A stretch of DNA of 64,000 nucleotides from Candidatus Anoxymicrobiaceae bacterium. Its GTDB lineage: Bacteria; Actinomycetota; Geothermincolia; Fen-727; Anoxymicrobiaceae. The stretch lies in contig DAIUEJ010000005.1 of assembly GCA_036845225.1 (NCBI GenBank), forward strand, positions 10,808 through 74,807, read 5' to 3'. A model generated the notes under the pieces. That model was not told the DNA's origin, searched no databases, and saw only the letters and a program-made list of their open reading frames with translations. The position numbers were made by a program, and so were the translations under genes. Shown here piece after piece: positions 1 through 64,000 of this stretch (positions are counted from its first letter, which is position 1; every line of letters starts with the position of its first letter).

Positions 1-358
1 TCACCATGGACAACGTCGAGTCAGTCAAGGCCCGCATTGTGGCGGAGGCCGCCAATGCCCCCGTGACGCCTGAAGCGGAGAGAGAGTCCTTTTCGAGCGC
101 GGTACCTTCGTGATCCCTGACATCCTCTGCAACGCGGGAGGAGTCACCGTGAGCTACTTCGAATGGGTGCAGAACATCCAGTCGCTCCTGTGGAAGGAAG
201 AGGACGTCTACGAGCGCCTGTACGAGATAATGGTCACCGCTTTCTACCGGGTCCTCGAGATCGGCAAGCACCATGGCGTGAACCTGCGTCTTGCTTCGAT
301 GATCCTGGCAGTCGACCGGGTCTCAAAGGCGATCAAGGCTCGGGGCCTTTACCCCTGA
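1..358 (+). CDS. gdhA: Glu/Leu/Phe/Val (glutamate) dehydrogenase, C-terminal part; 5' end lies outside the window; apparent -1 frameshift near nt 84-90
   Basis: Frame 3 (nt 3-107) reads ...KARIVAEAANAPVTPEAERE, then runs out of frame. Frame 2 (110-358) reads IPDILCNAGGVTVSYFEWVQN..., the conserved GDH C-terminus. Inserting 1 nt after gagagag restores ERE[I/L]LFERGTFVIPDIL. Confidence 0.75.
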
Positions 359-378
359 CTAAACTTTTAGGGCGTTCG

Positions 379-477
379 ATGCACCACTGGGGTCAGGCAC
401 CGGTGGTGCATTTTTGATGTTTGACCAGGGAAACGTATTTAAATGCACCACCGGTGCCTGACCCCAGTGGTGCATCC
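379..477. repeat. REP-like element: two inverted copies of a 34-nt hairpin unit (9-bp stem atgcaccac/gtggtgcat, loop tggggtcaggcaccg) separated by a 31-nt spacer, between the convergent gdh and nadE 3' ends
   Basis: Direct reading: 379-412 gatgcaccactggggtcaggcaccggtggtgcat is the reverse complement of 444-477. The loop sequence matches the loops in the inverted repeats flanking the RAYT-like transposase at 21958-22870. Confidence 0.7.
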
Positions 478-486
478 CCGAAACGT

Positions 487-2220
487 TTAGCGGCGGCGGG
501 TTGAGATGGGCATCCGCCAGTCGCGGCCGAACGCCCGGGGAGTGATCTTGACCCCGACGGGAGCCTGCCGCCGCTTGTACTCGTTGGCGTCGACCGTCGC
601 TATCACCCGTGAGACGAGTTCGTGGCTCATGCCTCTAGCCACTATCTCCTGAGCGCCCAGCCCTTGTTCGACGTACGCCTCCAGCACGGGGTCGAGCTCC
701 TCATAGGGAGGCAGTGAGTCGGTGTCGAGCTGGTCCGCCCGGAGCTCGGCGGTAGGCGGCCGCTCGATTATGAACGCCGGGATGACTTCCTTGCCCGCGC
801 GCTCGTTGATGTACTCGGCAACCTCGTAGACCTGTGTCTTCAAGAGGTCCTTGATCAGAGCGAAGCCTCCTGCCATGTCCCCGTACAGAGTGCAGTAGCC
901 CATCGACAGCTCGCTCTTGTTGCCGGTGGCCAGCACCAGCCAGCCGAACTGGTTGGATAACGCCATCAGGAGGTTGCCCCTGATCCGTGCCTGGAGGTTC
1001 TCGTAGGCGACCCCTTCGTCTTTCTCGCCCAGCTCAGGCGCCAGGTCCTCCACATAGCTGGTGTAGACCGATCCTATCGGCAGCACTATCAACTTCACCC
1101 CGAGGTTTTGCACGAGCTCCTCCGCCGCGCTGCCGCTCTCCCCCGCCGTGTACTTGGAGGGGAGGAAAACACATACCACGTTCTCCTTACCCAGCGCCTC
1201 TACGGCGAGCGCCGCGGTCAGCGCCGAGTCGATCCCGCCGGAGAGCCCGAGCACGACCTTCTTGAACCCGTTCTTGGCGACGTATTCATCCAGGCCCAGC
1301 ACCAGCGCCTCGAATATCTCTTCGGTGAGCGACATCTCCGCGACCGGCTCCACGCGCCCTGAATCAGGCCTCGCGGCCTCGAAGGTGGACGGCTTTTCCA
1401 GGACGCAGACCTCAACCTCTGAGTGAGGGCACTCCGCCCGGCTGTAGCGGAACCGCGGCTCCAGGAGGCGATTGCTCTTGAGGGGCTCGAGGTCGACCTC
1501 GCACACCAGCAGCTCTTCTTCAAACCTCCGGGCCGTCGCGATGAACCCCTGTTGAGGATGATAGACACAGGACCCGCCGTCGAAGACCAGCTCGTCCTGG
1601 GCGCCGACCATGTTGCAGTAAGCGATCACGACCGGCCCGTCCATCGACCTCGATGCGATCAGTTTCCTGCGGTACTCGTATTTTCCGCGGTTGAACGGGG
1701 ACGCCGATAGGTTGAGGATGATCTCGGCGCCTCCGCGCGCCACCTGCTCTTCCACCGGCCCGCCGGGGAACCAGATATCCTCACAGATGGTTATTCCCAC
1801 GCGCACCCCGGAGACTTCGATCACCACGTTGCGGTTGCCGGCGCCGAAGTACCTCTTCTCATCGAAGACGCCGTAGTTAGGGAGAAAAGTCTTCCTGTAG
1901 ACGCAGCGCAACTTTCCCCGGTTGATAACGGCCGCCGAGTTGAAGACGTCGTAGTCCGCCTCGGCGTAGCCCACCACCGCGATGGTGTCACCGATGCCGC
2001 TCGCGAGCTCGTTCATCGCGGCCATGCTGCTGCGGTTGAAATCGGTCTTGAGGAGGAGGTCCTCGGGAGGATACCCGGTCAGGCAAAGCTCCGGGAAGAG
2101 CACTATGTCCGCGCCGGCGGCCTTTGCCTCCTCGACGTACTCCATTATCTTGCTCGAGTTGCCCTCGAGATCTCCGACCGCGCTCTTGACCTGAGCGAGC
2201 GCAAGAACCAGTCCTGGCAC
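487..2220 (-). CDS. nadE: Glutamine-dependent NAD+ synthetase (N-terminal CN-hydrolase/nitrilase domain plus C-terminal NAD synthase domain)
   Basis: 577 aa. N-terminus has the carbon-nitrogen hydrolase pattern (LFPELCLTGYPPEDLL) and the C-terminus the NAD synthetase P-loop region (VVLGLSGGIDSAL). Confidence 0.85.
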   Translation of the reverse strand: MPGLVLALAQVKSAVGDLEGNSSKIMEYVEEAKAAGADIVLFPELCLTGYPPEDLLLKTDFNRSSMAAMNELASGIGDTIAVVGYAEADYDVFNSAAVINRGKLRCVYRKTFLPNYGVFDEKRYFGAGNRNVVIEVSGVRVGITICEDIWFPGGPVEEQVARGGAEIILNLSASPFNRGKYEYRRKLIASRSMDGPVVIAYCNMVGAQDELVFDGGSCVYHPQQGFIATARRFEEELLVCEVDLEPLKSNRLLEPRFRYSRAECPHSEVEVCVLEKPSTFEAARPDSGRVEPVAEMSLTEEIFEALVLGLDEYVAKNGFKKVVLGLSGGIDSALTAALAVEALGKENVVCVFLPSKYTAGESGSAAEELVQNLGVKLIVLPIGSVYTSYVEDLAPELGEKDEGVAYENLQARIRGNLLMALSNQFGWLVLATGNKSELSMGYCTLYGDMAGGFALIKDLLKTQVYEVAEYINERAGKEVIPAFIIERPPTAELRADQLDTDSLPPYEELDPVLEAYVEQGLGAQEIVARGMSHELVSRVIATVDANEYKRRQAPVGVKITPRAFGRDWRMPISTRRR

Positions 2221-2281
2221 CTTTCAACCTCCCTGCCGTGCCGCTTCAAAATAGCATACCACGACACGCCGGGAGGCACGC

Positions 2282-2620
2282 TCAGATGGCCCGGTCTCCG
2301 ACCTCTCCCGTCCTTACCCGTATCGCGTCGGCTACATCGGTGACGAATATCTTGCCGTCGCCGATCGCGCCGGTTCGCGCCTTCCTGACGATGATGTCGA
2401 TCATCTTCTCCAGGTCCTCGTCCATGACGACGACCTCGACCTTCACCTTTGGTATGAACCGGATAGTGTAGGCGTTGCCCCGCCATTGCTGCTCCAGGCC
2501 CTTCTGCTTGCCGTGGCCTTTCACCGCGGTGATGGTGACGCCCGGGTAACCGATGGTCTCGAGCCCGTCGATCACTGAATCCAGCTTGTTCGTTCTAACT
2601 ATCGCCTCGACCTTTTTCAT
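2282..2620 (-). CDS. glnK: Nitrogen regulatory protein P-II (GlnK/GlnB family)
   Basis: 112 aa: MKKVEAIVR...TGEVGDGKIFV, the typical PII fold sequence, located immediately downstream of amtB. Confidence 0.9.
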   Translation of the reverse strand: MKKVEAIVRTNKLDSVIDGLETIGYPGVTITAVKGHGKQKGLEQQWRGNAYTIRFIPKVKVEVVVMDEDLEKMIDIIVRKARTGAIGDGKIFVTDVADAIRVRTGEVGDRAI

Positions 2621-2638
2621 CAGTCCTCCACTATCGGC

Positions 2639-4195
2639 TCAGGCAATGTCGTCATAAAGGTCCGTGGTCTCGTCCGTGTATGCCGGGACTCCCATCTCTG
2701 CGGAGTCGAGGCCGTTCACCTCATCCGCGGGGGCCACCCTGATGCCCTGGATCTTATCCTGCACTTTGAAGAACGCATACGCGAGCGTGCACACGAACAC
2801 GATGCACGTCGCCGCGCCGATGAGCTGCACCAGGAACTGTCCATATCCCCCGTAGAGCAGGCCTCTGACGGTCCCTGACACACCGTTCCACCCGGCACCG
2901 TAGGTGCCGTCCGCGAAGATGCCCAGCGCGATGACTCCCCATAGTCCGTTGACGCCGTGGACCGCCACCGCGCCGACGGGGTCGTCGATCTTGAAGCGCC
3001 GCTCCAGTGTGGTCACCGCGACGCACACCAGCACGCCGGCGATGGCACCTATGATCGCGGCTTCCCAGCCGGACACGAAAGCGCACGGCGCGGTGATGGC
3101 CACGAGTCCCGCGAGGCACCCGTTGGCGCTCATGGACGGGTCCGGGAACCCCGTCTTCTTCCACATATACAGCATCGCCACTACGGCACCGAAACAAGAC
3201 GCGAGCAAGGTGTTGGTGGCGACCACCGCCAGCCTGAGGTCGCCGCCGTTCAGGGTGCTGGCGGCGTTGAACCCGAACCATCCGAACACCAGGATGATGG
3301 TCCCGACGATCGCTAGGGGGATGTTGTGCCCGGGTATCGCCCGCGGCGTGCCGTCTTTCTTGAACTTCCCGATGCGCGGTCCGAGCACGAGTATTCCCAT
3401 CAGGCCCGTCAGGCCGCCCACGGCGTGCACCACCGACGACCCCGCGAAATCGACGAAGCCGTGTCCGAGGTGAGCGTGCACACCGAGCTGCGACAGCCAG
3501 CCGCCGCCCCATACCCAGTTGCCGAAGATCGGGTACAGGATAGCGCCCATGAATAACCCGTATACGCAGAACGCGGAGAACTTCCAGCGCTCGGCCATCG
3601 CCCCGGTGGGAATGGTCGCCGCCGTGTCCATGAACACTACTTCAAACAGGAAGAACAGGAAGATCCCGGTATCGTATGCCGGGCCACCCAGGGCGAAGCC
3701 CTTGAACCCGAAGAGGCCCCATCCGCCGATACCCACCTCGCGCGTCATGATCGCGGTGCCGCCGAACATCTTGAGCGCGCCTACCCCTCCGAACATGATC
3801 CCGAACCCGACGAAGTAGAAAGCCAGTACGGCGATGCCGAATATCATGAAGTTGGTCATCATGACGTGGAGCGCGTTCTTCTTCTGGCAGAAGCCCGTCT
3901 CGAGCAGCGCGAACCCGGCCTGCATGAAGAAGACCAGGATGCCGCCGAGAAACACCCAGATGAAGTTGGTGGCGATCTTGTTGTGGCCGACGTCATCGAG
4001 CACGGCGTCCACGGGGCTGGCGCCCTTGTCGGCCGGAGCAGAGACATCGGTCCTGTTGCCGGTCTTTGTTCCGTTCGGGTCACCCGCCCTCGCGATGGAA
4101 CCGAGGCAGAACAGGGCCATAATGATAAGTGCGGCCACCAGCGTCGCCCTGTATAGCTTGTGGCGCCTGTCGCGCATGGTCGTCAAATCCGTCAC
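2639..4195 (-). CDS. amtB: Ammonium transporter (Amt family), forming an amtB-glnK operon
   Basis: 518 aa polytopic membrane protein with Amt signatures (FALLETGFCQKKNALHVMM, DFAGSSVVH) and a signal/TM N-terminus. Confidence 0.9.
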   Translation of the reverse strand: MTDLTTMRDRRHKLYRATLVAALIIMALFCLGSIARAGDPNGTKTGNRTDVSAPADKGASPVDAVLDDVGHNKIATNFIWVFLGGILVFFMQAGFALLETGFCQKKNALHVMMTNFMIFGIAVLAFYFVGFGIMFGGVGALKMFGGTAIMTREVGIGGWGLFGFKGFALGGPAYDTGIFLFFLFEVVFMDTAATIPTGAMAERWKFSAFCVYGLFMGAILYPIFGNWVWGGGWLSQLGVHAHLGHGFVDFAGSSVVHAVGGLTGLMGILVLGPRIGKFKKDGTPRAIPGHNIPLAIVGTIILVFGWFGFNAASTLNGGDLRLAVVATNTLLASCFGAVVAMLYMWKKTGFPDPSMSANGCLAGLVAITAPCAFVSGWEAAIIGAIAGVLVCVAVTTLERRFKIDDPVGAVAVHGVNGLWGVIALGIFADGTYGAGWNGVSGTVRGLLYGGYGQFLVQLIGAATCIVFVCTLAYAFFKVQDKIQGIRVAPADEVNGLDSAEMGVPAYTDETTDLYDDIA

Positions 4196-4246
4196 GCCCG
4201 TCTGACCCCCGTTCGCAGACCGTGTCTCATGAACTCAGGTTAGAAG

Positions 4247-4292
4247 GGCGATGTTTCGTGACGGTTTCACGAATGTAAAATGTAGGTAACAG
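4247..4292 (-). promoter_or_regulatory. Putative nitrogen-regulator (GlnR-type) operator upstream of amtB: GTTAC-n6-TTTAC-n6-GAAAC-n6-GAAAC, followed by ATCGCC
   Basis: Minus strand reads tGTTACctacatTTTACattcgtGAAACcgtcacGAAACATCGCC. The same GAAAC-n6-GAAACATCGCC core occurs upstream of glnA (37883-37917). Confidence 0.45.
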
Positions 4293-4306
4293 CCGAATGC
4301 GCCTCC

Positions 4307-4360
4307 GAGGTCAGGCCCCCGTGGTGCATTTTGACATCAGGCTCAGGACCGGTCAGGGAA
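4307..4360. repeat. Degenerate copy of the REP-like element (ggtcaggcccccgtggtgcattttga...gaccggtcagggaa)
   Basis: Aligns with 391-435 (ggtcaggcaccggtggtgcatttttga...gaccagggaa). Confidence 0.5.
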
Positions 4361-4423
4361 GAGGCGTTCCCGGTGGGTGCTTTCGGGCGCGTTGCTTCTC
4401 TACGGCGTCTGTGACGCCCATCA

Positions 4424-5242
4424 GTGCCTTCTCGAGTGCCGCCCCGTAGCCCGCGCCGACTGCTCCATGAACAGCCCCCTGCGAGCGCCCTCAGGGCGCG
4501 TGCTACGCGATGCGGGGTCAAGGGCTCCGGGGTCCGGCTCGCACTCGGCGCCCAGCAGTCTTCCCCAGTAATACGGGGTTGTGAGCTCTACTTCCGAGGG
4601 GATGCCGCCTTCGCCTCACCGGGCGTCTACGAATACCTGGAGCAGAACCACATCCTCTACGCCACCAGACTTCCCGCAAACCAGGTACTCTCCAGGGATA
4701 TAGAGCACCTCATGACCAGGCCGGTGGGAAGACCTCCCAAGAGACCAAGGGTTTTCTACCATGACTTCTCCTACCAGGCCACCTCCTGGAGCACGCCCAG
4801 GAGGGTGATTGCGAAGGTGGAGTGGCACGCAGGTGAGCTGTTCCCGAGGGTTGGCTTTATCGTGACCAACATGACCGCGAAAGCCAAGAACGTGGTGAGG
4901 TTCTACAACAAGCGCGGCAACTGCGAGCAGTGGATAAAGGAAGGGAAACGCACCCTTACCTGGACCAGGTTATCCTGCACCAGGTTCTCCTCCAACCAGG
5001 TGAGGCTCGCGCTGTTCGTCCTGGCGTACAACATGGGAAACTTCCTCCGCCGTTTCGCCCTTCCGAGTCAGGTCTCGCACTGGTCGCTATCCAGCATCCA
5101 GCTCAAGCTCATAAAGATTGGAGCAAAGGTGATGAGCCATTCGAGGAGGACGATCTTCCAGATGGCGGAGGTCGCCGTCCCTGAGGCGCTATTCGCCGCT
5201 CTCCTGGAGCGTATACGTTGCCTGGTCGCCGCGCCGACTTGA
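4424..5242 (+). pseudogene. IS1380-family DDE transposase, N-terminally truncated remnant (C-terminal ~215 aa only)
   Basis: Motifs RVIAKVEWHAGELFPRVGFIVTNM...FYNKRGNCEQWIKEGKRTLTWTRLSCTRFSSNQVRLALFVLAYNMGNFLRR match the IS1380-family C-terminus. The N-terminal ~60 residues of the ORF are non-homologous read-through, and no N-terminal transposase half is present. Confidence 0.7.
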
Positions 5243-5358
5243 TAGGCACAGAGGTTGTTCACATGAACGCAGAGATAACGGTCAATGGTCCTCAATCGTC
5301 ATCGAAGACGGGCTCGACAGGCAGGCGGTAACTTCGAGAAAGAGAGACGAGGGCGAGA

Positions 5359-5637
5359 TTGCGCCTCGGTAATCGGCTTCAAGGGGGTATAATGATGGCG
5401 TCGGCGGCTGGAAATGGGAAATGTCAGCTGAAAGTAATAGGCCGCTTGAAACCCCCCTTGTTTTCACCAGAAGAAACATGGGAGAAGATTGGGAATGTCG
5501 ACAACGTGGTTTTCCCTACCGGAGCAGTGGTTAGAAATGGCCGTGTCTATATTTACTATGGCGCTGCCGACAAGTTGATTGCCGCGAGATCTGTTGATCT
5601 GGCAGAGCTGTTGACCAAACTCAAGAGAAGCCCGTGA
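5359..5637 (+). pseudogene. Glycoside hydrolase family 130 (GH130), C-terminal fragment only
   Basis: NVVFPTGAVVRNGRVYIYYGAADKLIAARSVDLAELL matches the conserved GH130 C-terminus and is paralogous to the full GH130 gene at 8969-9910. Only ~90 aa are present, directly after the IS remnant. Confidence 0.6.
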
Positions 5638-5641
5638 GACC

Positions 5642-7921
5642 ATGAGCCCCCAACAGCAGAATAGATACTGGATAGTCTGTGTTTCTACCTTCCCGCCGCG
5701 ACAGTGCGGCATCGCCACCTTTACCACTGACCTTACCAATGCTGTTGACAAGATGTTCGAACCGTCGATTAGGTCAAAGATTATTGCGATGAATCGTACT
5801 GAAGTAAGTCATTATTCCTACCCTGACAAAGTAATATCCCAGATATGTCAACCCCGTGAAAAAGACTACGTTGATGCTGCCGACAAGCTCAACCGGCTCG
5901 AAAAGGTAAGACTTGTCAACATCCAACATGAATTCGGGATCTTCGGAGGGGAGAACGGTTCACACATACTTCTCTTTTTAGAAAAACTTCAGAAACCGCT
6001 TGTTGCCACATTACACACAGTTCTTCCCACTCCAGACGAAGGAATGCGCAACGTTGTTCAAGCTATCATGGAGTATTCAAAAGGAATAATCGTTATGACG
6101 CACTACTCAAAGAAGATTCTCGAAAGAGATTACGGGTTGGATCCTAATCGAATTCAAGTTATTCCTCATGGGATCCACCATGTTCCCTATAGAAATACCA
6201 AGAAAGCCAAGTCTGCACTTGGCTTTTCTGGCAAATTGATCCTTTCAACCATTGGATTCCTTAGCCCCGGCAAGGGGATCGAGTACGTGATCGAGGCCTT
6301 GCCGCCGGTAGTACGGAAGTTCCCTAATGTTCGATATCTCGTCGCCGGCATTAGCCATCCTCTTGTTGTGAAACAGGAAGGCGAAAGTTACCGTAATTCT
6401 CTCATAAAGAAAGTTTACGAACTCGGTTTGAGCGAATACGTTCTTTTCGACAACACCTATTATGATCTAAATGACCTTCTAGAGTTCCTATCGGCTACCG
6501 ATATCTATATATCTCCCTCCTTAGATCCAAACCAGACCGTCTCCGGCACTTTGTCTTACGCCCTTGGCAGCGGTCGTCCGGTAATATCCACGGCTTTTGC
6601 CCAGGCCAGAGAGGACATTACTGATGATGTAGGCGTATTAGTTGACTTTAAGAACCCGCAGGCTTTCAGTGATGCCATCATTGAATTGTTGGGCAATGAT
6701 CAGCTTCGTCTGCAAATGGGCAAGAGATCTTATCTACACACAAGACACATGACCTGGCAAAATGTTGCCCTTTCCTACGTGAAATACTTCTCTCAATTTG
6801 TGCCGGAGCTAACCCTGGCACAAAGGGAACTTCCACGCGCAAAGCTTACGCATCTGGCTAAATTGACTGACAACTTCGGCATTATTCAGTTTGCCGAGTT
6901 TGCCGAGCCGGATCTTTCCTCTGGATATACCTTGGACGATAATGCCCGGGCTTTGGTTGTTGCCGCGCTCGATTATGAACAACACAGAACCTCTTCTTCA
7001 CTAAGTCTCGTCTCCATCTACCTCGACTTTCTTTATCGGGTAGCCAAACCCGATGGTTATTTCGATAACTATGTCAATCCAAACCACACTATTGACGAAC
7101 AGAGGAATAGCCGTGAATACTCAGAAGATGCCAGCGCCAGGGGACTATATGCGCTTGCCGTGGTCTCAACTACCAAACAAATCCCCGGACGCTTGAGAAA
7201 AAAGGCCCATTACTTGTTTGAGCAGAGTTTCCGGAAAGACATTGCTTTCTCCTCACCTCGTGCTATCGCTTCTTATATCAAGGCCCTCGCAAGTTTGCTT
7301 TCGAGATGGGAGGATGCAAGAACGCTTGCTGCACTAAAACACAACTGTGAAAAACTCTTGGCTCTATACGAGAAGAATCACTCACAGGACTGGGAGTGGT
7401 TCGAGCCTTATCTGACGTATTCAAATGCTCTCATGCCAGAAGCTCTTCTACACGGATGCAGAATAACCGGTGCGAGAAAATATTTCGAAGTGTCTGAAAA
7501 AACCCTCAGCTTCTTGATTAAGCATACCTTCAATGACAGCATGTACATCCCCATAGGCCAAGACGGCTGGTTTGTAAGGGGAGAGACGAGACAGTATTTT
7601 GACCAACAGCCCGAGGATGTTGCTGCTACCGTAGTAGCTCTCAACGCGATGTTTCGGGTAACGAACGAGGAGCATTACAGGGAATTGGCATACAAAGCAT
7701 TCAACTGGTTCCTGGGAGATAATATGCTTGGGCAGGTTGTCTATGATCACACCACCGGAGGATGTCATGATGGGCTTGGGAAAAAGTCCATTAACTTGAA
7801 TCAGGGAGCTGAATCTACCATTTCTTGCCTTTTGGCCCGTTTTTCATTCGACTGCTCAAAGTCAACTAAAAATTCCCTAGTTACAAACAATCATCGTCTC
7901 CCAATCACCCGGTTAGCATAA
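5642..7921 (+). CDS. Bifunctional-architecture protein: N-terminal GT4 (group 1) glycosyltransferase plus C-terminal (alpha/alpha)6 six-hairpin glycosidase-like domain
   Basis: 759 aa. N-terminal WIVCVSTFPPRQCGIATFTTDL and the Glycos_transf_1 region (GKGIEYVIEAL...). The C-terminal half has repeated helical-hairpin signatures (DNARALVVAALD, GLYALAVV, NQGAES). Confidence 0.6.
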   Translation: MSPQQQNRYWIVCVSTFPPRQCGIATFTTDLTNAVDKMFEPSIRSKIIAMNRTEVSHYSYPDKVISQICQPREKDYVDAADKLNRLEKVRLVNIQHEFGIFGGENGSHILLFLEKLQKPLVATLHTVLPTPDEGMRNVVQAIMEYSKGIIVMTHYSKKILERDYGLDPNRIQVIPHGIHHVPYRNTKKAKSALGFSGKLILSTIGFLSPGKGIEYVIEALPPVVRKFPNVRYLVAGISHPLVVKQEGESYRNSLIKKVYELGLSEYVLFDNTYYDLNDLLEFLSATDIYISPSLDPNQTVSGTLSYALGSGRPVISTAFAQAREDITDDVGVLVDFKNPQAFSDAIIELLGNDQLRLQMGKRSYLHTRHMTWQNVALSYVKYFSQFVPELTLAQRELPRAKLTHLAKLTDNFGIIQFAEFAEPDLSSGYTLDDNARALVVAALDYEQHRTSSSLSLVSIYLDFLYRVAKPDGYFDNYVNPNHTIDEQRNSREYSEDASARGLYALAVVSTTKQIPGRLRKKAHYLFEQSFRKDIAFSSPRAIASYIKALASLLSRWEDARTLAALKHNCEKLLALYEKNHSQDWEWFEPYLTYSNALMPEALLHGCRITGARKYFEVSEKTLSFLIKHTFNDSMYIPIGQDGWFVRGETRQYFDQQPEDVAATVVALNAMFRVTNEEHYRELAYKAFNWFLGDNMLGQVVYDHTTGGCHDGLGKKSINLNQGAESTISCLLARFSFDCSKSTKNSLVTNNHRLPITRLA

Positions 7922-7931
7922 AGGGTTAGCT

Positions 7932-8966
7932 ATGCGCATTGCGATGCTCTCTCCGATTGCTTGGCGCACGCCGCCGCAACATTACGGCCCGTGGGAAAGC
8001 GTGGTCTCCCTTTTGACCGAGGGGCTGGTCTCGCGCGGCTATGATGTTACCCTCTTTGCGACCGGTGATTCGCAAACAAGCGGCAAGCTCCATGCCGTTT
8101 GCGCGCGGGGCTATGAAGAAGACCTCTCCATTATGCCAAAAGTATGGGAGGGCCTGCACATTTCGGAACTCTTCGAGCATGCTGAAGATTTCGATATTAT
8201 CCATAACAATTTTGACTTTCTACCTCTGACATACACCGGCCTTACCACCACCCCGGTCGTTACTACTATTCACGGCTTTTCATCGCCCGGGATTTTGCCG
8301 GTTTACAAGAAATACAACGGCAAGGTGTTCTATGTTTCCATCAGCGATGCCGACCGGTCGCCGGATCTGGACTATATCAAAACCATCCATCACGGCATAG
8401 ATATAAAGCAGTTTGATTTTCAGCCTGAACCGGACGATTATCTGCTCTTTTTCGGGCGCATTCACCATGACAAGGGTGCCAGAGAGGCCATTGAAATTGC
8501 CAGGGCTTGCAATAAAAAGCTGATATTGGCGGGAATCATCCAGGATGAAGCCTACTATCACCAGCACATCGAACCGCACCTGGACAACGACAATGCGGTT
8601 TATGTCGGCAGCACCGGGCCGGTTCAGCGCAACCGGCTGCTTGGCAAGGCATGCGCGCTTCTGCATCCCATAAATTTCAATGAGCCTTTCGGCCTGGCCG
8701 TTATCGAGTCCATGGCCTGCGGCACTCCTGTAATCGCCTTTAACAGGGGTAGCATGCCCGAACTTATAGAAAACGGCAAGAACGGTCTTCTCGTAAAAAC
8801 AGTGGATGAGGCAATAGGGGCTGTTGCACGCATAAAAGATATTGACCGGGTATGCTGCCGCCGCCGTGTTGAACAGCATTTCACGGTCGATCGTATGGTT
8901 GAAGAATATATTCAGGTCTATGAAACGGTTCTCGAAAAAACGAAAAGAGAGGACCACCGACACTGA
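7932..8966 (+). CDS. GT4 family glycosyltransferase (group 1)
   Basis: 344 aa: MRIAMLSPIAW...EPFGLAVIESMACGTPVIAFNRGSMPELIENGKNGLLV, the canonical GT4 C-terminal domain. Confidence 0.8.
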   Translation: MRIAMLSPIAWRTPPQHYGPWESVVSLLTEGLVSRGYDVTLFATGDSQTSGKLHAVCARGYEEDLSIMPKVWEGLHISELFEHAEDFDIIHNNFDFLPLTYTGLTTTPVVTTIHGFSSPGILPVYKKYNGKVFYVSISDADRSPDLDYIKTIHHGIDIKQFDFQPEPDDYLLFFGRIHHDKGAREAIEIARACNKKLILAGIIQDEAYYHQHIEPHLDNDNAVYVGSTGPVQRNRLLGKACALLHPINFNEPFGLAVIESMACGTPVIAFNRGSMPELIENGKNGLLVKTVDEAIGAVARIKDIDRVCCRRRVEQHFTVDRMVEEYIQVYETVLEKTKREDHRH

Positions 8967-8968
8967 CT

Positions 8969-9910
8969 ATGACTACTCAATATCCCATTATAAAACGTTA
9001 TAAAATAAATCCCATTCTCACAAAAGATGATGTCCCCTACCCTGTAGCCACGGTCCACAATGCCGGCATAGTCAGGCATGGCGGCCGCTACATTATGCTG
9101 TTCAGGTCGCACCGTTACAACGGACGCTCCATCATCGGCAGGGCCGACAGCGATGATGGTTTTTCCTTCACTGTCCATCCCAAACCCTTTCTCATACCTG
9201 CAAAGGACAACATGTTTGCAGAATATGAAGAGTTCGGAGTCGAGGACCTGAGAATCTGCCCGGTAGAGGACGACTACCTGCTTACCTACAGCGCGTATTC
9301 CCGTCACGGCGTTCGGACTGCCCTTGCGCGCACCAGAGATTTTGAAAAAGTTGAACGCATTGCGCTTATAACCCAGGCCGACCTTCGCAACGTCGTCATT
9401 TTCCCTGTAAAGTTCGGTGGCAGGTATGCGCGTCTTGACCGGCCACATTCCGAAATTTCACCCTGGTCTATCTGGATTTCCTATTCCCCCGACCTGGTTC
9501 ACTGGGGTGATTCACGGGTGATTATGAAGCCGGTTCCCTATCATTGGGATGGAATGAAAATCGGTCCCGGCGCACCGCCCTTCAAGACCGACAAGGGATG
9601 GCTGCATATTTACCATGGGGTCTTTATGACCATGGCTGGGGCGGTATATCGCCTTGGTGCGGCCCTGCATGACCTTAATGATCCGGCAGAAATCATCGGG
9701 GTTTCCGATCAGTGGATACTGCAGCCCGAGGATCCCTGGGAGGTAAGCGGCTATGTGCCCAATGTTGTTTTTAGCTGCGGCGCTGTTCCTGAAGACGACG
9801 GTACGGTAAAAATATACTGGGGCGGTGCTGATACGGTTATGTGTGCCGGTACGGCAGTGATTGATGACCTTGTACAATTATGTCTTACAAATACCAGGCC
9901 GGCGCTGTAA
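8969..9910 (+). CDS. GH130 family glycoside hydrolase / beta-mannoside phosphorylase-like
   Basis: 313 aa with a GH130 five-bladed propeller profile (ATVHNAGIV, LLTYSAYS, KGWLHIYHGV, NVVFSCGAV...IYWGGADTVMCAGTA). Confidence 0.8.
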   Translation: MTTQYPIIKRYKINPILTKDDVPYPVATVHNAGIVRHGGRYIMLFRSHRYNGRSIIGRADSDDGFSFTVHPKPFLIPAKDNMFAEYEEFGVEDLRICPVEDDYLLTYSAYSRHGVRTALARTRDFEKVERIALITQADLRNVVIFPVKFGGRYARLDRPHSEISPWSIWISYSPDLVHWGDSRVIMKPVPYHWDGMKIGPGAPPFKTDKGWLHIYHGVFMTMAGAVYRLGAALHDLNDPAEIIGVSDQWILQPEDPWEVSGYVPNVVFSCGAVPEDDGTVKIYWGGADTVMCAGTAVIDDLVQLCLTNTRPAL

Positions 9911-10283
9911 AAAAGGTTAAGAGGACCTTGCCAAGAGCAACCTTCTTGGCGTACTCGCTCCGCTCCCTCTCGAGCTCGTCAGGCCCGAGGAGCGTCATGC
10001 ACCAGGCACCCTCGCGATCGGAGCCATCACAAGCAGCGTTGTCGCAACGATCGCGATCGCATAGTGTGCATTCTCACGTAACTGAACACTGATTCTCATC
10101 TTGCTTGAGCACTTCCGGAATTAGAGGATTCGAACCCTCTCCTGTCGTTTTACCCCGATCAATCACTTCGAGGCCAAGACCCTTGTTGCATTTCGATCTC
10201 ATGCTGAAAGAGCCCAGCGGTAAGGCATAACGCTGGACTAGATTGCGCATCCAGTCTTGAAAGTGAATATCGACTGGGGCTCC

Positions 10284-10334
10284 CCCCGGCCCCCCTGAGT
10301 CGAGGGTTCGAATCCCTCCAGCTCCACCACCAAA
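10284..10334 (+). repeat. Partial, inverted copy of the tRNA-Ala 3' half (acceptor/T-arm plus CCA plus 4 nt), forming a 39-bp perfect inverted repeat with the adjacent tRNA-Ala gene
   Basis: 10296-10334 gagtcgagggttcgaatccctccagctccaccaccaaat is the exact reverse complement of 10363-10400. The upstream ggggctcc mimics a tRNA 5' end, but no D-arm or anticodon arm is present. Confidence 0.55.
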
Positions 10335-10365
10335 TATGAAGGGTGGTCAGGAAGAGTGAAGGATT

Positions 10366-10443
10366 TGGTGGTGGAGCTGGAGGGATTCGAACCCTCGACT
10401 TCTACCCTGCCAAGGTAGCGCTCTCCCCCTGAGCTACAGCCCC
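10366..10443 (-). tRNA. tRNA-Ala (anticodon GGC), G3:U70 present, CCA encoded
   Basis: Minus strand reads GGGGCUGUAGCUCAGGGGGAGAGCGCUACCUUGGCAGGGUAGAAGUCGAGGGUUCGAAUCCCUCCAGCUCCACCA. Clean cloverleaf with anticodon loop UUGGCAG. Confidence 0.85.
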
Positions 10444-10494
10444 ACACGGGTGCAAAAGATGCGAGTGTAATGATAACCGTACCTCAGGAGCCGC

Positions 10495-10896
10495 TCAAGA
10501 GCGCCCGGCGGCGCCCGGCTCGCCGGCGTGCTCGTCCCACTCGACTATCGGAACATTGCCCCAGAGGCGCTCGAGGTTGTAGAACTCGCGGTCTTCGTCG
10601 AGGAATATGTGGACGACCACGTCGATATAGTCAAGGAGGATCCAGCGACCGAAGCGTACCCCTTCTCGGCGGACCGGCTTCACTCCGCTCTCCCTCAGCT
10701 CCTCCTCCACCGCGTCCTGAAGTCGCTTGACCTGTCGCTCGTTCCGGCCGCTCGCGATGACGAAGTAGTCCGTGAGCCCGAGCGTATCCCTCATGTCCAT
10801 GATGCGGACGTCGGTTGCTTTCTTGTCGTCTGCCGCCCTCGCGGCAGCGATTGCCAACTGCTCAGCTGTCAGCAACTGATCTGCTCCAGCCTTCAA
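10495..10896 (-). CDS. rsfS: Ribosomal silencing factor RsfS (Iojap family)
   Basis: 133 aa; DYFVIASGRNERQVKRL...WILLDYIDVVVHIF is the RsfS signature. Confidence 0.85.
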   Translation of the reverse strand: MKAGADQLLTAEQLAIAAARAADDKKATDVRIMDMRDTLGLTDYFVIASGRNERQVKRLQDAVEEELRESGVKPVRREGVRFGRWILLDYIDVVVHIFLDEDREFYNLERLWGNVPIVEWDEHAGEPGAAGRS

Positions 10897-10950
10897 ACTC
10901 CCTCGCTTACCGTACCGTGCAAGAAAAAGGTTTGACCCCTATTTTGCAGG

Positions 10951-12261
10951 CTATTTGCTCGCATAGTCTTTCCCGACTATCACGCTGATGTCCGAAAGGG
11001 TCTGGGACTGCGGGTGCGCCTCCAGCTTGCCGACCTCCAGCTCGTTGCGCAGCTCCTGCGCGGCCGCCGTAATGGTCTTGTCGTCGCTGTAGACGATTAT
11101 CAGCGTCTCGGCGTGGTCGAAGTTGTCGGCGTTTGAGGAGTTCACTATCTGGTAGCGCGCCATGTCGATGTCGGCGGCGACCCTCTCCCCTATCCCCGGG
11201 ACTCCGCACCCGTTGAGCACTTCGATCTTCACGCGCTTCGACGAGGGCAGGCTCGAGGACGACTTCAGGTAGGACCTGACGAAAGCTGGAAGCGACTCCT
11301 GGTTCACCCTGTGCACGATCGTCTTCTCGAACCGGAACTCTTTGACCGGGACAATGGCGACCTGCAGGCTCTTTCCGCCGAGGGAGGTGAACGCTTTCGC
11401 GATGCCGGCCAGCTCCTTGTTGGAGGCGTCCGTGTCGAAGAGGTTGCCGTTCTTCGCGACGAACTTGTCGATATCGGTGCCTTTGAGGAGGGCAAGCGCC
11501 TCAGGCGTAAACGCGGCCTGCCGCTTCGCGAGGTCAAGCTCTTTTCCTGATGGAGCATAGGTCATGTAAGAGGCCAGGACGCTCGAAGCCAGGTTCTGCT
11601 TGCCCGCTTTCAGGTCGACGTTGACCCCCAGGCTCGGATCCTTGAACGATATCTTCGATATCCCTGCCACGGGGAAATTGGTGCCGAGCTGATTGAGGAT
11701 GATCCGGACGTCCCGATCGGAGGCGAGGACATACCTGTCCACCTGCGTTCCCAGCATGTTCTCGACGGTCACGAGCGTGCTGCTTATCCTGCCCCCGTCG
11801 AGCTCCACCAGGTTTGACATCTCGTCCGTACCCATGCCCGGGGTGGCCACCAGCAGGTCGGTCGGGAATAAGATCAGGCTGCCTGTCTTTGTCTGCCCGT
11901 CGTAGGACGCGAGGACACACGTGGTCAGGACTGTCGCGCCGTTCTGTTGTTTAGTGACGCCGATGAGGTAGTTGGCGGTCTTCTTGCCTTCCGGAAGGAA
12001 ATCGGAGGCAATCACTTTCTTGGAGGACTTGAACGGCCAGGCGTGCTTGCCGAGCCACGAGAACCCGTGCGTGGTCTTGGTCCACGCCTTGTCGAACGGG
12101 TAGACCTTTACCACGGCGCCCAGCAAGACGAATATCGCGATAAGCACCGCGAGGACCACCAGCCACTTCCAGAGCTTTTTCTTCTTCTTCTTGCTGTCGA
12201 GCCGTTTCCTGGTTCGATATCCTACGTATTCTGCCACGCTCTCCACTTCCCGCCGGGGCAC
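10951..12261 (-). CDS. LCP family protein (LytR-CpsA-Psr) with C-terminal LytR_C domain
   Basis: 436 aa with an N-terminal lysine-rich stretch and TM segment followed by an LCP domain. It sits between nadD and rsfS, as in actinobacterial genomes. Confidence 0.7.
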   Translation of the reverse strand: MPRREVESVAEYVGYRTRKRLDSKKKKKKLWKWLVVLAVLIAIFVLLGAVVKVYPFDKAWTKTTHGFSWLGKHAWPFKSSKKVIASDFLPEGKKTANYLIGVTKQQNGATVLTTCVLASYDGQTKTGSLILFPTDLLVATPGMGTDEMSNLVELDGGRISSTLVTVENMLGTQVDRYVLASDRDVRIILNQLGTNFPVAGISKISFKDPSLGVNVDLKAGKQNLASSVLASYMTYAPSGKELDLAKRQAAFTPEALALLKGTDIDKFVAKNGNLFDTDASNKELAGIAKAFTSLGGKSLQVAIVPVKEFRFEKTIVHRVNQESLPAFVRSYLKSSSSLPSSKRVKIEVLNGCGVPGIGERVAADIDMARYQIVNSSNADNFDHAETLIIVYSDDKTITAAAQELRNELEVGKLEAHPQSQTLSDISVIVGKDYASK

Positions 12262-12284
12262 CCGGCGTTGAACTCAATATATTC

Positions 12285-12920
12285 TTATTCGGAAGGCCGC
12301 TGTTCACCTTTCAGGTAGAGGCCTTTCGCCTTTATGTACTCCCACACCGCGTCTCGGACCAGGTACCTGAACGGCCGCCCTTCCGTGGCGCGCGCCCGTA
12401 TGTCCGTCGAGCTTATCGCGAGAGCGGGTATCTCCATGCTATAGACGCTTTCAAGGGCGATCTCGCCCCCGCTGTTGCGCTCCGGAAGAGCCTCGCGCAG
12501 CGTCTCGAGTGGAAAGCCGGGGCGCGTCGCCGCGATGAACTTCGCCTCGGCGAGCAGCTCGGCCGGGTCCTTCCAGGTGAGTATCTCGAGGATGGCGTCG
12601 GCACCGGTTATAAAGAACAGCTCGGCGCCGAGTCCGTGTATCCTGTGGAGCTCCCGGAGGGTATCGACCGTGTAGGAGAGGCCCTCGCGGCCGAGCTCCA
12701 TGTCTGAAACCTCGAGGAACGGGTTGCGGCTGATGGCGAGCTCGACCATCCGCAGCCTGTCGGAGGCCGGGCTGTGCGGACTGTCTGTCTTGTGAGGGGG
12801 CCTCGCGGACGGGATGAAGATGACCTTGTCGAGTTCGAACTGGCAGCGCGCCTCTTCCGCCGTGACGAGGTGGCCTATGTGAATGGGGTCGAACGTCCCC
12901 CCCATTACGCCGATCCTCAA
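12285..12920 (-). CDS. nadD: Nicotinate-nucleotide adenylyltransferase
   Basis: MRIGVMGGTFDPIHIGHL... is the (H/T)xGH nucleotidyltransferase motif; 211 aa. Confidence 0.9.
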   Translation of the reverse strand: MRIGVMGGTFDPIHIGHLVTAEEARCQFELDKVIFIPSARPPHKTDSPHSPASDRLRMVELAISRNPFLEVSDMELGREGLSYTVDTLRELHRIHGLGAELFFITGADAILEILTWKDPAELLAEAKFIAATRPGFPLETLREALPERNSGGEIALESVYSMEIPALAISSTDIRARATEGRPFRYLVRDAVWEYIKAKGLYLKGEQRPSE

Positions 12921-15343
12921 GTAGGTTCACCTTCCCGCTCGCGCCCTCTAATCGAGGCGCCGAGCTCGCCGACGAGAGCGGCGATTATCTTGTCCATCTC
13001 CGCGTGGGCCTCGTCGTCGGTGAGCGTGCCCTCCGCCGAGCCGAACTCAAGCGCGTAAGCGAGGCTCTTCTTGCCCTCACCTATCTGGGGGCCGCGGTAG
13101 AGGTCGAACAGCCGGACGTACATGAGAAGCGCGCCGCCGCTCTTCCGGATCACGTCCTCGATCGACCGCGCCTGCACTGCCTCGTCCACGATGACGGCGA
13201 TGTCGACCTTCACGTTCGGGAAGCGGCCGACCGGGCTGAACACGCGAGCAAGCGCGCTGTCCAGCAGCGGGTCCGCCTCGACTTCCGCGATGAATACGTC
13301 CTCCTCGAGGCCGAAGCCCGTGGCGACCCTCGGGTGGACCTGTCCCAGATAACCTATCACCTCACCGCCGAGTGTAAGACGCGACGCCCTCCCCGGTGCG
13401 AGGAACGGCTCACCGCCTGTCTCGAACTCGAGCCCCCTGACCCCCAGGGCGGCTGCGACGTTCTCGAGCATCCCTTTCAGGTCAAAGAGGTCGGACGGCC
13501 TCGGCCCTTGCGACCACTCCGGGGGCACAATGTCCCCGTAAAGGAGCATCGCCACCGTCTCGACCTCCCGGGGAAGCTTTTCATCGCCATCCGCGATGAA
13601 TGCCCGTCCCAGCTCGAACAGCGAAAGGTCCTTGTTTCCCCTGTTGATGTTCCCGGCCGCGACGCGAAGCATTCCCGGGGCCAGCGTGGTCCTCATGGCG
13701 TCACCGGTCTCGACCAGCGGGTTCATCAGCGTGATCATGTTCCGTCGCCTGTCGTCGGCGGCGATCTCCATGAGATCGAGGTCGTCGGGCCTCATAAAGC
13801 TGTAGGTGATCACCTGGGAGGCGCCCTGCGCGACGAGCTCTTTCCGGAGGGCCGCTTCACGCAATTGCCTGAGCGTCAGGCCGGCGTCGAAGCCTCCCCC
13901 ACGAGGGACCGTGCCTTCAATCCTGTCGTATCCGTAGATGCGGGCGACCTCCTCCACGAGGTCGATCTCCCTCACCAGGTCGCGCCGGTAGGTCGGGACC
14001 GTCACCGACAGGGTCTCCCCCTCCTCTACCTCGGCACCGAGCGCTTTGAGTATCCCGGCCATGGTCTCCCGAGGCACGTCAGTGCCCAGAAGCAAGTTGG
14101 CGCGGTCCGGCCGCAGCGGGACTGTCGGGCCGACGATCTCGCGGGGATAAGCGTCGATGACTCCGCGTGCAACCTGTCCCCCGGCGAGCTCGTTCATGAG
14201 CCTCGCGGCCCGCGCCGCGGCGAACGCCGTCCCTCCGGGGTCCACACCCCGCTCGAAACGGGCCGAAGCTTCCGTGCGAACGTCAAGGCGCCTCGAGGTC
14301 AGCAGGATTGAGGTGGGGTCGAAGTGGGCGGACTCGATGAGGATGTTGACACTGCGGTCGGTGACCTCGGAATCCTCTCCGCCTATGATGCCCGCGATCG
14401 CGACCGGCTCATCCGCGTCTGCGATCACCAGCGCGTTCTCGTCGAGTTGCCGTTCCATGTCGTCCAGGGTCGTCAGCGGCTCACCCGGGGTGGCACGCCT
14501 CACGACAATAGTGTTTTTCGAGAGGTTGTCGAGGTCGAAGGCGTGCAGCGGCTGGCCGAGCTCCAGCAGCACGTAGTTGGTCACGTCGACGATGTTGCTG
14601 ATCGGCCTCATCCCGGCGGCGGTGAGCCGCCTCTGCATCCACGCCGGTGACGGCGCGGCCTTCACCCCCAGCACAGCCCTCGCCGTATACCGGGGACACC
14701 CCTCGGGGTCCTCGAGTATCACCCTGGCGAGGCCGTCAATATCCGGTCCGCTCTCGTCCAGGTCGACCGGCGGGAGCTTGAGGGGCGCCCCACTGATTGC
14801 GGAGACCTCGCGCGCGATGCCGACCACGCACATGCAGTCGGGCCTGTTGGGGGTGATCTCGAGCTCGAGGACGATGTCCTCCAGCGGCAGGACCTCGTGG
14901 ACGTCGACGCCGACCTGCGCCTCAGGCGGCAGCTCGATGATGGCGGTGTGGTCGTCGCTCAGCCCCAGCTCGTCGGGTGCCAGCAGCATGCCCGAGCTCT
15001 CGACGCCGCGTATCCGGGCCTTCTTGAGCGGCTTGTCCGTGACCGCGGGAAGCAGGGCGCCAACCCGCGCGAACGGGCTCTTCATGCCGGCCCGGAGGTT
15101 GGGAGCGCCGCAGACTACCTCGGTGACCTCTTCCCCGTCGTCGACGACCGCGAGCATCAGGCTATCCGCGCCGGGGTGTGGTTTCACTTCTTTTACCTCG
15201 CCCACTACCACACCACTCACGCCGCCGCCGAGGGTCAGCGTGCGCTCCACCTCGAGCCCCGCCATGGACAGGGCGAGCGCGAGCTCTTCCAGCGTCATCT
15301 CGATGTCTACATATTCTTTAAGCCACTCGAGAGAGACTCTCAA
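12917..15343 (-). CDS. pheT: Phenylalanine--tRNA ligase beta subunit
   Basis: 808 aa: MRVSLEWLKEYVDIE... with tRNA-binding, B3/4, B5 and FDX-ACB regions. Confidence 0.9.
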   Translation of the reverse strand: MRVSLEWLKEYVDIEMTLEELALALSMAGLEVERTLTLGGGVSGVVVGEVKEVKPHPGADSLMLAVVDDGEEVTEVVCGAPNLRAGMKSPFARVGALLPAVTDKPLKKARIRGVESSGMLLAPDELGLSDDHTAIIELPPEAQVGVDVHEVLPLEDIVLELEITPNRPDCMCVVGIAREVSAISGAPLKLPPVDLDESGPDIDGLARVILEDPEGCPRYTARAVLGVKAAPSPAWMQRRLTAAGMRPISNIVDVTNYVLLELGQPLHAFDLDNLSKNTIVVRRATPGEPLTTLDDMERQLDENALVIADADEPVAIAGIIGGEDSEVTDRSVNILIESAHFDPTSILLTSRRLDVRTEASARFERGVDPGGTAFAAARAARLMNELAGGQVARGVIDAYPREIVGPTVPLRPDRANLLLGTDVPRETMAGILKALGAEVEEGETLSVTVPTYRRDLVREIDLVEEVARIYGYDRIEGTVPRGGGFDAGLTLRQLREAALRKELVAQGASQVITYSFMRPDDLDLMEIAADDRRRNMITLMNPLVETGDAMRTTLAPGMLRVAAGNINRGNKDLSLFELGRAFIADGDEKLPREVETVAMLLYGDIVPPEWSQGPRPSDLFDLKGMLENVAAALGVRGLEFETGGEPFLAPGRASRLTLGGEVIGYLGQVHPRVATGFGLEEDVFIAEVEADPLLDSALARVFSPVGRFPNVKVDIAVIVDEAVQARSIEDVIRKSGGALLMYVRLFDLYRGPQIGEGKKSLAYALEFGSAEGTLTDDEAHAEMDKIIAALVGELGASIRGREREGEPT

Positions 15344-15352
15344 AGTCGCACC

Positions 15353-16441
15353 TCAGAACTGTCTCAGGAAACGCATGTCGTTCTCGTAGAAGACGCGCAT
15401 GTCGTCCACCCCGTACTTGAGCATCGCCAGCCTCTCTATCCCGGCGCCGAACGCGAAACCGCTGTACTCCTCGGGGTCGTAGCCGACGTAGGCGAACACC
15501 TCCGGGTCGATCATCCCGCAACCGAGTATCTCCAGCCAGCCGACCCCCTTGCATATGCCGCACCCGGCTCCGTCGCAGCCGAAGCAGGAGACGTCGAACT
15601 CCGCGCTCGGCTCGGTGAACGGGAAGAAGTGCGGACGGAAGCGCACGGCCCTCTGTGCGCCGAACATCTTCTTCACGAACACCTCCAGGGTGCCCTTGAG
15701 GTCCCCCATCGTTATGTCGCGCGCCACGGCGAAACCTTCGATCTGGTGGAAGACGGGCGAGTGGGTCGCGTCGACCTCGTCCTTGCGATATGCCTTGCCG
15801 GGGCTCACCACGTAGAGCGGCGGCTTCTCGGACTCCATCACCCGTATCTGAACGGGCGAGGTGTGCGTCCTCAGCAGGACGTCATCCGGGCTCTCACGGA
15901 TTGGGTCCTTCCTGCTGACATAAAGAGTGTCGTGGAGCGACCGGGCGGGGTGGTAGGCCGGCTGGTTGAGCGCCTCGAAGTTGTAGTAGTCGAGCTCGAC
16001 CTCGGGGCCCGAGACCACCTTGTAGCCGAGGCTGATGAAGATGCTCGTCGCCTCTTCGACGACCTGGCTCAGAAGGTGCTCGTGGCCCAAAGCGGGCCTG
16101 CGTCCAGGCAGCGTCACGTCGACGGCCTCGCGCAGGAAGCGCTGCTCCGTCTCGGCGGCCTTCAGGCTTGCGGCCTTCTCGCTCAGTCCGGCCTCGACGG
16201 CAATGCGCAGGATGTTGCCTATCTGGCCGACCACGCGCTTCTCCTCAGGGGGAAGCGCTCCAAGCCCCTTGAAGACCGCGGTGACAGATCCTTTCTTGCC
16301 GAGAAGGCCCACCCGCGCGCTCTCCAGTTCGTCCGGCGTGTTCGAGGCTTCGATCGCCGCCATCGCCTCGTCGGCGAGGGCCGCGAGCTCGGGCCTGCCG
16401 GCCGTCAATTCTTTGAGTTTCCTGCTTGCGTCTTCAGTCAT
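15353..16441 (-). CDS. pheS: Phenylalanine--tRNA ligase alpha subunit
   Basis: 362 aa; class II aaRS motifs (FRPHFFPFTEPSAEFDV, GAGIERLAML). Confidence 0.9.
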   Translation of the reverse strand: MTEDASRKLKELTAGRPELAALADEAMAAIEASNTPDELESARVGLLGKKGSVTAVFKGLGALPPEEKRVVGQIGNILRIAVEAGLSEKAASLKAAETEQRFLREAVDVTLPGRRPALGHEHLLSQVVEEATSIFISLGYKVVSGPEVELDYYNFEALNQPAYHPARSLHDTLYVSRKDPIRESPDDVLLRTHTSPVQIRVMESEKPPLYVVSPGKAYRKDEVDATHSPVFHQIEGFAVARDITMGDLKGTLEVFVKKMFGAQRAVRFRPHFFPFTEPSAEFDVSCFGCDGAGCGICKGVGWLEILGCGMIDPEVFAYVGYDPEEYSGFAFGAGIERLAMLKYGVDDMRVFYENDMRFLRQF

Positions 16442-16448
16442 TACCCCT

Positions 16449-16487
16449 CACCCTGCCCTCTCCCCCAAGGGGAGAGGGTGACAAGCA
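16449..16487 (-). promoter_or_regulatory. Strong hairpin (10-bp G/C stem ccctctcccc/ggggagaggg) between rlmB-like 3' end and pheS start; its 3' arm overlaps the pheS Shine-Dalgarno sequence
   Basis: Direct reading: tcaccctgccctctcccccaaggggagagggtga, located 7 nt upstream of the pheS ATG. Confidence 0.5.
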
Positions 16488-17288
16488 TCACACACATTCT
16501 CCGCGCCTCTGCCTCAGCGCCTCAAAGAGGACGACCGCCGCGGCTGAAGCCACGTTGAGCGACTCGGCCTTTCCCGGCATGTGGATATAGACCGTGCCGT
16601 CCAGGATGGGGCGGTCGACATCGGTGATCCCGAACGCCTCGTTTCCGACGACGAGCGCCACAGGCCCCGTCAGGTCCTCGTCCAGGTAACAGCGGTCGCC
16701 CCTGGGGTCGAGGCCGAGCATCCTCACGCGGTCGCCGACGTCCTGGCTGAGCCTCAGCACCTCGACGTCCTTCACCGACGTCACGTGGAAATGAGACCCG
16801 GCCGCGGAGCGGACGACCTTGGGGTTGTACAGGTCCACGCACCCTGTCGTCATCACAAATCCATCAACTCCGGAGGCATCGGCGATGCGCAGGAGCGCCC
16901 CGAGGTTGCCCGGGTCCCTGACCTGGTCCGCGACCAGCAGCATGGATAGCTCAGAAGACACCAGCTCCTCGTAGCTCGAGTCCAGCTGGTCTACGATGCC
17001 CACGATGCCCTGCGAGGTGACCACGTCGGATATCCAGTCCATCAACTGCTGGCTGATCTCGTGGGCGGGGACCGGCTCATCGAGCCGGGACCTTATGTAC
17101 GCGGCCTCTTCCGCCCTGGCATTGACGTAGGCGAGTTCCTTGAGCGTCGCACCGGCGTCAAGGCCTTCCTGTATCAGGTTGAGGCCCTCCACCATGAACA
17201 AGCCGTACTTGTCTCGGTGGCTGCGTCGTCCCAGCTTTCGGAAGCGCTTGACCACCTCGTGGTTTCGGCTCGTGATTGGACTCAGCAT
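16488..17288 (-). CDS. TrmH/SpoU family RNA 2'-O-methyltransferase (RlmB-like)
   Basis: 266 aa with a SPOUT methylase C-terminal domain (LVVGNEAFGI...ESLNVASAAAVVLFE). Confidence 0.8.
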   Translation of the reverse strand: MLSPITSRNHEVVKRFRKLGRRSHRDKYGLFMVEGLNLIQEGLDAGATLKELAYVNARAEEAAYIRSRLDEPVPAHEISQQLMDWISDVVTSQGIVGIVDQLDSSYEELVSSELSMLLVADQVRDPGNLGALLRIADASGVDGFVMTTGCVDLYNPKVVRSAAGSHFHVTSVKDVEVLRLSQDVGDRVRMLGLDPRGDRCYLDEDLTGPVALVVGNEAFGITDVDRPILDGTVYIHMPGKAESLNVASAAAVVLFEALRQRRGECV

Positions 17289-17315
17289 GACCGGCTTTCT
17301 GGGTTCTTTGCCCGC

Positions 17316-17759
17316 CTAGTCGCCTGCGCTCTCCGCGGCGGCCTTGCCAATTGTCGCCTTGCTGGCGGCTTTGCCCGCGGACTCCACCGCGTCAGGGATC
17401 TTGGCGGGGCTGCCGCCGGCCGCTACTTCGACGAGCCGCCCGAAGGTCTCGGGGTCGTTGATGGCGATGTCGGACAGGATCTTGCGGTCCACCTCGACGC
17501 CCGCGCTCTTGAGCCCGCTGATGAACTTGCTGTAAGACATGCCGTGCTCTCGCGCGGCGGCGTTTATCCTGCTTATCCAGAGCTTGCGGAAATCTCCCTT
17601 GCGGGCGCGGCGGTCCCTGTAGGCATACTGCAGAGAGTGCATCACCTGCTCGTTCGCGGGCCTGTAGCACTTGCTCTTCGGGCCGCGGTACCCGCGTGCC
17701 ATCTTGAGCACTTTTTTCCTGCGCTGCCGTGTCGCTACGGTGTTCTTGGTTTTTGGCAT
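17316..17759 (-). CDS. rplT: 50S ribosomal protein L20, with ~30-aa Ala/Lys-rich C-terminal extension
   Basis: [26 protein letters not shown]... is canonical L20; the extension is ...[35 protein letters not shown]. Confidence 0.9.
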
Positions 17760-17806
17760 GATAACCGACCCTCTCCTGGGGGAACGTTCATTACTTTACA
17801 GCCGGG

Positions 17807-18013
17807 CTACTTCGCGTTGGGCAGGCCCAGCACCTTGCGCATGTTCGCGTCGTCGGCGGGCGCAACCTCGCTCTGGGTGTCGAGCGTGTGCTTCCGCTTC
17901 GCGCTCTTATCCGTGAAGAGGTGGCCGTTGAAAGCGTGCTTCCGCATCAGCTTGCCCCTGCCGGTGGCGCGGAACCGCTTGGCGGCGCCTCTATGAGTCT
18001 TCATCTTCGGCAT
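17807..18013 (-). CDS. rpmI: 50S ribosomal protein L35
   Basis: MPKMKTHRGAAKRFRATGRGKLMRKHA... Confidence 0.9.
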   Translation of the reverse strand: MPKMKTHRGAAKRFRATGRGKLMRKHAFNGHLFTDKSAKRKHTLDTQSEVAPADDANMRKVLGLPNAK

Positions 18014-18017
18014 GCGA

Positions 18018-18608
18018 TCACTCCTTCTTCGGCTCGACGACGGCTATCGGGTTGAGCACCATCGTCATGTTCCGGCCGTCGAGCCTGGGCTTCGCTTCCA
18101 CAGTGGCGATCTCACTGACGTCGGCCGCCAGCCGGTTCAACAGGTTGAGCCCCAGCTCCGTGTGCGTCATCTCGCGCCCGCGGAACATTATGGTGACCTT
18201 GACCTTGTTCTGCTGGTTCAGGAACCTCACCACGTGTTTCTTCTTGGTCTCGTAGTCGTGGATGTCGATCTTAGGTCGCATCTTCATCTCTTTGACCACG
18301 ATGACGCTCTGTTTCTTTCGAGCCGCCTTCTGTTTCTGGTCCTGCTCGTAGCAGAACTTGCTGTAATCCATGATCTTGCATACCGGCGGTTGCCCCTGCG
18401 GGGCGACCTCCACAAGATCCAGGTCCTTCTCGAGAGCGATCTTCTGGGCTTCCTCGATGGGTTTGACCCCCAGTTGCTCGCCCGTTTCGGATATCAGGCG
18501 CACCTGCGGGCACCTGATGGACTCGTTGACCCTCAGCTTTCCAATTATGGCGACTCCTCCTTTGCTAGTCCTGCAAGTAAAAAGGGGTGGCACAATGCCA
18601 CCCTTCAT
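18018..18608 (-). CDS. infC: Translation initiation factor IF-3
   Basis: Starts MKGG... (as E. coli IF3) followed by IF3 N- and C-domains ([14 protein letters not shown]...DLVEV; [18 protein letters not shown]). Confidence 0.9.
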
Positions 18609-18824
18609 TATCCGATATGGATAACCCTGCCGGCTGCCATTTTACGCTCCGTATCGGACCCGGCGCCGCAGGGTGAGGAGCGGCATCTACGCCCCTTCTT
18701 ACCTCTGTTGTATGCAGAGTATAGCATACGGGGCCTGTCGTTTCAGCGGAACACATGACCGATACTCTGGCGAAACCGGCCTCTCTAACCGATAATACTC
18801 ATGTAACAGAAAGGACGATCCGAA

Positions 18825-19764
18825 TTGCTGCAACCCAGACCCAAAGTGCTCGTCGCCGATGACGACCACAACTTGAGGCAACTGCTGATGGAGGCGCTGC
18901 CCAAGCACAAGTTCGAGGTCTACCAGGCGGCCGACGGCAACGAGACCTGGGACACCGTGAAGAACCTGAGGCCCGACATAGTCCTGCTCGACATCATGAT
19001 GCCGGGCCTGGACGGCCACGAGATCTGCAAGCTGATGCGCGAGAACCCGCAGACGCGCAACATCCCGGTCATAATGCTGACCGCGCGCGCCCAGCTCAAA
19101 GACAAGCTGGAGGGCATCGAGGCGGGCGCCGACGACTACATCACAAAACCGTTCGACCCCATGGAGCTCCAGGCGCGCATCGAGATGCACCTCCGGCGCT
19201 ACCTCCGCGACAGCGATATGAGTCCCATCACCGAGCTGCCCGGGAACAAGGCTATCGAGAGCGCGCTGGTCGAGCGCATCGAGTCGGGAAGGAAGTTCGC
19301 CTTCCTCTACATCGACCTCGACGACTTCAAGGCCTTCAACGACTACTACGGCTTCACCGCGGGAAGCGACGTAATCCGGATGACCGGGGGTGTGCTGGCG
19401 GAGGCTCTCGAGGAGAACGGCTCGGGAGACGATTTCTTGGGGCACGTGGGCGGCGACGACTTCATCGTCCTGACGTCCATCGAGACGGCGGAGGCCGTCT
19501 TCGAAGGGGATCATCAGCGTTTTCGACGAGCGCATCCGCACCCACTACAGCCCCGAGGACCTGACCAAGGGCTACATCGTCTCGATCGACCGCCGCGGGT
19601 ACGTCATGAAGTTCCCGGTGATGACCATCTCGATCTCCATCGTCCACAACGATAACCGTGAGCTGACGGACCCCGCGCAGATCGGCAGGATCGCGGCTGA
19701 GCTGAAGAAATACGCGAAGGACCTCGAGGGAAGCGTTTACGTCTTCGACCGCAGGAAGGCATAG
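18825..19764 (+). CDS. Response regulator with REC plus GGDEF (diguanylate cyclase-like) domains; signature reads GGDDF; apparent +1 frameshift in a G4 run near 19505-19512
   Basis: REC region (VLVADDD...DIVLLDIMMPGLDGHEICK) followed by a GGDEF region (FAFLYIDLDDFKAFNDYYGF...HVGGDDFIVL). After ...AVFEG the frame is lost. The next frame gives IISVFDERIRTHYSPEDLTKGYIVSIDRRGYVMKFPVMTISISIVHNDNREL...YVFDRRKA*, the genuine GGDEF C-terminus ending at 19764. Confidence 0.75.
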
Positions 19765-19805
19765 GGACTGGCGGCGGGCGCGCCGATCGACTTCGGATCA
19801 CTGAC

Positions 19806-21968
19806 ATGAACTATCGCGGCCTACTTTCTCGCAGGGGCGGGCCCGGCCACGAACAGGGCTACCGTGCGAGGGGCGACATCAGCCACCTCTTGTTCGTGAC
19901 CGCGCGGCCCGGCATACAGCTCCTCTGGACCATCCTCGTGGTGGCCACCCTTGCCTATACGCTCATCAGCAGCGGCCCGAAGTATCCCGGCGTGGTGGTC
20001 CTCATGATGGCGACCTTCGCGCTGGTAATCCTCGGCAACCATTTCTTCCCGTTCGACGAATACCGGCCCGTGCTGTTCTTCTTCCTCATGGCCGCCTCTT
20101 TGGCCCTGACCTCGTCCATCGTGTTCCTGACCGGCAACCGGAACAGCCTGCTGGGCTTCCTCTTCTTCGCGGTACCGATCTTCGCATCCGCTTACTACGG
20201 CTATCCAGGCACGCTCCTGATGTCCCTCCTGACCGGGTTCGCCCGTTACATCCCGTTCATGACGGGTGGGGTCTCGGGACTGCAGCAGCTCGCGCTCGCC
20301 CTGTCCGCGGCGACCTACGTGTTCATCGGCATGATGTCCTGCTACGTGGTCGAGGGCGAGAAGATGTACGCGAGGGAGTCGAACGAGTACCGGCACCTGC
20401 TGGAGCTCTCGCGTCACAAGGAGCGCGATGTATCGCGCATCTACAACCTGAGCAGGCGGTTCTCGTATACGCTCGACCTCGACACGATCCTGAAGACGAC
20501 GGCCGCCCTCGCCCGGCAGATGCTCGCCTCCGAAAGCGCGCTGGTGTTCCTCATGGAGGGTGGCAGGCCTGTCCTCAAGGCCGCGCTCGGGCTCCTGCCG
20601 TTCACTGACATGGCCTCCGTTTCGGTCCCCGTTGAGAGCGCCTGGTTCCAGCGGCTGGCCGCCGGCGACGCTGTCATCGAGGAGAAGGCCACCCTCGGCT
20701 GGCTGCCTCTCACCCCCGAATCCGCGGGCAAGAAGCACAACATCGCCGCGGTCCCGCTTTTCACGGGCGGGGACGTGACCGGCTACCTCCTATGCCTCTC
20801 GCCGGCCGCGAGGTCTTTCAGGGAGTCAAACCTGGAGATCCTTTCGACGATCGCGAGCCAGGCTGCGGTGGCGGTCGAGAAAGCACAGCTCTACGCCGAG
20901 ACCCTCGATGACAAGACCAAGGTCGAGACTATCCTGAGCGCCTTGCGGGACGGCCTCCTGCTGACCGACACCCGGGGCAGGCTGGTCGAGGCCAACCCGG
21001 TCGCGGCGAGGATGCTAGGACTCGAGACGGATCCTGACGGCACCCGCCTGCAGGAGGTGCTCGCCACGGTCGTCGAGGATTGCGACCTCGGCCACCTCAC
21101 CCTGAACGAGGCGGTCGAGGCCGCGCTGGATGGGCGCACCGTCTTCGGTGAGATGGTCCTCTCGGGCGAGACCCACATGACCGTGCAGGCCCACTTCATC
21201 CCGCTCCGCGACCAGCTCTCCAACGTCTCGGGCGTTGTACTGGTCCTGCATGACATCACCGAGCTCAAAAGGGTCGACGAGATGAAGTCCAATTTCGTCA
21301 CCAACGTCTCGCACGAGCTGCGCACGACTCTCACCAGCATCTCGGGTTTCGTGAGCCTGCTTCTCGCCGGACGTGCGGGGGCGCTGTCTGCCAACCAGGA
21401 GAAGTACCTCGACGTGGTGAAGCAGCAGGCTTCGAACCTCACCAGGATGATCGAGGACCTCCTTGACCTCTCCAGGCTGCAGGCGAGCCGCAGCAGGGCA
21501 GGCGCGCAGCGCTCCGAGCTCGTCGACCTCGCCGAACTAGCGGCCAGGCAGTTGGCCGAAGCGGCGAACGACGGCTCGATCGATGTCCGGCTCAACATCA
21601 GCGAAGACCTCCCGCCGGTGGACGCCGACCCGGCCCGCCTTTCGCAGGTCCTCATCAACATCATGGAGAACGCGATCAAGTTCACCCCGCCTGGCGGGCT
21701 GGTGGAAGTGGGGGCCATGCTCAACGGTTCATTCGTCCAGGTGAAGGTGTCTGACACCGGCGCGGGCATCTCGCATTCGGCGCTGCCCCACATCTTTGAC
21801 AGGTTCTTCCAGGCGCACGGCGGCGACTCCGCGGACCAGGGGGGCTTCGGGCTGGGGCTCGCGATATCGCGTGAGATCATCGAGCTTCACGGCGGCAGGA
21901 TCTGGTGCGAGAGCGACCCGGGGCGTGGCTCGACTTTCTACTTCACAGTCCCCATCTATGCAAAATAG
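19806..21968 (+). CDS. Sensor histidine kinase: multi-TM N-terminal domain, GAF, PAS, HisKA, HATPase_c
   Basis: 720 aa; H-box DEMKSNFVTNVSHELRTTL and ATPase N/G boxes (NIMENAIKFT; DTGAGIS; GGFGLGLAISREI). Confidence 0.85.
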   Translation: MNYRGLLSRRGGPGHEQGYRARGDISHLLFVTARPGIQLLWTILVVATLAYTLISSGPKYPGVVVLMMATFALVILGNHFFPFDEYRPVLFFFLMAASLALTSSIVFLTGNRNSLLGFLFFAVPIFASAYYGYPGTLLMSLLTGFARYIPFMTGGVSGLQQLALALSAATYVFIGMMSCYVVEGEKMYARESNEYRHLLELSRHKERDVSRIYNLSRRFSYTLDLDTILKTTAALARQMLASESALVFLMEGGRPVLKAALGLLPFTDMASVSVPVESAWFQRLAAGDAVIEEKATLGWLPLTPESAGKKHNIAAVPLFTGGDVTGYLLCLSPAARSFRESNLEILSTIASQAAVAVEKAQLYAETLDDKTKVETILSALRDGLLLTDTRGRLVEANPVAARMLGLETDPDGTRLQEVLATVVEDCDLGHLTLNEAVEAALDGRTVFGEMVLSGETHMTVQAHFIPLRDQLSNVSGVVLVLHDITELKRVDEMKSNFVTNVSHELRTTLTSISGFVSLLLAGRAGALSANQEKYLDVVKQQASNLTRMIEDLLDLSRLQASRSRAGAQRSELVDLAELAARQLAEAANDGSIDVRLNISEDLPPVDADPARLSQVLINIMENAIKFTPPGGLVEVGAMLNGSFVQVKVSDTGAGISHSALPHIFDRFFQAHGGDSADQGGFGLGLAISREIIELHGGRIWCESDPGRGSTFYFTVPIYAK

Positions 21969-22870
21969 GGACAGGCACCGTTTTGCATCAGCAACATATT
22001 TCTTGCACCCTACTTGATATGCTTGTACTGCTAGGGCATAATATTGTTCAAATGCGCCAGCCACGACTGCAAGCCTCGGACGCCCTGCATCATGTCTTCA
22101 CACGAGGCAACAATAAGCAAACCATCTTCCGTGAGGCAGGTGACAAGGTGTACTTCTTGAACCTCCTGTCCTCAGTTATCTCAAGATACGCTTGGATTTG
22201 TCACTCATACTGCCTCATGGACAACCATTATCACCTTCTCCTTGAGACACCGAGTGGCTTCCTTTCTGAAGGAATGCACGTCATCAACGGCGCCTACACC
22301 ACAAAGTTCAACAGCAAGTACGGGTGTTCAGGGCATGTACTGCAAGGGCGCTATCACTCGCCGCTGGTGGAGCAGGAATCTCACTTCCTTGAACTACTGA
22401 GATACATCGCCTTGAACCCTGTGAAGGATGGATTTGTCCTGCATCCAGAAGACTGGCGATGGAGCTGTTATAGAGCGCTTGCCGGGATAGAACCTTTACC
22501 TGCCTTCCTTTCCACCCAGCGTGCCCACGGGGTTTTCGACCAGGACACAACCAACGCCAGACGACTTTATTCCGATTTTGTCCTTGAGCGGCTTCCGGAA
22601 GCACTGGAGCGGGCAAGGGGAAGGCCTTCACTCTCGATGATCTTCGAGTGCTGCCAAGACACTGACCGGAGTGCAGCTGCCATCGTTACAGCTTATGCCA
22701 AACACCGATACAGCATGACCGAGATTGCCCGGTACCTCAGAATCAGTTGCGCAACAGTCAGCAGGGTCATTTCAAAAGCGGATCAAGCAGACCTTGATTG
22801 GGAATTCAGGATTTAGGAGATCCCGCTTCATGTTAACAATGCAAAATGGTGCCTGTCCCTATTTTGCAGG
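21958..22870 (+). mobile_element. ~0.9 kb low-GC insertion carrying a RAYT/IS200-like Y1 transposase gene bounded by ~36-39 bp imperfect inverted repeats, each containing a hairpin (tgcaaaa-[tagggacaggcaccg]-ttttgca)
   Basis: Left 21960-21996 gcaaaatagggacaggcaccgttttgcatcagcaaca; right 22830-22868 atgttaacaatgcaaaatggtgcctgtccctattttgca (reverse complement). The inverted repeats abut the stop codons of the two convergent host genes (histidine kinase and HD-GYP). AT content is higher than in flanking DNA. Confidence 0.7.
22052..22816 (+). CDS. REP-associated/IS200-like Y1 (HUH) tyrosine transposase with C-terminal DnaA-C-like HTH
   Basis: ALHHVFTRGNNKQTIF...YCLMDNHYHLLLE (HuH motif)...RYIALNPVKDGFV (Tyr region)...MTEIARYLRISCATVSRVISK (HTH). 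The ATG at 22052 is chosen; the ORF upstream of it is junk. Confidence 0.7.
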   Translation: MRQPRLQASDALHHVFTRGNNKQTIFREAGDKVYFLNLLSSVISRYAWICHSYCLMDNHYHLLLETPSGFLSEGMHVINGAYTTKFNSKYGCSGHVLQGRYHSPLVEQESHFLELLRYIALNPVKDGFVLHPEDWRWSCYRALAGIEPLPAFLSTQRAHGVFDQDTTNARRLYSDFVLERLPEALERARGRPSLSMIFECCQDTDRSAAAIVTAYAKHRYSMTEIARYLRISCATVSRVISKADQADLDWEFRI

Positions 22871-22875
22871 GTTTG

Positions 22876-24981
22876 TTAGACCATGCCAGGAAGGCGCCGG
22901 GTCGGGGCCACCTCTTCCTGCCTCGCAAACCCGGTGTTCGTCAGCTCTTCCTCAGCGACCGCCGCCATGAACGCTTTTACGACCACCGGGTCGAACTGCG
23001 TCCCGGCGTTGAGCTCCAGTTCCCTGACGGCCTCGGCGACGGGCAATGCCTTGCGGTAAGGCCGGTCCGACATCATCGCCTCGAAAGAGTCAGCCACCGC
23101 GAGTATCCTCGCTCCCAGCGGGATATGCTCGCCCGCGAGGCCGTCCGGATACCCCTTGCCGTCAAACCGCTCGTGGTGGTGCAGGATGATCTCCCGGGGC
23201 GCCTGCAGGAAAGTCACGGGCTCAATGATGGAGTCGCCGAGTTGCGGATGGGTCTTGACGTGCACGAACTCCTCCTCCGAGAGGGCGCCCGGCTTGTTCA
23301 GGATCTTTCTCGCGATTCCGATCTTCCCGATGTCGTGGAGGGCCGCCGCGTACTTCACGTTGCGGCACTCCCACTCCGACAGCTCGAGCTTGCGCGCGAT
23401 CGCCATGGCGTAGTCCGTTACACGCTCGGAGTGGCCGTAGGTGTAGGGGTCCTTGACCTCGATGGCCCTGGCGAGCGCCTTGACCGTCGAGAAGTAGCTC
23501 ATCTCCAGGTCCTCGTACAGGGACGCGTTCTCGAGCGCCACCGCCGCCTGGCCCGCGATGCCGGTCACCATGTTCAGGTCATCGCTCTCGAACTCGTCCC
23601 CCTCCTTGGAGGAGAAGAGCACGACCATGCCGAGCAGGTTCTCGCGCGAGAAGATCGGCACCAGCACGACGGAGCGCGTCAGGGTGTCTTCGATGCGCCC
23701 GCGCGGGATGAACGGCGAGAGCTGCGGCTCGCAGATGGCCACCTGGTGGTTGAACAGGGACTCGACGTCCTCGTCGGTGAGGTCCGCCGGCTGCACGCCT
23801 TCGCCCAGCTCCATCTCCCAGTCCGAGTCGGGGAAGACGCCGAAAGTGGCCGTCGGATAGAAGCGGCCGCTTTCGGTGACGTAGATGTACACGCTGCACT
23901 TGCCGACCTCGCAGACGTCGGCGGTGATCTGGACCAGGCGGGAGAGCAGTACGTCGATGTCCAGCGTGGAGGTGACCAGCCTCGCGACCTCCAGGAGCGC
24001 CATGGTCTCTTTCAGCTTCTGCTGCTCGCTCCCGTGGAGGCGCGCGTTCTCCATCGCGGCGGCGACCTTGTTGGAGAACCTCACCGCCAGGTTGACCATC
24101 TCCTGGGTGAACATCTGGGGGCGCTCGACGTTGTCGATGAGCATCATCCCGACGTTGCGGTCGCGGACCATCAGCGGCGTGATGAGAACGACTTTCGTCT
24201 TCATCTTCTTCATCAGCGAAGACATCGCCGGCATGGTCCGCGGATACCCCTCCACCACCACGGCTTCGCCGTCGTGGACGAGCTGCTTGATGAGGACCTC
24301 GTCGAGGTTGAAGCCGCCCTCTCCGAACACCCTCTCGTGGTCGAAATTGGAGGCCTCGACGTGCAGTTCGTTCGTGAGCAGGTCCCTTGTGATGAACGCG
24401 CACCTGCCGGCGTCGACCAGCTCGATGCACTTCTTGATGGAGGTGAGCATCAGCGTGGTGAAATCGAGGGTGGCCGCCAGGTTGCTCGGGAACCTGTCTA
24501 TGTCCTTCTGGTAGGCGTGGTAGAACTTTATGACCTCGTCCCTGGTCTGCGTGAACGACTGCGCCCGGATGTTCTCCGCCTGCCCGAGCAGGTCATCGAG
24601 GACGAGAGAACACTGGAAGGCGGCCGTCGGGCTCGCCTCACCCTGCTCCACCATGTCCTTCACCACTGCGATGAGCGCCGTCTTTACCGCGACCGGCACG
24701 CACAGGACGTCCTTCAGGGAGTATCCGTTCTTCGCATGCGAGTAGCTCTGGAAAGTCTCGTTGCCGAGGAAATCCGTGGTGTCGCCGTCGGAGATGGCGC
24801 CCTTGAGCGAGTCGAGGTAGTTGATGAAATACTTCTTGCGGGTCAGCTTCATGAAGGCGTAGAACGAGGACGATGGCGTGTCGTGCTCGGGTATCTTCGC
24901 GAGGACGTCCGCCCGCCTCCTTGAGTGCACGTCGAGCGCCAGTGCCCTGCCTTCTTTGTACTCCGATGAGGATGCCGTCAT
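22876..24981 (-). CDS. c-di-GMP phosphodiesterase-like protein: GAF-GAF-HD-GYP
   Basis: 701 aa; two GAF regions followed by an HD-GYP domain (AAALHDIGKIG...HHHERFDGKGYPDGL). Confidence 0.8.
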   Translation of the reverse strand: MTASSSEYKEGRALALDVHSRRRADVLAKIPEHDTPSSSFYAFMKLTRKKYFINYLDSLKGAISDGDTTDFLGNETFQSYSHAKNGYSLKDVLCVPVAVKTALIAVVKDMVEQGEASPTAAFQCSLVLDDLLGQAENIRAQSFTQTRDEVIKFYHAYQKDIDRFPSNLAATLDFTTLMLTSIKKCIELVDAGRCAFITRDLLTNELHVEASNFDHERVFGEGGFNLDEVLIKQLVHDGEAVVVEGYPRTMPAMSSLMKKMKTKVVLITPLMVRDRNVGMMLIDNVERPQMFTQEMVNLAVRFSNKVAAAMENARLHGSEQQKLKETMALLEVARLVTSTLDIDVLLSRLVQITADVCEVGKCSVYIYVTESGRFYPTATFGVFPDSDWEMELGEGVQPADLTDEDVESLFNHQVAICEPQLSPFIPRGRIEDTLTRSVVLVPIFSRENLLGMVVLFSSKEGDEFESDDLNMVTGIAGQAAVALENASLYEDLEMSYFSTVKALARAIEVKDPYTYGHSERVTDYAMAIARKLELSEWECRNVKYAAALHDIGKIGIARKILNKPGALSEEEFVHVKTHPQLGDSIIEPVTFLQAPREIILHHHERFDGKGYPDGLAGEHIPLGARILAVADSFEAMMSDRPYRKALPVAEAVRELELNAGTQFDPVVVKAFMAAVAEEELTNTGFARQEEVAPTRRLPGMV

Positions 24982-25103
24982 GAACCACCTCGGACTTTTC
25001 TATCGCTGCCCCAATTATAGGGCTGTCATGCGATATTGTGAATTTCGACGTAGATGGCGCGAACCATCCCCATGGATGTCTCCGCCGCCTTGAGTCGCGC
25101 CGC

Positions 25104-25565
25104 CTACATCGTCGACATCAGGTTGGCCATCTCGATCGCGGTGAGCGCGGCCTGCCAGCCTTTGTTGCCTGCTTTTGCGCCCGCCCGGTCGACGGCCTGC
25201 TCCAGGGTATCCGCGGTGATGATGCCGAACGCCACCGGAACACCGGTCTCCAGGCCCACTCGCGCTATCCCCTTGGACACTTCCGCCGCGACATAGTCGA
25301 AGTGCGGCGTGCTGCCCCTGATGACCGCCCCGAGGCAGATCACCGCGTCGTACTTCCCCGAAGCCGCCATCTTGTTCGCGACCAGCGGTATCTCGAACGA
25401 TCCCGGCACCCACGCGATGTCGATGTTCTCGTCAGAGGCCTCGTGGCGCTTGAGCGAGTCGATCGCCCCGGACAGCAGGTTCTTACTGATGAACTCGTTG
25501 AAGCGGCTCACCACTATCCCGAACTTGTAATCCCTTGCGACAAGCTGTCCCTCGAACGTGCTCAT
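25104..25565 (-). CDS. ribH: 6,7-dimethyl-8-ribityllumazine synthase
   Basis: [26 protein letters not shown]...; start set at MSTFEG rather than the upstream ORF extension. Confidence 0.85.
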
Positions 25566-25593
25566 GTCCGTCCCTCCCTTGTTAATTTCGCGC

Positions 25594-26811
25594 CTACTCC
25601 TTGACGTCATCGAAGTCGAGCGCGTGGTCCATCTTCTCTTTCTTGGTCCTCAGGTAGCGTATATTCTCTGCGCACGGCTCGACCTGCAGGGGCACACGCT
25701 CGGTGACCGACAGGCCATAGCCCTCGAGCCCCACCCTCTTGGCGGGGTTGTTGGTCAGCAGCCTCATGGAGGTGAGCCCGAGGTCCCGCAGGATCTGGGC
25801 GCCCGTCCCGTAGTCCCTGGCGTCGACTGGTAGACCGAGCTCGATGTTGGCCTCCACCGTGTCGAGCCCCATATCCTGGAGCTGGTACGCCTGCAACTTA
25901 TGGGCGAGCCCGATGCCGCGCCCCTCGTGCCCTATGATGTAGAGCAGCACGCCTTCGCCGGCCTCGTCGATCATGCGCATCGCCTCCCTGACCTGCGTCC
26001 CGCAGTCGCACCTGGTGGAACTGAAGACGTCGCCGGTCAGGCACTCGGAGTGGACACGCACAAGCACGTCCTTCTTCCCGTTGACGTCGCCCTTCACGAG
26101 CGCCAGGTGGAAAGTCTTGTCGACGAGGCTCTCGTACCCGACCGCCCTGAACTCCCCGTACGTCGTCGGGAGCCGGGCCTCCGACACCTGCTTGACCAGG
26201 TGCTCGGAGCCGATTCGGTGCTTGATGAGTTCTTCCACAGTGATCATCTTGAGCCCGAACTTCCTGGCGAACTTCTCGAGCTCCGGGACGCGGGCCATCG
26301 TGCCGTCCTCGTGCATGATCTCGCAGATCACGCCGGCCGGGAAATGCCCCGCCAGCCGCGCGAGGTCGACGGCCGCCTCCGTGTGCCCCGCGCGCATCAG
26401 GACGCCGCCCTCACGCGCCCTCAAAGGGAACACGTGTCCGGGCTTGCTGATGTCCGCCGCGGTCGTCTCCGGGTTGATCACAGCCTGGACCGTCGCCGAC
26501 CTGTCGTAGGCGGATATGCCGGTTGTGATCTTTCCCTTGGCGCCGATCGATACCGTGAACGCGGTGCCCTGCGCGCTCGTGTTGTCTTCGACCATGGCAG
26601 GGATGTCCAGCTCGTCCAGCCGGCTCGCCACGCATGGCATGCAGATCAGGCCGCGCCCGTTCTTGCTCATGAAGTTGATGACGTCCGGCGTCACCATCTG
26701 CGCGGAGCACACCAGGTCACCCTCGTTCTCCCGGTCCTCGTCGTCGACCACGATGATGATGTGGCCTTCCTGCAGCTCTTCGATTGCCTCCTCAATAGTG
26801 CTGAAGGGCAT
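25594..26811 (-). CDS. ribBA: Bifunctional 3,4-dihydroxy-2-butanone-4-phosphate synthase / GTP cyclohydrolase II
   Basis: 405 aa; DHBP synthase N-terminal half (RENEGDLV) and GCH-II C-terminal half (CxxGHE region RCDCGTQ). Confidence 0.9.
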
Positions 26812-26823
26812 CTCAATCTCCTC

Positions 26824-27468
26824 CTATTCACCCTCGCCGAGTATGTATCCACCCCGGGCAAGAGCATCTTCTATGCCTGACTGCCCGCCTCTGCGGGCGA
26901 GAAACGCTTCCACGTACTTCGCGATGATGTCCACCTCTATGTTCACGCTGGCGCCCGGTCTCGCGTCGTCGAGGGTCGTCTCGGCGAGCGTGTGGGGGAT
27001 GATCGAGACCGAGAACCCACCCTGGCGGGCGTCGACCACCGTCAGGCTGATCCCGTCCACCGTCACGGACCCCCTGGGCACGATGTACCTTGCCACGTCG
27101 CTGTCGACCGCGATGTCGAATAAGACCGCGTTGCCCTGGTGTTTGCGGGAGCGCACGGTCCCTACGCCGTCCACGTGGCCGTTCACGATGTGCCCCCCCA
27201 GGCGCCCGTCAGCCTGCAACGCCCTCTCCAGGTTGACGGCGGCGCCCGGCCGCAGCGAGCCGAGGATGCTTCTCGCCAGGGTCTCCTGCATGACATCGAC
27301 CGTGAACGACGAACCGTCCATGTCGACCACCGTCAGGCAGACGCCCGAGACCGCTATCGACTCGCCCACGCTGGTCCCCTCGAGCACGCGTTTCGCCGCG
27401 ACCTTGAGCGCCCCGGCGGGCGTCAGCTCCATGACCTTGCCTCTCTCCTCGATAATGCCGGTGAACAT
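26824..27468 (-). CDS. ribE: Riboflavin synthase alpha subunit
   Basis: MFTGIIEERGKV... with the two lumazine-binding repeats; 214 aa. Confidence 0.9.
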   Translation of the reverse strand: MFTGIIEERGKVMELTPAGALKVAAKRVLEGTSVGESIAVSGVCLTVVDMDGSSFTVDVMQETLARSILGSLRPGAAVNLERALQADGRLGGHIVNGHVDGVGTVRSRKHQGNAVLFDIAVDSDVARYIVPRGSVTVDGISLTVVDARQGGFSVSIIPHTLAETTLDDARPGASVNIEVDIIAKYVEAFLARRGGQSGIEDALARGGYILGEGE

Positions 27469-27472
27469 GCGA

Positions 27473-28624
27473 TCATCCTCCGGATGGATATGCGGTTATC
27501 TTCAGGTCGGAGCCGATAGCCTGGACCGTGAATATCTCCACTCCACGTACCAGTGACATGGTTTCCACGCCTTCTCCGGCGACCGGCCCGGGGGCCGACG
27601 ACCCCCCTATCACTTTCGGGGCGAGGTACAAGACCAGCCTGTCCACCAGCCCTGCCTCCCACAGCGACGCCGCCATGGTCGGCCCGCCTTCGGCGAGCAC
27701 GCTCGTGAGGCCGCGGCGGCCGAGGGCTTCGAGAAGGACGTCCAGCTCGACCCGCTCGGCGGCCCCCGCCTCCAGTATCTCAACGCCCTTCTTCTCCAGG
27801 GCGCCGCGGTCAGTGGCAGCAGCATGAGCCGTGACCGCAACGAGGGTCGGGGCCTCGGAGGTGTCCGCCAGCTTGCTTTGAAGGGGAGTCCTCGCGAGGC
27901 TGTCGGCCACGACGCGGAGGGGCTGGCGGGCCGCCCGTATTCCTCTCGCGGTCAGTTGCGGGTCGTCCGCGAGGACGGTCCCGAACCCAACCATGACCGC
28001 GTCGCTCTCCGCCCGCATCCTGTGCACGTCGGACCTGGACGCATCTGAGGTGACCCACCTCGACTCGCCGGTCCTTGTCGCTACTTTGCCGTCCAGGCTC
28101 ATCGCCATCTTCAGAGTCACAAAAGGCCGGCCGGTGGTGATCCACTTTATGTACGGCTCGTTCTGACGCACCGCGATGTCGCGGTACGGCCCCATCGCTA
28201 CCTCGATATCGGCTTCCGACAGCACCCTCATCCCCGCTCCGGCGACAAGGGGGTTCGGGTCCTTCATGGCGATGACGACCCTGGCCGGGGCTGCCTCGAC
28301 GAGGAGCGGGGCGCAGGGGGGCGTCCTTCCATGGTGCGAGCACGGCTCGAGCGTCAGGTAGATCGTGGCGCCCTTCACCCTGTCCCCCGCCTCCTCGACC
28401 GCCCTGACCTCCGCGTGAGGCCCTCCCGCGCGCTGGTGGAAGCCCTCTCCGACGACCTTGCCTCCCGAGACGACCACCGCCCCTACCATGGGGTTCGGGG
28501 ACGTGGTCCCGCGACCCAGCTCGGCGAGCTCGAGGGCGCGCAGCATGTGCAGCTCGTCGTCGCTCCCCGGAAGCGGCTTCGGCAGGCCCGCTATTGTTTC
28601 TGTTCCGCTCGAGATCAGTCTCAT
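27473..28624 (-). CDS. ribD: Bifunctional diaminohydroxyphosphoribosylaminopyrimidine deaminase / 5-amino-6-(5-phosphoribosylamino)uracil reductase
   Basis: CMP/dCMP deaminase zinc motif (HAEVRA...PCSHHG) plus RibD C-terminal reductase domain. Confidence 0.9.
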   Translation of the reverse strand: MRLISSGTETIAGLPKPLPGSDDELHMLRALELAELGRGTTSPNPMVGAVVVSGGKVVGEGFHQRAGGPHAEVRAVEEAGDRVKGATIYLTLEPCSHHGRTPPCAPLLVEAAPARVVIAMKDPNPLVAGAGMRVLSEADIEVAMGPYRDIAVRQNEPYIKWITTGRPFVTLKMAMSLDGKVATRTGESRWVTSDASRSDVHRMRAESDAVMVGFGTVLADDPQLTARGIRAARQPLRVVADSLARTPLQSKLADTSEAPTLVAVTAHAAATDRGALEKKGVEILEAGAAERVELDVLLEALGRRGLTSVLAEGGPTMAASLWEAGLVDRLVLYLAPKVIGGSSAPGPVAGEGVETMSLVRGVEIFTVQAIGSDLKITAYPSGG

Positions 28625-28689
28625 GTCTCCATGGCGTCAACGGGAATAAAGAATGCGCCGGGAGAAGCGACCGGCGCACAGCAGGTTAG

Positions 28690-28810
28690 CAAGATCTTCT
28701 CCCATCCGGACTGTTACCGTCGGCCCCGGAATTTCGCCGGGTCAGCTCTTTCGAGCTCGCGGGCTTTACCGCCGGTCGGGGATTTCACCCTGTCCCGAAG
28801 ACTATATATT
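28690..28810 (-). promoter_or_regulatory. FMN riboswitch (RFN element) in the rib operon leader
   Basis: Minus strand reads CUUCGGGACAGGGUGAAAUCCCCGACCGGCGGUAAAGCCCGCGAGC...GGCGAAAUUCCGGGGCCGACGGUAACAGUCCGGAUGGGAGAAG, matching the conserved RFN cores (GGGUGAAAUUCCC, GACCGGCGGUA, AGUCCGGAUGGGAGA). Confidence 0.85.
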
Positions 28811-28930
28811 CTTTGATGATAGCAAAAGTTGGCGCGGCACAACAAGGGTGCCGCCTGCCCGCGCCTTGTCGGGCCGCCGGAGCGGTAATAACATGGATCG
28901 AATGCTGTTAAGAGATGCGATGGAGGCCTG

Positions 28931-29515
28931 ATGAGAAAGTCGGCAAGAGAGTTGGTGGCTGTATGCTGCTGCGCCGTCTTGCTGGCAGCTTTGTTCGTGC
29001 TTTCGGGGTGCGGGAGCGGCAGGAACAGCACTCAGCAGGTCCTCGACAAGGCAGACCGTTTCGTGAACAGCGTTGACAGCAACGTGGACCGGCTCTCGAC
29101 CGACGTCAAAGCCCTCGCGCGGAGCATCAAGGAAGGGACGGAGATAACGCGCGAGATGCTCTCGGAGACTTACGCCTCCATGAAAGGCCAGGCGCAAAAG
29201 GTCGTCGACTCAGTCAGGAGCGCACAGGCTGAGATAAAGAAGATAGTGGCGGACAGCGGTGCCGGCGGCATCGACAGGTACCTGGATATTCAGAACGAGA
29301 TCCTCGACAACGCGGTTACGCTGACGAACACGCTCTCCGACCTGTTCGGTCAGCTCTCCTCCGCCGCGAAAGCGATGGCTTCGGGTGGCGCCCCCGACGC
29401 CTCAGGGCTCTCGCGCACTGCTGAGGAGTGGGTCTCATCGTTCGACCGCATCGAGGAGAACAGCCGGGCGCTGGTCGAAAAAGCCAGCAAGCTGAAGGAT
29501 GAAGGCGGGCCGTGA
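28931..29515 (+). CDS. Predicted lipoprotein (signal peptide with LSGC lipobox), helical; function unknown
   Basis: MRKSARELVAVCCCAVLLAALFVLSGCGSG... Confidence 0.6.
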   Translation: MRKSARELVAVCCCAVLLAALFVLSGCGSGRNSTQQVLDKADRFVNSVDSNVDRLSTDVKALARSIKEGTEITREMLSETYASMKGQAQKVVDSVRSAQAEIKKIVADSGAGGIDRYLDIQNEILDNAVTLTNTLSDLFGQLSSAAKAMASGGAPDASGLSRTAEEWVSSFDRIEENSRALVEKASKLKDEGGP

Positions 29516-29596
29516 GCGCGTATCCGGCGGGAGTCGCGGCAGGGCCTTTATGATACTATCGGTCAGATGTTTTCGGGCCTGTGGAAAGGAGCATGC

Positions 29597-30139
29597 ATGA
29601 AGAGGTTGCTGGCGCTGGTTCTTGCCGTCCTCATCCTGGCAACGCTCGCGGGAGCGCTCGCCGGATGCGGCGGGGACACCGCGCAGGCCAAAGCGGATAT
29701 GAAGAATGCCGACTTGCTCTGGGCCAAGGTCGTGGCGGACTCCAACCCGGTGGCGGGCAAGGTCACAGCGGCATATGGCGACATCACCGACCCCGCGAAG
29801 TTCAAGGCCGCCGTCGACGGGCTCAACGCCTTCCTGGACGGGATAGACAAGAAGGTTGAGGTTGCGCAGGCCTCCTATCAGAAGATCAAGACTCTCAAGG
29901 GAGTTCCCGACTACGCCACCTACGCCGGTATGCAGGTAGACCTCAATGGCTTGATCAAAGAGATGACTTCACAACTGAAGACCCTGCTGACCCAGCTTCA
30001 GGAAGCGGTTACCGCCGCAGACCAGGCCAAGCTCGATTCGATCCAACAGAACTTCGAGCCCGCCTTCACCGCGCTGTCTGACAAGGTCAACAAGCTGGAG
30101 AACCAGGCCAAGCAGTTCAAAGCGGACAAGAACCTTTAG
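29597..30139 (+). CDS. Predicted lipoprotein (LAGCGGDT lipobox), paralog of the next gene
   Basis: MKRLLALVLAVLILATLAGALAGCGGDTAQAKA...; start placed at MKRLL. Confidence 0.6.
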   Translation: MKRLLALVLAVLILATLAGALAGCGGDTAQAKADMKNADLLWAKVVADSNPVAGKVTAAYGDITDPAKFKAAVDGLNAFLDGIDKKVEVAQASYQKIKTLKGVPDYATYAGMQVDLNGLIKEMTSQLKTLLTQLQEAVTAADQAKLDSIQQNFEPAFTALSDKVNKLENQAKQFKADKNL

Positions 30140-30161
30140 TGTTCCGTCCAAGGAGCCCCAT

Positions 30162-30725
30162 TTGAATCACTGGAAACTGACCACCCTCATCATCAGCGCC
30201 CTGCTTGCCGCCGTCCTGTTCGTGGCCGGTTGCGGGGGGGATACTGGACAGGCAAAGGCATACGTGTCACGGGGCGACGCGGACGTGGTGAAGCTCCAGC
30301 CGGTCTCGAACCGCCTCACCAAGAGCGTGGAGGCGCTCTTCTCGGACGTCTTCGCCGGCGGCAAGGTGGACGCCACGGCGTTCAAGAAGGACGCCGCGAG
30401 CGTCCGGTCGCTCGCAGAGGAGCTCTCCACGGGCGCGAATGTCGCTTCAAAGCAGTACGCCCTGGTCGACGGCCTCAAGGACGTGCCTGCTTACAAGAAA
30501 TACGTCGACCTCGAGCAGAAGGTCATCTCTCGGAACGAAGAAGGCCTCTCAAGGCTCAAGGCCTTTCTGGACAAGTGGTCTGCCGCTATCAGTTCACCCA
30601 ACTTCGACCCGGTGGCTTTCGTGGGGGACGCGAGAGATTTCAGCACCATGGCGGATAAGACGGCCGCGGAGATCGAGAAGCTGGAGAAGGAAGCCGCCAG
30701 CCTCAAGAAGAGCCAGAAGCTGTGA
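30162..30725 (+). CDS. Predicted lipoprotein (VAGCGGDT lipobox), paralog of the previous gene
   Basis: ...LFVAGCGGDTGQAKA...LKDVPAYKKYVDLEQKV..., similar to the previous protein (LKGVPDYATYAGMQVDL). Confidence 0.6.
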   Translation: MNHWKLTTLIISALLAAVLFVAGCGGDTGQAKAYVSRGDADVVKLQPVSNRLTKSVEALFSDVFAGGKVDATAFKKDAASVRSLAEELSTGANVASKQYALVDGLKDVPAYKKYVDLEQKVISRNEEGLSRLKAFLDKWSAAISSPNFDPVAFVGDARDFSTMADKTAAEIEKLEKEAASLKKSQKL

Positions 30726-30726
30726 G

Positions 30727-31413
30727 TCAGGCGGGCGCCACGCCCGCGGCGCTGCTGTTCAATATCGACTTGATCTCCAGGGCCGCCGCGCCGACGTCCG
30801 CCGAGGCAAAGATCGAGGAGCCCACCACCACGTTGTCCGCGCCCGCCTCGATCACCATCGGAAGGTTCTGGGCCTTGACGCCGCCGTCCACCTCCACCTC
30901 GACCGAGACGCCCAGCTCAGAGGCGTCGCGCTTGATCGCGCCGACCCGGTTGAGCATCTCGGGCATGAGCTTCTGCCCCCCGAATCCCGGGTAGACGCAC
31001 ATGACGATGACGAAGTCCACCATCGCCAGGAATGGCTTCAGCTCGAAGACCGGGACCTCCGGGCTGATGGCGAGCCCGGGTGATACCCCGAGCCCCCTGA
31101 TCGCCCGCACCACGCTCTCGCAATCGCGGCAGGACCGCAGGTGGAACGATATCCGGTCCGAGCCGGCATCCGCGAAAGTCTCGACCCACTCCGGCGGGTT
31201 GTAGATCATGAGGTGGGTATCCAGCGGGACGGCGGTCATCTTCTTGACGGCCTCGACCACGATCGGCCCGAAAGTGATGTTCGGCACGAAGTGGCCGTCC
31301 ATCACGTCAAGGTGTATGTAATCAGCGACAGGCTCGATCGCCTTGATGGCTGCGCCAAGGTTGGAGAAGTCGGCGTTCAGTATGGAGGGAGACAGCTTTA
31401 CTTTTGCGCCCAT
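30727..31413 (-). CDS. rpe: Ribulose-phosphate 3-epimerase
   Basis: MGAKVKLSPSILNADFSNLG...HLDVMDGHFVPNITFGP...; start set at MGAKVKL. Confidence 0.85.
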   Translation of the reverse strand: MGAKVKLSPSILNADFSNLGAAIKAIEPVADYIHLDVMDGHFVPNITFGPIVVEAVKKMTAVPLDTHLMIYNPPEWVETFADAGSDRISFHLRSCRDCESVVRAIRGLGVSPGLAISPEVPVFELKPFLAMVDFVIVMCVYPGFGGQKLMPEMLNRVGAIKRDASELGVSVEVEVDGGVKAQNLPMVIEAGADNVVVGSSIFASADVGAAALEIKSILNSSAAGVAPA

Positions 31414-31501
31414 TGGAAAAGCCCCCGGAGCCTCGGCAACCTGCTTACTGTCTAGAATATTACGCGCAAGGGCCCTCGAGTCCTTGCCGGGGGAAGACAG
31501 C

Positions 31502-32266
31502 TCAATACACGTACAGATTGCCGTACGGCCGGTGCGAGAACGGCTCCAGCTTCTTGAAGTCCTCCGGCGCGATGCCGCCGAGGTCCATCTCCGTGTCCGA
31601 AGCGAACTCCGCCAGGAGATCTGAGAGCATCTTGCGGTCGTCGTCATCCACCGGGAACTCTCGCACCTCTCTGCCCAGTTGGTGTTCCTTCAGCTCGCCG
31701 CGCACGTAGATGGTGCCACCGTGCATCCCGGTCCCGAGGTAGCTTCCCGCGACGGGGCCGGGCTCGTCACCCATTCCCAGAAGCACCAGCAGGCCACCGG
31801 CCATGTACTCTCCGAAGAAATCGCCTGCGCGGCCACCCGCGACGATGATGGGCACCTGGTCCTTGTACGACTTCATGTGAATGCCGACCCGGTAGCCCAC
31901 GTTGCCGCCGACGAACACCTTGCCGCCGCGCATCCCGTACCCGATCACGTCACCGGCGTGGCCCTTGACCACTATCTTGCCGCTGTTCATGGTGTTGCCG
32001 ACGCCGTCCTGGGCGTTCTCGTTCACGATGACCGTGGGGCCGTCCATGAAAGCGCCGAGGTCGTTGCCCGGAACACCGTTGATGACGATGCGGACCTTCT
32101 CCCGGAGCCCGTCGGCGATATACCGCTGTCCGTTTACCCCGTCGAGCACGATCTCCGCGCAGCCGTTAGAAGCCAGCTCGCGTATCATGCTGTTCAGTTC
32201 CCTGTAGTAGAGGCCGGCAGCGTCCAGAATCTTGCAGTTGTCGGTCTGCTTAGCGCTCTTTGCCAT
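31502..32266 (-). CDS. Glutamate synthase GXGXG-domain subunit (archaeal-type GltB C-terminal-domain protein)
   Basis: Repeated GxGxG beta-helix motifs (VKGHAGDVIGYGMRGGKVFVGGNVGYRVG). Confidence 0.75.
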   Translation of the reverse strand: MAKSAKQTDNCKILDAAGLYYRELNSMIRELASNGCAEIVLDGVNGQRYIADGLREKVRIVINGVPGNDLGAFMDGPTVIVNENAQDGVGNTMNSGKIVVKGHAGDVIGYGMRGGKVFVGGNVGYRVGIHMKSYKDQVPIIVAGGRAGDFFGEYMAGGLLVLLGMGDEPGPVAGSYLGTGMHGGTIYVRGELKEHQLGREVREFPVDDDDRKMLSDLLAEFASDTEMDLGGIAPEDFKKLEPFSHRPYGNLYVY

Positions 32267-32269
32267 CTC

Positions 32270-33772
32270 CTACCTTCCCGCCGGTTTCACGCCGATTATC
32301 TCGGTCGTGCTCGCGTCCAGCCCCAGCGAGCGCAGGCGCTCCCTGTTTCCCCTGAGTGATTCTATTGCGTTTACCCCCAGCGCGCCCAGGATCTCCTTGA
32401 GCTCGAGGCTCCAGGAGTTGACCAGGTTGACCAGACGCTCGGCGCCCCAGTCCGGGTCGAGCCTGCCGGTCAGCTCGGGGCGCTGGGTGGCGATGCCCCA
32501 CGAGCAGTTGCCGGTGTAGCATTTCTGGCACAGCCTGCATCCGAGCGCTATCAGGGCCGCGGTGCCGATGCCTACCGCGTCCGCCCCGAGCGCTATCGCC
32601 TTGGCGACGTCCGCGCTCGACCTTATGCCGCCCGCCGCGATTATAGACACCCAGTTCCTGATGCCTTCGCTCCGCAGTTGCTGGTCGACCACCGCCAGCG
32701 CTATCTCGAGCGGGATCCCCACGTGGTCCCGGATGACCGCCGGGCTCGCGCCCGTGCCACCCCTGAAGCCGTCCAGGTAGATGATGTCGGCCCCCGCCCT
32801 GGCGATGCCGCTCGCGATGGCCGCGACGTTGTGGACGGTCGCGATCTTCACGGAGACCGGCTTGTACCCGGTCGCCTCCTTCAGCGCGTAGATCAACTGC
32901 CTCAGGTCTTCTATCGAGTAGATGTCGTGGTGCGGCGCAGGGCTCAGCGCGTCGGTGCCCTCGGGTATCATGCGCGTCCCGGAGACCTCGACCCCTATCT
33001 TCTCGCCCGGGAGGTGCCCGCCGATGCCCGGCTTGGCGCCCTGCCCGACCTTGATCTCGACCGCGACCCCCGCGTTGAGGTACTCGGAGTGCACCCCGAA
33101 CCTGCCGGAAGCACACTGTACGATGATGTGGTCCTTGTACGGGTAGAGCTCTCTGTGCAGCCCTCCCTCTCCGGTGTTCATGACCGTCCCGAGCTTCTCC
33201 GCCGCGATGGCGAGCGCCCGGTGGGTGTTCAGGCTCACCGAGCCGTAGGACATGCCGCTGAACATTATCGGTATGTCCAGCTTGATGTTGTTCGCCACCT
33301 TTGTCTCCAGCCGGAACTCTCCGTTCGACCTCTCGACCTTCAGGCTATCGGGCTTGCGCCCGAGGTAGGTCCTGAGCTCCATCGGCTCGCGCAGCGGGTC
33401 GATGGACGGGTTGGTCACCTGGCAGGCGTCGATGAGCAGGTGGTCGAATACGTTCAGCCACGGCAGGTCGTTGCCCATGCCGGTCAGGATCATGCCCGGC
33501 GTCTGGGCCTGCTTCCAGATCGCCTTGCGCTTGTCGACGTCCCAGGAGGAGTGCTCCCGGAAGGCGAGAGGGTTGCGCACTATCGTTATCGCTTCCTCCG
33601 GGCAGAATATCGCGCAGCGGTGGCACGCCACGCACTTGGACGAGTCCGCTGTGGTCATGCTCTGGAAATCGAAGACCCCGAAGCCGCAGTTGAGTATGCA
33701 GCGCTTGCACCTGCGGCAGCGCTCGTGGTCGACGTTGACCAGGAACTCGCTCGTGACCAGGTTGCCCGGCAT
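32270..33772 (-). CDS. Glutamate synthase FMN-binding catalytic subunit (archaeal-type), with N-terminal 2x[4Fe-4S] ferredoxin motif
   Basis: N-terminal CRRCKRCILNCG...CVACHRCAIFCP followed by a GltS FMN/TIM-barrel domain (GAKPGIGGHLPGEKI). Confidence 0.8.
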   Translation of the reverse strand: MPGNLVTSEFLVNVDHERCRRCKRCILNCGFGVFDFQSMTTADSSKCVACHRCAIFCPEEAITIVRNPLAFREHSSWDVDKRKAIWKQAQTPGMILTGMGNDLPWLNVFDHLLIDACQVTNPSIDPLREPMELRTYLGRKPDSLKVERSNGEFRLETKVANNIKLDIPIMFSGMSYGSVSLNTHRALAIAAEKLGTVMNTGEGGLHRELYPYKDHIIVQCASGRFGVHSEYLNAGVAVEIKVGQGAKPGIGGHLPGEKIGVEVSGTRMIPEGTDALSPAPHHDIYSIEDLRQLIYALKEATGYKPVSVKIATVHNVAAIASGIARAGADIIYLDGFRGGTGASPAVIRDHVGIPLEIALAVVDQQLRSEGIRNWVSIIAAGGIRSSADVAKAIALGADAVGIGTAALIALGCRLCQKCYTGNCSWGIATQRPELTGRLDPDWGAERLVNLVNSWSLELKEILGALGVNAIESLRGNRERLRSLGLDASTTEIIGVKPAGR

Positions 33773-34893
33773 CAGACATCACCTTTCAATTTCCCTATCA
33801 CTGGCTGCCCGGCATTGGGAGCCCACACTTTGTCGGGCCGCGGGCATATCTGCCTGATCGCGGCCTCCTCGCTCGCTACGTACAGGAGGTCGTCCTTCCT
33901 CGCGGCGATGAGCGGCCTCAGCTTGATACGGTCGTTCAGACCGAGCATGCCGCGGGAGAAGCCGACGATCACCGCGAACGGCCCGTTGACCAGCGCGCTG
34001 GCGTAGACCATCCGCAGCGACTCGAAGAGCTCTTTCTCGCCCGGGTCCTCGTCGATGTCGATGTCCTTCCAGAACGGCGCGGCCAGGACCTTGCAGGCCA
34101 CTTCCAGCGGGAGGCCGTGCTTGCGTATCAGCAGGTCGAACAGGTACGCCATGACCTCAGTGTCAGTAAGCAACGTGCATTCGTATCCGAACATCTCCAG
34201 GTATCTCTTGTTGATCCCATAGGATGAGATCTCTCCGTTGTGGACGACCGCCCAGTCCAGGATGTTGAACGGGTGCGCGCCGCCCCACCACCCGGGGGTG
34301 TTGGTCGGGAAACGCCCGTGGCCTATCCAGGTGTAAGCCTGGTACTCGGGCAGCTTGAAGAACTCGCCCACGTCCTCGGCGAACCCCACCGCCTTGAAGA
34401 CGCCCATGTTCTTTCCGCTCGAGAACACGAAGGTCCCCGGAACGGTGGTATTGATGGTCATCACCAGGCGGACCATGAAGTCGTCATCGCCCAGGCCCGC
34501 AGCTTCCACCAGCTCGCCGCGCGGCTTTGCGAAGTACCTCCAGAGGATGGGAGCGTTGACGATGGCCGGGGACGGCTGCGTCGGCAGGTCGCCGGCCGCC
34601 GCCACCTCCAGGCTCTCCTCGAGCAGCGACTCGCAGGCGACTTTACCGGCGCTGTCCTCGAACATGATGTGCAGCGCGTAATGGTCCGGGTAGTCGGGGT
34701 AGATCCCGTAGGCCGCGAAGCCGCCCCCCAGCCCGTTGCCACGGTCGTGGATGTTCCGCATGGACTCGATTATCTGGTCTCCGGCCATGAGGTTGCCGTC
34801 CTCGCTCATGATGCCGGAAAGGCCGCAGGCCGCGGGCACCTTGCAGGTATCTACTCTCCACTCCCTGTACTGGTCACCGAATGCCACAATCAC
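33772..34893 (-). CDS. Glutamate synthase class-II glutamine amidotransferase subunit (Ntn hydrolase)
   Basis: CGLSGIM (N-terminal nucleophile Cys region) with a GATase-2 fold sequence. Confidence 0.75.
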   Translation of the reverse strand: MIVAFGDQYREWRVDTCKVPAACGLSGIMSEDGNLMAGDQIIESMRNIHDRGNGLGGGFAAYGIYPDYPDHYALHIMFEDSAGKVACESLLEESLEVAAAGDLPTQPSPAIVNAPILWRYFAKPRGELVEAAGLGDDDFMVRLVMTINTTVPGTFVFSSGKNMGVFKAVGFAEDVGEFFKLPEYQAYTWIGHGRFPTNTPGWWGGAHPFNILDWAVVHNGEISSYGINKRYLEMFGYECTLLTDTEVMAYLFDLLIRKHGLPLEVACKVLAAPFWKDIDIDEDPGEKELFESLRMVYASALVNGPFAVIVGFSRGMLGLNDRIKLRPLIAARKDDLLYVASEEAAIRQICPRPDKVWAPNAGQPVIGKLKGDV

Positions 34894-36398
34894 TCACCCT
34901 TCCCCTTGAAGGTGTCCTTCAAGAGCTCCGCCAGCTCGTCGGAGCCCGGCTCCGCCACCGGCCCCAGGCCGAGTTTCGCCCTGGCCCTTTCGCGCGCCTT
35001 CCCGAGCACGCCCGCATTCTGGAACATCTCGATCCCCTGCCTCGTCTCCGCCGGGCCGAGCCCGCGCTCGAGCGCCATGCGCTTCGCTTCCTTCATCACC
35101 TTGACCATGCCGAAGCTGTTCGGGCACAGCTCGGTGCAGGTGCCGCACTCGAGGCACTTCCAGATGTCCTCACCCGTTATTACGCTCTCGGCCTCGCCGG
35201 CGAGAATGCTCCGGATCACGTCGTGCGGGGCGTAGCTCTCATCCACCTGCGTGACAGGGCAGTCGTTCGAGCAGGACTCGCACTCGACGCAGCGCGCCAT
35301 GGACGCGTAGTCGAACTCCAGTGGGACCAGCTCGCGTATGCGCTTGACCTCACGCCACTTGTCGAAGAACGGCTGCACGTCGATCCTGTGCATGTCGAGG
35401 CCCAGCTCAGCGGGCTCGAACCCCAGGGCGAGCGCCGCCAGTTCGGAGTAGTAGAAGACCGGTATGTTCAAGGTCTCGTGGTGCTTCTTTATCACCATCT
35501 GCTGCGTCTCGAACTGCCCGAAGCACGCCGGGCAGACCACTACGATGGCGTCGGCCCCGAGTTGCTCGAGCTCGAACAGCTTCAAGCGGGCGCTGGCCAT
35601 CGACTCCTCCGGGCTGCCGGAGCGCCCGAGCGCCTCCCCGCAGCACATGAGCTTGGAGTGGTAATCGAGGCTCTCGAGCCCGAGACACTCGGCGAGCCTG
35701 TCGAGCTTGACGGGCCTCGCCGCGTCGTCGAGCCTCACGGTCGGGCCCGGCCTCAGCAACTGGCAGCCGTTGTGCACTCCGACCGTCAGGCCGTCCATCG
35801 GCGCCACGACCTTCCGCGCGATGACGTCAGGCCCTATTTTGTCGTGGAGCACCTCGATCACGTGGTATACGGAGGTGCGGAAGTTGTACTCCAGGCCGAC
35901 TTCCGCGAGACGTTCGGCGACCTCGTTGCGAAGCTCGCTCGAGGCGTGAAAAGCCGCTATCGCCGATCGGAAAGTCGCATAGCACCCGTTGCAGGCCACG
36001 AGCAGGTCCTTGCCTTCCCTCTCGGCGAGCGCCAGGTTGCGCGCGGCGGTCAGGTACCACGCCTTCTCGGAGAGGGTCTCGACCAGGAACTTTTCCGGGC
36101 AGCACGTGAAGCCCTCGATCTCGGAGTACCTCACGCTCAGCCTCTCGAGTAGGAGGCGGAGAGACTTCTCGAGGAATGGATACCTGCCGGGGATGGTGCA
36201 CCCCCAGAAGAACACGTAATCGTCCACTTTCGCCCGTTTCCTTACTCTGCCAGTCGACTTTTCGCATTTTAGCACAGACACCAAACGGGCATACGGGCCC
36301 GTACCTTTACGAAAGCGCATCGGGGACTGCCCGCGCAATGATATCCGTCGAGCTCCATAGCGCCGGCGTCCCCCCGGCATGACACCCGCTCCCCACAA
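34890..36398 (-). CDS. HdrB-like (2x CCG domain) / HdrC-like (2x[4Fe-4S]) fused Fe-S oxidoreductase; start codon uncertain
   Basis: CCG motifs (FTCCPE, LMCCGE; CNGC, CPAC) and C-terminal ferredoxin clusters (CVECESCSNDCP; CLECGTCTELCP). Overlaps the gltB1 start by 4 nt. The N-terminal ~40 aa of the ORF are Arg-rich and may not be real. Confidence 0.65.
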   Translation of the reverse strand: MWGAGVMPGGRRRYGARRISLRGQSPMRFRKGTGPYARLVSVLKCEKSTGRVRKRAKVDDYVFFWGCTIPGRYPFLEKSLRLLLERLSVRYSEIEGFTCCPEKFLVETLSEKAWYLTAARNLALAEREGKDLLVACNGCYATFRSAIAAFHASSELRNEVAERLAEVGLEYNFRTSVYHVIEVLHDKIGPDVIARKVVAPMDGLTVGVHNGCQLLRPGPTVRLDDAARPVKLDRLAECLGLESLDYHSKLMCCGEALGRSGSPEESMASARLKLFELEQLGADAIVVVCPACFGQFETQQMVIKKHHETLNIPVFYYSELAALALGFEPAELGLDMHRIDVQPFFDKWREVKRIRELVPLEFDYASMARCVECESCSNDCPVTQVDESYAPHDVIRSILAGEAESVITGEDIWKCLECGTCTELCPNSFGMVKVMKEAKRMALERGLGPAETRQGIEMFQNAGVLGKARERARAKLGLGPVAEPGSDELAELLKDTFKGKGE

Positions 36399-36414
36399 AT
36401 GCCTGCCCGACTTG

Positions 36415-36438
36415 AGAAAAAGGACCTGACCCCGAAAA
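36415..36438. repeat. REP-like unit (gaaaaaggacctgaccccgaaaag) between the hdrBC-like start and glnA terminator
   Basis: Inverted 18/18 match to 61798-61815. Confidence 0.5.
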
Positions 36439-36446
36439 GTTGAGTC

Positions 36447-36487
36447 GTCAAAGGAAAGCGCCCCGCCCTTGGTCGGACGGGGCGCGA
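36447..36487 (-). terminator. Intrinsic terminator downstream of glnA
   Basis: Minus strand: GC-rich hairpin gcgccccg...cggggcgc followed by CUUUCCUUU. Confidence 0.5.
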
Positions 36488-36501
36488 TGTTTACGCCTGC
36501 T

Positions 36502-37839
36502 CTACAGGATCGGCAGGTAGTTATTCAGCTCGTACTCGGTCACCACAGCTCTGTACTTCTCCCACTCGACCTTCTTGTCGGTGATGAGCGAATGGAAGAC
36601 GTGCTCGCCCAGGGACTCCTTCAGCAGCTCGCTGTTCTCGGCGAGCTTGATGGCCTCCCAGAGGTCTTCGGGGAGGCTCTTGATGCCCAGGGACTCGCGC
36701 TCCTCTTCCGGCATCTCGTAGATGTTTCGCTCGATCGGGGCCTCCAGGTCCAGGTCGTCCTCGATCCCTTTCAGGCCGGCGGCCAGCATGACCGAGAAGG
36801 CGAGGTACGGGTTGCATGCCGGGTCGGGCGAGCGGAGCTCGATCCGGGTCGAGTTCTCCTTGCCGGGCTTGTAGGTCGGCACCCTGATGAGGTCGGACCG
36901 GTTGCGCTGCGCCCAGGAAAGGTATACCGGCGCCTCGTAGCCGGGCACCAGCCGCTTGTAGGAGTTCACGAACTGGTTCGTGACCAGGCAGAACTCCTGG
37001 GCGTACTTGAGCAGCCCCGCGATGAAGGCCTTGGCCTCATGTGTGAGGTAGTACTGGTCTTTCGGGTCGAAGAACGCGTTCCTGTCACCTTTGAACAGGG
37101 ACATATGCGTGTGCATCCCGCTTCCGTTCTCATCGGACAGGGGCTTGGGCATGAACGTCGCGTGGACGCCCTGCTTGATCGCAACTTCTTTGACGACGAG
37201 CCTGTAGGTCATGGCATTGTCGGCCATCTGGAGCGCGTCAGTGTAGCGCAGGTCGATCTCGTGCTGGCTCGGCCCGACCTCGTGGTGCGAGTACTCGACG
37301 CCGATGCCCATCTCCTCGAGGGTGAGGACGGTCTCGCGCCTGAGGTCGCTCGCCACGTCAAGCGGAGTGAGGTCGAAATAGCCGCCCCGGTCCAGTGTCA
37401 CCGGCGGGGGCTCGGAGTCCGCGAAGTAGTAGTACTCGAGCTCCGGTCCGACGTAGAAGGTGTATCCGAGCTCCTGCGCCTTCTTCAGGTTGCGCCGCAG
37501 CACGAAGCGCGGGTCGCCCTGGTGGGGGCTCCTGTCAGGCTCGAGGATGTCGCAGAACATCCTCGCAACCGCGCTGTGGCCGCTAGGGCGCCAGGGCAGC
37601 AGGGCGAACGTCGACGGGTCAGGCTGGGCGATCATGTCGCTCTCGTCGATCCTGGCGAAGCCCTGGATGCTCGAGCCGTCGAAGCCCATGCCGTTTTCCA
37701 GTGCCTCCTCGAGCTCTTCCCTGGTTATGGCGAAGCTCTTCAGGAAGCCGAGGATGTCCGTGAACCACAGCCGTATGAACTTCACGTCGTGCTCGCGCAC
37801 CGCTTCCAGAACGTAGTCGTTGTCCGGGCCTGATACCAT
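36502..37839 (-). CDS. glnA: Glutamine synthetase type I
   Basis: 445 aa; GS beta-grasp and catalytic domains (FDGSSI; KPLSDENGSGMHTHMSLF). Confidence 0.9.
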   Translation of the reverse strand: MVSGPDNDYVLEAVREHDVKFIRLWFTDILGFLKSFAITREELEEALENGMGFDGSSIQGFARIDESDMIAQPDPSTFALLPWRPSGHSAVARMFCDILEPDRSPHQGDPRFVLRRNLKKAQELGYTFYVGPELEYYYFADSEPPPVTLDRGGYFDLTPLDVASDLRRETVLTLEEMGIGVEYSHHEVGPSQHEIDLRYTDALQMADNAMTYRLVVKEVAIKQGVHATFMPKPLSDENGSGMHTHMSLFKGDRNAFFDPKDQYYLTHEAKAFIAGLLKYAQEFCLVTNQFVNSYKRLVPGYEAPVYLSWAQRNRSDLIRVPTYKPGKENSTRIELRSPDPACNPYLAFSVMLAAGLKGIEDDLDLEAPIERNIYEMPEEERESLGIKSLPEDLWEAIKLAENSELLKESLGEHVFHSLITDKKVEWEKYRAVVTEYELNNYLPIL

Positions 37840-37882
37840 AGTTCCTCCTTATCAGCGTTGCCTTTCCACGCAATTGTAGAGA

Positions 37883-37917
37883 GGCGATGTTTCCAAAATG
37901 TTTCATAGCCGTGAAAT
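37883..37917 (-). promoter_or_regulatory. Putative nitrogen-regulator operator upstream of glnA (TTCAC-n6-GAAAC-n6-GAAACATCGCC)
   Basis: Minus strand reads aTTTCACggctatGAAACattttgGAAACATCGCC; it shares the GAAAC-n6-GAAACATCGCC core with the amtB upstream site. Confidence 0.45.
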
Positions 37918-37981
37918 AGTTGTAAATCAGCCGGACGGGAGCGGACCCGGCTCGAGGAACAATGGCCGGGGTCCCTCGCCG

Positions 37982-38653
37982 CTACTTGCCGGTGAACCGG
38001 TAGCCTACTCCGTGGACCGTCTCTATGTACTGGCGAGAGGTCTCGATCTTCGCCCGCAGGCGCCGGATGTGGACGTCCACCGTCCTCGTCCCGCCAAAGT
38101 AGTCGTATCCCCAGATGCTCTTCAGCAGTTCTTCCCTGGTGTACGCGCGGCCCGGGGTCGCCGCCAGCATCTTGAGGAGTTCGTACTCCTTGTACGTCAG
38201 GTCCAGCGGCTTGCCGGCGAGCACGACCTGGTGCGCGTCCATGTTGATGACCAGGTCGTCAAAGGCCATCACGTTGCCTTCCCTGCCTCTCCTGATGCCC
38301 ATGATCCGCACCCGTGATACGACCTCCAGTGCCGTTCCGGGGCTGACCACGAAATCATCGAAGTATTTGAGCGTCTCAATTTCGGAGAGGAGCCCGGCAT
38401 CCCTCAGTGCGGCCATCAGTGGGATCCTGGAAGCCCAACCGCCGACCTTCTGCATGGCGTTCCTGGCGGCGCGGGCCTGGTGAACGTGCGGGCTCACGAT
38501 GAGGACCGCGGCGAAGCTGTCGTCCAGCACCGTCTCCAGGTCATCTGATTTTTCAAAGCCCAGGACGGTGAGCCCGAGGTCCCTCAGCCCCTCCTCGAGG
38601 GACGCGGAGTAATCGGACCCGTCGCCGCAGAAGGCTATGCTCTCGTCGTTCAC
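37982..38653 (-). CDS. OmpR-family winged-helix response regulator with atypical receiver domain (GlnR-like candidate nitrogen regulator)
   Basis: C-terminal trans_reg_C (LTYKEYELLKMLAATPGRAYTREELLKSIWGYDYFGGTRTVDVHIRRLRAKI...GVGYRF). The N-terminal receiver lacks an obvious cognate kinase nearby. It is adjacent to glnA. Confidence 0.6.
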   Translation of the reverse strand: MNDESIAFCGDGSDYSASLEEGLRDLGLTVLGFEKSDDLETVLDDSFAAVLIVSPHVHQARAARNAMQKVGGWASRIPLMAALRDAGLLSEIETLKYFDDFVVSPGTALEVVSRVRIMGIRRGREGNVMAFDDLVINMDAHQVVLAGKPLDLTYKEYELLKMLAATPGRAYTREELLKSIWGYDYFGGTRTVDVHIRRLRAKIETSRQYIETVHGVGYRFTGK

Positions 38654-38708
38654 GGCAAATCCCTTGTCACGGTAATGATGATACAGGACAGTCGATTGCG
38701 ATGCAGGG

Positions 38709-40049
38709 TCAATGCAGCCTTCTCATGACCGCCATGAACATCCCGTCGCAGCGGTCCGTATCAGGGAACAACTGCAGGTGGGGCATCACTTCGCAGCCCC
38801 TGAGCGTGGCGGGCTCCGCCCCGAACCCCGGAACATTCTCCATGAACGCCGCCACGACGCCCGCGTTCTCCCGGTGAGAGATGGTGCAGGTCGAATAGAC
38901 CAGCAGACCGTGGGGGGCGACCACCTTCGCCGCTTCCGCCAGCAACTGCGATTGAAGCTCAACGAGCCTGTCAACGTCTTCGGGCTTCTTGCGCCACCGC
39001 GCGTCCGGCCTCCTCGCAAGAGTCCCGAGCCCTGTGCACGGCGCGTCCAGCAGGACCCGTTCAAAAGACGCGTCCAACCATGCGCTGGCCCTCCTGGCGT
39101 CCATCTCCATTGTGCTGACTATGGTGTTGCCAAGCCTCTCGGCGGCCTCCGACACCAGTGCCAGCCGGGCCGGGTTCGCGTCGACGGCCACCACGGAGCC
39201 GACATTTCCCATCAGTTCCGCCAGGTGGTTCGCCTTGCCCCCCGGGGCCGCGCAGAGGTCCAGGACTTTCATCCCCGGATCGGGGCCGACCTGGTGCGCC
39301 ACCAGTTGAGAACCCTCATCCTGCACGGCGAAAAGCCCACCCCTGAACTCCTCCAGGTCGCCGACCGGCCCGGTCCCCTTGACCTTGAGGCACTCCGGCG
39401 TGATCTCGCCCGCCGAGACGTCGATGCCCTTGGAGGCGAGCGACGCCGCCAGATCGTCCCTGCTCACCCGCGGCAGGTTGGCTCGAAGAGACAGCAGGGG
39501 TTCGACGTTGTCGGCCTCGCAGATCGCCTCGGCTTTCTCGAAGGAGAGCTCACGTATCCACATCTCGACGACCCACCTGGGATGTGAATATCGCGTCTCG
39601 AGGTATCCGGCCGGGTCTTCTTCCCTATCGGGGAAGGCTATCTTCTCGTAGCTCCGCGAGAATGCCCGCATCACCGCGTTGACGAAGCCCACCGCGTGTT
39701 GCCCCACAACCTCCGCGGTCGCCGTGGCGGCCATGTCCACCGCGGCGTAGCCGGGGACCGACATGAACATCAACTGGAATGCCGAGAGCCTCAACGCCCA
39801 GATCACGCCGGGGTCGAGCGACTCAAGAGGACGGTTGGAAAACTGTTTGAGCACCCAGTCGAGCGTGAGCTTCATGCGGACGGTGCCCTGGACCAGGCCC
39901 GTCACCAGGGCCTTGTCGCGGCGGTCCAGTCCCGACCCTTCGAGCGCCGATGACAGCAGCGAGCCGACGAACACGTCCCGCTGCTGGTAGTCCAGCAATA
40001 TCCGCAGGGCCAGGATGCGGGACGGGGCTCCGCCGGTGTCCGTTTCCAC
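38709..40049 (-). CDS. rsmB: 16S rRNA (cytosine967-C5)-methyltransferase (NusB-like N-domain plus Rossmann MTase)
   Basis: LDLCAAPGGKANHL AdoMet motif; 446 aa. Confidence 0.85.
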   Translation of the reverse strand: METDTGGAPSRILALRILLDYQQRDVFVGSLLSSALEGSGLDRRDKALVTGLVQGTVRMKLTLDWVLKQFSNRPLESLDPGVIWALRLSAFQLMFMSVPGYAAVDMAATATAEVVGQHAVGFVNAVMRAFSRSYEKIAFPDREEDPAGYLETRYSHPRWVVEMWIRELSFEKAEAICEADNVEPLLSLRANLPRVSRDDLAASLASKGIDVSAGEITPECLKVKGTGPVGDLEEFRGGLFAVQDEGSQLVAHQVGPDPGMKVLDLCAAPGGKANHLAELMGNVGSVVAVDANPARLALVSEAAERLGNTIVSTMEMDARRASAWLDASFERVLLDAPCTGLGTLARRPDARWRKKPEDVDRLVELQSQLLAEAAKVVAPHGLLVYSTCTISHRENAGVVAAFMENVPGFGAEPATLRGCEVMPHLQLFPDTDRCDGMFMAVMRRLH

Positions 40050-40053
40050 GCCG

Positions 40054-40998
40054 CTAATCCTCCACGCCGCTGTCGAAGCTCTCGGCGATCAAGAGGCGCT
40101 GGCCGCGCGAGAACTCGGGAGCCCCCATCCTGTTCTTGCCCTCAGGCTGCAACGTCACGATCTGGATGCCAGTCGAGCCGGTGTTGACAAGGAAGCCTTC
40201 CTTGCCCAGATTCATGATGGTCCCGGGCTCGTCTTCCGGGGGCACCTCGGTCACGTGCGCCGCCCATATCTTCACCCGCTTTCCTCTGAACCAGGTGTAG
40301 GCGCCGGGCGAGGGGTTCATCGCCCGCACCAGACGATCGATGGACTCCGCCGGCCGGTCCCAGTCGATCTCGGCGTCGGGCGCCTTCAGCGGTGGGGCGT
40401 AGGTCGCCTTGTCTTCTTCCTGCGCCACAGGGGACGCGGCGCCCGCTTCGATGTCATCCAGCGTAGCTGCCAGCACTCCTGCGCCTGCGTGTGAGAGCCT
40501 TGCGCCCAGGACCCCCGAGTTGTCGTCGTCGTAGATGGGCACTTCCTGGTGCTCGAGGATGTCCCCGGTGTCAAGCCGCTCGTTCATCATTATCGTAGTC
40601 ACACCGGTTATGCTTGCGCCGTTCATCAGCGCGCGCTCGATCGGCGCCGCGCCACGGTACCTGGGGAGGAGTGAGGGATGAAGGTTGATGAATCCGAGTG
40701 GTGGCACATCCAGCAGCCAGCGCGGGATGAGCCCGCCGAACGCGACCACGACCCCGGCGTCCCACTCGACGCCGTCGACGAAGCCGCCGAAGCACTGCCT
40801 GGAAAGGTTTTCGGGCTGCCAGACCTCGATGCCGAGCTCGCGTGCCTTTGTTACCGCCGGGGTGGGGACGGTGCGCAGGCCGCGTCCGGCGGGCCTGTCC
40901 GGGCGGCTCACCAGTGCGAGCACAGAGTGAGTGCTCGCCGCGAGCTTCTCGAGCGGCTCGATCGCGAAACTGTCGCTTGCGAAGAATAAGACCCTCAA
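40054..40998 (-). CDS. fmt: Methionyl-tRNA formyltransferase
   Basis: MRVLFFASDSFAIEPLEKL...RGAAPIERALMNG; 314 aa. Confidence 0.9.
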   Translation of the reverse strand: MRVLFFASDSFAIEPLEKLAASTHSVLALVSRPDRPAGRGLRTVPTPAVTKARELGIEVWQPENLSRQCFGGFVDGVEWDAGVVVAFGGLIPRWLLDVPPLGFINLHPSLLPRYRGAAPIERALMNGASITGVTTIMMNERLDTGDILEHQEVPIYDDDNSGVLGARLSHAGAGVLAATLDDIEAGAASPVAQEEDKATYAPPLKAPDAEIDWDRPAESIDRLVRAMNPSPGAYTWFRGKRVKIWAAHVTEVPPEDEPGTIMNLGKEGFLVNTGSTGIQIVTLQPEGKNRMGAPEFSRGQRLLIAESFDSGVED

Positions 40999-41013
40999 GC
41001 CTTCTCCGGGGGT

Positions 41014-41526
41014 TCAGGCGCCTGGCATCGCCCGTCGGATCTCGAGCTCCTGGTATTCCTCCAGGGCCCGCTTCCTCTCCTCACTGTCGCACCGGTCCAA
41101 TATCAGGACACCGTCAAGGTGGTCGCACTCGTGCTGCATGACCCTGGCGGGAAAACCTTCAGCTTCGATGAGGACATTGTGGCCGGAAGGCGTCACGCAC
41201 TTCGTGACCACCCTCGAGTGCCTCTCCACGTTCACGTAGATGCCGGGCAGGCTGAGGCAGCCTTCGTCGTTCTGCTCTTCACCCTCGGCCTCGACTATTT
41301 CCGGGTTCACCATACACCTTGGGCCGCAACCGAAGTCGTAGACGAACAGCCGCTTGAGGACTCCCACCTGCGGGGCGGCGAGCCCCACGCGCCCCGGCTC
41401 GGCCAAGAGCGTATCGGACATCTCCTTGATGAGGCTGCGAGCGTCGGAGTCTATCTCTGAGAGCTCACGGCTCCGCTCCCTGAGAACAGGGTCGCCCAGC
41501 TTCCTGATCTTCAGCGCCAAGTGCAA
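41014..41526 (-). CDS. def: Peptide deformylase
   Basis: GLAAPQVG, EGCLSLPG and HECDHLDG motifs. Confidence 0.9.
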   Translation of the reverse strand: MHLALKIRKLGDPVLRERSRELSEIDSDARSLIKEMSDTLLAEPGRVGLAAPQVGVLKRLFVYDFGCGPRCMVNPEIVEAEGEEQNDEGCLSLPGIYVNVERHSRVVTKCVTPSGHNVLIEAEGFPARVMQHECDHLDGVLILDRCDSEERKRALEEYQELEIRRAMPGA

Positions 41527-41532
41527 GTCCCC

Positions 41533-42732
41533 CTAGAGTCCCGCTTCCTGCCTGAGTACAGCAGCTTTATCCGTCCTCTCCCAGGTGAATCCTTCTTCGT
41601 CCCTGCCGAAATGACCGTACGCGGCGGTCGCCTTGTATATGGGGTTGAGCAGTTTGAGGTCACGGATAATGGCCGCCGGCCGCAGGTCGAAGACCTCTCG
41701 TATCAGTTCCTCTATCCGCTCGATCGGGACCTTCTCGGTACCGTAGCCCTCGCAGGAGATGGAGACCGGGTGCGCCTTGCCGATGACGTAGGCGAGCTGT
41801 ATCTCGAACCTGTCGGCGAGCCCCGCAGCCACCACATTCTTCGCGACGTAGCGGGCCGCGTAAGACGCGGAGCGGTCGACCTTCGATGGGTCCTTGCCGG
41901 AGAAGCACCCGCCGCCGTGGCGGGCCATGCCGCCGTAAGTGTCGACGATTATCTTCCGCCCCGTCAGGCCGGTGTCTCCCATCGGCCCGCCGGTGACGAA
42001 GGCTCCCGTCGGGTTCACCAGGAACTGCGGCTTCAGCGCCAGCCACTCCTCCGGGATCACCGGTTTGAGCACGTGCTCCTCCAGGTCCGGCTTCATGAGC
42101 CCCATGATATCTATGCCGTCGTTGTGCTGCGCCGAGATGACCACGGTGCGGATACCGATCGGCTTGTAGCCGTCATACTCGATGGTGACCTGGCTCTTGC
42201 CGTCCGGCCTCAGGTAAGGGATTATGCCAGCCTTGCGCACGTCGGCGAGGCGCCGCGCCAGCTTGTGCGCGAGCATTATCGGCATGGGCATGAGCTCCTC
42301 GGTCTCGTTGCACGCGAAGCCGAACATCATTCCCTGGTCGCCGGCCCCCTGCGCGTCGAGCTGCTCGTCGCTGGCTTTGCCCAATCGCAGTTCCAGGGAG
42401 GAGTCGACCCCTTGCTTGATGTCGGGAGACTGCTCGTCTATGGATATCATCACGCCGCAGGTCTCGAAGTCGAATCCCAACTCGGGCCTGGTGTATCCGA
42501 TGTCCCGCACGGTCTCCTTGATGACCTTGCGCATGTCCACATAGGCGTCTGTAGTGATCTCGCCGGACACAACGGTCAGTCCGGTCGTCACCAACGTCTC
42601 GCACGCCACGTGGGCGTTCGGGTCTGTCCCGATTATCTCGTCGAGGATCGAGTCGCTTATCATGTCCGCCACCTTATCGGGGTGTCCCTCCGTGACGGAT
42701 TCGGATGTAAAGAGCTTCATTTCCTGCGCCAT
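41533..42732 (-). CDS. metK: S-adenosylmethionine synthetase
   Basis: [27 protein letters not shown]...; start set at MAQEM rather than the upstream ORF extension. Confidence 0.9.
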
Positions 42733-42973
42733 AATCTCCCTCCAGTAACAATAGAAGTCCGCGTGATGCGCCACGCCCGCGAAGCGCTCCCGAGCACAAC
42801 TTCGCCTCGGCGATGTAGCAATGCGTTGTGTCCCTTGTGTACTGTACCCCCTCCCAGGCCTGGAAGGAGGCACTTTAAACACGGGATTCCAACGCGGATA
42901 GGATATCACAAACGGGATCACGTCGCGGTTGAAGCCGTCGCTGTCCTGTCACGCGGGAGGCGGTCGGCTGCGC

Positions 42974-43657
42974 TCAGGACCCCGGCTGCGCCGTCGTCTT
43001 GGTGATGAAATCCCCGTTCATTCCGTCGACCAGGACATGGAGGACCTCGGAGCCCGGGGTCGGGACCCGGTAGGAGACGTCCCATATCCACTGGTACCTG
43101 GGTGCCGGCGTCTTCTCGCCGACGGCGTCATAGTCGGCCTTACAGCGCAGGACCGCATCGACCTTGGCGTCAGAGTGCGTATTCTGGTAGTCTCCCCCGC
43201 CGTTGCGGAAGGCTACTGTGTAAGCCTCGGGCGAGTCGACTCGGAAACTCTCCTTCGGCTTCTCTTTCTTGTAAGTCTCCTGGCCGGTGTCTCCACCCTT
43301 GGCTTCCCCGGGCGCGTTCGGCCAGACGTTGCCGCGGTTGTAGATGACGAACATCTGAGAGTCCGTTTCCGGTGTGGGAGAGTAGTATTAGACCTCCCAG
43401 ATCTTGGCCTTGCCGTCCCGCCCCAAGCCGTCCGGGTCTCCGCTGCGCACCTGGATCATCCAGTTGTCGGACTGCCACTTGTCAGCCGCCGGCTTGGTGA
43501 ACTGGGTGGCTTCGTACGCCGTGACCGACTCGGGCCGGCCCTCGGTCGGGTCCACCACGGCGTCGCTCTTCTTCCCACAACCCGGCAATACGACCGCCGC
43601 CGCGATGAGCGCCGCGCACGCTATAAACAGTACGATGATCGATCTGCTCTTCCGCAT
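42974..43657 (-). pseudogene. Secreted lipoprotein (signal peptide plus LPGC lipobox) interrupted by a single in-frame TAA at 43388-43390; the two ORFs 43388-43657 and 42974-43354 are in the same frame
   Basis: (43657-42974+1)=684 nt is a multiple of 3. Only one stop (TAA) separates ...AKIWEV* from ...YYSPTPETDSQMFVIYNRGN... Confidence 0.55.
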
Positions 43658-43832
43658 CGCTTCTCCTGGTGTTCACAAGGCTCCGGAACGCGCTGCCTGA
43701 TGGCTCACTGTGTATAACGGCCGGAAGGCTCTCCGGGAGCGCCAAAGTTTATCATACCTGAGAGTTTAGACTCTCCAAACCTACTACTGGTTCGTCCGGT
43801 CAGCCACGCTTTTTCTCAACTGCCCGCGCTCC

Positions 43833-44591
43833 TCACCTCCCGACCGCGAGCCTCGATGAAAGGAAAACCGGTAGCCCGACCTCCTCCATCTTCTTCTGCA
43901 CGCTCTGAACGTCATACTCTACCCGGTGGAAAGAGAGCGCGCCCTCTTCAGGCCTGAAGGTGACGTAGCACGCCCGCGGGTCGCCGTCGCGCGGCTGCCC
44001 GACGCTACCTGCGTTGATCAGATACCTGGTGCCTTCCTCCAGCTCGATCTGGAGGGCGTCGGACGGCATTGCGAACTCGAGCGCGTCGCGGTCGCCGGAC
44101 TCCTGCGCTTCCAGCGGCCAGCTGAAGACCGCGGGAGAGTGCGAGTGCCCGTGGAAGCAGAGGCGGTTCTCGAGTTTGAGGAAGCTGCGGTAAGCCTGTT
44201 CAGGGGAGAGGATGTACTCCCACACGGGGTCGCGCGGGCTCCCGTGGACCAGGAGGGCGGCGTCGTGGAGCAGGCTCCGGGCCGTCGCGAGCCCGGCGAT
44301 ACAGGCGGCTTCGAGCTCGCCAAGCACGCCGCGCGTCCACTCGTTGGCGAGGCGGGCGTCGGGGTTGAAGCGCTCCAGGGATATCGCGCCTATCGAGCCC
44401 AGGTCGTGGTTGCCGACCACGCAGGCCGCCTCCAGCCGCGAGACCAGTGAGATGCACTCGTTGGGGAAAGGCCCGTAGCCGACGGTGTCGCCGGCGCACC
44501 ACCATGCGTCCAGGTCACCGGCGTGCCTCAAGACGGCCTCGGCCGCCGGCAAATTGGCGTGGATGTCCGCGACGATCCCGATCTCGCTCAA
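43833..44591 (-). CDS. Metallophosphoesterase (calcineurin-like, YfcE/MJ0936-type)
   Basis: MSEIGIVADIHANL...GDTVGYGP...VVGNHD motifs. Confidence 0.8.
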   Translation of the reverse strand: MSEIGIVADIHANLPAAEAVLRHAGDLDAWWCAGDTVGYGPFPNECISLVSRLEAACVVGNHDLGSIGAISLERFNPDARLANEWTRGVLGELEAACIAGLATARSLLHDAALLVHGSPRDPVWEYILSPEQAYRSFLKLENRLCFHGHSHSPAVFSWPLEAQESGDRDALEFAMPSDALQIELEEGTRYLINAGSVGQPRDGDPRACYVTFRPEEGALSFHRVEYDVQSVQKKMEEVGLPVFLSSRLAVGR

Positions 44592-44639
44592 TGTGGCTCC
44601 TGCCCGAACGGCTCCGGCCCTTCGGCCGGTCGGCCAGGC

Positions 44640-44921
44640 TCAGGTGGCGATATGGCCGTGGAGGGCGATGATGTTGCTCCATGGGATGAAGTAGTGGTGC
44701 ATCCCCAGCTCTCCGCGGGCGGCGAGGGTGATGCCTTCGACTTTGACCGCCACGACCGCGTAGAACTTGACGTTGGGTATCTCGTGTCTGATGAATATCT
44801 CGAGCGCCTGGCACGCGGAGTCCCACCCGAACATCTGCCGGCACAGCTCCACGGGCAGGTGCTTGATGTCATCTCCCGGAGCCTGCACGTAACACGGCTC
44901 CCTCAAGCTTATGATCTGCAT
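44640..44921 (-). CDS. Hypothetical protein (93 aa)
   Basis: ORF with gene-like codon usage in an otherwise empty gap; no recognisable domain. Confidence 0.35.
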   Translation of the reverse strand: MQIISLREPCYVQAPGDDIKHLPVELCRQMFGWDSACQALEIFIRHEIPNVKFYAVVAVKVEGITLAARGELGMHHYFIPWSNIIALHGHIAT

Positions 44922-45074
44922 GGTTCATGCCTCCTTTTAAGCGTTATCGCGGTAAGGATAGACCACTACCCGAGTTGTTTCAAATGAGGAGCCGGGTGAC
45001 GCCGCCTGGCGGCTTTGTTGTAGAATACGGTAATTTTCAACGCTTGTTCAGGAACATCCCTTGGAGCGTAGTAT

Positions 45075-46451
45075 TTGAAGACATGTGAACTCTGCGGCAT
45101 CGAGAACCCGGATGAAGCCCGCTTCTGCATGAAGTGCGGGAAAGACCTCGACAAGGTCAAATCGTCCGACGTCCCTGAGGAGATGCTGTCCGGCTCCGAC
45201 ACGTTCACGCCAGTGGACGACGATGAATTCGCGCGCCTCGCCCCCACCCGCCGCATCACCAGGGAGCCGGTCGGCGACGTAGCTTCATACAAAGAGGCCG
45301 CTGCCGCCGCTGCGGCCGCGTGGGAAGCTGAAGAGGAGCAGGCAAATCTTCAGGAGCAGGCAGCGAGTCAGAAGCAGGCCGACACCGCTGCGCAGGCAGC
45401 GCCGGCTCCGCAGCCCGGCCAACCCCCCTCGTCCGTGCAACCGCAACAGCCGGCCGCGGAGGCTTCGGAGATCCATCAAACGGGGGTGACCGCGGACTTC
45501 AAGGACCAGAAGCAGTTCTGCCACCGTTGCGGGATGGCGAACCCCCGCGACCAGCGTTTCTGCAAAAACTGCGGGTCCGCCCTCGCGGGCGCTCCCGGAG
45601 GTATAGCCGACCAGACTTTTGACGCGGCGCTGACGATGTCGCTGCCTGGTGTGCCCGTCGAGACCACCATGCTGGCCGACGTCTCGCCCGCGAGCGTCTA
45701 CTCGACAGCGGACGCGGCCGTGGAGGGACGGGCGCGCGAGCGACGCGGCTCCGGGGGCCTCGCGGACTGGGACGCCCGCGAGTGGCTGGGGTTGATCGTC
45801 GCCACCCTGATCGCCGCCGTCGGCATCTGGTTCGCGTTCTTCGGTGGATACGCCCTTCTCTTCAACGCGGGCTCCAACAACATCCACAAGGCCGGCGCCA
45901 CCATGGAGAAGCTCACCAGTTTTGCTTTCGGCATCTCGGCGACCTTCGAGACCCAGCAGGGCAAGTCCCCTGGCGGCGGACACGTGATGTTCCTGTCCCC
46001 CGACAGGTCCGCCTGGGAGATCAGCCGCAGCGGGCCGGGGCCCGCGGCGATCCAGGGAACCGTTCAGGTGGCCGAGAAGACGTTCTCCGGCCCCGGAGGC
46101 GCCTGGCAGCCGGCGGACCCCGCGACGGCTACCGGCAATGTCCTGTTGATGTGGAAGAGCTTCAAGAACGTCGAGACTCTGCCGAACGCGCCAATGGGCG
46201 CGAGCCCGGTGTGCCTGCACTACAAGTACCGGATGGACCCCCGGCTGTTCATGACCGTCCTCGGGCTCGGGAACCAGGACGTGGTGAGCGACGCGGTCAT
46301 GGAGGTGTGGATCGACAAGACCTCGTTCCAGATCATCCGCGAGACCGCCCAGGTCTTCAACGCACAGGTGAACGGGGAGCGGACGAGCGTCGTCCTGGTG
46401 ATGGACCTGAACGAGACGGGGAAGCCGTACCAGATCAATCCGCCGATCTAG
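45075..46451 (+). CDS. Double zinc-ribbon membrane protein: N-terminal CxxC...CxxC pair, second zinc ribbon, Pro/Gln/Ala-rich linker, TM helix, C-terminal domain of unknown function
   Basis: CELCG...CMKCG and CHRCG...CKNCG; TM LGLIVATLIAAVGIWFAFFGGYALLF; TTG start. Confidence 0.55.
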   Translation: MKTCELCGIENPDEARFCMKCGKDLDKVKSSDVPEEMLSGSDTFTPVDDDEFARLAPTRRITREPVGDVASYKEAAAAAAAAWEAEEEQANLQEQAASQKQADTAAQAAPAPQPGQPPSSVQPQQPAAEASEIHQTGVTADFKDQKQFCHRCGMANPRDQRFCKNCGSALAGAPGGIADQTFDAALTMSLPGVPVETTMLADVSPASVYSTADAAVEGRARERRGSGGLADWDAREWLGLIVATLIAAVGIWFAFFGGYALLFNAGSNNIHKAGATMEKLTSFAFGISATFETQQGKSPGGGHVMFLSPDRSAWEISRSGPGPAAIQGTVQVAEKTFSGPGGAWQPADPATATGNVLLMWKSFKNVETLPNAPMGASPVCLHYKYRMDPRLFMTVLGLGNQDVVSDAVMEVWIDKTSFQIIRETAQVFNAQVNGERTSVVLVMDLNETGKPYQINPPI

Positions 46452-46485
46452 ACCCGGGGGCGCCGACCGCCCGGCCCAGGCGTCC

Positions 46486-48291
46486 TCAACCTTCCAGCGT
46501 CATACCCTTCGGCGCCTTGAACCGCCTCTCAAGTGAGCCGTCTTTCTTGCGCTCGACGCGGGCCTCTATGAATCCGCCGGGGACAGGTACCCTCCCCTCG
46601 ACCCACTCGAGCCCGGACGGCCTCGGGTCGAACTTGAAGCTCCTGTAGCCGGGCCCCGAGGGCCGGATACCGAGCACGTATTTCGAAAGCAGCGGCAGCA
46701 CCCCGGCCGACCAGCCGTGGCACAGTGAGGTAAAGTGTCCATCCACCCCTCCCCTTCTTCCCGCCCATTCCCAGTAGGTCGTGGAAGGAGCGGTGTCGAC
46801 CATGGTGCCCCAGCACCGCCTGATGAGCTCCAGGGCGCCGGCGTCGTCCCCCGCGGCAAACCTGGCGAGGGCTTCGTAGTTGACCATGAACGGCACCACC
46901 CTCTTGTTGTGGGGCTGCAGGCCGGGGGTGAGTCGATAGTAAGGGATGTCCACGTTGGTCGAGCCCCAGGCGACCCACATCTTCTCACGGATGTAGTCGA
47001 GCACGCGCCGCGCCTCCTCCGGCTCCTCCGTGAGGCCCGCGATGATAGCGAGGACGTTGGCGTCCTGAGGCACCCGTCCCGGGTCCACGGTGGTATCGAC
47101 GAGGACGCCCTTGCCCTCGTCCCGCAGCTCGCGCTCGATGTTCTGCCCGAGCCTGAAAGCCCTCGAGACGTAGCCGATGGAGATGTCTTCCTCGCCGACC
47201 TCATGCGCTATGCTGGCCGCGCTGTTCAGCGCCCAGTAATACATGACGTTGGTGTAAGAAGGCTTTCCCAGGCGGAAGACGGTGAAGCACCACTCCCACA
47301 TATTGAGCGGTGTCTGGCGGAACAGCCCGCCGCGACATTGACCGTGAAGATAAGCGAGCGCCCTCTTGATGACAGGGAACATCTCGCGCATCAGTGCCTC
47401 GTCCCCGGTGTGCATGTAGTACTGGTAAAGGACCACGACCCACCACGCCACATAGTCGCCGAAGAACCCGCTGGCCACCCTCGCCGGGATGGGACCCGGG
47501 CTGCATGCGGGGATGTATCCGCTCTTCTCCTGGAAGGTGGAAAGCGACAGCGGGGAGTCCCTGATGGCGTCGGTCTCATACGTGCTCGCATATATGGCCG
47601 CGCCCGCCGGAGCGAGGTCGGCGGTCCAGACGAGCCTGTCCCGCTTGGCCCCGTCCACCACGACCCAGTCGCCTTCGGCTATCCTGTGCCTGGCGGCGAC
47701 GCCGCCGAGGGCCGGGTCCACGGTGCACATCTCCACTGTGTGCAGCCCCGCGTACCACGCCCTGTTGAGAAGCTCATCGCTGCACAGGAAGTACCCGCAT
47801 GAATCGAGGTCGCTGTGGTGGGGGGTGTAGGTCACCGAAGCGCTCTTCAACTCGACCTTGCCCGGCCGCTCGGGGTAGGCCCACAGATAGCGGAAACCCC
47901 CGCAGTGCGGCAGCTCGACCTGGCCGTTCTCCCTCGCCCGCACGTGGTGGTAGTAGATGATGGGGTCGGCGATGGCGGCCGCCTCAGCGACGAGCGGATT
48001 GAGCAGGTGCTGGAGGGATTCGACCGCCTGCACCCCGACCTTCCTGCAGTGCCCGGCCCCGAATGTCAGGCGAGGGTATCCACTGACCTCGCGCCCGAAA
48101 TCTATGAGAATACCCCTGTTCGACGTCGGGGTGATCCTGATCTCGAGGCCGGCGGCCTCCGAGTACGGTATCTGCTCGTAAGCTTTGCCGAAGACGTTCG
48201 CGGTGCCGAGGGTTGCGGGCGCGACGGACCTCGAGTCGGGCTCGAGCCAGAACTCTTTGATTGAGGCGGTTTCTCTGAGGATCCGTGGCAA
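46486..48291 (-). CDS. GH78-like alpha-L-rhamnosidase catalytic ((alpha/alpha)6 six-hairpin) domain protein
   Basis: LCSDELLNRAWYAGLHTVEMCT...VVDGAKRDRLVWTADL matches the rhamnosidase catalytic-domain N-terminal signature; 601 aa. Confidence 0.55.
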   Translation of the reverse strand: MPRILRETASIKEFWLEPDSRSVAPATLGTANVFGKAYEQIPYSEAAGLEIRITPTSNRGILIDFGREVSGYPRLTFGAGHCRKVGVQAVESLQHLLNPLVAEAAAIADPIIYYHHVRARENGQVELPHCGGFRYLWAYPERPGKVELKSASVTYTPHHSDLDSCGYFLCSDELLNRAWYAGLHTVEMCTVDPALGGVAARHRIAEGDWVVVDGAKRDRLVWTADLAPAGAAIYASTYETDAIRDSPLSLSTFQEKSGYIPACSPGPIPARVASGFFGDYVAWWVVVLYQYYMHTGDEALMREMFPVIKRALAYLHGQCRGGLFRQTPLNMWEWCFTVFRLGKPSYTNVMYYWALNSAASIAHEVGEEDISIGYVSRAFRLGQNIERELRDEGKGVLVDTTVDPGRVPQDANVLAIIAGLTEEPEEARRVLDYIREKMWVAWGSTNVDIPYYRLTPGLQPHNKRVVPFMVNYEALARFAAGDDAGALELIRRCWGTMVDTAPSTTYWEWAGRRGGVDGHFTSLCHGWSAGVLPLLSKYVLGIRPSGPGYRSFKFDPRPSGLEWVEGRVPVPGGFIEARVERKKDGSLERRFKAPKGMTLEG

Positions 48292-48430
48292 AGGACACCT
48301 TTCGACAATCCCGGCGAACGCGCACCAGATGCGCCGCCGGAGCCGGACCCGTCCTGCGCGGCTCGCGGCGCGCCTGTGCCACGCCGCGGCCCGGCATAGG
48401 ATAACTCAAACGAAATGCGTCAGACAAATA

Positions 48431-49273
48431 TCATCTCCTGGCGAGGAACTGCACGCGCCGGGTGTCTTCAGATACCTTCCAAAGGCCCCGGGCGTCGTAG
48501 CGCTCGACGTGCTCGAAGCCCGCCGCAGCGAGCGCGTCATCGATAACTCCGATGTCGTAGGCGCGCTCCCGGTGGACCTCCTCCGACATCTCGTAGAGGC
48601 CCTCCTCGCGCTTCAAGAAGTTGGTCATCTTCAGCGTGTTCACCCGCTCGTCGGGGTCCCAGGAGGATTCCCAGATCGAGACGCCGGCGCTCAGGCGGTG
48701 GATCATCACCGCCTCCGACCGGCCCGCTTCGAGCTCTCTTGCCGTGTTCATGTCGAACAGCGCGTAACCGCCGGGCTTGACGGAACGCCCGAACCGCGCC
48801 AGCGCCTCACGCAGGGCGCTCTCATCAGTCAGGTAGTTGAGCGAGTCGAAGTTGCAGGTGAGGAGGTCGACGGGCTCGGGAAGGGCCAGCTCGGTGAAGG
48901 ATTGCCTGATGAAAGAGATGTTCCCCCGGGCGCTTCTGGCCCGCGCCACTGCCAGCATCCGCTCCGAGATATCCACCGCATACACGCGCGAGCACCGCTC
49001 CCCGAGATACAGGGCGGCGAGTCCCGTGCCGCACGCGATGTCGGCGGCCACCTCGAAGCCGATCCCGTTCCTGTTCACCAGCCTTTCGAGGTTGTCGCGC
49101 CAGCACTCGAAGGCGGTGTTGCCAACCAGTTCGTCGTATATCCCGGCCAGGTCGTCGTATGCTTCTTCCACTGCCGGACAGCCTTTCTCTCCACCGCCTT
49201 CGCATCTGCGATTATCGCGCCGTACGGCAGCCTGCTCAAGCGCCGCCAGCGTGACAAGCCAATCAAACCCCAT
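48431..49273 (-). CDS. Class I SAM-dependent methyltransferase
   Basis: VAADIACGTGLAALYLGERCSRVYAVDISERML (motif I region). Confidence 0.75.
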   Translation of the reverse strand: MGFDWLVTLAALEQAAVRRDNRRCEGGGEKGCPAVEEAYDDLAGIYDELVGNTAFECWRDNLERLVNRNGIGFEVAADIACGTGLAALYLGERCSRVYAVDISERMLAVARARSARGNISFIRQSFTELALPEPVDLLTCNFDSLNYLTDESALREALARFGRSVKPGGYALFDMNTARELEAGRSEAVMIHRLSAGVSIWESSWDPDERVNTLKMTNFLKREEGLYEMSEEVHRERAYDIGVIDDALAAAGFEHVERYDARGLWKVSEDTRRVQFLARR

Positions 49274-49341
49274 TATGATAGTAGTTTCCGGGGCATAGCC
49301 TCTCGCGAGGAAACGCCGCGAGATGAGCGAAGGAGGGACAG

Positions 49342-49476
49342 ATGAAGGAGCGCAAGATCCACAAGCTGGAGAAGAAGGCCAAGAAGCTGGACAAGAAGGC
49401 GCGCAAGATCAGCAAGAAGTCCGGCAAGGCGACCAAGAAGGCCGAGAAGGCCAGGGGTAAGGCCTCCGCCGAGTAG
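49342..49476 (+). CDS. Small (44 aa) extremely Lys-rich basic protein, not in the supplied ORF track
   Basis: ATG preceded by a perfect SD aggaggg 5 nt upstream. Translation is MKERKIHKLEKKAKKLDKKARKISKKSGKATKKAEKARGKASAE, using aag/gcc codons as in host genes. Confidence 0.45.
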   Translation: MKERKIHKLEKKAKKLDKKARKISKKSGKATKKAEKARGKASAE

Positions 49477-49550
49477 CGATATTCCACCGCGTTCCCATCT
49501 GGGGCGGGGCCGCCGGCCGCTTCGCGCCGGTCCCCACGACTGGAGCAACT

Positions 49551-50633
49551 ATGAGAAAGTGCCGCCAGTGCGATTTTCCCAGGAAGTTCGCGCGGTTCTT
49601 CGACTGGCGAAGCGACGGCACGATCATCTCCACCGACAGCACCCGCACCCGCTCGCAGATAACCTTCCTCGAGGCGGGCGAGTTGGAGAGCCTCTTCAGG
49701 GACCTCTCTGAGACTATCGGCGTCAACATCGACCGTTTCCTCATCCAGGCTCAGAAGAACATCGGGAAAGCCGTCTACGCGAACCTCCCCATCAGGCACA
49801 TGAAGCGTGTGCCCGACAACCGTTTCTTCCGCCCGCAGTGGCTCGCCCGCCTGCTGGTCCGCGCGATTGCGACAGACATCGCGGGCCTGGGAGACGGACG
49901 GGTCAGCCTCGACCGCTACGTCGCGGGCAAGACCCTCGTGGTGCGGTTCAAGGACCCGGTGGTCAGCACCCTTCTCGTCGGCAGCCTCGCCGGCATCTAT
50001 GAATCCATCGAGGAGATGCCCAGCTCCAGCGTCGATTACCGGAACGAGAACGGCGACCTGGTGGTAATCCTCACCCACGGCGCCGAACGCCCCGAAGAGC
50101 AGGAGCGCCTCTACCTGGAAGAGGTCAAAGCGGGCGAAGGCCCTCTCGTGTGGGACAGGTGCTGTGACTGCCGCGTCCCGGTCGAAGCCGCGCGCACGTT
50201 CTCGTGGGACATCGACAGGGGGATGATCTCGAACAGGCAGACCGGCGAGAGAGACGTCGTGGTCGCGGTGCAGTCAGTGAACGCGATACTGCGCGAGCTC
50301 GAGGCCGAGCTGGGTGAGGACGTCGCACAGCTCGTCTACGACCACCAGAAGGCTTTCACTTTGAAAGACCTCGAGGGGGCAGCGGCCGACGACTCGGGCG
50401 CTTTTCTGAACAAGCAACTCATGGACATGGCGCTGCGAGGCCTGGGATACCCCGCCACCTTCGACTTCGACGGCGCTTCCGTCTCGGTGGCGATAACAAA
50501 CGCGTACAACCAGGTCCTGTACGCCGCCAAGATTGCCGCCGCCCTCGAGAAAGTGACGGGCAAGGCTTCAGACGTCGCCTGGGAGAAACGGGAGCCCGAC
50601 GACAGCGTCTACTCGATCACGACCGCCCCGTAG
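49551..50633 (+). CDS. Hypothetical protein (360 aa; N-terminal CxxC pair)
   Basis: MRKCRQCDFPRKF...; no confidently recognisable domain. Confidence 0.45.
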   Translation: MRKCRQCDFPRKFARFFDWRSDGTIISTDSTRTRSQITFLEAGELESLFRDLSETIGVNIDRFLIQAQKNIGKAVYANLPIRHMKRVPDNRFFRPQWLARLLVRAIATDIAGLGDGRVSLDRYVAGKTLVVRFKDPVVSTLLVGSLAGIYESIEEMPSSSVDYRNENGDLVVILTHGAERPEEQERLYLEEVKAGEGPLVWDRCCDCRVPVEAARTFSWDIDRGMISNRQTGERDVVVAVQSVNAILRELEAELGEDVAQLVYDHQKAFTLKDLEGAAADDSGAFLNKQLMDMALRGLGYPATFDFDGASVSVAITNAYNQVLYAAKIAAALEKVTGKASDVAWEKREPDDSVYSITTAP

Positions 50634-50735
50634 GCCCGCACGTCCGGGCTCATTCCAGCCTGAAATATCTCTTGAGGCGCCATCGCGCCATGGGGGTCTG
50701 ATCACTTTCGCCCGACCGGGCGACTAGCGAGGGCC

Positions 50736-50930
50736 TCACCTGAAACGGCCGCGCTCGGGAGGCGCGCACCAGCGCCCGTCCGGCCCCGGGATCAGGTAGG
50801 TCCAGAACACCTTCCTGATCACTCCCGTCCTGCACGTCAAGCACATCCTGCCGGTCGAGTCCTCCCCCTGCCTCTGCAGCCTCTGGGTCCTCTCGCCGCA
50901 CATTGTGCACTCGTACTCGTAGATGGGCAA
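50736..50930 (-). CDS. FmdB-family zinc-ribbon putative regulatory protein
   Basis: MPIYEYECTMCGERTQ...CLTCRTG. Confidence 0.7.
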   Translation of the reverse strand: MPIYEYECTMCGERTQRLQRQGEDSTGRMCLTCRTGVIRKVFWTYLIPGPDGRWCAPPERGRFR

Positions 50931-50963
50931 CTGGCCACCCTTCCGGCCGGCGGCGCCGGCCTC

Positions 50964-51959
50964 TTAAGACGGAATGAAGTCGCTCTCCCGGACCTCGTCC
51001 AGCGCGATGGCCCCGGTCGGGCAGACTACCTGGCACAGGCCGCAGCCCATGCACGCCTCTGCGTCTATCATGGCCCCCGCCGACTCGTCCTCCATCGAGA
51101 GCGCTCCGAAATAACAGCGCTCCAGGCAGTCTCCGCAGGAGTCGCAAAGGCTTGCGTCGACTCTCGCTGCGAACCTCGAAGGGTCACACATCTTGAGCTG
51201 ACGGTTTATCAACATGGGGAACGTCATGCAACAGTCGTTGCAGCAGTTGCAGATGAAGTGGGTGTCCGCGGCCCGGTTCATGGTGACGTGGATGAGGCCG
51301 GCCTGCTCGGCTTTCTTCAGGAGCTGCAGGGCTTCTTCCTTCGAGAGCTCTCTTCCCGTTCCGCGGTCTATCGAGTAGGCGCCGGCTTTGCCGAGCTGCA
51401 TGCAGATCTCGACCGGGCGGTCGCACTTGTGCGCGGTCAGCCGGCAGGTGCAGTTGGTCACCGCTATCACGTCAGCCTCGTCGATCATCTGCCTGACGTC
51501 CTCGAAAGCGAGGATCTGCTGGCGCGCTTCGAGCGCCTCGCTGACCGGGATAATCCGCGTAACGGGGCGTGGCAGCATCTTCTCGACCATCTCCGAGAAG
51601 GCGGGCCACTCCTCCTCCATGAACTCCTGCCAGAGGTCCAGGTAGCTGCGGGGCGCCTCCGGCCAGAGTATGGAAGCGTCATGGAACTGCATAAGGTCGC
51701 GGCACATCCGGTACAGGGTCCCTTCGGGGGTCTCCTTCTTGAACGCCAGGCCTTTCCGGTAGAGGTCGTCGAGCATCCCGGCCGCTTTCGTCTCCTCGAT
51801 GCCGAACTGCCCCGCGACGGCCGTCGCCGTGCCCGGGAGCGCCAGCAGGACATCGGCTTCCTCGGGCGGCGCTATGGCCTCGAACAGCATCGGGATCAGG
51901 CGCGAGTTGCCCATGAAGATCTTGTCGGCGAGCTTTGTGTACCGGTCATCCATATCCAT
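50964..51959 (-). CDS. Cys-rich 4Fe-4S dicluster domain-containing protein
   Basis: C-terminal CDSCGDCLERC...CMGCGLCQVVCPTGAI; additional Cys cluster HFICNCCNDCC. Confidence 0.6.
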   Translation of the reverse strand: MDMDDRYTKLADKIFMGNSRLIPMLFEAIAPPEEADVLLALPGTATAVAGQFGIEETKAAGMLDDLYRKGLAFKKETPEGTLYRMCRDLMQFHDASILWPEAPRSYLDLWQEFMEEEWPAFSEMVEKMLPRPVTRIIPVSEALEARQQILAFEDVRQMIDEADVIAVTNCTCRLTAHKCDRPVEICMQLGKAGAYSIDRGTGRELSKEEALQLLKKAEQAGLIHVTMNRAADTHFICNCCNDCCMTFPMLINRQLKMCDPSRFAARVDASLCDSCGDCLERCYFGALSMEDESAGAMIDAEACMGCGLCQVVCPTGAIALDEVRESDFIPS

Positions 51960-52082
51960 GTCTCGACCCCCTGTGCTCTTCTCCGTTGATTACGTATATT
52001 AGCAGCGTGCCCGCGTTCTGCCCCTGACATAAATCAACCCGCGGGATAAACGCTCCTCGAGCGCTGCCTCCGAACGCTGCCC

Positions 52083-52649
52083 TCAGGGCATCAGGTCGGT
52101 GGCGGTCCTGACGTAGATGTCGTAGTCGCGCTTTCCGAAACAGCAGCAGATGACCTTCTCGACGCTCTCGTCCTTTTCCAGGAAAGCCTTGATCTCACCG
52201 ATAGCGATCTCGGTCGCCCTGTCGATCGGGAAACTGTAGACGCCCGTGCTGATCGCCGGAAACGCGATGGTCTTCACCTCGTTCTCGACCGCGAGCCGCA
52301 GGCTGTTGCGGTAGCAGTCCGCCAGCAGTCCTTCCTCGTTGCTGGAGCCCCCGTGCCACACCGGGCCCACGGTGTGGATGACGAACTTCGCCGGCAGGTT
52401 GTGGCCAGCTGTTATCTTCGCCTCGCCGGTCCGGGCCCCACCGAGCGTCCGTGTCTCGGCCAGCAAGCCCGGGCCCGCCGCCCTGTGGATGGCGCCGTCC
52501 ACCCCGCCGCCGCCGAGCAGGCTCTTGTTGGCCGCGTTGACTATGGCGTCGACCTCGAGCCGGGTGATGTCGCCTTCAATGATGTCGACGCGTCCGTTCA
52601 GGAATTCCACCGGAGCCCCCTTTTTGAAGTGACGAGCGAAGTATATCAA
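52083..52649 (-). CDS. Macro-domain protein (O-acetyl-ADP-ribose deacetylase-like)
   Basis: [34 protein letters not shown] macro signature. Confidence 0.85.
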
Positions 52650-52738
52650 ACAGGCAGGGTCGGACCGCTTGCCGTTGAATGAGTAGGTTGCTTTGACTGT
52701 CTAGATCACAGGGAGGTGGCGAGGTGGAGAACCCGGAG

Positions 52739-52864
52739 ATGGATTTCCTGCAGTATCTGTTGAAGCGCTTCATCGCCAACGAGGACATCGATGTCGAGAA
52801 GTGCACGGTCAAGGACCTGCTTGACAGGCTGATGGAAGAGATGACCCCTATCGGCGGCGGTTGA
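52739..52864 (+). CDS. Possible small ORF (41 aa) in the macro/pknB intergenic gap
   Basis: SD-like gggaggtgg upstream; MDFLQYLLKRFIANEDIDVEKCTVKDLLDRLMEEMTPIGGG; alternative GTG start at 52724. Confidence 0.25.
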   Translation: MDFLQYLLKRFIANEDIDVEKCTVKDLLDRLMEEMTPIGGG

Positions 52865-52898
52865 TACCGTACACGCCGGCGAGCGAAAATATCACGGG

Positions 52899-54563
52899 TT
52901 AAGGCTGGGGCGCTGGAAGGACCGGCCTTGACCCGTTCTGCTGCGACGGCGGCAGCGGTGTGGAGCCGTTGGGAGGCTCGACGAAGTCCTTCGGCCTCAC
53001 GCCGTTGTTCACGATCATGGTGACCGTTTCACCGTACGCCAGCAGAGTGCCTGGCGCCGGCCTCGTAGCTACGACGCTGCCCACTGGTATCGTCGTGCTG
53101 AAGCCGGTCTCCTGCTTGACCTTGAACTGGTAGGAGATAAGCGTTTCCCTCGCCTGCTGGGCCGGCATCCCGATGACGTCCTTCGGCACCTGAGCGACCT
53201 TGTTTCCGAGGCTTACCTCGATGTTGACCTTGCTGTTCCGGGGTACCCTGGTGCCGTCGTTCGGCCTCTGTTTCGAGACCCGTCCCCTCGCGAACTCATA
53301 AGCGAAGACATCCTCTACGGTGCCGGTCTTGAGCCCCTCTTTCCTGATTGTCTGGACGGCCACGTTCCGCTCGAGATTGATAAGGTACGGGACTTTCACC
53401 TCGGACGAGTTGAAGGCGCCGAACACGAAGAGCAGCAGCACCGCCAACCCCGCGAGCGCGGCGGCCCCGCCCCCGACCGCGATGCCCTTCCAGTGCCGCC
53501 GCACGAAGCCTCGCTTCCCTGAGCCCTCGCTCTCGAGGTCACGGCTGAACTGGAGTATCTCGGTCCGCGTGACGTCGGCCTCCGGCTCCGCGGGCTCGCC
53601 GCCTCCGGCGACGGTCAGGGCCTCGGCCATCACGCCCGTCGCCGCGGCATCGTCTCGGGAAGCCTTCGGGGCCCTGGCTCTCTTTCGCCTGCGGTCCGGC
53701 GCGGCCTCCCCCTCCAGGTCCAGGCTCTCGGCGGCCGCCGCAAGGGCTCGACGTGCGTCGCCGCCGTCCTGGTAGCGGTCGTCAGGGTCTTTCGCGAGCA
53801 TCCCGGCCACGACCTCGTCGATCTGCGCCGGCACCGCTTCGTTCAGGGTGGACGGCGGCTTCGGGTCCTCGGACATGATCCTGTATATGACGCGCACGAA
53901 AGACTCGAAGGCGTTATCGGGGCCGAACGGCCTGACGCCGGTCAGCATCTCGTAGAACACCGCGCCGAAAGAGAACACGTCGGTGCGCTTGTCGGCGGGC
54001 TTTCCGTCGATCACCTCGGGGGCGATATAACCCGGGCTTCCCATCACCGTTCCGCTCTGGGTGATGGTCGTCGACGCCTGGACCCTGGCCAGGCCGAAGT
54101 CGACGAGCTTAACGCCGTCGGAGCCGGAGAGGAAGATGTTGTCGGGCTTCACGTCGCGGTGGATGACCTCGCGGGAGTGAGCGTATTCGAGCCCCGCCAG
54201 CACCTGGTCGGCAACCTGTATCGCCTGCCCGAGGGGCATCGGCTCACCGGAGATGACCTCGGAGAGGGGCACGCCCTCGAGGAACTCCATCGAGATGAAG
54301 TGCCTGTCTTTAGCTTTGGAGATGTCGTGGATTATCACCACGTTCTGGTGTGATAGGCCGGCCGCGGCGCGTGCCTCGCGGTAGAAGCGGTCGACAAGGT
54401 GCTGCTTCTCGTCCTCGGTGAGGCCGTCCGGTATCGACATGACCTTGAGCGCCACGTCGCGCCTCAGCAGGTTGTCACGTGCGAGGTACACGACGCCGAA
54501 AGCGCCCCGGCCAATCTCGCGCTCGATCTTATATCGCGGGCCTTGGATCTCGGACACGGGCAC
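52899..54563 (-). CDS. Ser/Thr protein kinase with TM segment and C-terminal PASTA repeats (PknB-like)
   Basis: Kinase subdomains (GRGAFGVVY; HRDVKPDNIFL; DFGLA), Ala/Pro-rich linker, TM segment, PASTA-like repeats. Confidence 0.85.
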   Translation of the reverse strand: MPVSEIQGPRYKIEREIGRGAFGVVYLARDNLLRRDVALKVMSIPDGLTEDEKQHLVDRFYREARAAAGLSHQNVVIIHDISKAKDRHFISMEFLEGVPLSEVISGEPMPLGQAIQVADQVLAGLEYAHSREVIHRDVKPDNIFLSGSDGVKLVDFGLARVQASTTITQSGTVMGSPGYIAPEVIDGKPADKRTDVFSFGAVFYEMLTGVRPFGPDNAFESFVRVIYRIMSEDPKPPSTLNEAVPAQIDEVVAGMLAKDPDDRYQDGGDARRALAAAAESLDLEGEAAPDRRRKRARAPKASRDDAAATGVMAEALTVAGGGEPAEPEADVTRTEILQFSRDLESEGSGKRGFVRRHWKGIAVGGGAAALAGLAVLLLFVFGAFNSSEVKVPYLINLERNVAVQTIRKEGLKTGTVEDVFAYEFARGRVSKQRPNDGTRVPRNSKVNIEVSLGNKVAQVPKDVIGMPAQQARETLISYQFKVKQETGFSTTIPVGSVVATRPAPGTLLAYGETVTMIVNNGVRPKDFVEPPNGSTPLPPSQQNGSRPVLPAPQP

Positions 54564-54669
54564 CAGCGAAGATGTCTGAGGCTTCTCTGCGTGCCCGAAT
54601 TATAGACCTCGCGCGCCGGTCTCACAATTGACGGGACCCGGGGTTGTGCCATGTGACGTGAGGCACCGG

Positions 54670-55608
54670 TCAGTGATGCTCGGCGACCGGCTCGACCTTT
54701 ATCTCGGGGAAAGCCTTCGCGAAGCTCTCGGGCTCCGCCAGCCCGGGCCCGGAGTTCATTACCGCCGACACCGAACAGGCGAGCCCGATGTGGAACACGC
54801 GCTCGAGAGGAAGGTTCTGGACAATGCCCATGACGAGCCCGGCGACCATGGAGTCCCCGGCGCCGACGGTGTCCGCGCTTATCACCGGCACGGTCCCCTT
54901 GAGGGCCACGTCGCGCGTCACCAGCAGGGCCCCTTTCTTGCCCATGGACACCACCACGATCTCGACTCCCTTCTCGTTCAGCGTCCGCGCGTGTGACACT
55001 ATGTCGTCCTCGGAGGCGAGCTCGACCCCGACCATCTCGCCGAACTCGGTGATGTTGGGCTTGATCAGGTATGGCCCCGCCTCGATCGCGGCGACCAGGG
55101 GCCCACCCTCCGAGTCGACGATCACCTTCGAGCCGCGCGCCTTGCCTTCCACGGTTATCGAGTAGTAGATATCGTCCTGCACTCCGGGCGGGAGTGAGCC
55201 TGACAGCACCAGCACCTCAGGCGCCTGCGCGATCTGGAACACCAGGTTGCTGATCCTCTCTGTCTCGGTCTTCTCGACGGGAGGCCCGGCCGCGCGTATC
55301 ATGAGCTCCTTGCCGTCACGCTGCCCGATGATGATGACGTTGGTCCGCGTCTCGTTCTTGATGCGCACGATCTGCAGGATGAGCCCTTCCGCCTGCAGGA
55401 GGTCGAGAACCTCGTCTCCGACGTGCCCGCCTGCCACGCTCATCGTGACGGAATCCGTGCCCATGGCCCGCAAGGCCCTCGACACGTTGATGCCTTTGCC
55501 CCCTGGGCTCTTCAGGACCTGGACAGCCTTCACCGGCTCGCCGAACTCGAACTTGTCGAGCACGTAAGTTATGTCGAGTGTGGGGTTGAGCGTCACAGTG
55601 TAGATCAT
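54670..55608 (-). CDS. PfkB-family sugar kinase (1-phosphofructokinase/tagatose-6-P kinase-like)
   Basis: MIYTVTLNPTLDITY...SPGGKGINVS...DTVGAGDSMVAG. Confidence 0.8.
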   Translation of the reverse strand: MIYTVTLNPTLDITYVLDKFEFGEPVKAVQVLKSPGGKGINVSRALRAMGTDSVTMSVAGGHVGDEVLDLLQAEGLILQIVRIKNETRTNVIIIGQRDGKELMIRAAGPPVEKTETERISNLVFQIAQAPEVLVLSGSLPPGVQDDIYYSITVEGKARGSKVIVDSEGGPLVAAIEAGPYLIKPNITEFGEMVGVELASEDDIVSHARTLNEKGVEIVVVSMGKKGALLVTRDVALKGTVPVISADTVGAGDSMVAGLVMGIVQNLPLERVFHIGLACSVSAVMNSGPGLAEPESFAKAFPEIKVEPVAEHH

Positions 55609-55826
55609 CGCGCCCCCGCAACCTCCCTGGGATCCCGTCGTGCCTTGGATGATACCACCCGGGCATCACTTCCTTTCCTTCGAGGCCCGCGGTGCTATGC
55701 CTCCATGGGGCTCGCGCCGGTTCGTCCGGTTCCCTGCAACTTTCCGCGCTCTCTCAAAAGGTGGACTCCGCGCTGCCGAAGAAATAAAGACGGGCGCCGG
55801 AGAACAGCCGAAAAGGCGGCAGCGTT

Positions 55827-56489
55827 ATGCATAACACAACGTGGGAAATCACAATACGTATCCTGCTGTCGCTCGTGCTCGGCGGCCTCGTGGGCATGGA
55901 GCGAGAGCTGACAGACCACCCCGCGGGCATCCGCACGCACATCCTCGTCACGGTCGGCGCGTGCGCCTTCACCACCATGTCTCTCTTCGGGTTTCCGGGC
56001 TTCCTGGGCGGGGACCGTGTCGCCGCGGCTATCGTCACCGGCATAGGCTTCATAGGTGGCGGCGCCATCCTGAAGGCAAAAGACGGCTGGGTGACCGGGC
56101 TCACTACCGCGGCAAGCCTCTGGAGCGTCGCCGCTGTCGGCATGCTCGTCGGGACTGGTTTCTATGCGGTCGGAGCCATCGTGACCGGGATCGACCTCGT
56201 GGTGCTCGAGTTCATCGACTGGGTCGTCGATAAGCTGGCGCCGAAATACAAGAGCCGGAAGCTGCCGGTGGAAGTCGCCGGCGCGCATTCAGCAGACAGC
56301 CTCAACTCGGTGCTCGACGTCCTGCGCAGCGGCGGGTGCTCCCCCGAGCTCGTCCGGTACAACCGCCACGAGGACGGCACTAGATTCGACATGTCCCTGG
56401 TCGCGAAGATCGCCAGTGACACGGACTTGCAGAAACTCACGGAAGACATCTACCGGGTCACTGGCGTGAGCGACGTGCTCTGGGGATGA
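55827..56489 (+). CDS. MgtC/SapB family membrane protein
   Basis: ILLSLVLGGLVGMERE...; MgtC N-terminal TM domain plus C-terminal ACT-like domain. Confidence 0.8.
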   Translation: MHNTTWEITIRILLSLVLGGLVGMERELTDHPAGIRTHILVTVGACAFTTMSLFGFPGFLGGDRVAAAIVTGIGFIGGGAILKAKDGWVTGLTTAASLWSVAAVGMLVGTGFYAVGAIVTGIDLVVLEFIDWVVDKLAPKYKSRKLPVEVAGAHSADSLNSVLDVLRSGGCSPELVRYNRHEDGTRFDMSLVAKIASDTDLQKLTEDIYRVTGVSDVLWG

Positions 56490-56528
56490 GCCCTCCTCTC
56501 ACTTCAACAAGGTAAGCGGACCCCGCCA

Positions 56529-57428
56529 TCACCGTGGCGGCCGGTCGCCAGGTGCCAGGCTTTCCTCATAGGCGGGATCCGTCCAGCAGAGAGGCCCGAG
56601 AGCTTCGGACAGGGGGTCGGAGTCCGTGCGGCTGAAGCCGAGGTGGAGGTGGCGGCGCCAGCCTTCCGAGTGGTTGAACCGCCCGGAAGCGCGGCCGACC
56701 TCGCTGCTCATGAGTTCCATGCCCTCCAGGTAGTCGAGGTCCAGGCTCTCGCGTAGCCACTCCAGTTGGCTGTGATGCATCTCCAGCAGGCGGCGCTTCT
56801 CCCCCATCACCTCCGCGGTATTGACATACTGCCCTGCCGCGACCCGCCTCCGCAGCCCGTCGAGCAGGCCGTACGGAAGCGCATGGTAGATCGTCACCTC
56901 TCCGTCCCAGGGAGGCATATCAGGCACGGTGCGGTAATCCTGGAAACCCCGCACAAACGCTGCCGCCACGACGAGCCGGCACGAGTTCTCGTGGTCAGGG
57001 TGATAGTCGCCGGGGGAATGGACGAGGATGATGCGCGGCCTCACGGAGCGGATCACTGCTGCGGCGCGCGCGACCATGTCCGGGCCGCAGGATATGCCCA
57101 TGTCGGGCGCGACCGGCCCGTGGAACTCCGCGCCCGCGGCATCGGCGGAGGCACGCGCTTCGGCGAGCCGGATCTTCGCGGTGGCCTCCCTGCTTTTGTC
57201 GACAGACCCGAGAGAGCCGTCCGACACGCTCCACATGTGGATGCGCGCCCCAGCGTTCCGCAGCATGAGCAGGGTGCCGGCCATCATGAACTCGATGTCG
57301 TCCGGGTGCGCGCCGGCCGCGAGGGCGACGAGCGCTTCGTGGTCAATCTCTGGCACCTTTGTCTCCCCTTTCCGGGACGACCAGTCAGAAGATATGCCAA
57401 GAAAAGCACTGATGGCCTGGAGGCGCAA
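56529..57428 (-). CDS. PIG-L/LmbE family N-acetylglucosaminyl deacetylase
   Basis: AHPDDIEF...HSPGDYHPDHE zinc-binding motifs; N-terminal ~35 aa of the ORF are uncertain. Confidence 0.7.
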   Translation of the reverse strand: MRLQAISAFLGISSDWSSRKGETKVPEIDHEALVALAAGAHPDDIEFMMAGTLLMLRNAGARIHMWSVSDGSLGSVDKSREATAKIRLAEARASADAAGAEFHGPVAPDMGISCGPDMVARAAAVIRSVRPRIILVHSPGDYHPDHENSCRLVVAAAFVRGFQDYRTVPDMPPWDGEVTIYHALPYGLLDGLRRRVAAGQYVNTAEVMGEKRRLLEMHHSQLEWLRESLDLDYLEGMELMSSEVGRASGRFNHSEGWRRHLHLGFSRTDSDPLSEALGPLCWTDPAYEESLAPGDRPPR

Positions 57429-57487
57429 GGCAGGAAGTAACAGTCAACGGTAGAAAACAGGTCTGGTAGCGATAGAAGCAAGGAGGC

Positions 57488-57829
57488 GTGATGGGAGTTA
57501 TCTTTACGCGGATGAAGCAAGGGCCGGGTGCAGCCGTGCACTTCGTTTCCGACCGGATGAAGAAAGGCGAAGACATGGAACCGGCAAAGCTCGAACCGGG
57601 CACGGGGGCACTGCTGGAGGTCAAGGGCAAGAAGCTCGCCATATACAAGGACGAAAAAGGCGAGCTCCACGTGATGTCGCCGGTCTGTCAGCACCTGCGC
57701 TGCATCGTGGGGTGGAACGCCGAGGCGAAGACGTGGGACTGCCCGTGTCACGGCTCGAGGTATGACGCCACGGGCAAGGTCCTGAACGGCCCGACCAAGC
57801 ACGACCTGCTGCCCGAGACCCTCGACTGA
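57488..57829 (+). CDS. Rieske [2Fe-2S] domain protein
   Basis: CQH...CPCHGS Rieske ligand boxes. Confidence 0.75.
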   Translation: MMGVIFTRMKQGPGAAVHFVSDRMKKGEDMEPAKLEPGTGALLEVKGKKLAIYKDEKGELHVMSPVCQHLRCIVGWNAEAKTWDCPCHGSRYDATGKVLNGPTKHDLLPETLD

Positions 57830-57858
57830 GCAAGGCGGCGCCCGCTGCGCCGCTTCAG

Positions 57859-58797
57859 TCAGACTGCATCGAGGCCTTCCATGGCGGCACGGCACGCCTC
57901 GATCTCATCGCGGCTCATCCACTCATTCTTGTCACGCTGCGTTGCAAGGGGGCTCGAGCGACCGAGCTTGCGGTCCTTGTCGAGCCACAGAGGGTTGTAT
58001 TGCAGGAGGGCGACCCTCTTCGCGCCGCTGTCTCTCAGGAATCCCGCGATCGCCTTCAGGTTCTCCTCCGTCGCGGTTATCCCTGGAATGAGCGGGACAC
58101 GGGGCAGCAGCTCGGTGCCGCGCTCGGCGCAACTCTGGAGAAGGGCCTTGAAGTTCTCGAGGATGAGGCTGTTCGACACGCCGCACTGCTCGCGGTGCAG
58201 CGCTTCGTCGTGGATCTTGATGTCAAAGTAGACCGCGTCGGCGTGCGGGAGCACGAGCCGCTCGAACCCTTCGAGCGCGAAGTACCCGCAGGTCTCGACA
58301 ATTGTATGCACGCCCTTCTCCTTCAACCTCGCCAGCAGTCGCGAGCAGTACTCCATGAAAAGAGTGGGCTCGCCGCCCGAAAGGGTCACCCCGCCCCCCG
58401 ACGTCTTGAAGAACGGCAGGTCTTTCTCGATCTCGAGGGCCACTTCCTCGACGGTCATGTGCCGGCCGACCAGCGCAAGCGCTCTGGAGGGACAGGCTTC
58501 GACGCAGTCGAGGCACATGTCACAGCGCTCGCGGTCGATGAAGCCCGGCAGGTCCCTGGACAGCGCACCGAGGCCGCACGCCTCGATGCACGCGTCGCAC
58601 GCCACGCACTCATTCTCGTCGAACGATATCTCGGCGCCGGCGCGCTTGCTCTCGGGGTTGTGGCACCAGGAACAGTCGAGCGGGCAGCCCTTGAAGAACA
58701 CCACCGTGCGGATGCCCGGCCCGTCGTCGAGGGAGTTGCCTTTGATCTCCAGTATCAGAGGCTCTCTGCCGGGCCTGTCGTCGTGCAAGAGCCCCAC
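57859..58797 (-). CDS. Glycyl-radical enzyme activating enzyme (radical SAM, with extra ferredoxin-like Cys clusters)
   Basis: GCPLDCSWCHNPE radical-SAM cluster; CVACDACIEAC and CDMCLDCVEACP auxiliary clusters. Confidence 0.85.
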   Translation of the reverse strand: MGLLHDDRPGREPLILEIKGNSLDDGPGIRTVVFFKGCPLDCSWCHNPESKRAGAEISFDENECVACDACIEACGLGALSRDLPGFIDRERCDMCLDCVEACPSRALALVGRHMTVEEVALEIEKDLPFFKTSGGGVTLSGGEPTLFMEYCSRLLARLKEKGVHTIVETCGYFALEGFERLVLPHADAVYFDIKIHDEALHREQCGVSNSLILENFKALLQSCAERGTELLPRVPLIPGITATEENLKAIAGFLRDSGAKRVALLQYNPLWLDKDRKLGRSSPLATQRDKNEWMSRDEIEACRAAMEGLDAV

Positions 58798-61770
58798 CTA
58801 GATCCCATACTCTGCGCGCTCGATCAGCTCGATCTGCATGTCCCTGTTAAGGGTCACGAAGTAAGCGTTGTAGCCGGAGATGCGGACGAGGAGGTTGCGA
58901 TAGTCCTCCGGGTGCGCCATGGCGTCGCGCAGCATATCGGTGGTGACCACGTTCATCTGCATCTGCATCCCACCGAGGTCGAAGTAAGTCTTCACGTAGG
59001 AGAACATGTTCTCCACGATGCGCTCGTGGCTGTCGGATGCTCCGGGGACCACCTTCACGTTGAAGGCGATGTTGTTGTTCATGTTTCGCGCGTCGAGGCT
59101 GGCGACGTCTCGGATGTTGTCGAGCAGGTTTGGCGAGGCGTTGGGCTCGGGGGTGAGCCCCGGGGTGAACGCCTTTCCGGCGAGCCTGCCCGATGGGAGC
59201 GCCCCGGTGAGCGTCCCGAAGGCGACGTGGTTGGACATCGACCAGAAGCCGGCGGTGTACGGGCCGCCCCTGAAGTTCCTGTGCGCGCCGTAGGTGTCGT
59301 GGGCGAACTTCGCCACCCGGTCCGCCATCGCCACGGCCTCAGCGCTGCCCGAGCCGAAAAGCGGGACCCGCTTCGTGACCATGGCATGGAGCGCCGCGTC
59401 GCTCGCGAAGTTGGTGTCGACGGCCCGCTTCAAGTCGGTGAACTTCACCTTCTTGTCGTCGTACACAAGGGTCTTGATGACCATCAGCGAGTCCGTGATG
59501 TCCGCGAGCCCTATGCAGGCCGCGCCAGACGAGTTGTAGCGCGCGCCTCCCACGGTCGCGTCCTTGCCTTCAGAAATGCAGTCATCCTGGAGCGACGAGA
59601 GCAGAGGGGTCGGCCGCAGCAGGCTGTGCGCCTCCCCGAGCATGTTGTTGTACTCCACCGAGTTGTCGATCAGGAACTTGAACTGGGTGGTGAACGCCGC
59701 GAAGAAGTCCTCGAAGGTCTCGAAGTCGCCGGCTTCGATGCTGCCGGTCTTCGGGCCGACGTCCCATTCCATGAGCGGATGGCGCCCGTTGTTCATGGCC
59801 ATCTCGAAGGCGGCGACCATGTTCATCATCATGCAGTTGGTGTGGCCCATGTGTTTGCCGGAGAGGGTCGGCTCGACGCAGCCGGTTGCCGCCCAGTCGC
59901 GCAGGTCCTCGGGTGCGTAGCCGAACTCTTCGAGCGACTTCATCACGGCGAGGTCGTTGTGCAGCGACGGTGTCGCCGCGGTGATCAGGTTCACCTCGCA
60001 TAGACGTTTAAGGTAAGCGTCCGAATTCTTCTCCGGGTTGAACCTCGCGTTCACGTTCGGGTCCCGTATGCCCAGTATCTCCGTCACCTTCAGGAAGACG
60101 TACGTCATGTCGTTGACCGCGTCCTCCCCCTCCGGCGTGACACCGCCAAGCGTTATCGCCTGGTCGGAGGAAGAGCCGCCGAACAAATAGTTTCCTATGT
60201 CCGGCACAAGGGGAAGGTGGTCCGTGCACCGCATGTAGAAGCAACCGACGAGTTCGACCGCCTTCTTGATGTATTCCTTTTTCTCCTCAGGCGTTCCCAG
60301 CTTCGCCATATCGGCCTCGAAGAACGGCTGCAGCCATTGGTCCATCCGCCCGATGGACAGCCCGGCGTTGGTGCTCTCCATATGCAGGCCGACCCATCCG
60401 ATCCAGATCGCGTTGAGGGCTTCATCCAGCGTCTCCGCGGGGTGCTCGGGGACTCTGCGGCATGTCTCCGCCAGCCTCTCGAGCTCAGCCTTTCGAACGG
60501 GGTCGGTCTCGGCAGCCGCGTCTTTCTCCGCCTGAGCCGAAAGGTTCCGAGCGTAGGCGGTGAGGCCTTCGAGGCAGAGCACCATGGCCTCGAGGGTATC
60601 CTTCTTCTCCTGGCTCGCGGAGGCATCCGCTGCCAGCTCCTGCTCTATCTCGCGGATGATCCCGCCGGTGCCCAGCCGCAGCAGCTTCGGGAAGTCGAGT
60701 ATGGTGTGCGACAGCGACGCCGTCTTCCACATGAAGTACACAGCGAAACGCTCGTCCATCTTCTGGGAGAGCGGCTGTGAGTACTTGTCGCGCACCCACT
60801 CGCGCATGTTGCGCTTCGACCAGTAGGGAAACACCTTGTGGTGGAAGGCCTCCCGCGTCTCCTCGCTTATCTCGTAGGGGTTCAGGGGGCGGCCGGGCAG
60901 CGAGCCGAGCTCTCCCCATATCATGGTGCCGTGGGTGTCGGGGTAGACCACGACCCCGATCTCTTTGGTGGTGGTGGTGCCGGCGATCAGGTCGTCCTCG
61001 CGGATTATCGGCTCGCGGTTCTCCATCAGGTATTTGTATGCCTGTGCCTGCCTGAGCGCCGGCACCCACTCCTCGCCCTGGACGTCGGTCTCGAAACCGT
61101 TCTCGAGGAACCAGTCGGTCAGGAGAGACGAGCGCTCGTGGCACACCTCGGGAGTGCGGGTGAAGTGGACGTCGAGAAAACGCTCGAGCCTGGGGAAGTC
61201 GTCGAGCGAGTATTCCGCGAGGTAGGGGTCGTCCAGGTGCTTGACCCCGGAGTCCACCCTCTCACCTTTCATCCTCACCTTATGCCGCTCCGACATCTCG
61301 CGCGACAGAGCCGGGTCGGACGGTCCGCCCATGCTGGCGCGCTCTTTCGCGTCGGCGGCTTTCGCCTTCTCCGTCAACTTCTTCTGGGTCTTGGAGAGCA
61401 CCAGGGAAAGGTAGTAGTTGAAGAGGTTCATGTACGAGAGGTTGCCCTCGAGCCTGAACTCGCTCTTCAGAAGGAGGTTCAGCATCTCGCTGGGCGGCAG
61501 ACTCAGCATCCGCTTGATGACGCTGTCGTCCCTGTAGACCATCGTGACGTCAGCGTCCGCGGGGACCGAGGAGGCCACGCGCGCCTTGCCGTCCCGGAAA
61601 GTGATGGACTGCTCGACGGTGTTCGCCTCGGTCCTGAAGCCGACCGAGAGATCGAACCAGGAGCCGTTGGTCCGCATCTCCTCTTTCAGGGAGGGCCTGT
61701 GGTTGAAGCTCCCCGCCATCATGCGCAGGAGCGCGTTCGCGAGAAGGTTCGTCGATGTGTGACCGTTCAC
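58798..61770 (-). CDS. Glycyl radical enzyme, eliminase/dehydratase type (GCVEP Cys loop), 990 aa, with N-terminal ~190-aa SCP2-like extension
   Basis: C-terminal glycyl radical motif RISGYNAYFVTL; Cys loop ATGCVEPTLSGK. N-terminus has ADVTMVYRDDSVIKRMLSLPPSEMLNLLLKSEFRLEGNLSYMNLF, which resembles the SCP2 sterol-carrier fold signature. Confidence 0.8.
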   Translation of the reverse strand: MNGHTSTNLLANALLRMMAGSFNHRPSLKEEMRTNGSWFDLSVGFRTEANTVEQSITFRDGKARVASSVPADADVTMVYRDDSVIKRMLSLPPSEMLNLLLKSEFRLEGNLSYMNLFNYYLSLVLSKTQKKLTEKAKAADAKERASMGGPSDPALSREMSERHKVRMKGERVDSGVKHLDDPYLAEYSLDDFPRLERFLDVHFTRTPEVCHERSSLLTDWFLENGFETDVQGEEWVPALRQAQAYKYLMENREPIIREDDLIAGTTTTKEIGVVVYPDTHGTMIWGELGSLPGRPLNPYEISEETREAFHHKVFPYWSKRNMREWVRDKYSQPLSQKMDERFAVYFMWKTASLSHTILDFPKLLRLGTGGIIREIEQELAADASASQEKKDTLEAMVLCLEGLTAYARNLSAQAEKDAAAETDPVRKAELERLAETCRRVPEHPAETLDEALNAIWIGWVGLHMESTNAGLSIGRMDQWLQPFFEADMAKLGTPEEKKEYIKKAVELVGCFYMRCTDHLPLVPDIGNYLFGGSSSDQAITLGGVTPEGEDAVNDMTYVFLKVTEILGIRDPNVNARFNPEKNSDAYLKRLCEVNLITAATPSLHNDLAVMKSLEEFGYAPEDLRDWAATGCVEPTLSGKHMGHTNCMMMNMVAAFEMAMNNGRHPLMEWDVGPKTGSIEAGDFETFEDFFAAFTTQFKFLIDNSVEYNNMLGEAHSLLRPTPLLSSLQDDCISEGKDATVGGARYNSSGAACIGLADITDSLMVIKTLVYDDKKVKFTDLKRAVDTNFASDAALHAMVTKRVPLFGSGSAEAVAMADRVAKFAHDTYGAHRNFRGGPYTAGFWSMSNHVAFGTLTGALPSGRLAGKAFTPGLTPEPNASPNLLDNIRDVASLDARNMNNNIAFNVKVVPGASDSHERIVENMFSYVKTYFDLGGMQMQMNVVTTDMLRDAMAHPEDYRNLLVRISGYNAYFVTLNRDMQIELIERAEYGI

Positions 61771-61794
61771 GTCGGCCTCCTTGACTTAACACTA

Positions 61795-61856
61795 GGGGTC
61801 AGGTCCTTTTTCTTAAGTCCCGGGACTAAACTTTTTGGGGTCAGGCCCCTTTTTGT
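61795..61856. repeat. Cluster of REP-like units upstream of the GRE gene: ggggtcaggtcc-ttttt / palindrome agtcccgggact / ggggtcaggcccc-ttttt
   Basis: Shares an 18-nt identity (gaaaaaggacctgacccc, inverted) with 36415-36438 and the GGGGTCAGG core with the elements at 379-477 and 4307-4360. Confidence 0.55.
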
Positions 61857-61930
61857 TTAGTCGCAGGGATAATCATAGTACGGTTGGGCGCGAGGTGATA
61901 ATGACGGATGACGTATTCCCGTCGAGCGCC

Positions 61931-62602
61931 TTATTGAGCCCGGCCGACCGGACAGGCCACGGCGCACATCGCGCAGGCGTGCTTGCGGCCGAGGACAGGG
62001 ATGTGTGAGCGCCTCCACCGGTCACACTCGAACGCATCGATAAGCTCGTCGCGGCCGCAGCCGGGGCTCCAGGTGCCACTTTTCAGCGCCCCGGAAGGGC
62101 AGGCATCCACGCACAGGCGGCACCTGCCGCAGCGAGAACCGGTGACAGGCTTGCCGGCCGTCATTCGCTCGGCGGCGAGCACCGTCGCCATCTCGAGGCG
62201 CGGACCGAACGCGGGCGAGACCAGCATGCCGTTCCTCCCGACCCATCCCAGCCCGGCGAGCGTGGCGGCAGTCTTCTGCTGGAATCACGCCGATAGCGAG
62301 CACTCGTCCTGGCCCGAGATGCGCACGTTCGGGATGCCCAGGCTGTCCAGTAACGAGCATAACTCCGTGACTGCGCCCTTCAGCCCGCGGTCGGCTTCGA
62401 GTTCCGCGGAGTGGTACGACTCCTCGTCGTAGGACTCGAGCGTCGGGGCCTCCGCTCCCGGGAACAACGGGGAGACCAGCACCAGCGCCGAGCCGTAGCC
62501 CCAGGGCCCTGACTCGCCGAGTACGGACAGGTCCGCGACGCCCCAGGCCGCCAGGCCCAGGCCGTCGAGCAACGTCTTTATGGCTTCGTAGTTCTTGCTC
62601 AT
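61931..62602 (-). pseudogene. QueG-like epoxyqueuosine reductase-family Fe-S protein (short), interrupted by an in-frame TGA at 62285-62287
   Basis: Upstream ORF ends ...QDECSLSA-TGA, then the same frame continues FQQKTAATLAGLGWVGRNGMLV... (QueG AGLGWIGK motif), followed by CGRCRLCVDACP and CAMCAVACP clusters. (62686-62227)=459 is a multiple of 3. Confidence 0.5.
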
Positions 62603-62735
62603 CGTCCCATCATGATACCGGCGATTTCGTCCCATTGCACCGTTTGCGGTCGATGCCGACGGCCTCCTCCTGAACGACCGCGTCATCCCGGCGTTTGTTA
62701 TAGACTCTAACCGTGGCTGAAGGCGGAGCGGGAGG

Positions 62736-63713
62736 ATGGGAATGGACCTCGATATCGACGAGGAGCTTCTCGGTCAGTTCGAGCGCCAGCTCGACCCGAG
62801 GCACCCCGAGGCGGGCGAGATCCCGGCAAAAGTCCTGGGATACGGCGAGATAAGCACCGTGTTCGAGATCGGCTCGGGCAGCCAGGCGGACGTCGCCTAC
62901 AAGCGCATGCCCATCTTCGAGACCGAGGCCGAGCTCGACAAGTACCGCTGGATCTTCCGCGAGTACAACCAGTTGCTGTCATCGCAGGTCGGGCTGCTGC
63001 TGCCGCCCTTCGGGCACGCCACGGTGACGGGCTCCGATTCCAAGCCCGTGATGTTCCTCGCACAGAAGAAACTCGACCCCGCTTCGATCGGCAACAAGGC
63101 GATTCAGGTCCTCTCGGAGGAAGATACCGTGCGCCTGGTGGTCCTGGTCCTGCGGGAACTCGCGAAGCTCTGGGACTTCAACGCGCGGCAGGGCGAGGTG
63201 GAGCTGGGCATCGACGGCCAGATATCCAACTGGTCGGTCGAGGGCTTCGACCCCGCGAACCCCGCCGTCAGCGACGAGACGCGCCTCTACTACATCGACA
63301 CCAGCACCCCGTTCATAAGGCTCGAGGGAGTGGAGCAGCTCGACCCGGAGCTCTTCCTGAGGAGCGCGCCGTCATTCCTGGTGTGGCTTCTGCGATTGAT
63401 GTTCCTCGAGGACGTGATGACCCGCTACTACGACTTCCACCTGGTCGCCGTGGACATCATCGCGAACTTCTACAAGGAGCAACTGCCGCAGCGCATACCC
63501 GCGCTGGTGAAGGCGGCCAACGAGTTCTTCGAGGGCGAGGCCGCGGCGCTTGACGTTGCGCCTCTCACGGAGAAGGAGATCAAGTCTTATTACCGCGAGG
63601 ACGCCATGATCTGGAGGCTGTACCTCGCGATGAGGAGGAGTGACCGTTTCCTGCGGACCAGGATAACCAGGAAAGGCTACCCCTACATCCTGCCGGGAAA
63701 GATCAAGAGATAG
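62736..63713 (+). CDS. Hypothetical protein (325 aa)
   Basis: Long ORF with host-like codon usage; no recognisable motif. Confidence 0.45.
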   Translation: MGMDLDIDEELLGQFERQLDPRHPEAGEIPAKVLGYGEISTVFEIGSGSQADVAYKRMPIFETEAELDKYRWIFREYNQLLSSQVGLLLPPFGHATVTGSDSKPVMFLAQKKLDPASIGNKAIQVLSEEDTVRLVVLVLRELAKLWDFNARQGEVELGIDGQISNWSVEGFDPANPAVSDETRLYYIDTSTPFIRLEGVEQLDPELFLRSAPSFLVWLLRLMFLEDVMTRYYDFHLVAVDIIANFYKEQLPQRIPALVKAANEFFEGEAAALDVAPLTEKEIKSYYREDAMIWRLYLAMRRSDRFLRTRITRKGYPYILPGKIKR

Positions 63714-63734
63714 CGAGCGCACAGGAGGCACGCG

Positions 63735-64000
63735 ATGTCTGTCATCGGGCAGTTGCCCAAGGAGAAGATCACCGAACTCTTCGCGCGGCACGTGTCGAGC
63801 GGGAAAGTGGAGTTCTTCGAGAACGCGGGAATCGACCTCGTGCCGGGCCGGCGTGAGGGCGTGTACCTCTACGACATAGACGGCCAGCGGCTCATCAACT
63901 GCAACTCCAACGGCGGGGTCTTCAACCTGGGGCACCGCAACCCGCAGGTACTGGCCGCCCTGGAGGAAGCGCTCGCCGAGCTCGACATCGGGACGCACCA
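63735..64000 (+). CDS. Class-III (PLP-dependent) aminotransferase, N-terminal part; 3' end outside the window
   Basis: MSVIGQLPKEKITELFARHVSSG...DIDGQRLINCNSNGGVFNLGHRNPQV, typical of the acetylornithine/ornithine/putrescine aminotransferase family; SD acaggagg upstream. Confidence 0.65.
   Translation, partial: MSVIGQLPKEKITELFARHVSSGKVEFFENAGIDLVPGRREGVYLYDIDGQRLINCNSNGGVFNLGHRNPQVLAALEEALAELDIGTH

Follow-up and report, generated by a model that had tools for sequence, protein, structure and literature searches.

The DNA immediately upstream of glnA in the window, the 64,000-nucleotide stretch of a Candidatus Anoxymicrobiaceae genome analysed here, probably constitutes a GlnR-type, activator-dependent promoter, with the GlnR-like protein encoded next to it as the probable binder. 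The assignment follows from agreement with the published system in repeat unit, site number, strand and target genes and, relative to a predicted −10 hexamer, in geometry. Judged from its sequence, the cis-element has the repeats, the register, the strand and the targets of a GlnR box. The regulator resembles GlnR and probably works like it; since it stays below the threshold of the Pfam GlnR_1st family and lacks the Asp-50 triad of canonical GlnR, we regard the system as a variant of the GlnR system and not as a plain member of it.

A sequence-only reading of the window had drawn attention to an identical 11-mer, with GAAAC 6 nt upstream of it, at both glnA and amtB, and both copies were found. 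At glnA, positions 37883..37893 read GGCGATGTTTC on the plus strand, corresponding to GAAACATCGCC on the minus strand; 6 nt upstream of the 11-mer, at 37900..37904 of that strand, there is a second GAAAC, and the minus-strand sequence leading into the open reading frame at 36502..37839 is ...gaTTTACaactatTTCACggctatGAAACattttgGAAACatcgcctctcTACAATtgcgtggaaaggcaacgctgataaggaggaactATG. At amtB, the same 11-mer occupies 4247..4257 and GAAAC 4264..4268, again on the minus strand. The complete motif GAAAC-N6-GAAACATCGCC, spanning 37883..37904 at glnA and 4247..4268 at amtB, both on the minus strand, occurs only these two times in 64 kb and was absent from 100 dinucleotide shuffles, so that the original argument against chance is borne out. 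The simpler pattern GAAAC-N6-GAAAC was matched twice against 0.09 expected, and at least two matches were found in none of the 100 shuffles. For the 11-mer alone, allowing up to one mismatch, four matches against 1.46 expected are not significant, at least four being found in 8 of 100 shuffles. The weight therefore rests on the spaced repeat and its placement, not on the 11-mer. Both copies are on the coding strand of the downstream gene, and each is followed, 10 nt further downstream, by a hexamer of the form TAnnnT. Matches to GAAAC-N6-GAAAC with one mismatch, located at 18.2–18.8 kb, fall inside long open reading frames.

The motif first noticed is the downstream half of a larger, 54-bp element. 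At glnA this element, defined by its sequence, by pattern and position weight matrix (PWM) matches and by conservation, spans 37873..37926 on the minus strand and reads TTTAC-n6-TTCAC-n6-GAAAC-n6-GAAAC-n10-TACAAT. Its companion at amtB, recognised by sequence and pattern and kept in relatives, spans 4237..4290 on the same strand and reads GTTAC-n6-TTTAC-n6-GAAAC-n6-GAAAC-n10-TAACCT. The common architecture is thus four pentamers, (T/G)T(T/A)AC, TT(C/T)AC, GAAAC and GAAAC, separated by 6-nt gaps and followed after 10 nt by a −10-like TAnnnT. A degenerate 54-nt pattern with up to two mismatches matches the glnA and amtB sites and nothing else in the window, and has no match in 100 shuffles. The stretch 37883..37917 originally proposed as the box encloses three of the four repeats and leaves out pentamer 1 and the −10-like hexamer. 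As to the 11-mer being the unit of the motif, its GAAAC part holds; the conserved unit is four pentamers with an 11-bp period, and the ATCGCC tail varies in relatives, where it reads atcgca, atccaa, aacggg, aactga, accttc and others. Of the nucleotides following GAAAC, only an A recurs, joined less consistently by a C two places further on.

Positions relative to the start of transcription were assigned by taking TACAAT as the −10 hexamer. On this basis, pentamer 1 (TTTAC, 37922..37926, minus strand), which resembles an a1 site, is predicted to lie at about −60 to −56, and is TTTAC or TTAAC in 11 of 11 glnA promoters. Pentamer 2 (TTCAC, 37911..37915, minus strand; b1-like), at about −49 to −45, is TTCAC in 10 of 11 relatives and TTTAT in the other. 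The a2-like pentamer 3 (GAAAC, 37900..37904, minus strand) falls at about −38 to −34, in the place of a −35 hexamer, and pentamer 4 (GAAAC, 37889..37893, minus strand; b2-like) at about −27 to −23, downstream of the −35 position; GAAAC is found in 10 of 11 relatives at each, the exceptions being GTAAC and GAAAT, respectively. The TACAAT itself lies at 37873..37878 (minus strand), 10 nt after pentamer 4, and TAnnnT stands at this place in 11 glnA and three amtB promoters. A promoter scan identified no σ70-type −35/−10 pair at the glnA or the amtB promoter, and the hexamer found 16–18 nt before TACAAT bears little resemblance to TTGACA. It had been conceded that the motif might turn out to lie in a transcribed leader, remote from the promoter; by sequence, the box adjoins the predicted −10. 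Altogether, the proposal that the amtB and glnA promoters have a regulator box in common is supported: the element is non-random, phylogenetically conserved, on the coding strand and directly 5′ of a conserved −10-like hexamer. No Rfam family was matched in the glnA or amtB leaders. A hairpin at 37939..37977, between the stop codon of the regulator gene and the box, was considered as a terminator and rejected, being no more stable than shuffled sequences (z = −1.1).

The published GlnR cis-element, gTnAc-n6-GaAAc-n6-GtnAC-n6-GAAAc, consists of 11-nt direct repeats on the coding strand, arranged as two 22-nt boxes (a1-b1-a2-b2), and has glnA and amtB as its core targets (PMC10704036; PMC3561978). 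The A at position 4 of the pentamer is reported to be irreplaceable in GlnR sites (consensus from PMC10704036 and PMC10235972); it is present in eight of the eight pentamers of the glnA and amtB elements. Cryo-EM has revealed four GlnR protomers bound head-to-tail around a non-optimal −35 element, upstream of a good −10; the protomer at b2, downstream of the −35 element, contacts σ region 4 and the β flap, and the upstream protomers touch the α subunit (PMC10235972). GlnR systems of this type are those of Streptomyces coelicolor, Mycobacterium smegmatis, Mycobacterium tuberculosis, Saccharopolyspora erythraea and Amycolatopsis mediterranei. The elements described here share with them the repeat unit, the four sites in a-b-a-b order, the 6-nt gaps, the coding strand and the glnA and amtB targets; taken relative to the predicted −10, the promoter layout would agree as well, with a poor −35, a last site downstream of it and a good −10. 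They differ in their a-sites, which are T-rich (TT(T/A)AC and TTCAC), and in having GAAAC rather than GTnAC at a2.

Homologues of the adjacent regulator, 51–80% identical to it, are found in metagenome assemblies, and the regulator gene directly precedes glnA in 12 of 12 relatives examined; the intergenic DNA was read in 11. Every relative's regulator locus that was retrieved has the order metK-def-fmt-rsmB-(nadE)-regulator-glnA-CCG/Fer4 protein-glutamate synthase domains. All 10 distinct regulator–glnA intergenic regions, down to a regulator identity of 51%, carry the four pentamers and the TAnnnT. Conservation was quantified over 11 distinct relatives, nine of them with fetched regulators of 51–75% identity and one, L092, entered through its AmtB. 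In an ungapped alignment, the pentamers have a relative entropy of 1.61 bits per position and the −10 hexamer one of 1.47; the spacers follow with 0.92, the 10-nt gap with 0.67 and the flanks with 0.22. Conservation sets in sharply with the first pentamer and stops as sharply where the −10 hexamer ends. The length of the 10-nt gap from pentamer 4 to TAnnnT is invariant in the 11 relatives. Conserved, too, are the C in fifth position of the pentamers and the G that opens pentamers 3 and 4. The four pentamers keep a strict 11-bp register at both window promoters, as they do in 14 of 14 related promoters of glnA or amtB. The amtB promoters of two relatives, with AmtB proteins 81% and 73% identical, retain the pentamers and TAnCCT, and their spacers differ. 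In L092, a more distant relative (AmtB 65% identical) in which the gene order is amtB-glnK-[box]-glnA, the box lies between glnK and glnA (L092 4463..4516, plus strand) and reads TTAAC-n6-GTAAC-n6-GAAAA-n6-GAAAC-n10-TAGGAT.

On a PWM constructed from the relatives only, the best-scoring site of the window is that at glnA, with 62 bits, and the next best that at amtB, with 19 bits; the null maximum is 6.6. As a control for specificity, about 600 kb from 80 other, unrelated loci gave a single site above 18 bits, and most of the 80 AmtB loci of other lineages are without such a site. A third match in the window to the four-pentamer PWM, TTCAC-n6-TTCTC-n6-GAAAA-n6-GAAAC at 5959..5996 (plus strand), scored 23.7 bits against a null maximum of 19.9; it lies within the coding region of a GT4 glycosyltransferase in an A+T-rich island, has no TAnnnT at the right distance and is probably due to chance. 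The box type may extend beyond this regulator family. Weaker phased repeats of the form GAAAC/GTAAC-n6-GTAAC-n10-TAnnCT are seen upstream of amtB in three metagenome contigs (AmtB 58–59% identical), and a 19-bit four-pentamer site is seen in an unclassified metagenome-assembled genome (MAG) 365 nt upstream of another GlnR-like regulator gene (L011 3599..3636).

The candidate regulator is a 223-residue protein encoded at 37982..38653 on the minus strand, directly upstream of glnA. In Pfam it matches Trans_reg_C only (E = 1e−28), through a winged-helix domain of OmpR/PhoB type at its C-terminus, with no match to Response_reg. It is the sole OmpR-type protein encoded in the window, and it is an orphan: in the window and in 12 of 12 related loci its neighbours are rsmB (or nadE) and glnA, with no histidine kinase gene adjacent. 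Where public databases name members of the family, from actinomycetotal MAGs, the name is 'response regulator transcription factor' or 'winged-helix domain-containing protein'. When a profile built from 22 members was compared with all PDB sequences, its three best matches were the GlnR structures 8hig (148 bits), 8hih (140 bits) and 8hml (127 bits), followed 20–40 bits lower by RegX3 (107 bits), VicR (105 bits) and MtrA (104 bits). Of these structures, 8hig is GlnR of S. erythraea, 8HIH contains GlnR of M. tuberculosis in a transcription activation complex and 8HML is the S. erythraea DNA-binding domain on DNA (PMC10235972). Comparison by hhalign with ten canonical GlnRs from named actinomycetotal genomes produced a full-length alignment with 35% identity. 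By these profile scores against PDB sequences the regulator is closer to GlnR than to other OmpR-family regulators, and a remote homology to GlnR over the full length is supported. In a profile search of genome contigs, the best match listed is 45% identical and comes from Ca. Geohydrothermomicrobium (class Geothermincolia), those listed being for the most part canonical GlnRs and regulators from Chloroflexota.

In S. erythraea GlnR, bases are contacted by Arg186, Val190, Arg193 and Arg194 (PMC10235972). Their equivalents in the regulator, Arg190, Val194, Arg197 and Arg198, are identical, and they are invariant in all 22 family members. Most of the phosphate contacts are likewise invariant in the family (the equivalents of Thr149, Lys151, Arg169, Trp177, Thr187, His191, Arg196, Thr209 and Tyr215), and two residues of the wing are changed relative to GlnR, Arg211 to His and Asn212 to Gly. 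An AlphaFold model of the regulator (pLDDT 89) consists of a receiver-like α/β domain and a winged helix. Its DNA-binding domain superposes on that of 8hig with a deviation of 1.6 Å and 52% identity. A fold search of the PDB was set aside as a means of identifying GlnR, all OmpR/PhoB regulators scoring alike, and serves only to confirm the two-domain fold and how well the DNA-binding domain fits. The family has a conserved GG-x2-SR-x-P motif. Regulators from Dehalococcoidia and Armatimonadota MAGs share the GlnR motifs T[YF]KE[FY]ELL and GGTRTVDVH, which implies that GlnR-like DNA-binding domains are not confined to Actinomycetota; in two of the Dehalococcoidia proteins an acidic residue is found near the phospho-acceptor position, by eye and in unaligned sequences.

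The likeness to canonical GlnR thus extends to an orphan protein of OmpR/PhoB type with identical contact residues in the recognition helix, and it is weaker in the N-terminal domain. In GlnR, Asp-50 is unphosphorylated and is needed, together with Arg-52 and Thr-9, for homodimerisation (PMC10704036). In the hhalign alignment, the 'VDAR' of GlnR corresponds to 'VSPH' in the regulator, and Asp-50, Arg-52 and Thr-9 are replaced by Ser, His and Cys; each of the 22 family members has Ser or Asn in the place of Asp-50, and the residue after it is always Pro. The domain is remotely similar to GlnR_1st (PF21695) and falls below the Pfam cut-off: against a threshold of 27 bits, the regulator scores 15.4 (E = 0.019) and the best family member 24.8, with 12 of the 22 matching at E < 0.1. 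All ten canonical GlnRs, run as a control, score about 148 bits (148.5 for the one shown), with E-values down to 6e−45. The regulator is also shorter than canonical GlnR, at about 220 residues without a C-terminal tail, and its gene, unlike canonical glnR, is fixed beside glnA.

The targets are themselves well defined. The glnA gene (36502..37839, minus strand) encodes a type I glutamine synthetase, with Pfam Gln-synt_C and Gln-synt_N domains and a score of 513 bits for NCBIfam TIGR00653 (cut-off 429). It is followed by an intrinsic terminator at 36458..36485 (minus strand), with an 11-bp stem containing 10 G–C pairs and then TTTCCTTT; given the strength of this terminator, the glnA promoter probably serves glnA alone. 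The companion element precedes amtB (2639..4195; Pfam Ammonium_transp), the P-II gene glnK (2282..2620; Pfam P-II) and a long, glutamine-dependent NAD synthase gene, nadE (487..2220; Pfam NAD_synthase and CN_hydrolase), all on the minus strand. Gaps of 18 and 61 nt separate the three genes, and amtB-glnK-nadE (487..4195, minus strand) is probably one operon served by the companion element. Two observations link nadE to the regulon. In the window, the long nadE follows amtB-glnK; in relatives whose regulators are 54–60% identical, a short NAD_synthase gene is found directly 5′ of the regulator gene; it runs 4 nt into the start of the latter in two of seven loci and lies 5–53 nt upstream in the others.

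Beyond the glnA terminator lies a split glutamate synthase cluster of four genes (31502..36398, minus strand), encoding a CCG/4Fe-4S protein (34890..36398), a GATase_2 protein (33772..34893), a Glu_synthase FMN-domain protein (32270..33772) and a GXGXG protein (31502..32266). The cluster adjoins glnA in all relatives. In the approximately 230 nt upstream of it we found no GlnR-type box, only a TAAAAT hexamer, and none was found upstream of the regulator gene.

Two further regions of the window were characterised in passing. An FMN riboswitch (28690..28806, minus strand; Rfam RF00050, 110.6 bits) lies ahead of riboflavin genes comprising a ribD-like gene (27473..28624), a lumazine-binding riboflavin synthase gene (26824..27468) and ribBA (25594..26811). 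A low-G+C island at about 4400..12000, with 52–55% G+C against about 63%, starts right beside the amtB promoter. It includes, on the plus strand, a truncated DDE transposase gene (4424..5242), two GT4 glycosyltransferase genes (5642..7921 and 7932..8966) and a GH130 phosphorylase gene (8969..9910), and, on the minus strand, tRNA-Ala(GGC) (10372..10443); the island has the look of DNA gained by horizontal transfer close to a tRNA gene. An ARAGORN 'tmRNA*' call at 9904..10461 overlaps tRNA-Ala(GGC) and is not supported by Rfam.

Other proteins are known to act on the same genes. Those of Bacillus (GlnR and TnrA, of the MerR family) and Corynebacterium (AmtR, of the TetR family) have glnA and amtB as targets and are unrelated to the regulator described here. 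Their operators are palindromic, TGTNAN7TNACA and CTATN6ATAG, respectively. These palindromes are absent from both promoters and are not enriched in the window, and no inverted repeat spans the box, so that an operator of either type was rejected. Closer in kind are the Firmicutes regulators WalR, YycF and VicR, which bind direct hexamer repeats, TGTWAH-n5-TGTWAH, with an 11-bp period. In structural alignments, their DNA-binding domains are 46–53% identical to that of the regulator, compared with 49–52% for GlnR, and they have the same recognition-helix residues, from which it follows that residue conservation alone does not fix specificity. They differ in being essential cell-wall regulators with a cognate kinase, a canonical receiver domain and no link to glnA or amtB, and on the DNA-binding domain alone the family profile scores them about 22 bits lower.

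The OmpR family also contains regulators that meet GlnR at its own promoters. The PHO boxes of PhoP and the sites of MtrA are 11-nt direct repeats that overlap GlnR boxes at glnA and amtB. In Streptomyces, PhoP binds the same glnA and amtB promoter regions as GlnR, and at S. coelicolor glnA the repeats are recognised by PhoP on the opposite strand (PMC3561978); MtrA is reported to bind these regions also, and to repress nitrogen genes through similar sites (PMC9151340). The box could accordingly be used mainly by another OmpR-family regulator encoded outside the window, be it a canonical GlnR or an MtrA- or PhoP-like protein, with the adjacent protein having some other role. Such a reading gains from the missing Asp-50 triad and sub-threshold GlnR_1st score of the adjacent protein, from the similarity of recognition helices across WalR, VicR and GlnR, and from the window presenting 64 kb of the genome. 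We nevertheless consider it unlikely. Ten distinct relatives, with regulators as little as 51% identical, have regulator, box and glnA together, an arrangement that would be hard to explain if regulator and box were unrelated, the GlnR structures lead the sequence matches by 20–40 bits, and there is no further OmpR-type gene within the window. PhoP and MtrA are two-component regulators with a phospho-acceptor Asp and a partner kinase, and the family profile scores them about 40 bits or more below GlnR. The most likely binder, as judged from these sequence comparisons, is still the orphan GlnR-like protein encoded directly upstream of glnA.

A different question is whether the protomers would activate or repress. 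The third and fourth pentamers coincide with the −35 position and part of the spacer, a frequent location of repressor sites, and protomers bound from about −60 to −23 would occlude this region and could switch glnA and amtB off when nitrogen is plentiful, in the manner attributed to MtrA in Streptomyces. We regard this as improbable, more so than the use of the box by a different regulator, because neither promoter has a recognisable −35 and strong activity without an activator is not to be expected. The same geometry, with the last site downstream of the −35, is an activating one in the structure of the GlnR–RNA polymerase complex (PMC10235972), and the upstream pentamers 1 and 2, for which simple occlusion has no need, are as conserved as the downstream pair. 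That no specific regulator is involved, the box being fortuitous or an A+T-rich, UP-like element in a G+C-rich genome, is extremely improbable. The 11-mer alone is not significant, the region is A+T-rich within a genome of 63% G+C, and a further PWM match does occur in an A+T-rich island within a coding region; against this stand the absence of the spaced pattern from 100 shuffles, the conserved C in fifth position of the pentamers and initial G of pentamers 3 and 4, a register held strictly at 11 bp and sharp limits of conservation across 11 relatives, and the recurrence of the same architecture at two functionally linked operons.

We therefore retain the activator-dependent promoter as the best explanation; activation, the transcription start and the nitrogen signal are what we infer, the −10 hexamer and the start being predictions. 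Four direct 5-nt repeats (nTnAC/GAAAC) on the coding strand would, by virtue of their 11-bp period, all face the same side of the helix between about −60 and −23, the third taking the place of the missing −35 hexamer and the fourth lying between the −35 and −10 positions. Bound there head-to-tail, four OmpR-family protomers would bring RNA polymerase to the conserved −10 hexamer and turn glnA on, and under nitrogen scarcity the twin element would activate amtB-glnK-nadE likewise.

GlnR boxes at glnA and amtB in an actinobacterium are of a kind already known and would not surprise a specialist. A bolder reading, to which we attach limited credence, is that the regulator represents a distinct family, sister to GlnR and hitherto unannotated, of uncultured Actinomycetota that probably branch deeply, one that assembles on the four-site box and senses nitrogen unlike canonical GlnR. 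The loss of the Asp-50/Arg-52/Thr-9 dimerisation triad, together with a gene locked between rsmB or nadE and glnA, would point to such a different mechanism, in which the pseudo-receiver might respond, for instance, to a ligand or to a partner of P-II type.

The analysis places what is probably a textbook actinobacterial nitrogen switch, with four GlnR sites in lieu of a −35 at both glnA and amtB, in a lineage that is uncultured and has been met in metagenomes only, and ties it to a concrete and conserved candidate regulator. The PWM is ready for use in predicting the nitrogen regulon in MAGs of this lineage. The interest of the finding is modest and lies in this regulon model and in an Asp-less, glnA-linked regulator family of uncultured lineages, whose receiver-like domain is a natural variant that could help to explain how orphan GlnR proteins oligomerise and are controlled.

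Follow-up and report, generated by a model that had tools for sequence, protein, structure and literature searches.

A glycyl-radical enzyme carrying a predicted SCP2-fold domain that probably attacks a fatty, water-insoluble alcohol

The genome of a Candidatus Anoxymicrobiaceae bacterium (Actinomycetota) encodes an oxygen-sensitive glycyl-radical enzyme (GRE) with a predicted SCP2-fold domain at its N-terminus, together with a radical-SAM activating enzyme. The two genes lie in a 64,000 nucleotide stretch of contig DAIUEJ010000005.1 (the window). We infer that this enzyme, here called SCP2-GRE, probably attacks a fatty, water-insoluble alcohol; the identity of the alcohol is undetermined and its lipid nature is only an inference. 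The fusion appears to be undescribed. The initial annotation knew of no characterized GRE with such a fusion, and none is mentioned in the literature searched, which included a comprehensive June 2026 GRE review; a Foldseek search also found the combination of an SCP2 domain and a radical enzyme in no solved structure.

The SCP2-GRE gene (58798-61770, reverse strand) encodes 990 amino acids and begins with GTG, and a ribosome-binding site (AGGAGG, 61776-61781, reverse strand) can be read from the sequence 5 nt upstream. The protein is a member of the GRE superfamily (PFL-like). It contains a PFL-like catalytic barrel at residues 204-852 (59215-61161, reverse strand; Pfam PF02901, E 8e-174) and a glycyl-radical domain at residues 869-972 (58855-59166, reverse strand; Pfam PF01228, E 1.5e-23), in which Gly966 is encoded at 58873-58875; formation of the glycyl radical itself is inferred. 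The full-length AF2 model has a pTM of 0.87. The protein had been described as 150-200 amino acids longer than characterized GREs; the length of the open reading frame stands, but the comparison does not extend to all of them, given that PDB chains of K. pneumoniae CutC have 1150 amino acids.

The neighboring gene (57859-58797, reverse strand) encodes a 312 amino acid radical-SAM activating enzyme, and its start codon abuts the GRE stop. Pfam and NCBIfam scans identify a Radical_SAM domain and two ferredoxin-type motifs, and its TIGR02494 score is 288 bits (cut-off 174). It is the cognate activase of the GRE, as the initial annotation had proposed, and an activase adjoins the GRE gene in 50 of about 80 loci. 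The other neighbors named in that annotation (Rieske, PIG-L, MgtC, PfkB, and a QueG/RdhA-like Fe-S protein) are present, with the Rieske gene on the opposite strand and convergent with the activase. We rejected the window neighbors (Rieske, PIG-L, MgtC, PfkB, DUF6206, an aminotransferase, and an ACAD-like protein) as a pathway; their conservation does not extend beyond close Actinomycetota relatives, and so they are uninformative on function. The reported absence of BMC shell genes from the window holds in a tblastn search (approximate PduA query), which detected no shell homologues there or in 88 related loci, and no BMC Pfam families occur among the annotated neighborhoods of family loci. 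We rejected a riboswitch or regulator site as the explanation for two hairpins in the 5′ leader (61783-61861) that resemble each other. A third copy occurs at 36409-36446, none of 83 related loci has them, and there is no Rfam match; they are a genome-specific REP-like repeat. Nor did Rfam give a match to a selenocysteine insertion element for an in-frame TGA upstream.

The initial annotation considered the N-terminal ~190 amino acids to be SCP2-like. This is upheld for residues ~5-125 (61396-61758, reverse strand), which are predicted to adopt the SCP2 alpha/beta fold. Residues 126-172 (61255-61395, reverse strand) are instead a charged, poorly conserved helical linker (conservation 0.47-0.53; helices at 126-147 and 153-164), and residues 173-198 (61177-61254, reverse strand) are a conserved connector, DPGVK.L.DPYLS.Y.L.DFPRL, that joins the SCP2 arm to the barrel. 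The connector has near-invariant columns and packs on the core, and its pLDDT, ~50 when the domain is modelled in isolation, reaches 83-93 in the full-length protein. The N-terminal ~190 amino acids are present without gaps in 120 of 120 homologues and are therefore not a start-codon artefact. Scanning residues 1-200 against Pfam gave no match at E≤10, either to SCP2 (PF02036) or to any other family; when the family profile was run against PDB sequences, SCP2 proteins took the top three places, though only at E 0.35. Because the Pfam scan gave nothing, the fold was settled by structure prediction, and the region clearly matches SCP2 in two independent structure searches. Looking for homologues of the N-terminal region by itself in a word-indexed search was uninformative (two fragments only), and we used an exhaustive profile search instead; at the sequence level it found this domain only on GREs.

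The fold matches include SCPx thiolase, MFE-2, the alkylsulfatase SdsA1, and UbiJ. In these cases the enzyme-fused SCP2 domain serves lipophilic substrates; that the domain on the GRE binds lipid is an inference. It differs from the SCP2L domains of SCPx thiolase and MFE-2, from those of the alkylsulfatases SdsA1, PisA1, and YjcS, and from UbiJ in being only 10-18% identical and without a Pfam SCP2 signal, and also in its position, at the N-terminus of a radical enzyme.

The catalytic domain is ~27-30% identical to the B12-independent, C-O-cleaving eliminases glycerol dehydratase (GD) and 1,2-propanediol dehydratase (PD), and to CutC, HypD, and Archaeoglobus fulgidus PFL2. In Foldseek the barrel has target TM-scores of 0.90-0.92 to PD, GD, CutC, and HypD, and it lies closest in structure to the diol and glycerol dehydratases, with X-succinate synthases and decarboxylases farther away. 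GD (1R8W) and PD (5I2G/9RCO) share with SCP2-GRE the barrel fold, the CXE loop, the equivalent of GD His164, the C-terminal glycyl motif, and a TIGR02494-type activase with two extra ferredoxin-type motifs. SCP2-GRE is only 28-30% identical to them, however, adds the 190 amino acid SCP2 arm, and lacks a BMC or pdu/dha context. The top PDB sequence match is A. fulgidus PFL2 (AF1449, 2F3O; E 4e-112), which has similar active-site motifs (SH, GCVE, and N/D-Q after the GG loop) but is a 776 amino acid protein without an SCP2 domain and is ~29% identical. The function of PFL2 is unknown (PMC13450708), and therefore none can be transferred to SCP2-GRE.

The suggestion that this is a new GRE subfamily is supported, as the protein falls outside the characterized clades and below all NCBIfam equivalog cut-offs (HypD 420 against 1100, CutC 385 against 1050, HpsG 385 against 1000, and HpfG 377 against 1000), as well as that of TIGR01774 (PFL2-3; 506.5 against 678.2). 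The leaving-group Asp of CutC (D216) is not conserved in the alignment, where His355 occupies its position. As for the Arg/Gln/Arg sulfonate anchor of IslA, IseG, and HpsG, there is no Arg in residues 345-355, the third position is not residue-aligned, and the HpsG and HpfG scores are far below cut-off. In a PDB sequence search, eliminases scored 350-380 bits, decarboxylases 135-258, MasD 213, and BssA 179.

It has been speculated that PFL-like GREs in alkane degraders activate hydrocarbons, and the SCP2-GRE family occurs in MAGs of alkane-degrading lineages (Smithella, Desulfatibacillaceae, and a MAG labelled Desulfosudis oleivorans). An alkane would suit SCP2, and the enzyme could then be a fumarate-adding, X-succinate synthase-like protein to which the SCP2 domain delivers the alkane. 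We give this only a very slim chance, as MasD and BssA (20-22% identity, target TM-scores of 0.77-0.81) are farther than the eliminases, the eliminase Glu and His are retained, no recurrent small beta/gamma-type subunit open reading frames adjoin the gene, and the family is common in Spirochaetota, Geothermincolia, and Chloroflexota, without a hydrocarbon link. A limonene-linked glycine-radical enzyme was rejected as a match, since it is unrelated, being a BssA-type synthase with 61% identity to BssA (PMC12583861).

The SCP2-GRE family is large and widespread and is not peculiar to the window. At least 120 protein clusters and at least 168 species genomes carry the fusion, conserved without gaps. 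The SCP2 domain persists without gaps in family members that have diverged to 35% identity and that come from at least six phyla, and sister subfamilies with different active sites also keep it; such retention across divergence speaks for a function that is coupled to the enzyme. The species are anaerobes of sediment, subsurface, peat, and digesters, and include one Asgard archaeon. Its relatives assign the window protein to Geothermincolia/Anoxymicrobiaceae-like Actinomycetota. Within the wider clade there are also subfamilies whose pockets differ and paralogues that appear to be dead, which suggests a set of related enzymes and not a single one.

Recurrent neighbors over 89 cross-phylum loci are TetR regulators (31), SDRs (12, plus ~6 extended SDRs), AMP-ligases (5), AORs (4), and Fe-ADHs (3); TetR and SDR genes are both missing from the window. 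There is no conserved pathway context beyond a regulator and an oxidoreductase. Individual loci encode other proteins: one has two FadL/TodX channels in its operon, another has PLA1, PAP2, and an alpha/beta-hydrolase nearby, and a third has a nearby PlsA-like ether-lipid synthase. The PlsA-like, FadL/TodX, PLA1, and PAP2 genes were rejected as conserved partners since none extends beyond a single locus or lineage, and they are kept merely as hints of a hydrophobic or lipid setting.

The Cys loop, G630-C631-V632-E633-P634 (59869-59883, reverse strand), contains the CXE motif of GRE 1,2-eliminases as defined in PMC13450708. This loop and the glycyl motif R963-I-S-G966-Y967 (RISGYNAY) are invariant in 120 homologues, in agreement with the eliminase-type loop and canonical Gly-radical motif of the initial annotation. 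C631, E633, and H355 (codon 60706-60708, reverse strand) align with GD C433, E435, and H164 and are likewise invariant in all 120; in GD, His164 has been proposed to act as general acid toward the leaving group (PMC13450708). D536, T644, N645, M648, and W843 are also invariant among these homologues, as are the polar pocket residues Q537, H640, and H643. The substrate contacts of GD are not all conserved: in the alignment the Cys, Glu, and His alone are kept, and GD H281, S282, Y339, D447, and Y640 become A469, G470, D536, N645, and W843. An invariant wall rich in Met, Trp, and Phe (M647-M651, F842, and W843) replaces polar contacts of GD. The pocket could not be modelled because pLDDT is below 50 in exactly the active-site loops of the full-length AF2 model.

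The known GRE 1,2-eliminase substrates are all small, polar, C2-C5 molecules (PMC13450708), and the pocket keeps the invariant polar residues H355, D536, Q537, H640, H643, T644, and N645. SCP2-GRE may act on such a molecule and use its SCP2 domain for oligomerization, membrane tethering, or regulation, with no role for the domain in substrate handling; the setting of the window gene among unrelated housekeeping-type genes, with no lipid-catabolic pathway consistently adjacent, fits this. We consider it unlikely, though far from negligible. The hydrophobic wall, the gap-free retention of the SCP2 domain across phyla and in sister subfamilies, and the FadL/TodX channels in one operon count against it, as does the handling of lipophilic substrates by known enzyme-fused SCP2 domains.

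We put the chances slightly better than even that the two-gene module carries out a 1,2-elimination on a water-insoluble, amphiphilic alcohol fed by the SCP2 domain; the chemistry, the lipophilic substrate, and the carrier role are all inferred. The activase would install the glycyl radical on Gly966. The radical would move to Cys631, which would abstract a hydrogen from the hydroxyl-bearing carbon. By analogy with GD, Glu633 may take the hydroxyl proton, and His355 may protonate the leaving group (hydroxyl, alkoxy, or amino) on the neighboring carbon, for a net 1,2-elimination to an aldehyde or ketone. The SCP2 domain, on its helical arm, most likely collects an amphiphile whose head is a polar alcohol and whose tail is a long alkyl or isoprenoid chain, and delivers it to the barrel, whose predicted pocket would offer polar H355, D536, Q537, H643, T644, and N645 and the wall rich in Met, Trp, and Phe. 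In other phyla, an adjacent SDR, aldehyde:ferredoxin oxidoreductase, or Fe-ADH may process the carbonyl product, and a TetR-type repressor may control the operon.

The CXE motif also occurs in GRE isomerases and HPAD (PMC13450708), and the motif alone therefore leaves the chemistry unfixed. The substrate may be lipophilic and the reaction not a 1,2-elimination, for example an isomerization that opens a ring or ether, like those of YbiW, PflD, and HplG, or a Kolbe-type decarboxylation with a lipophilic acid as substrate. PflD, YbiW, and HplG are within the similarity range of the eliminases. YbiW and PflD, which act on 1,5-anhydrohexitol-6-phosphate, show that ether C-O cleavage is feasible for a GRE, but they are 23-27% identical to SCP2-GRE, use sugar-phosphate substrates, and have no SCP2 domain. 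We regard this alternative as quite unlikely: the equivalent of the general-acid His of GD is invariant, diol and glycerol dehydratases are nearest in both structure and sequence, the decarboxylases are clearly farther, and the adjacent carbonyl/alcohol oxidoreductases suit an aldehyde or ketone product.

A more specific form of the proposed elimination, to which we give little credence at present, is that SCP2-GRE is an ether-lipid lyase with alkylglycerols, archaeol-type core lipids, lyso-plasmalogens, or their relatives as substrates. Cys631 would take the hydrogen from the glycerol-backbone carbon that bears the free hydroxyl, and Glu633 and His355 would expel the neighboring alkoxy group, releasing a fatty or isoprenoid alcohol, while the SCP2 domain holds the chains. 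The chemistry this requires is that of YbiW and PflD, in which ether C-O cleavage follows hydrogen abstraction beside a hydroxyl (PMC13450708).

The family is directly testable because the module is compact (two genes), highly conserved, and clear in its catalytic residues. A GRE clade that bears a lipid carrier would extend radical chemistry from small, soluble C2-C5 molecules to water-insoluble substrates, and SCP2-GRE would point to an unrecognized step in the anoxic turnover of lipids or amphiphiles. If the ether-lipid lyase proposal is true, it would be the first oxygen-independent route to break the ether bonds of membrane lipids, and would bear on the turnover of archaeal and bacterial ether-lipid biomarkers in anoxic sediment.

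The window encodes an intact glycyl-radical enzyme (GRE) with its own activase. The GRE gene (58798..61770, minus strand, from ORF calling) has a GTG start with AGGAGG 5 nt upstream, and its 990 aa product contains a PFL-like domain (residues 204-852; Pfam, E 8e-174) and a Gly_radical domain (residues 869-972; Pfam). The Cys loop is G630-C631-V-E633-P634 and the glycyl motif is R963-I-S-G966-Y. The start of a gene for a glycyl-radical activating enzyme (57859..58797, same strand) abuts the GRE stop; the encoded protein scores 288 bits on TIGR02494 (cut-off 174) and has a CxxxCxxC radical-SAM motif and two ferredoxin-type cluster motifs. Both the GRE and the dedicated activase of the initial annotation are thus confirmed.

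An SCP2-like N-terminus had also been claimed, and this stands for the fold but not for the sequence family, because Pfam is silent and the best structure-search matches are SCP2 proteins. Residues 1-200 have no Pfam match even at E<=10. A profile of 37 N-terminal sequences has three SCP2 proteins as its top matches among PDB sequences, in register, at E of only ~0.35. AlphaFold2 on the same alignment gives a confident model of residues 10-130 (pLDDT 80-93) with the order helix-helix-four strands-two helices-strand-helix. The 45 best Foldseek matches of this model in the PDB all have the SCP2 fold (probability 1.00, target TM 0.6-0.7), including A. fulgidus AF1534, UbiJ-SCP2, human SCP2, MFE-2 SCP2L, and the alkyl-binding C-terminal domains of the alkylsulfatases SdsA1/PisA1/YjcS. 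Behind the SCP2 domain proper (residues ~5-125) lie a helical linker that is charged and poorly conserved (126-172) and a segment with strong conservation, DPGVK.L.DPYLS.Y.L.DFPRL (173-198). The pLDDT of this segment is ~50 in isolation vs 83-93 in the full-length model (pTM 0.87), which points to packing against the barrel. The SCP2 fold fused to this GRE is genuine, and lipid binding by it is inferred. It is possible, if unlikely, that the substrate is small and polar and that the SCP2 domain has no substrate role. The functional analogues of the arm are SCPx, MFE-2, alkylsulfatases and UbiJ; to our knowledge, none is a radical enzyme.

The best PDB sequence matches, all at 350-380 bits, are A. 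fulgidus PFL2 (function unknown), 1,2-propanediol dehydratase (PD), B12-independent glycerol dehydratase (GD), choline TMA-lyase (CutC) and HypD; MasD (213 bits), BssA (179 bits) and HPAD (135 bits) score lower. Aligned to GD over 738 positions, the enzyme is 30.4% identical. The first five align to the full-length model with a target TM of 0.90-0.92 and 27-29% identity, and the query TM is only 0.73 because the SCP2 arm is not covered by any solved GRE. All NCBIfam equivalog cut-offs are missed by a wide margin, as is the TIGR01774 subfamily cut-off (506.5 vs 678.2). The placement of the enzyme outside every named family relies on HMM scores, identities and fold ranks, with no formal phylogeny behind it.

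Active-site residues were mapped from HMMER alignments (full-length number = query number + 190). GD C433/E435 correspond to C631/E633, GD H164 (CutC D216) to H355, GD H281/S282 to A469/G470, GD Y339 (CutC F395) to D536, CutC T502 to T644, GD D447 to N645, CutC Y506/HypD Y450 to M648, GD Y640 to W843 and GD G763 to G966. Across 120 homologues, all of these positions and the stretch H640-x-G-H643-T-N-C-M-M-M-N-M show little or no variation. According to a June 2026 review (PMC13450708), all 1,2-eliminases keep the CXE motif, and Glu435 of GD takes the proton from the C1 hydroxyl while His164 gives one to the leaving C2 hydroxyl. Given these roles, the aligned C631, E633 and H355 indicate that dehydratase-type Cys/Glu/His machinery is kept; the remaining pocket, judged from the same alignment, is new, partly polar and partly Met/Trp/Phe-rich. 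The catalytic triad is of the eliminase type, and the pocket that surrounds it is novel. The CXE motif also occurs in the isomerases YbiW, PflD and HplG, and HPAD has Cys503/Glu505 (PMC13450708); a different reaction with a lipophilic substrate (opening of a ring or an ether as by the isomerases, or decarboxylation) is a doubtful reading. Fumarate addition to hydrocarbons is very improbable, as the X-succinate synthases (MasD/BssA) are distant, their small subunits are absent, and Glu and His are retained. Tight clustering in a characterised clade with all contacts conserved would have refuted the proposal of a new subfamily, and is not seen (27-30% identity, cut-offs missed, pocket changed).

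Confidence of the full-length model drops below 50 at residues 344-353, 523-536, 645-647, 849-853, 861-877 and 962-969, matching the invariant parts of the active site and the Gly loop, and is good elsewhere in the barrel. A shallow alignment of close homologues only is the probable cause. As the model is least confident in the active-site loops, pocket modelling is ruled out.

Relatives with the SCP2 fold (SCP2-GREs) form at least 120 clusters in a protein search (973-1025 aa, 65-100% identity, full coverage), with a Promethearchaeota (Asgard) MAG among the matches. When each GTDB species is represented by one genome, 168 genomes encode a relative, nearly all of them MAGs from anoxic habitats; the best 80 of the 168 relatives are 58-82% identical along practically their full length. 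Lineages, assigned from record titles, include Geothermincolia/Anoxymicrobiaceae and other Actinomycetota, Desulfobacterales, Desulfatibacillaceae, Syntrophales/Smithella, Spirochaetota/Leptospirales, Chloroflexota, SAR324 and Myxococcota. The N-terminal extension is gap-free in all 120 homologues listed, with column conservation of 0.5-0.7 vs 0.8-0.9 in the core, and both parts are under strong purifying selection across phyla. Beside the active site, positions 646/647 co-vary, with C646-M647 (the window type) in 89/120 and F646-Q647 in 28/120. Two loci have intact SCP2-GREs duplicated in tandem (L005 3908-9899 and L015 1865-7978).

The N-terminal profile, run exhaustively as an HMM against 1.84 billion representatives, finds just 316 proteins at E<=1e-3. 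Since these are all fragments or ~1000-aa proteins, this SCP2 variant occurs, at the sequence level, only as a GRE fusion. Among the 316 are more divergent full-length SCP2-GREs with core identity of 39-60% and different pocket residues. Three of them (P0143, P0211 and P0212; 1016-1041 aa) keep Cys and Gly, lack His355 (SMSEVPP/SLNPGSP) and differ in pocket residues, so the architecture probably spans several specificities. P0164 (1007 aa) and P0182 (984 aa) have lost the catalytic Cys (GAAAP/GDGGP vs GCVEP) and the glycyl motif (RVGACCA/RSAGAGA vs RISGYNA); they look like catalytically dead paralogues and are possibly structural or regulatory partners. Given these divergent forms, the fusion is old and diversified.

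We called and clustered ORFs in 80 relatives' loci and the window, and compared selected neighbours by tblastn against 89 loci. The sole general neighbour is the activase (50 loci; many contigs are truncated). A TetR-family regulator, a type typical of small-hydrophobic-ligand sensing, lies directly upstream in 31/89 loci. Carbonyl/alcohol oxidoreductases are frequent partners: a classical SDR occurs in 12/89 loci, an extended SDR in ~6/89 (nearest named models HpnA, OleD and SdmB, far below cut-off), an aldehyde:ferredoxin oxidoreductase in 4/89 and an Fe-ADH in 3/89; an AMP-dependent ligase occurs in 5/89. The cleanest operon, TetR-activase-GRE-SDR, is in a Desulfatibacillum MAG (L084 3356-8847). 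The window has none of these TetR, SDR, ligase, aldehyde:ferredoxin oxidoreductase or Fe-ADH partners.

The neighbours named in the initial annotation are all as described: Rieske (57488-57829, plus), PIG-L (56529-57428, minus), MgtC (55827-56489, plus), PfkB (54670-55608, minus) and, upstream of the GRE, a QueG/RdhA-like Fe-S gene (61931-62686, minus). The absence of BMC shell genes also holds, with no BMC-H by tblastn in the window or 88 related loci (query: a PduA sequence). A 325 aa DUF6206 protein (62736-63713, plus) is divergent from the GRE region and is kept beside the GRE in Actinomycetota relatives and in a Desulfosudis-labelled MAG (L038). We attribute the surrounding Rieske, PIG-L, MgtC, PfkB, DUF6206, aminotransferase and ACAD-like genes to synteny and reject them as a pathway, since only close Actinomycetota relatives share them.

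A single in-frame TGA (62285-62287, minus) breaks the QueG/RdhA-like reading frame ~9 codons before AGLGW. The gene may be a pseudogene, or the TGA may be a sequencing error or a recoded codon; no SECIS-type match came from Rfam. A ~38-nt hairpin with the loop AAAAAGG(G/A)(G)CCTGACCCC (chance expectation 0.01 matches) has three window copies, two in tandem in the GRE 5' leader (61825-61861 and 61783-61820, both minus) and one at 36409-36446 (plus). It is a genome-specific REP-like repeat, given its absence from 83 related loci. The stretch at ~5600-10000 is low in GC (0.47-0.52 vs 0.62-0.65 elsewhere) and contains three ORFs on one strand (5642-9910); it is possibly an island gained by horizontal transfer.

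Some loci have further neighbours. At L085 2425-7199, TetR-GRE-activase is closely preceded, on its own strand, by two FadL/TodX outer-membrane channels and a 666-aa unknown protein. L084 has a phospholipase A1, a PAP2 and an alpha/beta-hydrolase nearby, and alpha/beta-hydrolases occur in Asgard and Chloroflexi loci. Immediately downstream of the SCP2-GRE at L087/L088 11145-15437, and in one lineage only, is a 1430-aa BcrAD_BadFG-DUF2229-HGD-D protein that matches the single-gene plasmalogen synthase PlsA in size and domain make-up (PMC12838417). None of the FadL/TodX, phospholipase A1, PAP2, alpha/beta-hydrolase or PlsA-like neighbours is recurrent by tblastn in 89 loci; they are single-locus hints of a hydrophobic/lipid theme. 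At L086 (4410-6822 and 13741-15381), the operon has an aldehyde:ferredoxin oxidoreductase with ferredoxin in divergent orientation and an AMP-dependent ligase downstream. An unrelated 838 aa GRE (GCLEN Cys loop, ~27% identity, no SCP2) accompanies the SCP2-GRE, adjacent or at a short distance, in MAGs of Chloroflexota and Thermodesulfobacteriota (L012 5912-8428, L042 4685-7201, L079 10533-13049 and L083 14007-18448); in the Chloroflexota loci L012, L042 and L083 an activase of its own and a PNPOx-like protein go with it.

The window GRE would work most like the C-O-cleaving eliminases GD and PD. We find radical 1,2-elimination on an amphiphilic substrate the most economical reading and somewhat favor it, with chemistry, substrate and carrier role all inferred. 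The SCP2 domain would bind the hydrophobic tail of the substrate and deliver it to the barrel; water, an alcohol or an amine would leave from the position adjacent to a carbon that bears a hydroxyl, yielding an aldehyde or ketone. Candidate substrates that fit this chemistry are long-chain 1,2-diols, alkyl- or acyl-glycerols, ether core lipids and sphingoid bases.

In the full-text literature searched, we found nothing relevant for glycyl radical or pyruvate formate-lyase paired with SCP2 or sterol carrier protein, and nothing for glycyl radical paired with ether lipid, plasmalogen, Geothermincolia or lipid sequence-similarity networks. SCP2, sterol, N-terminal domains and lipid substrates all go unmentioned in the June 2026 review (PMC13450708). 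Within these limits the SCP2-GRE family is undescribed, which, with its position outside the named families, upholds the proposal of a new GRE subfamily. Its catalytic platform is known; its domain architecture is new, and its substrates probably belong to a new class.
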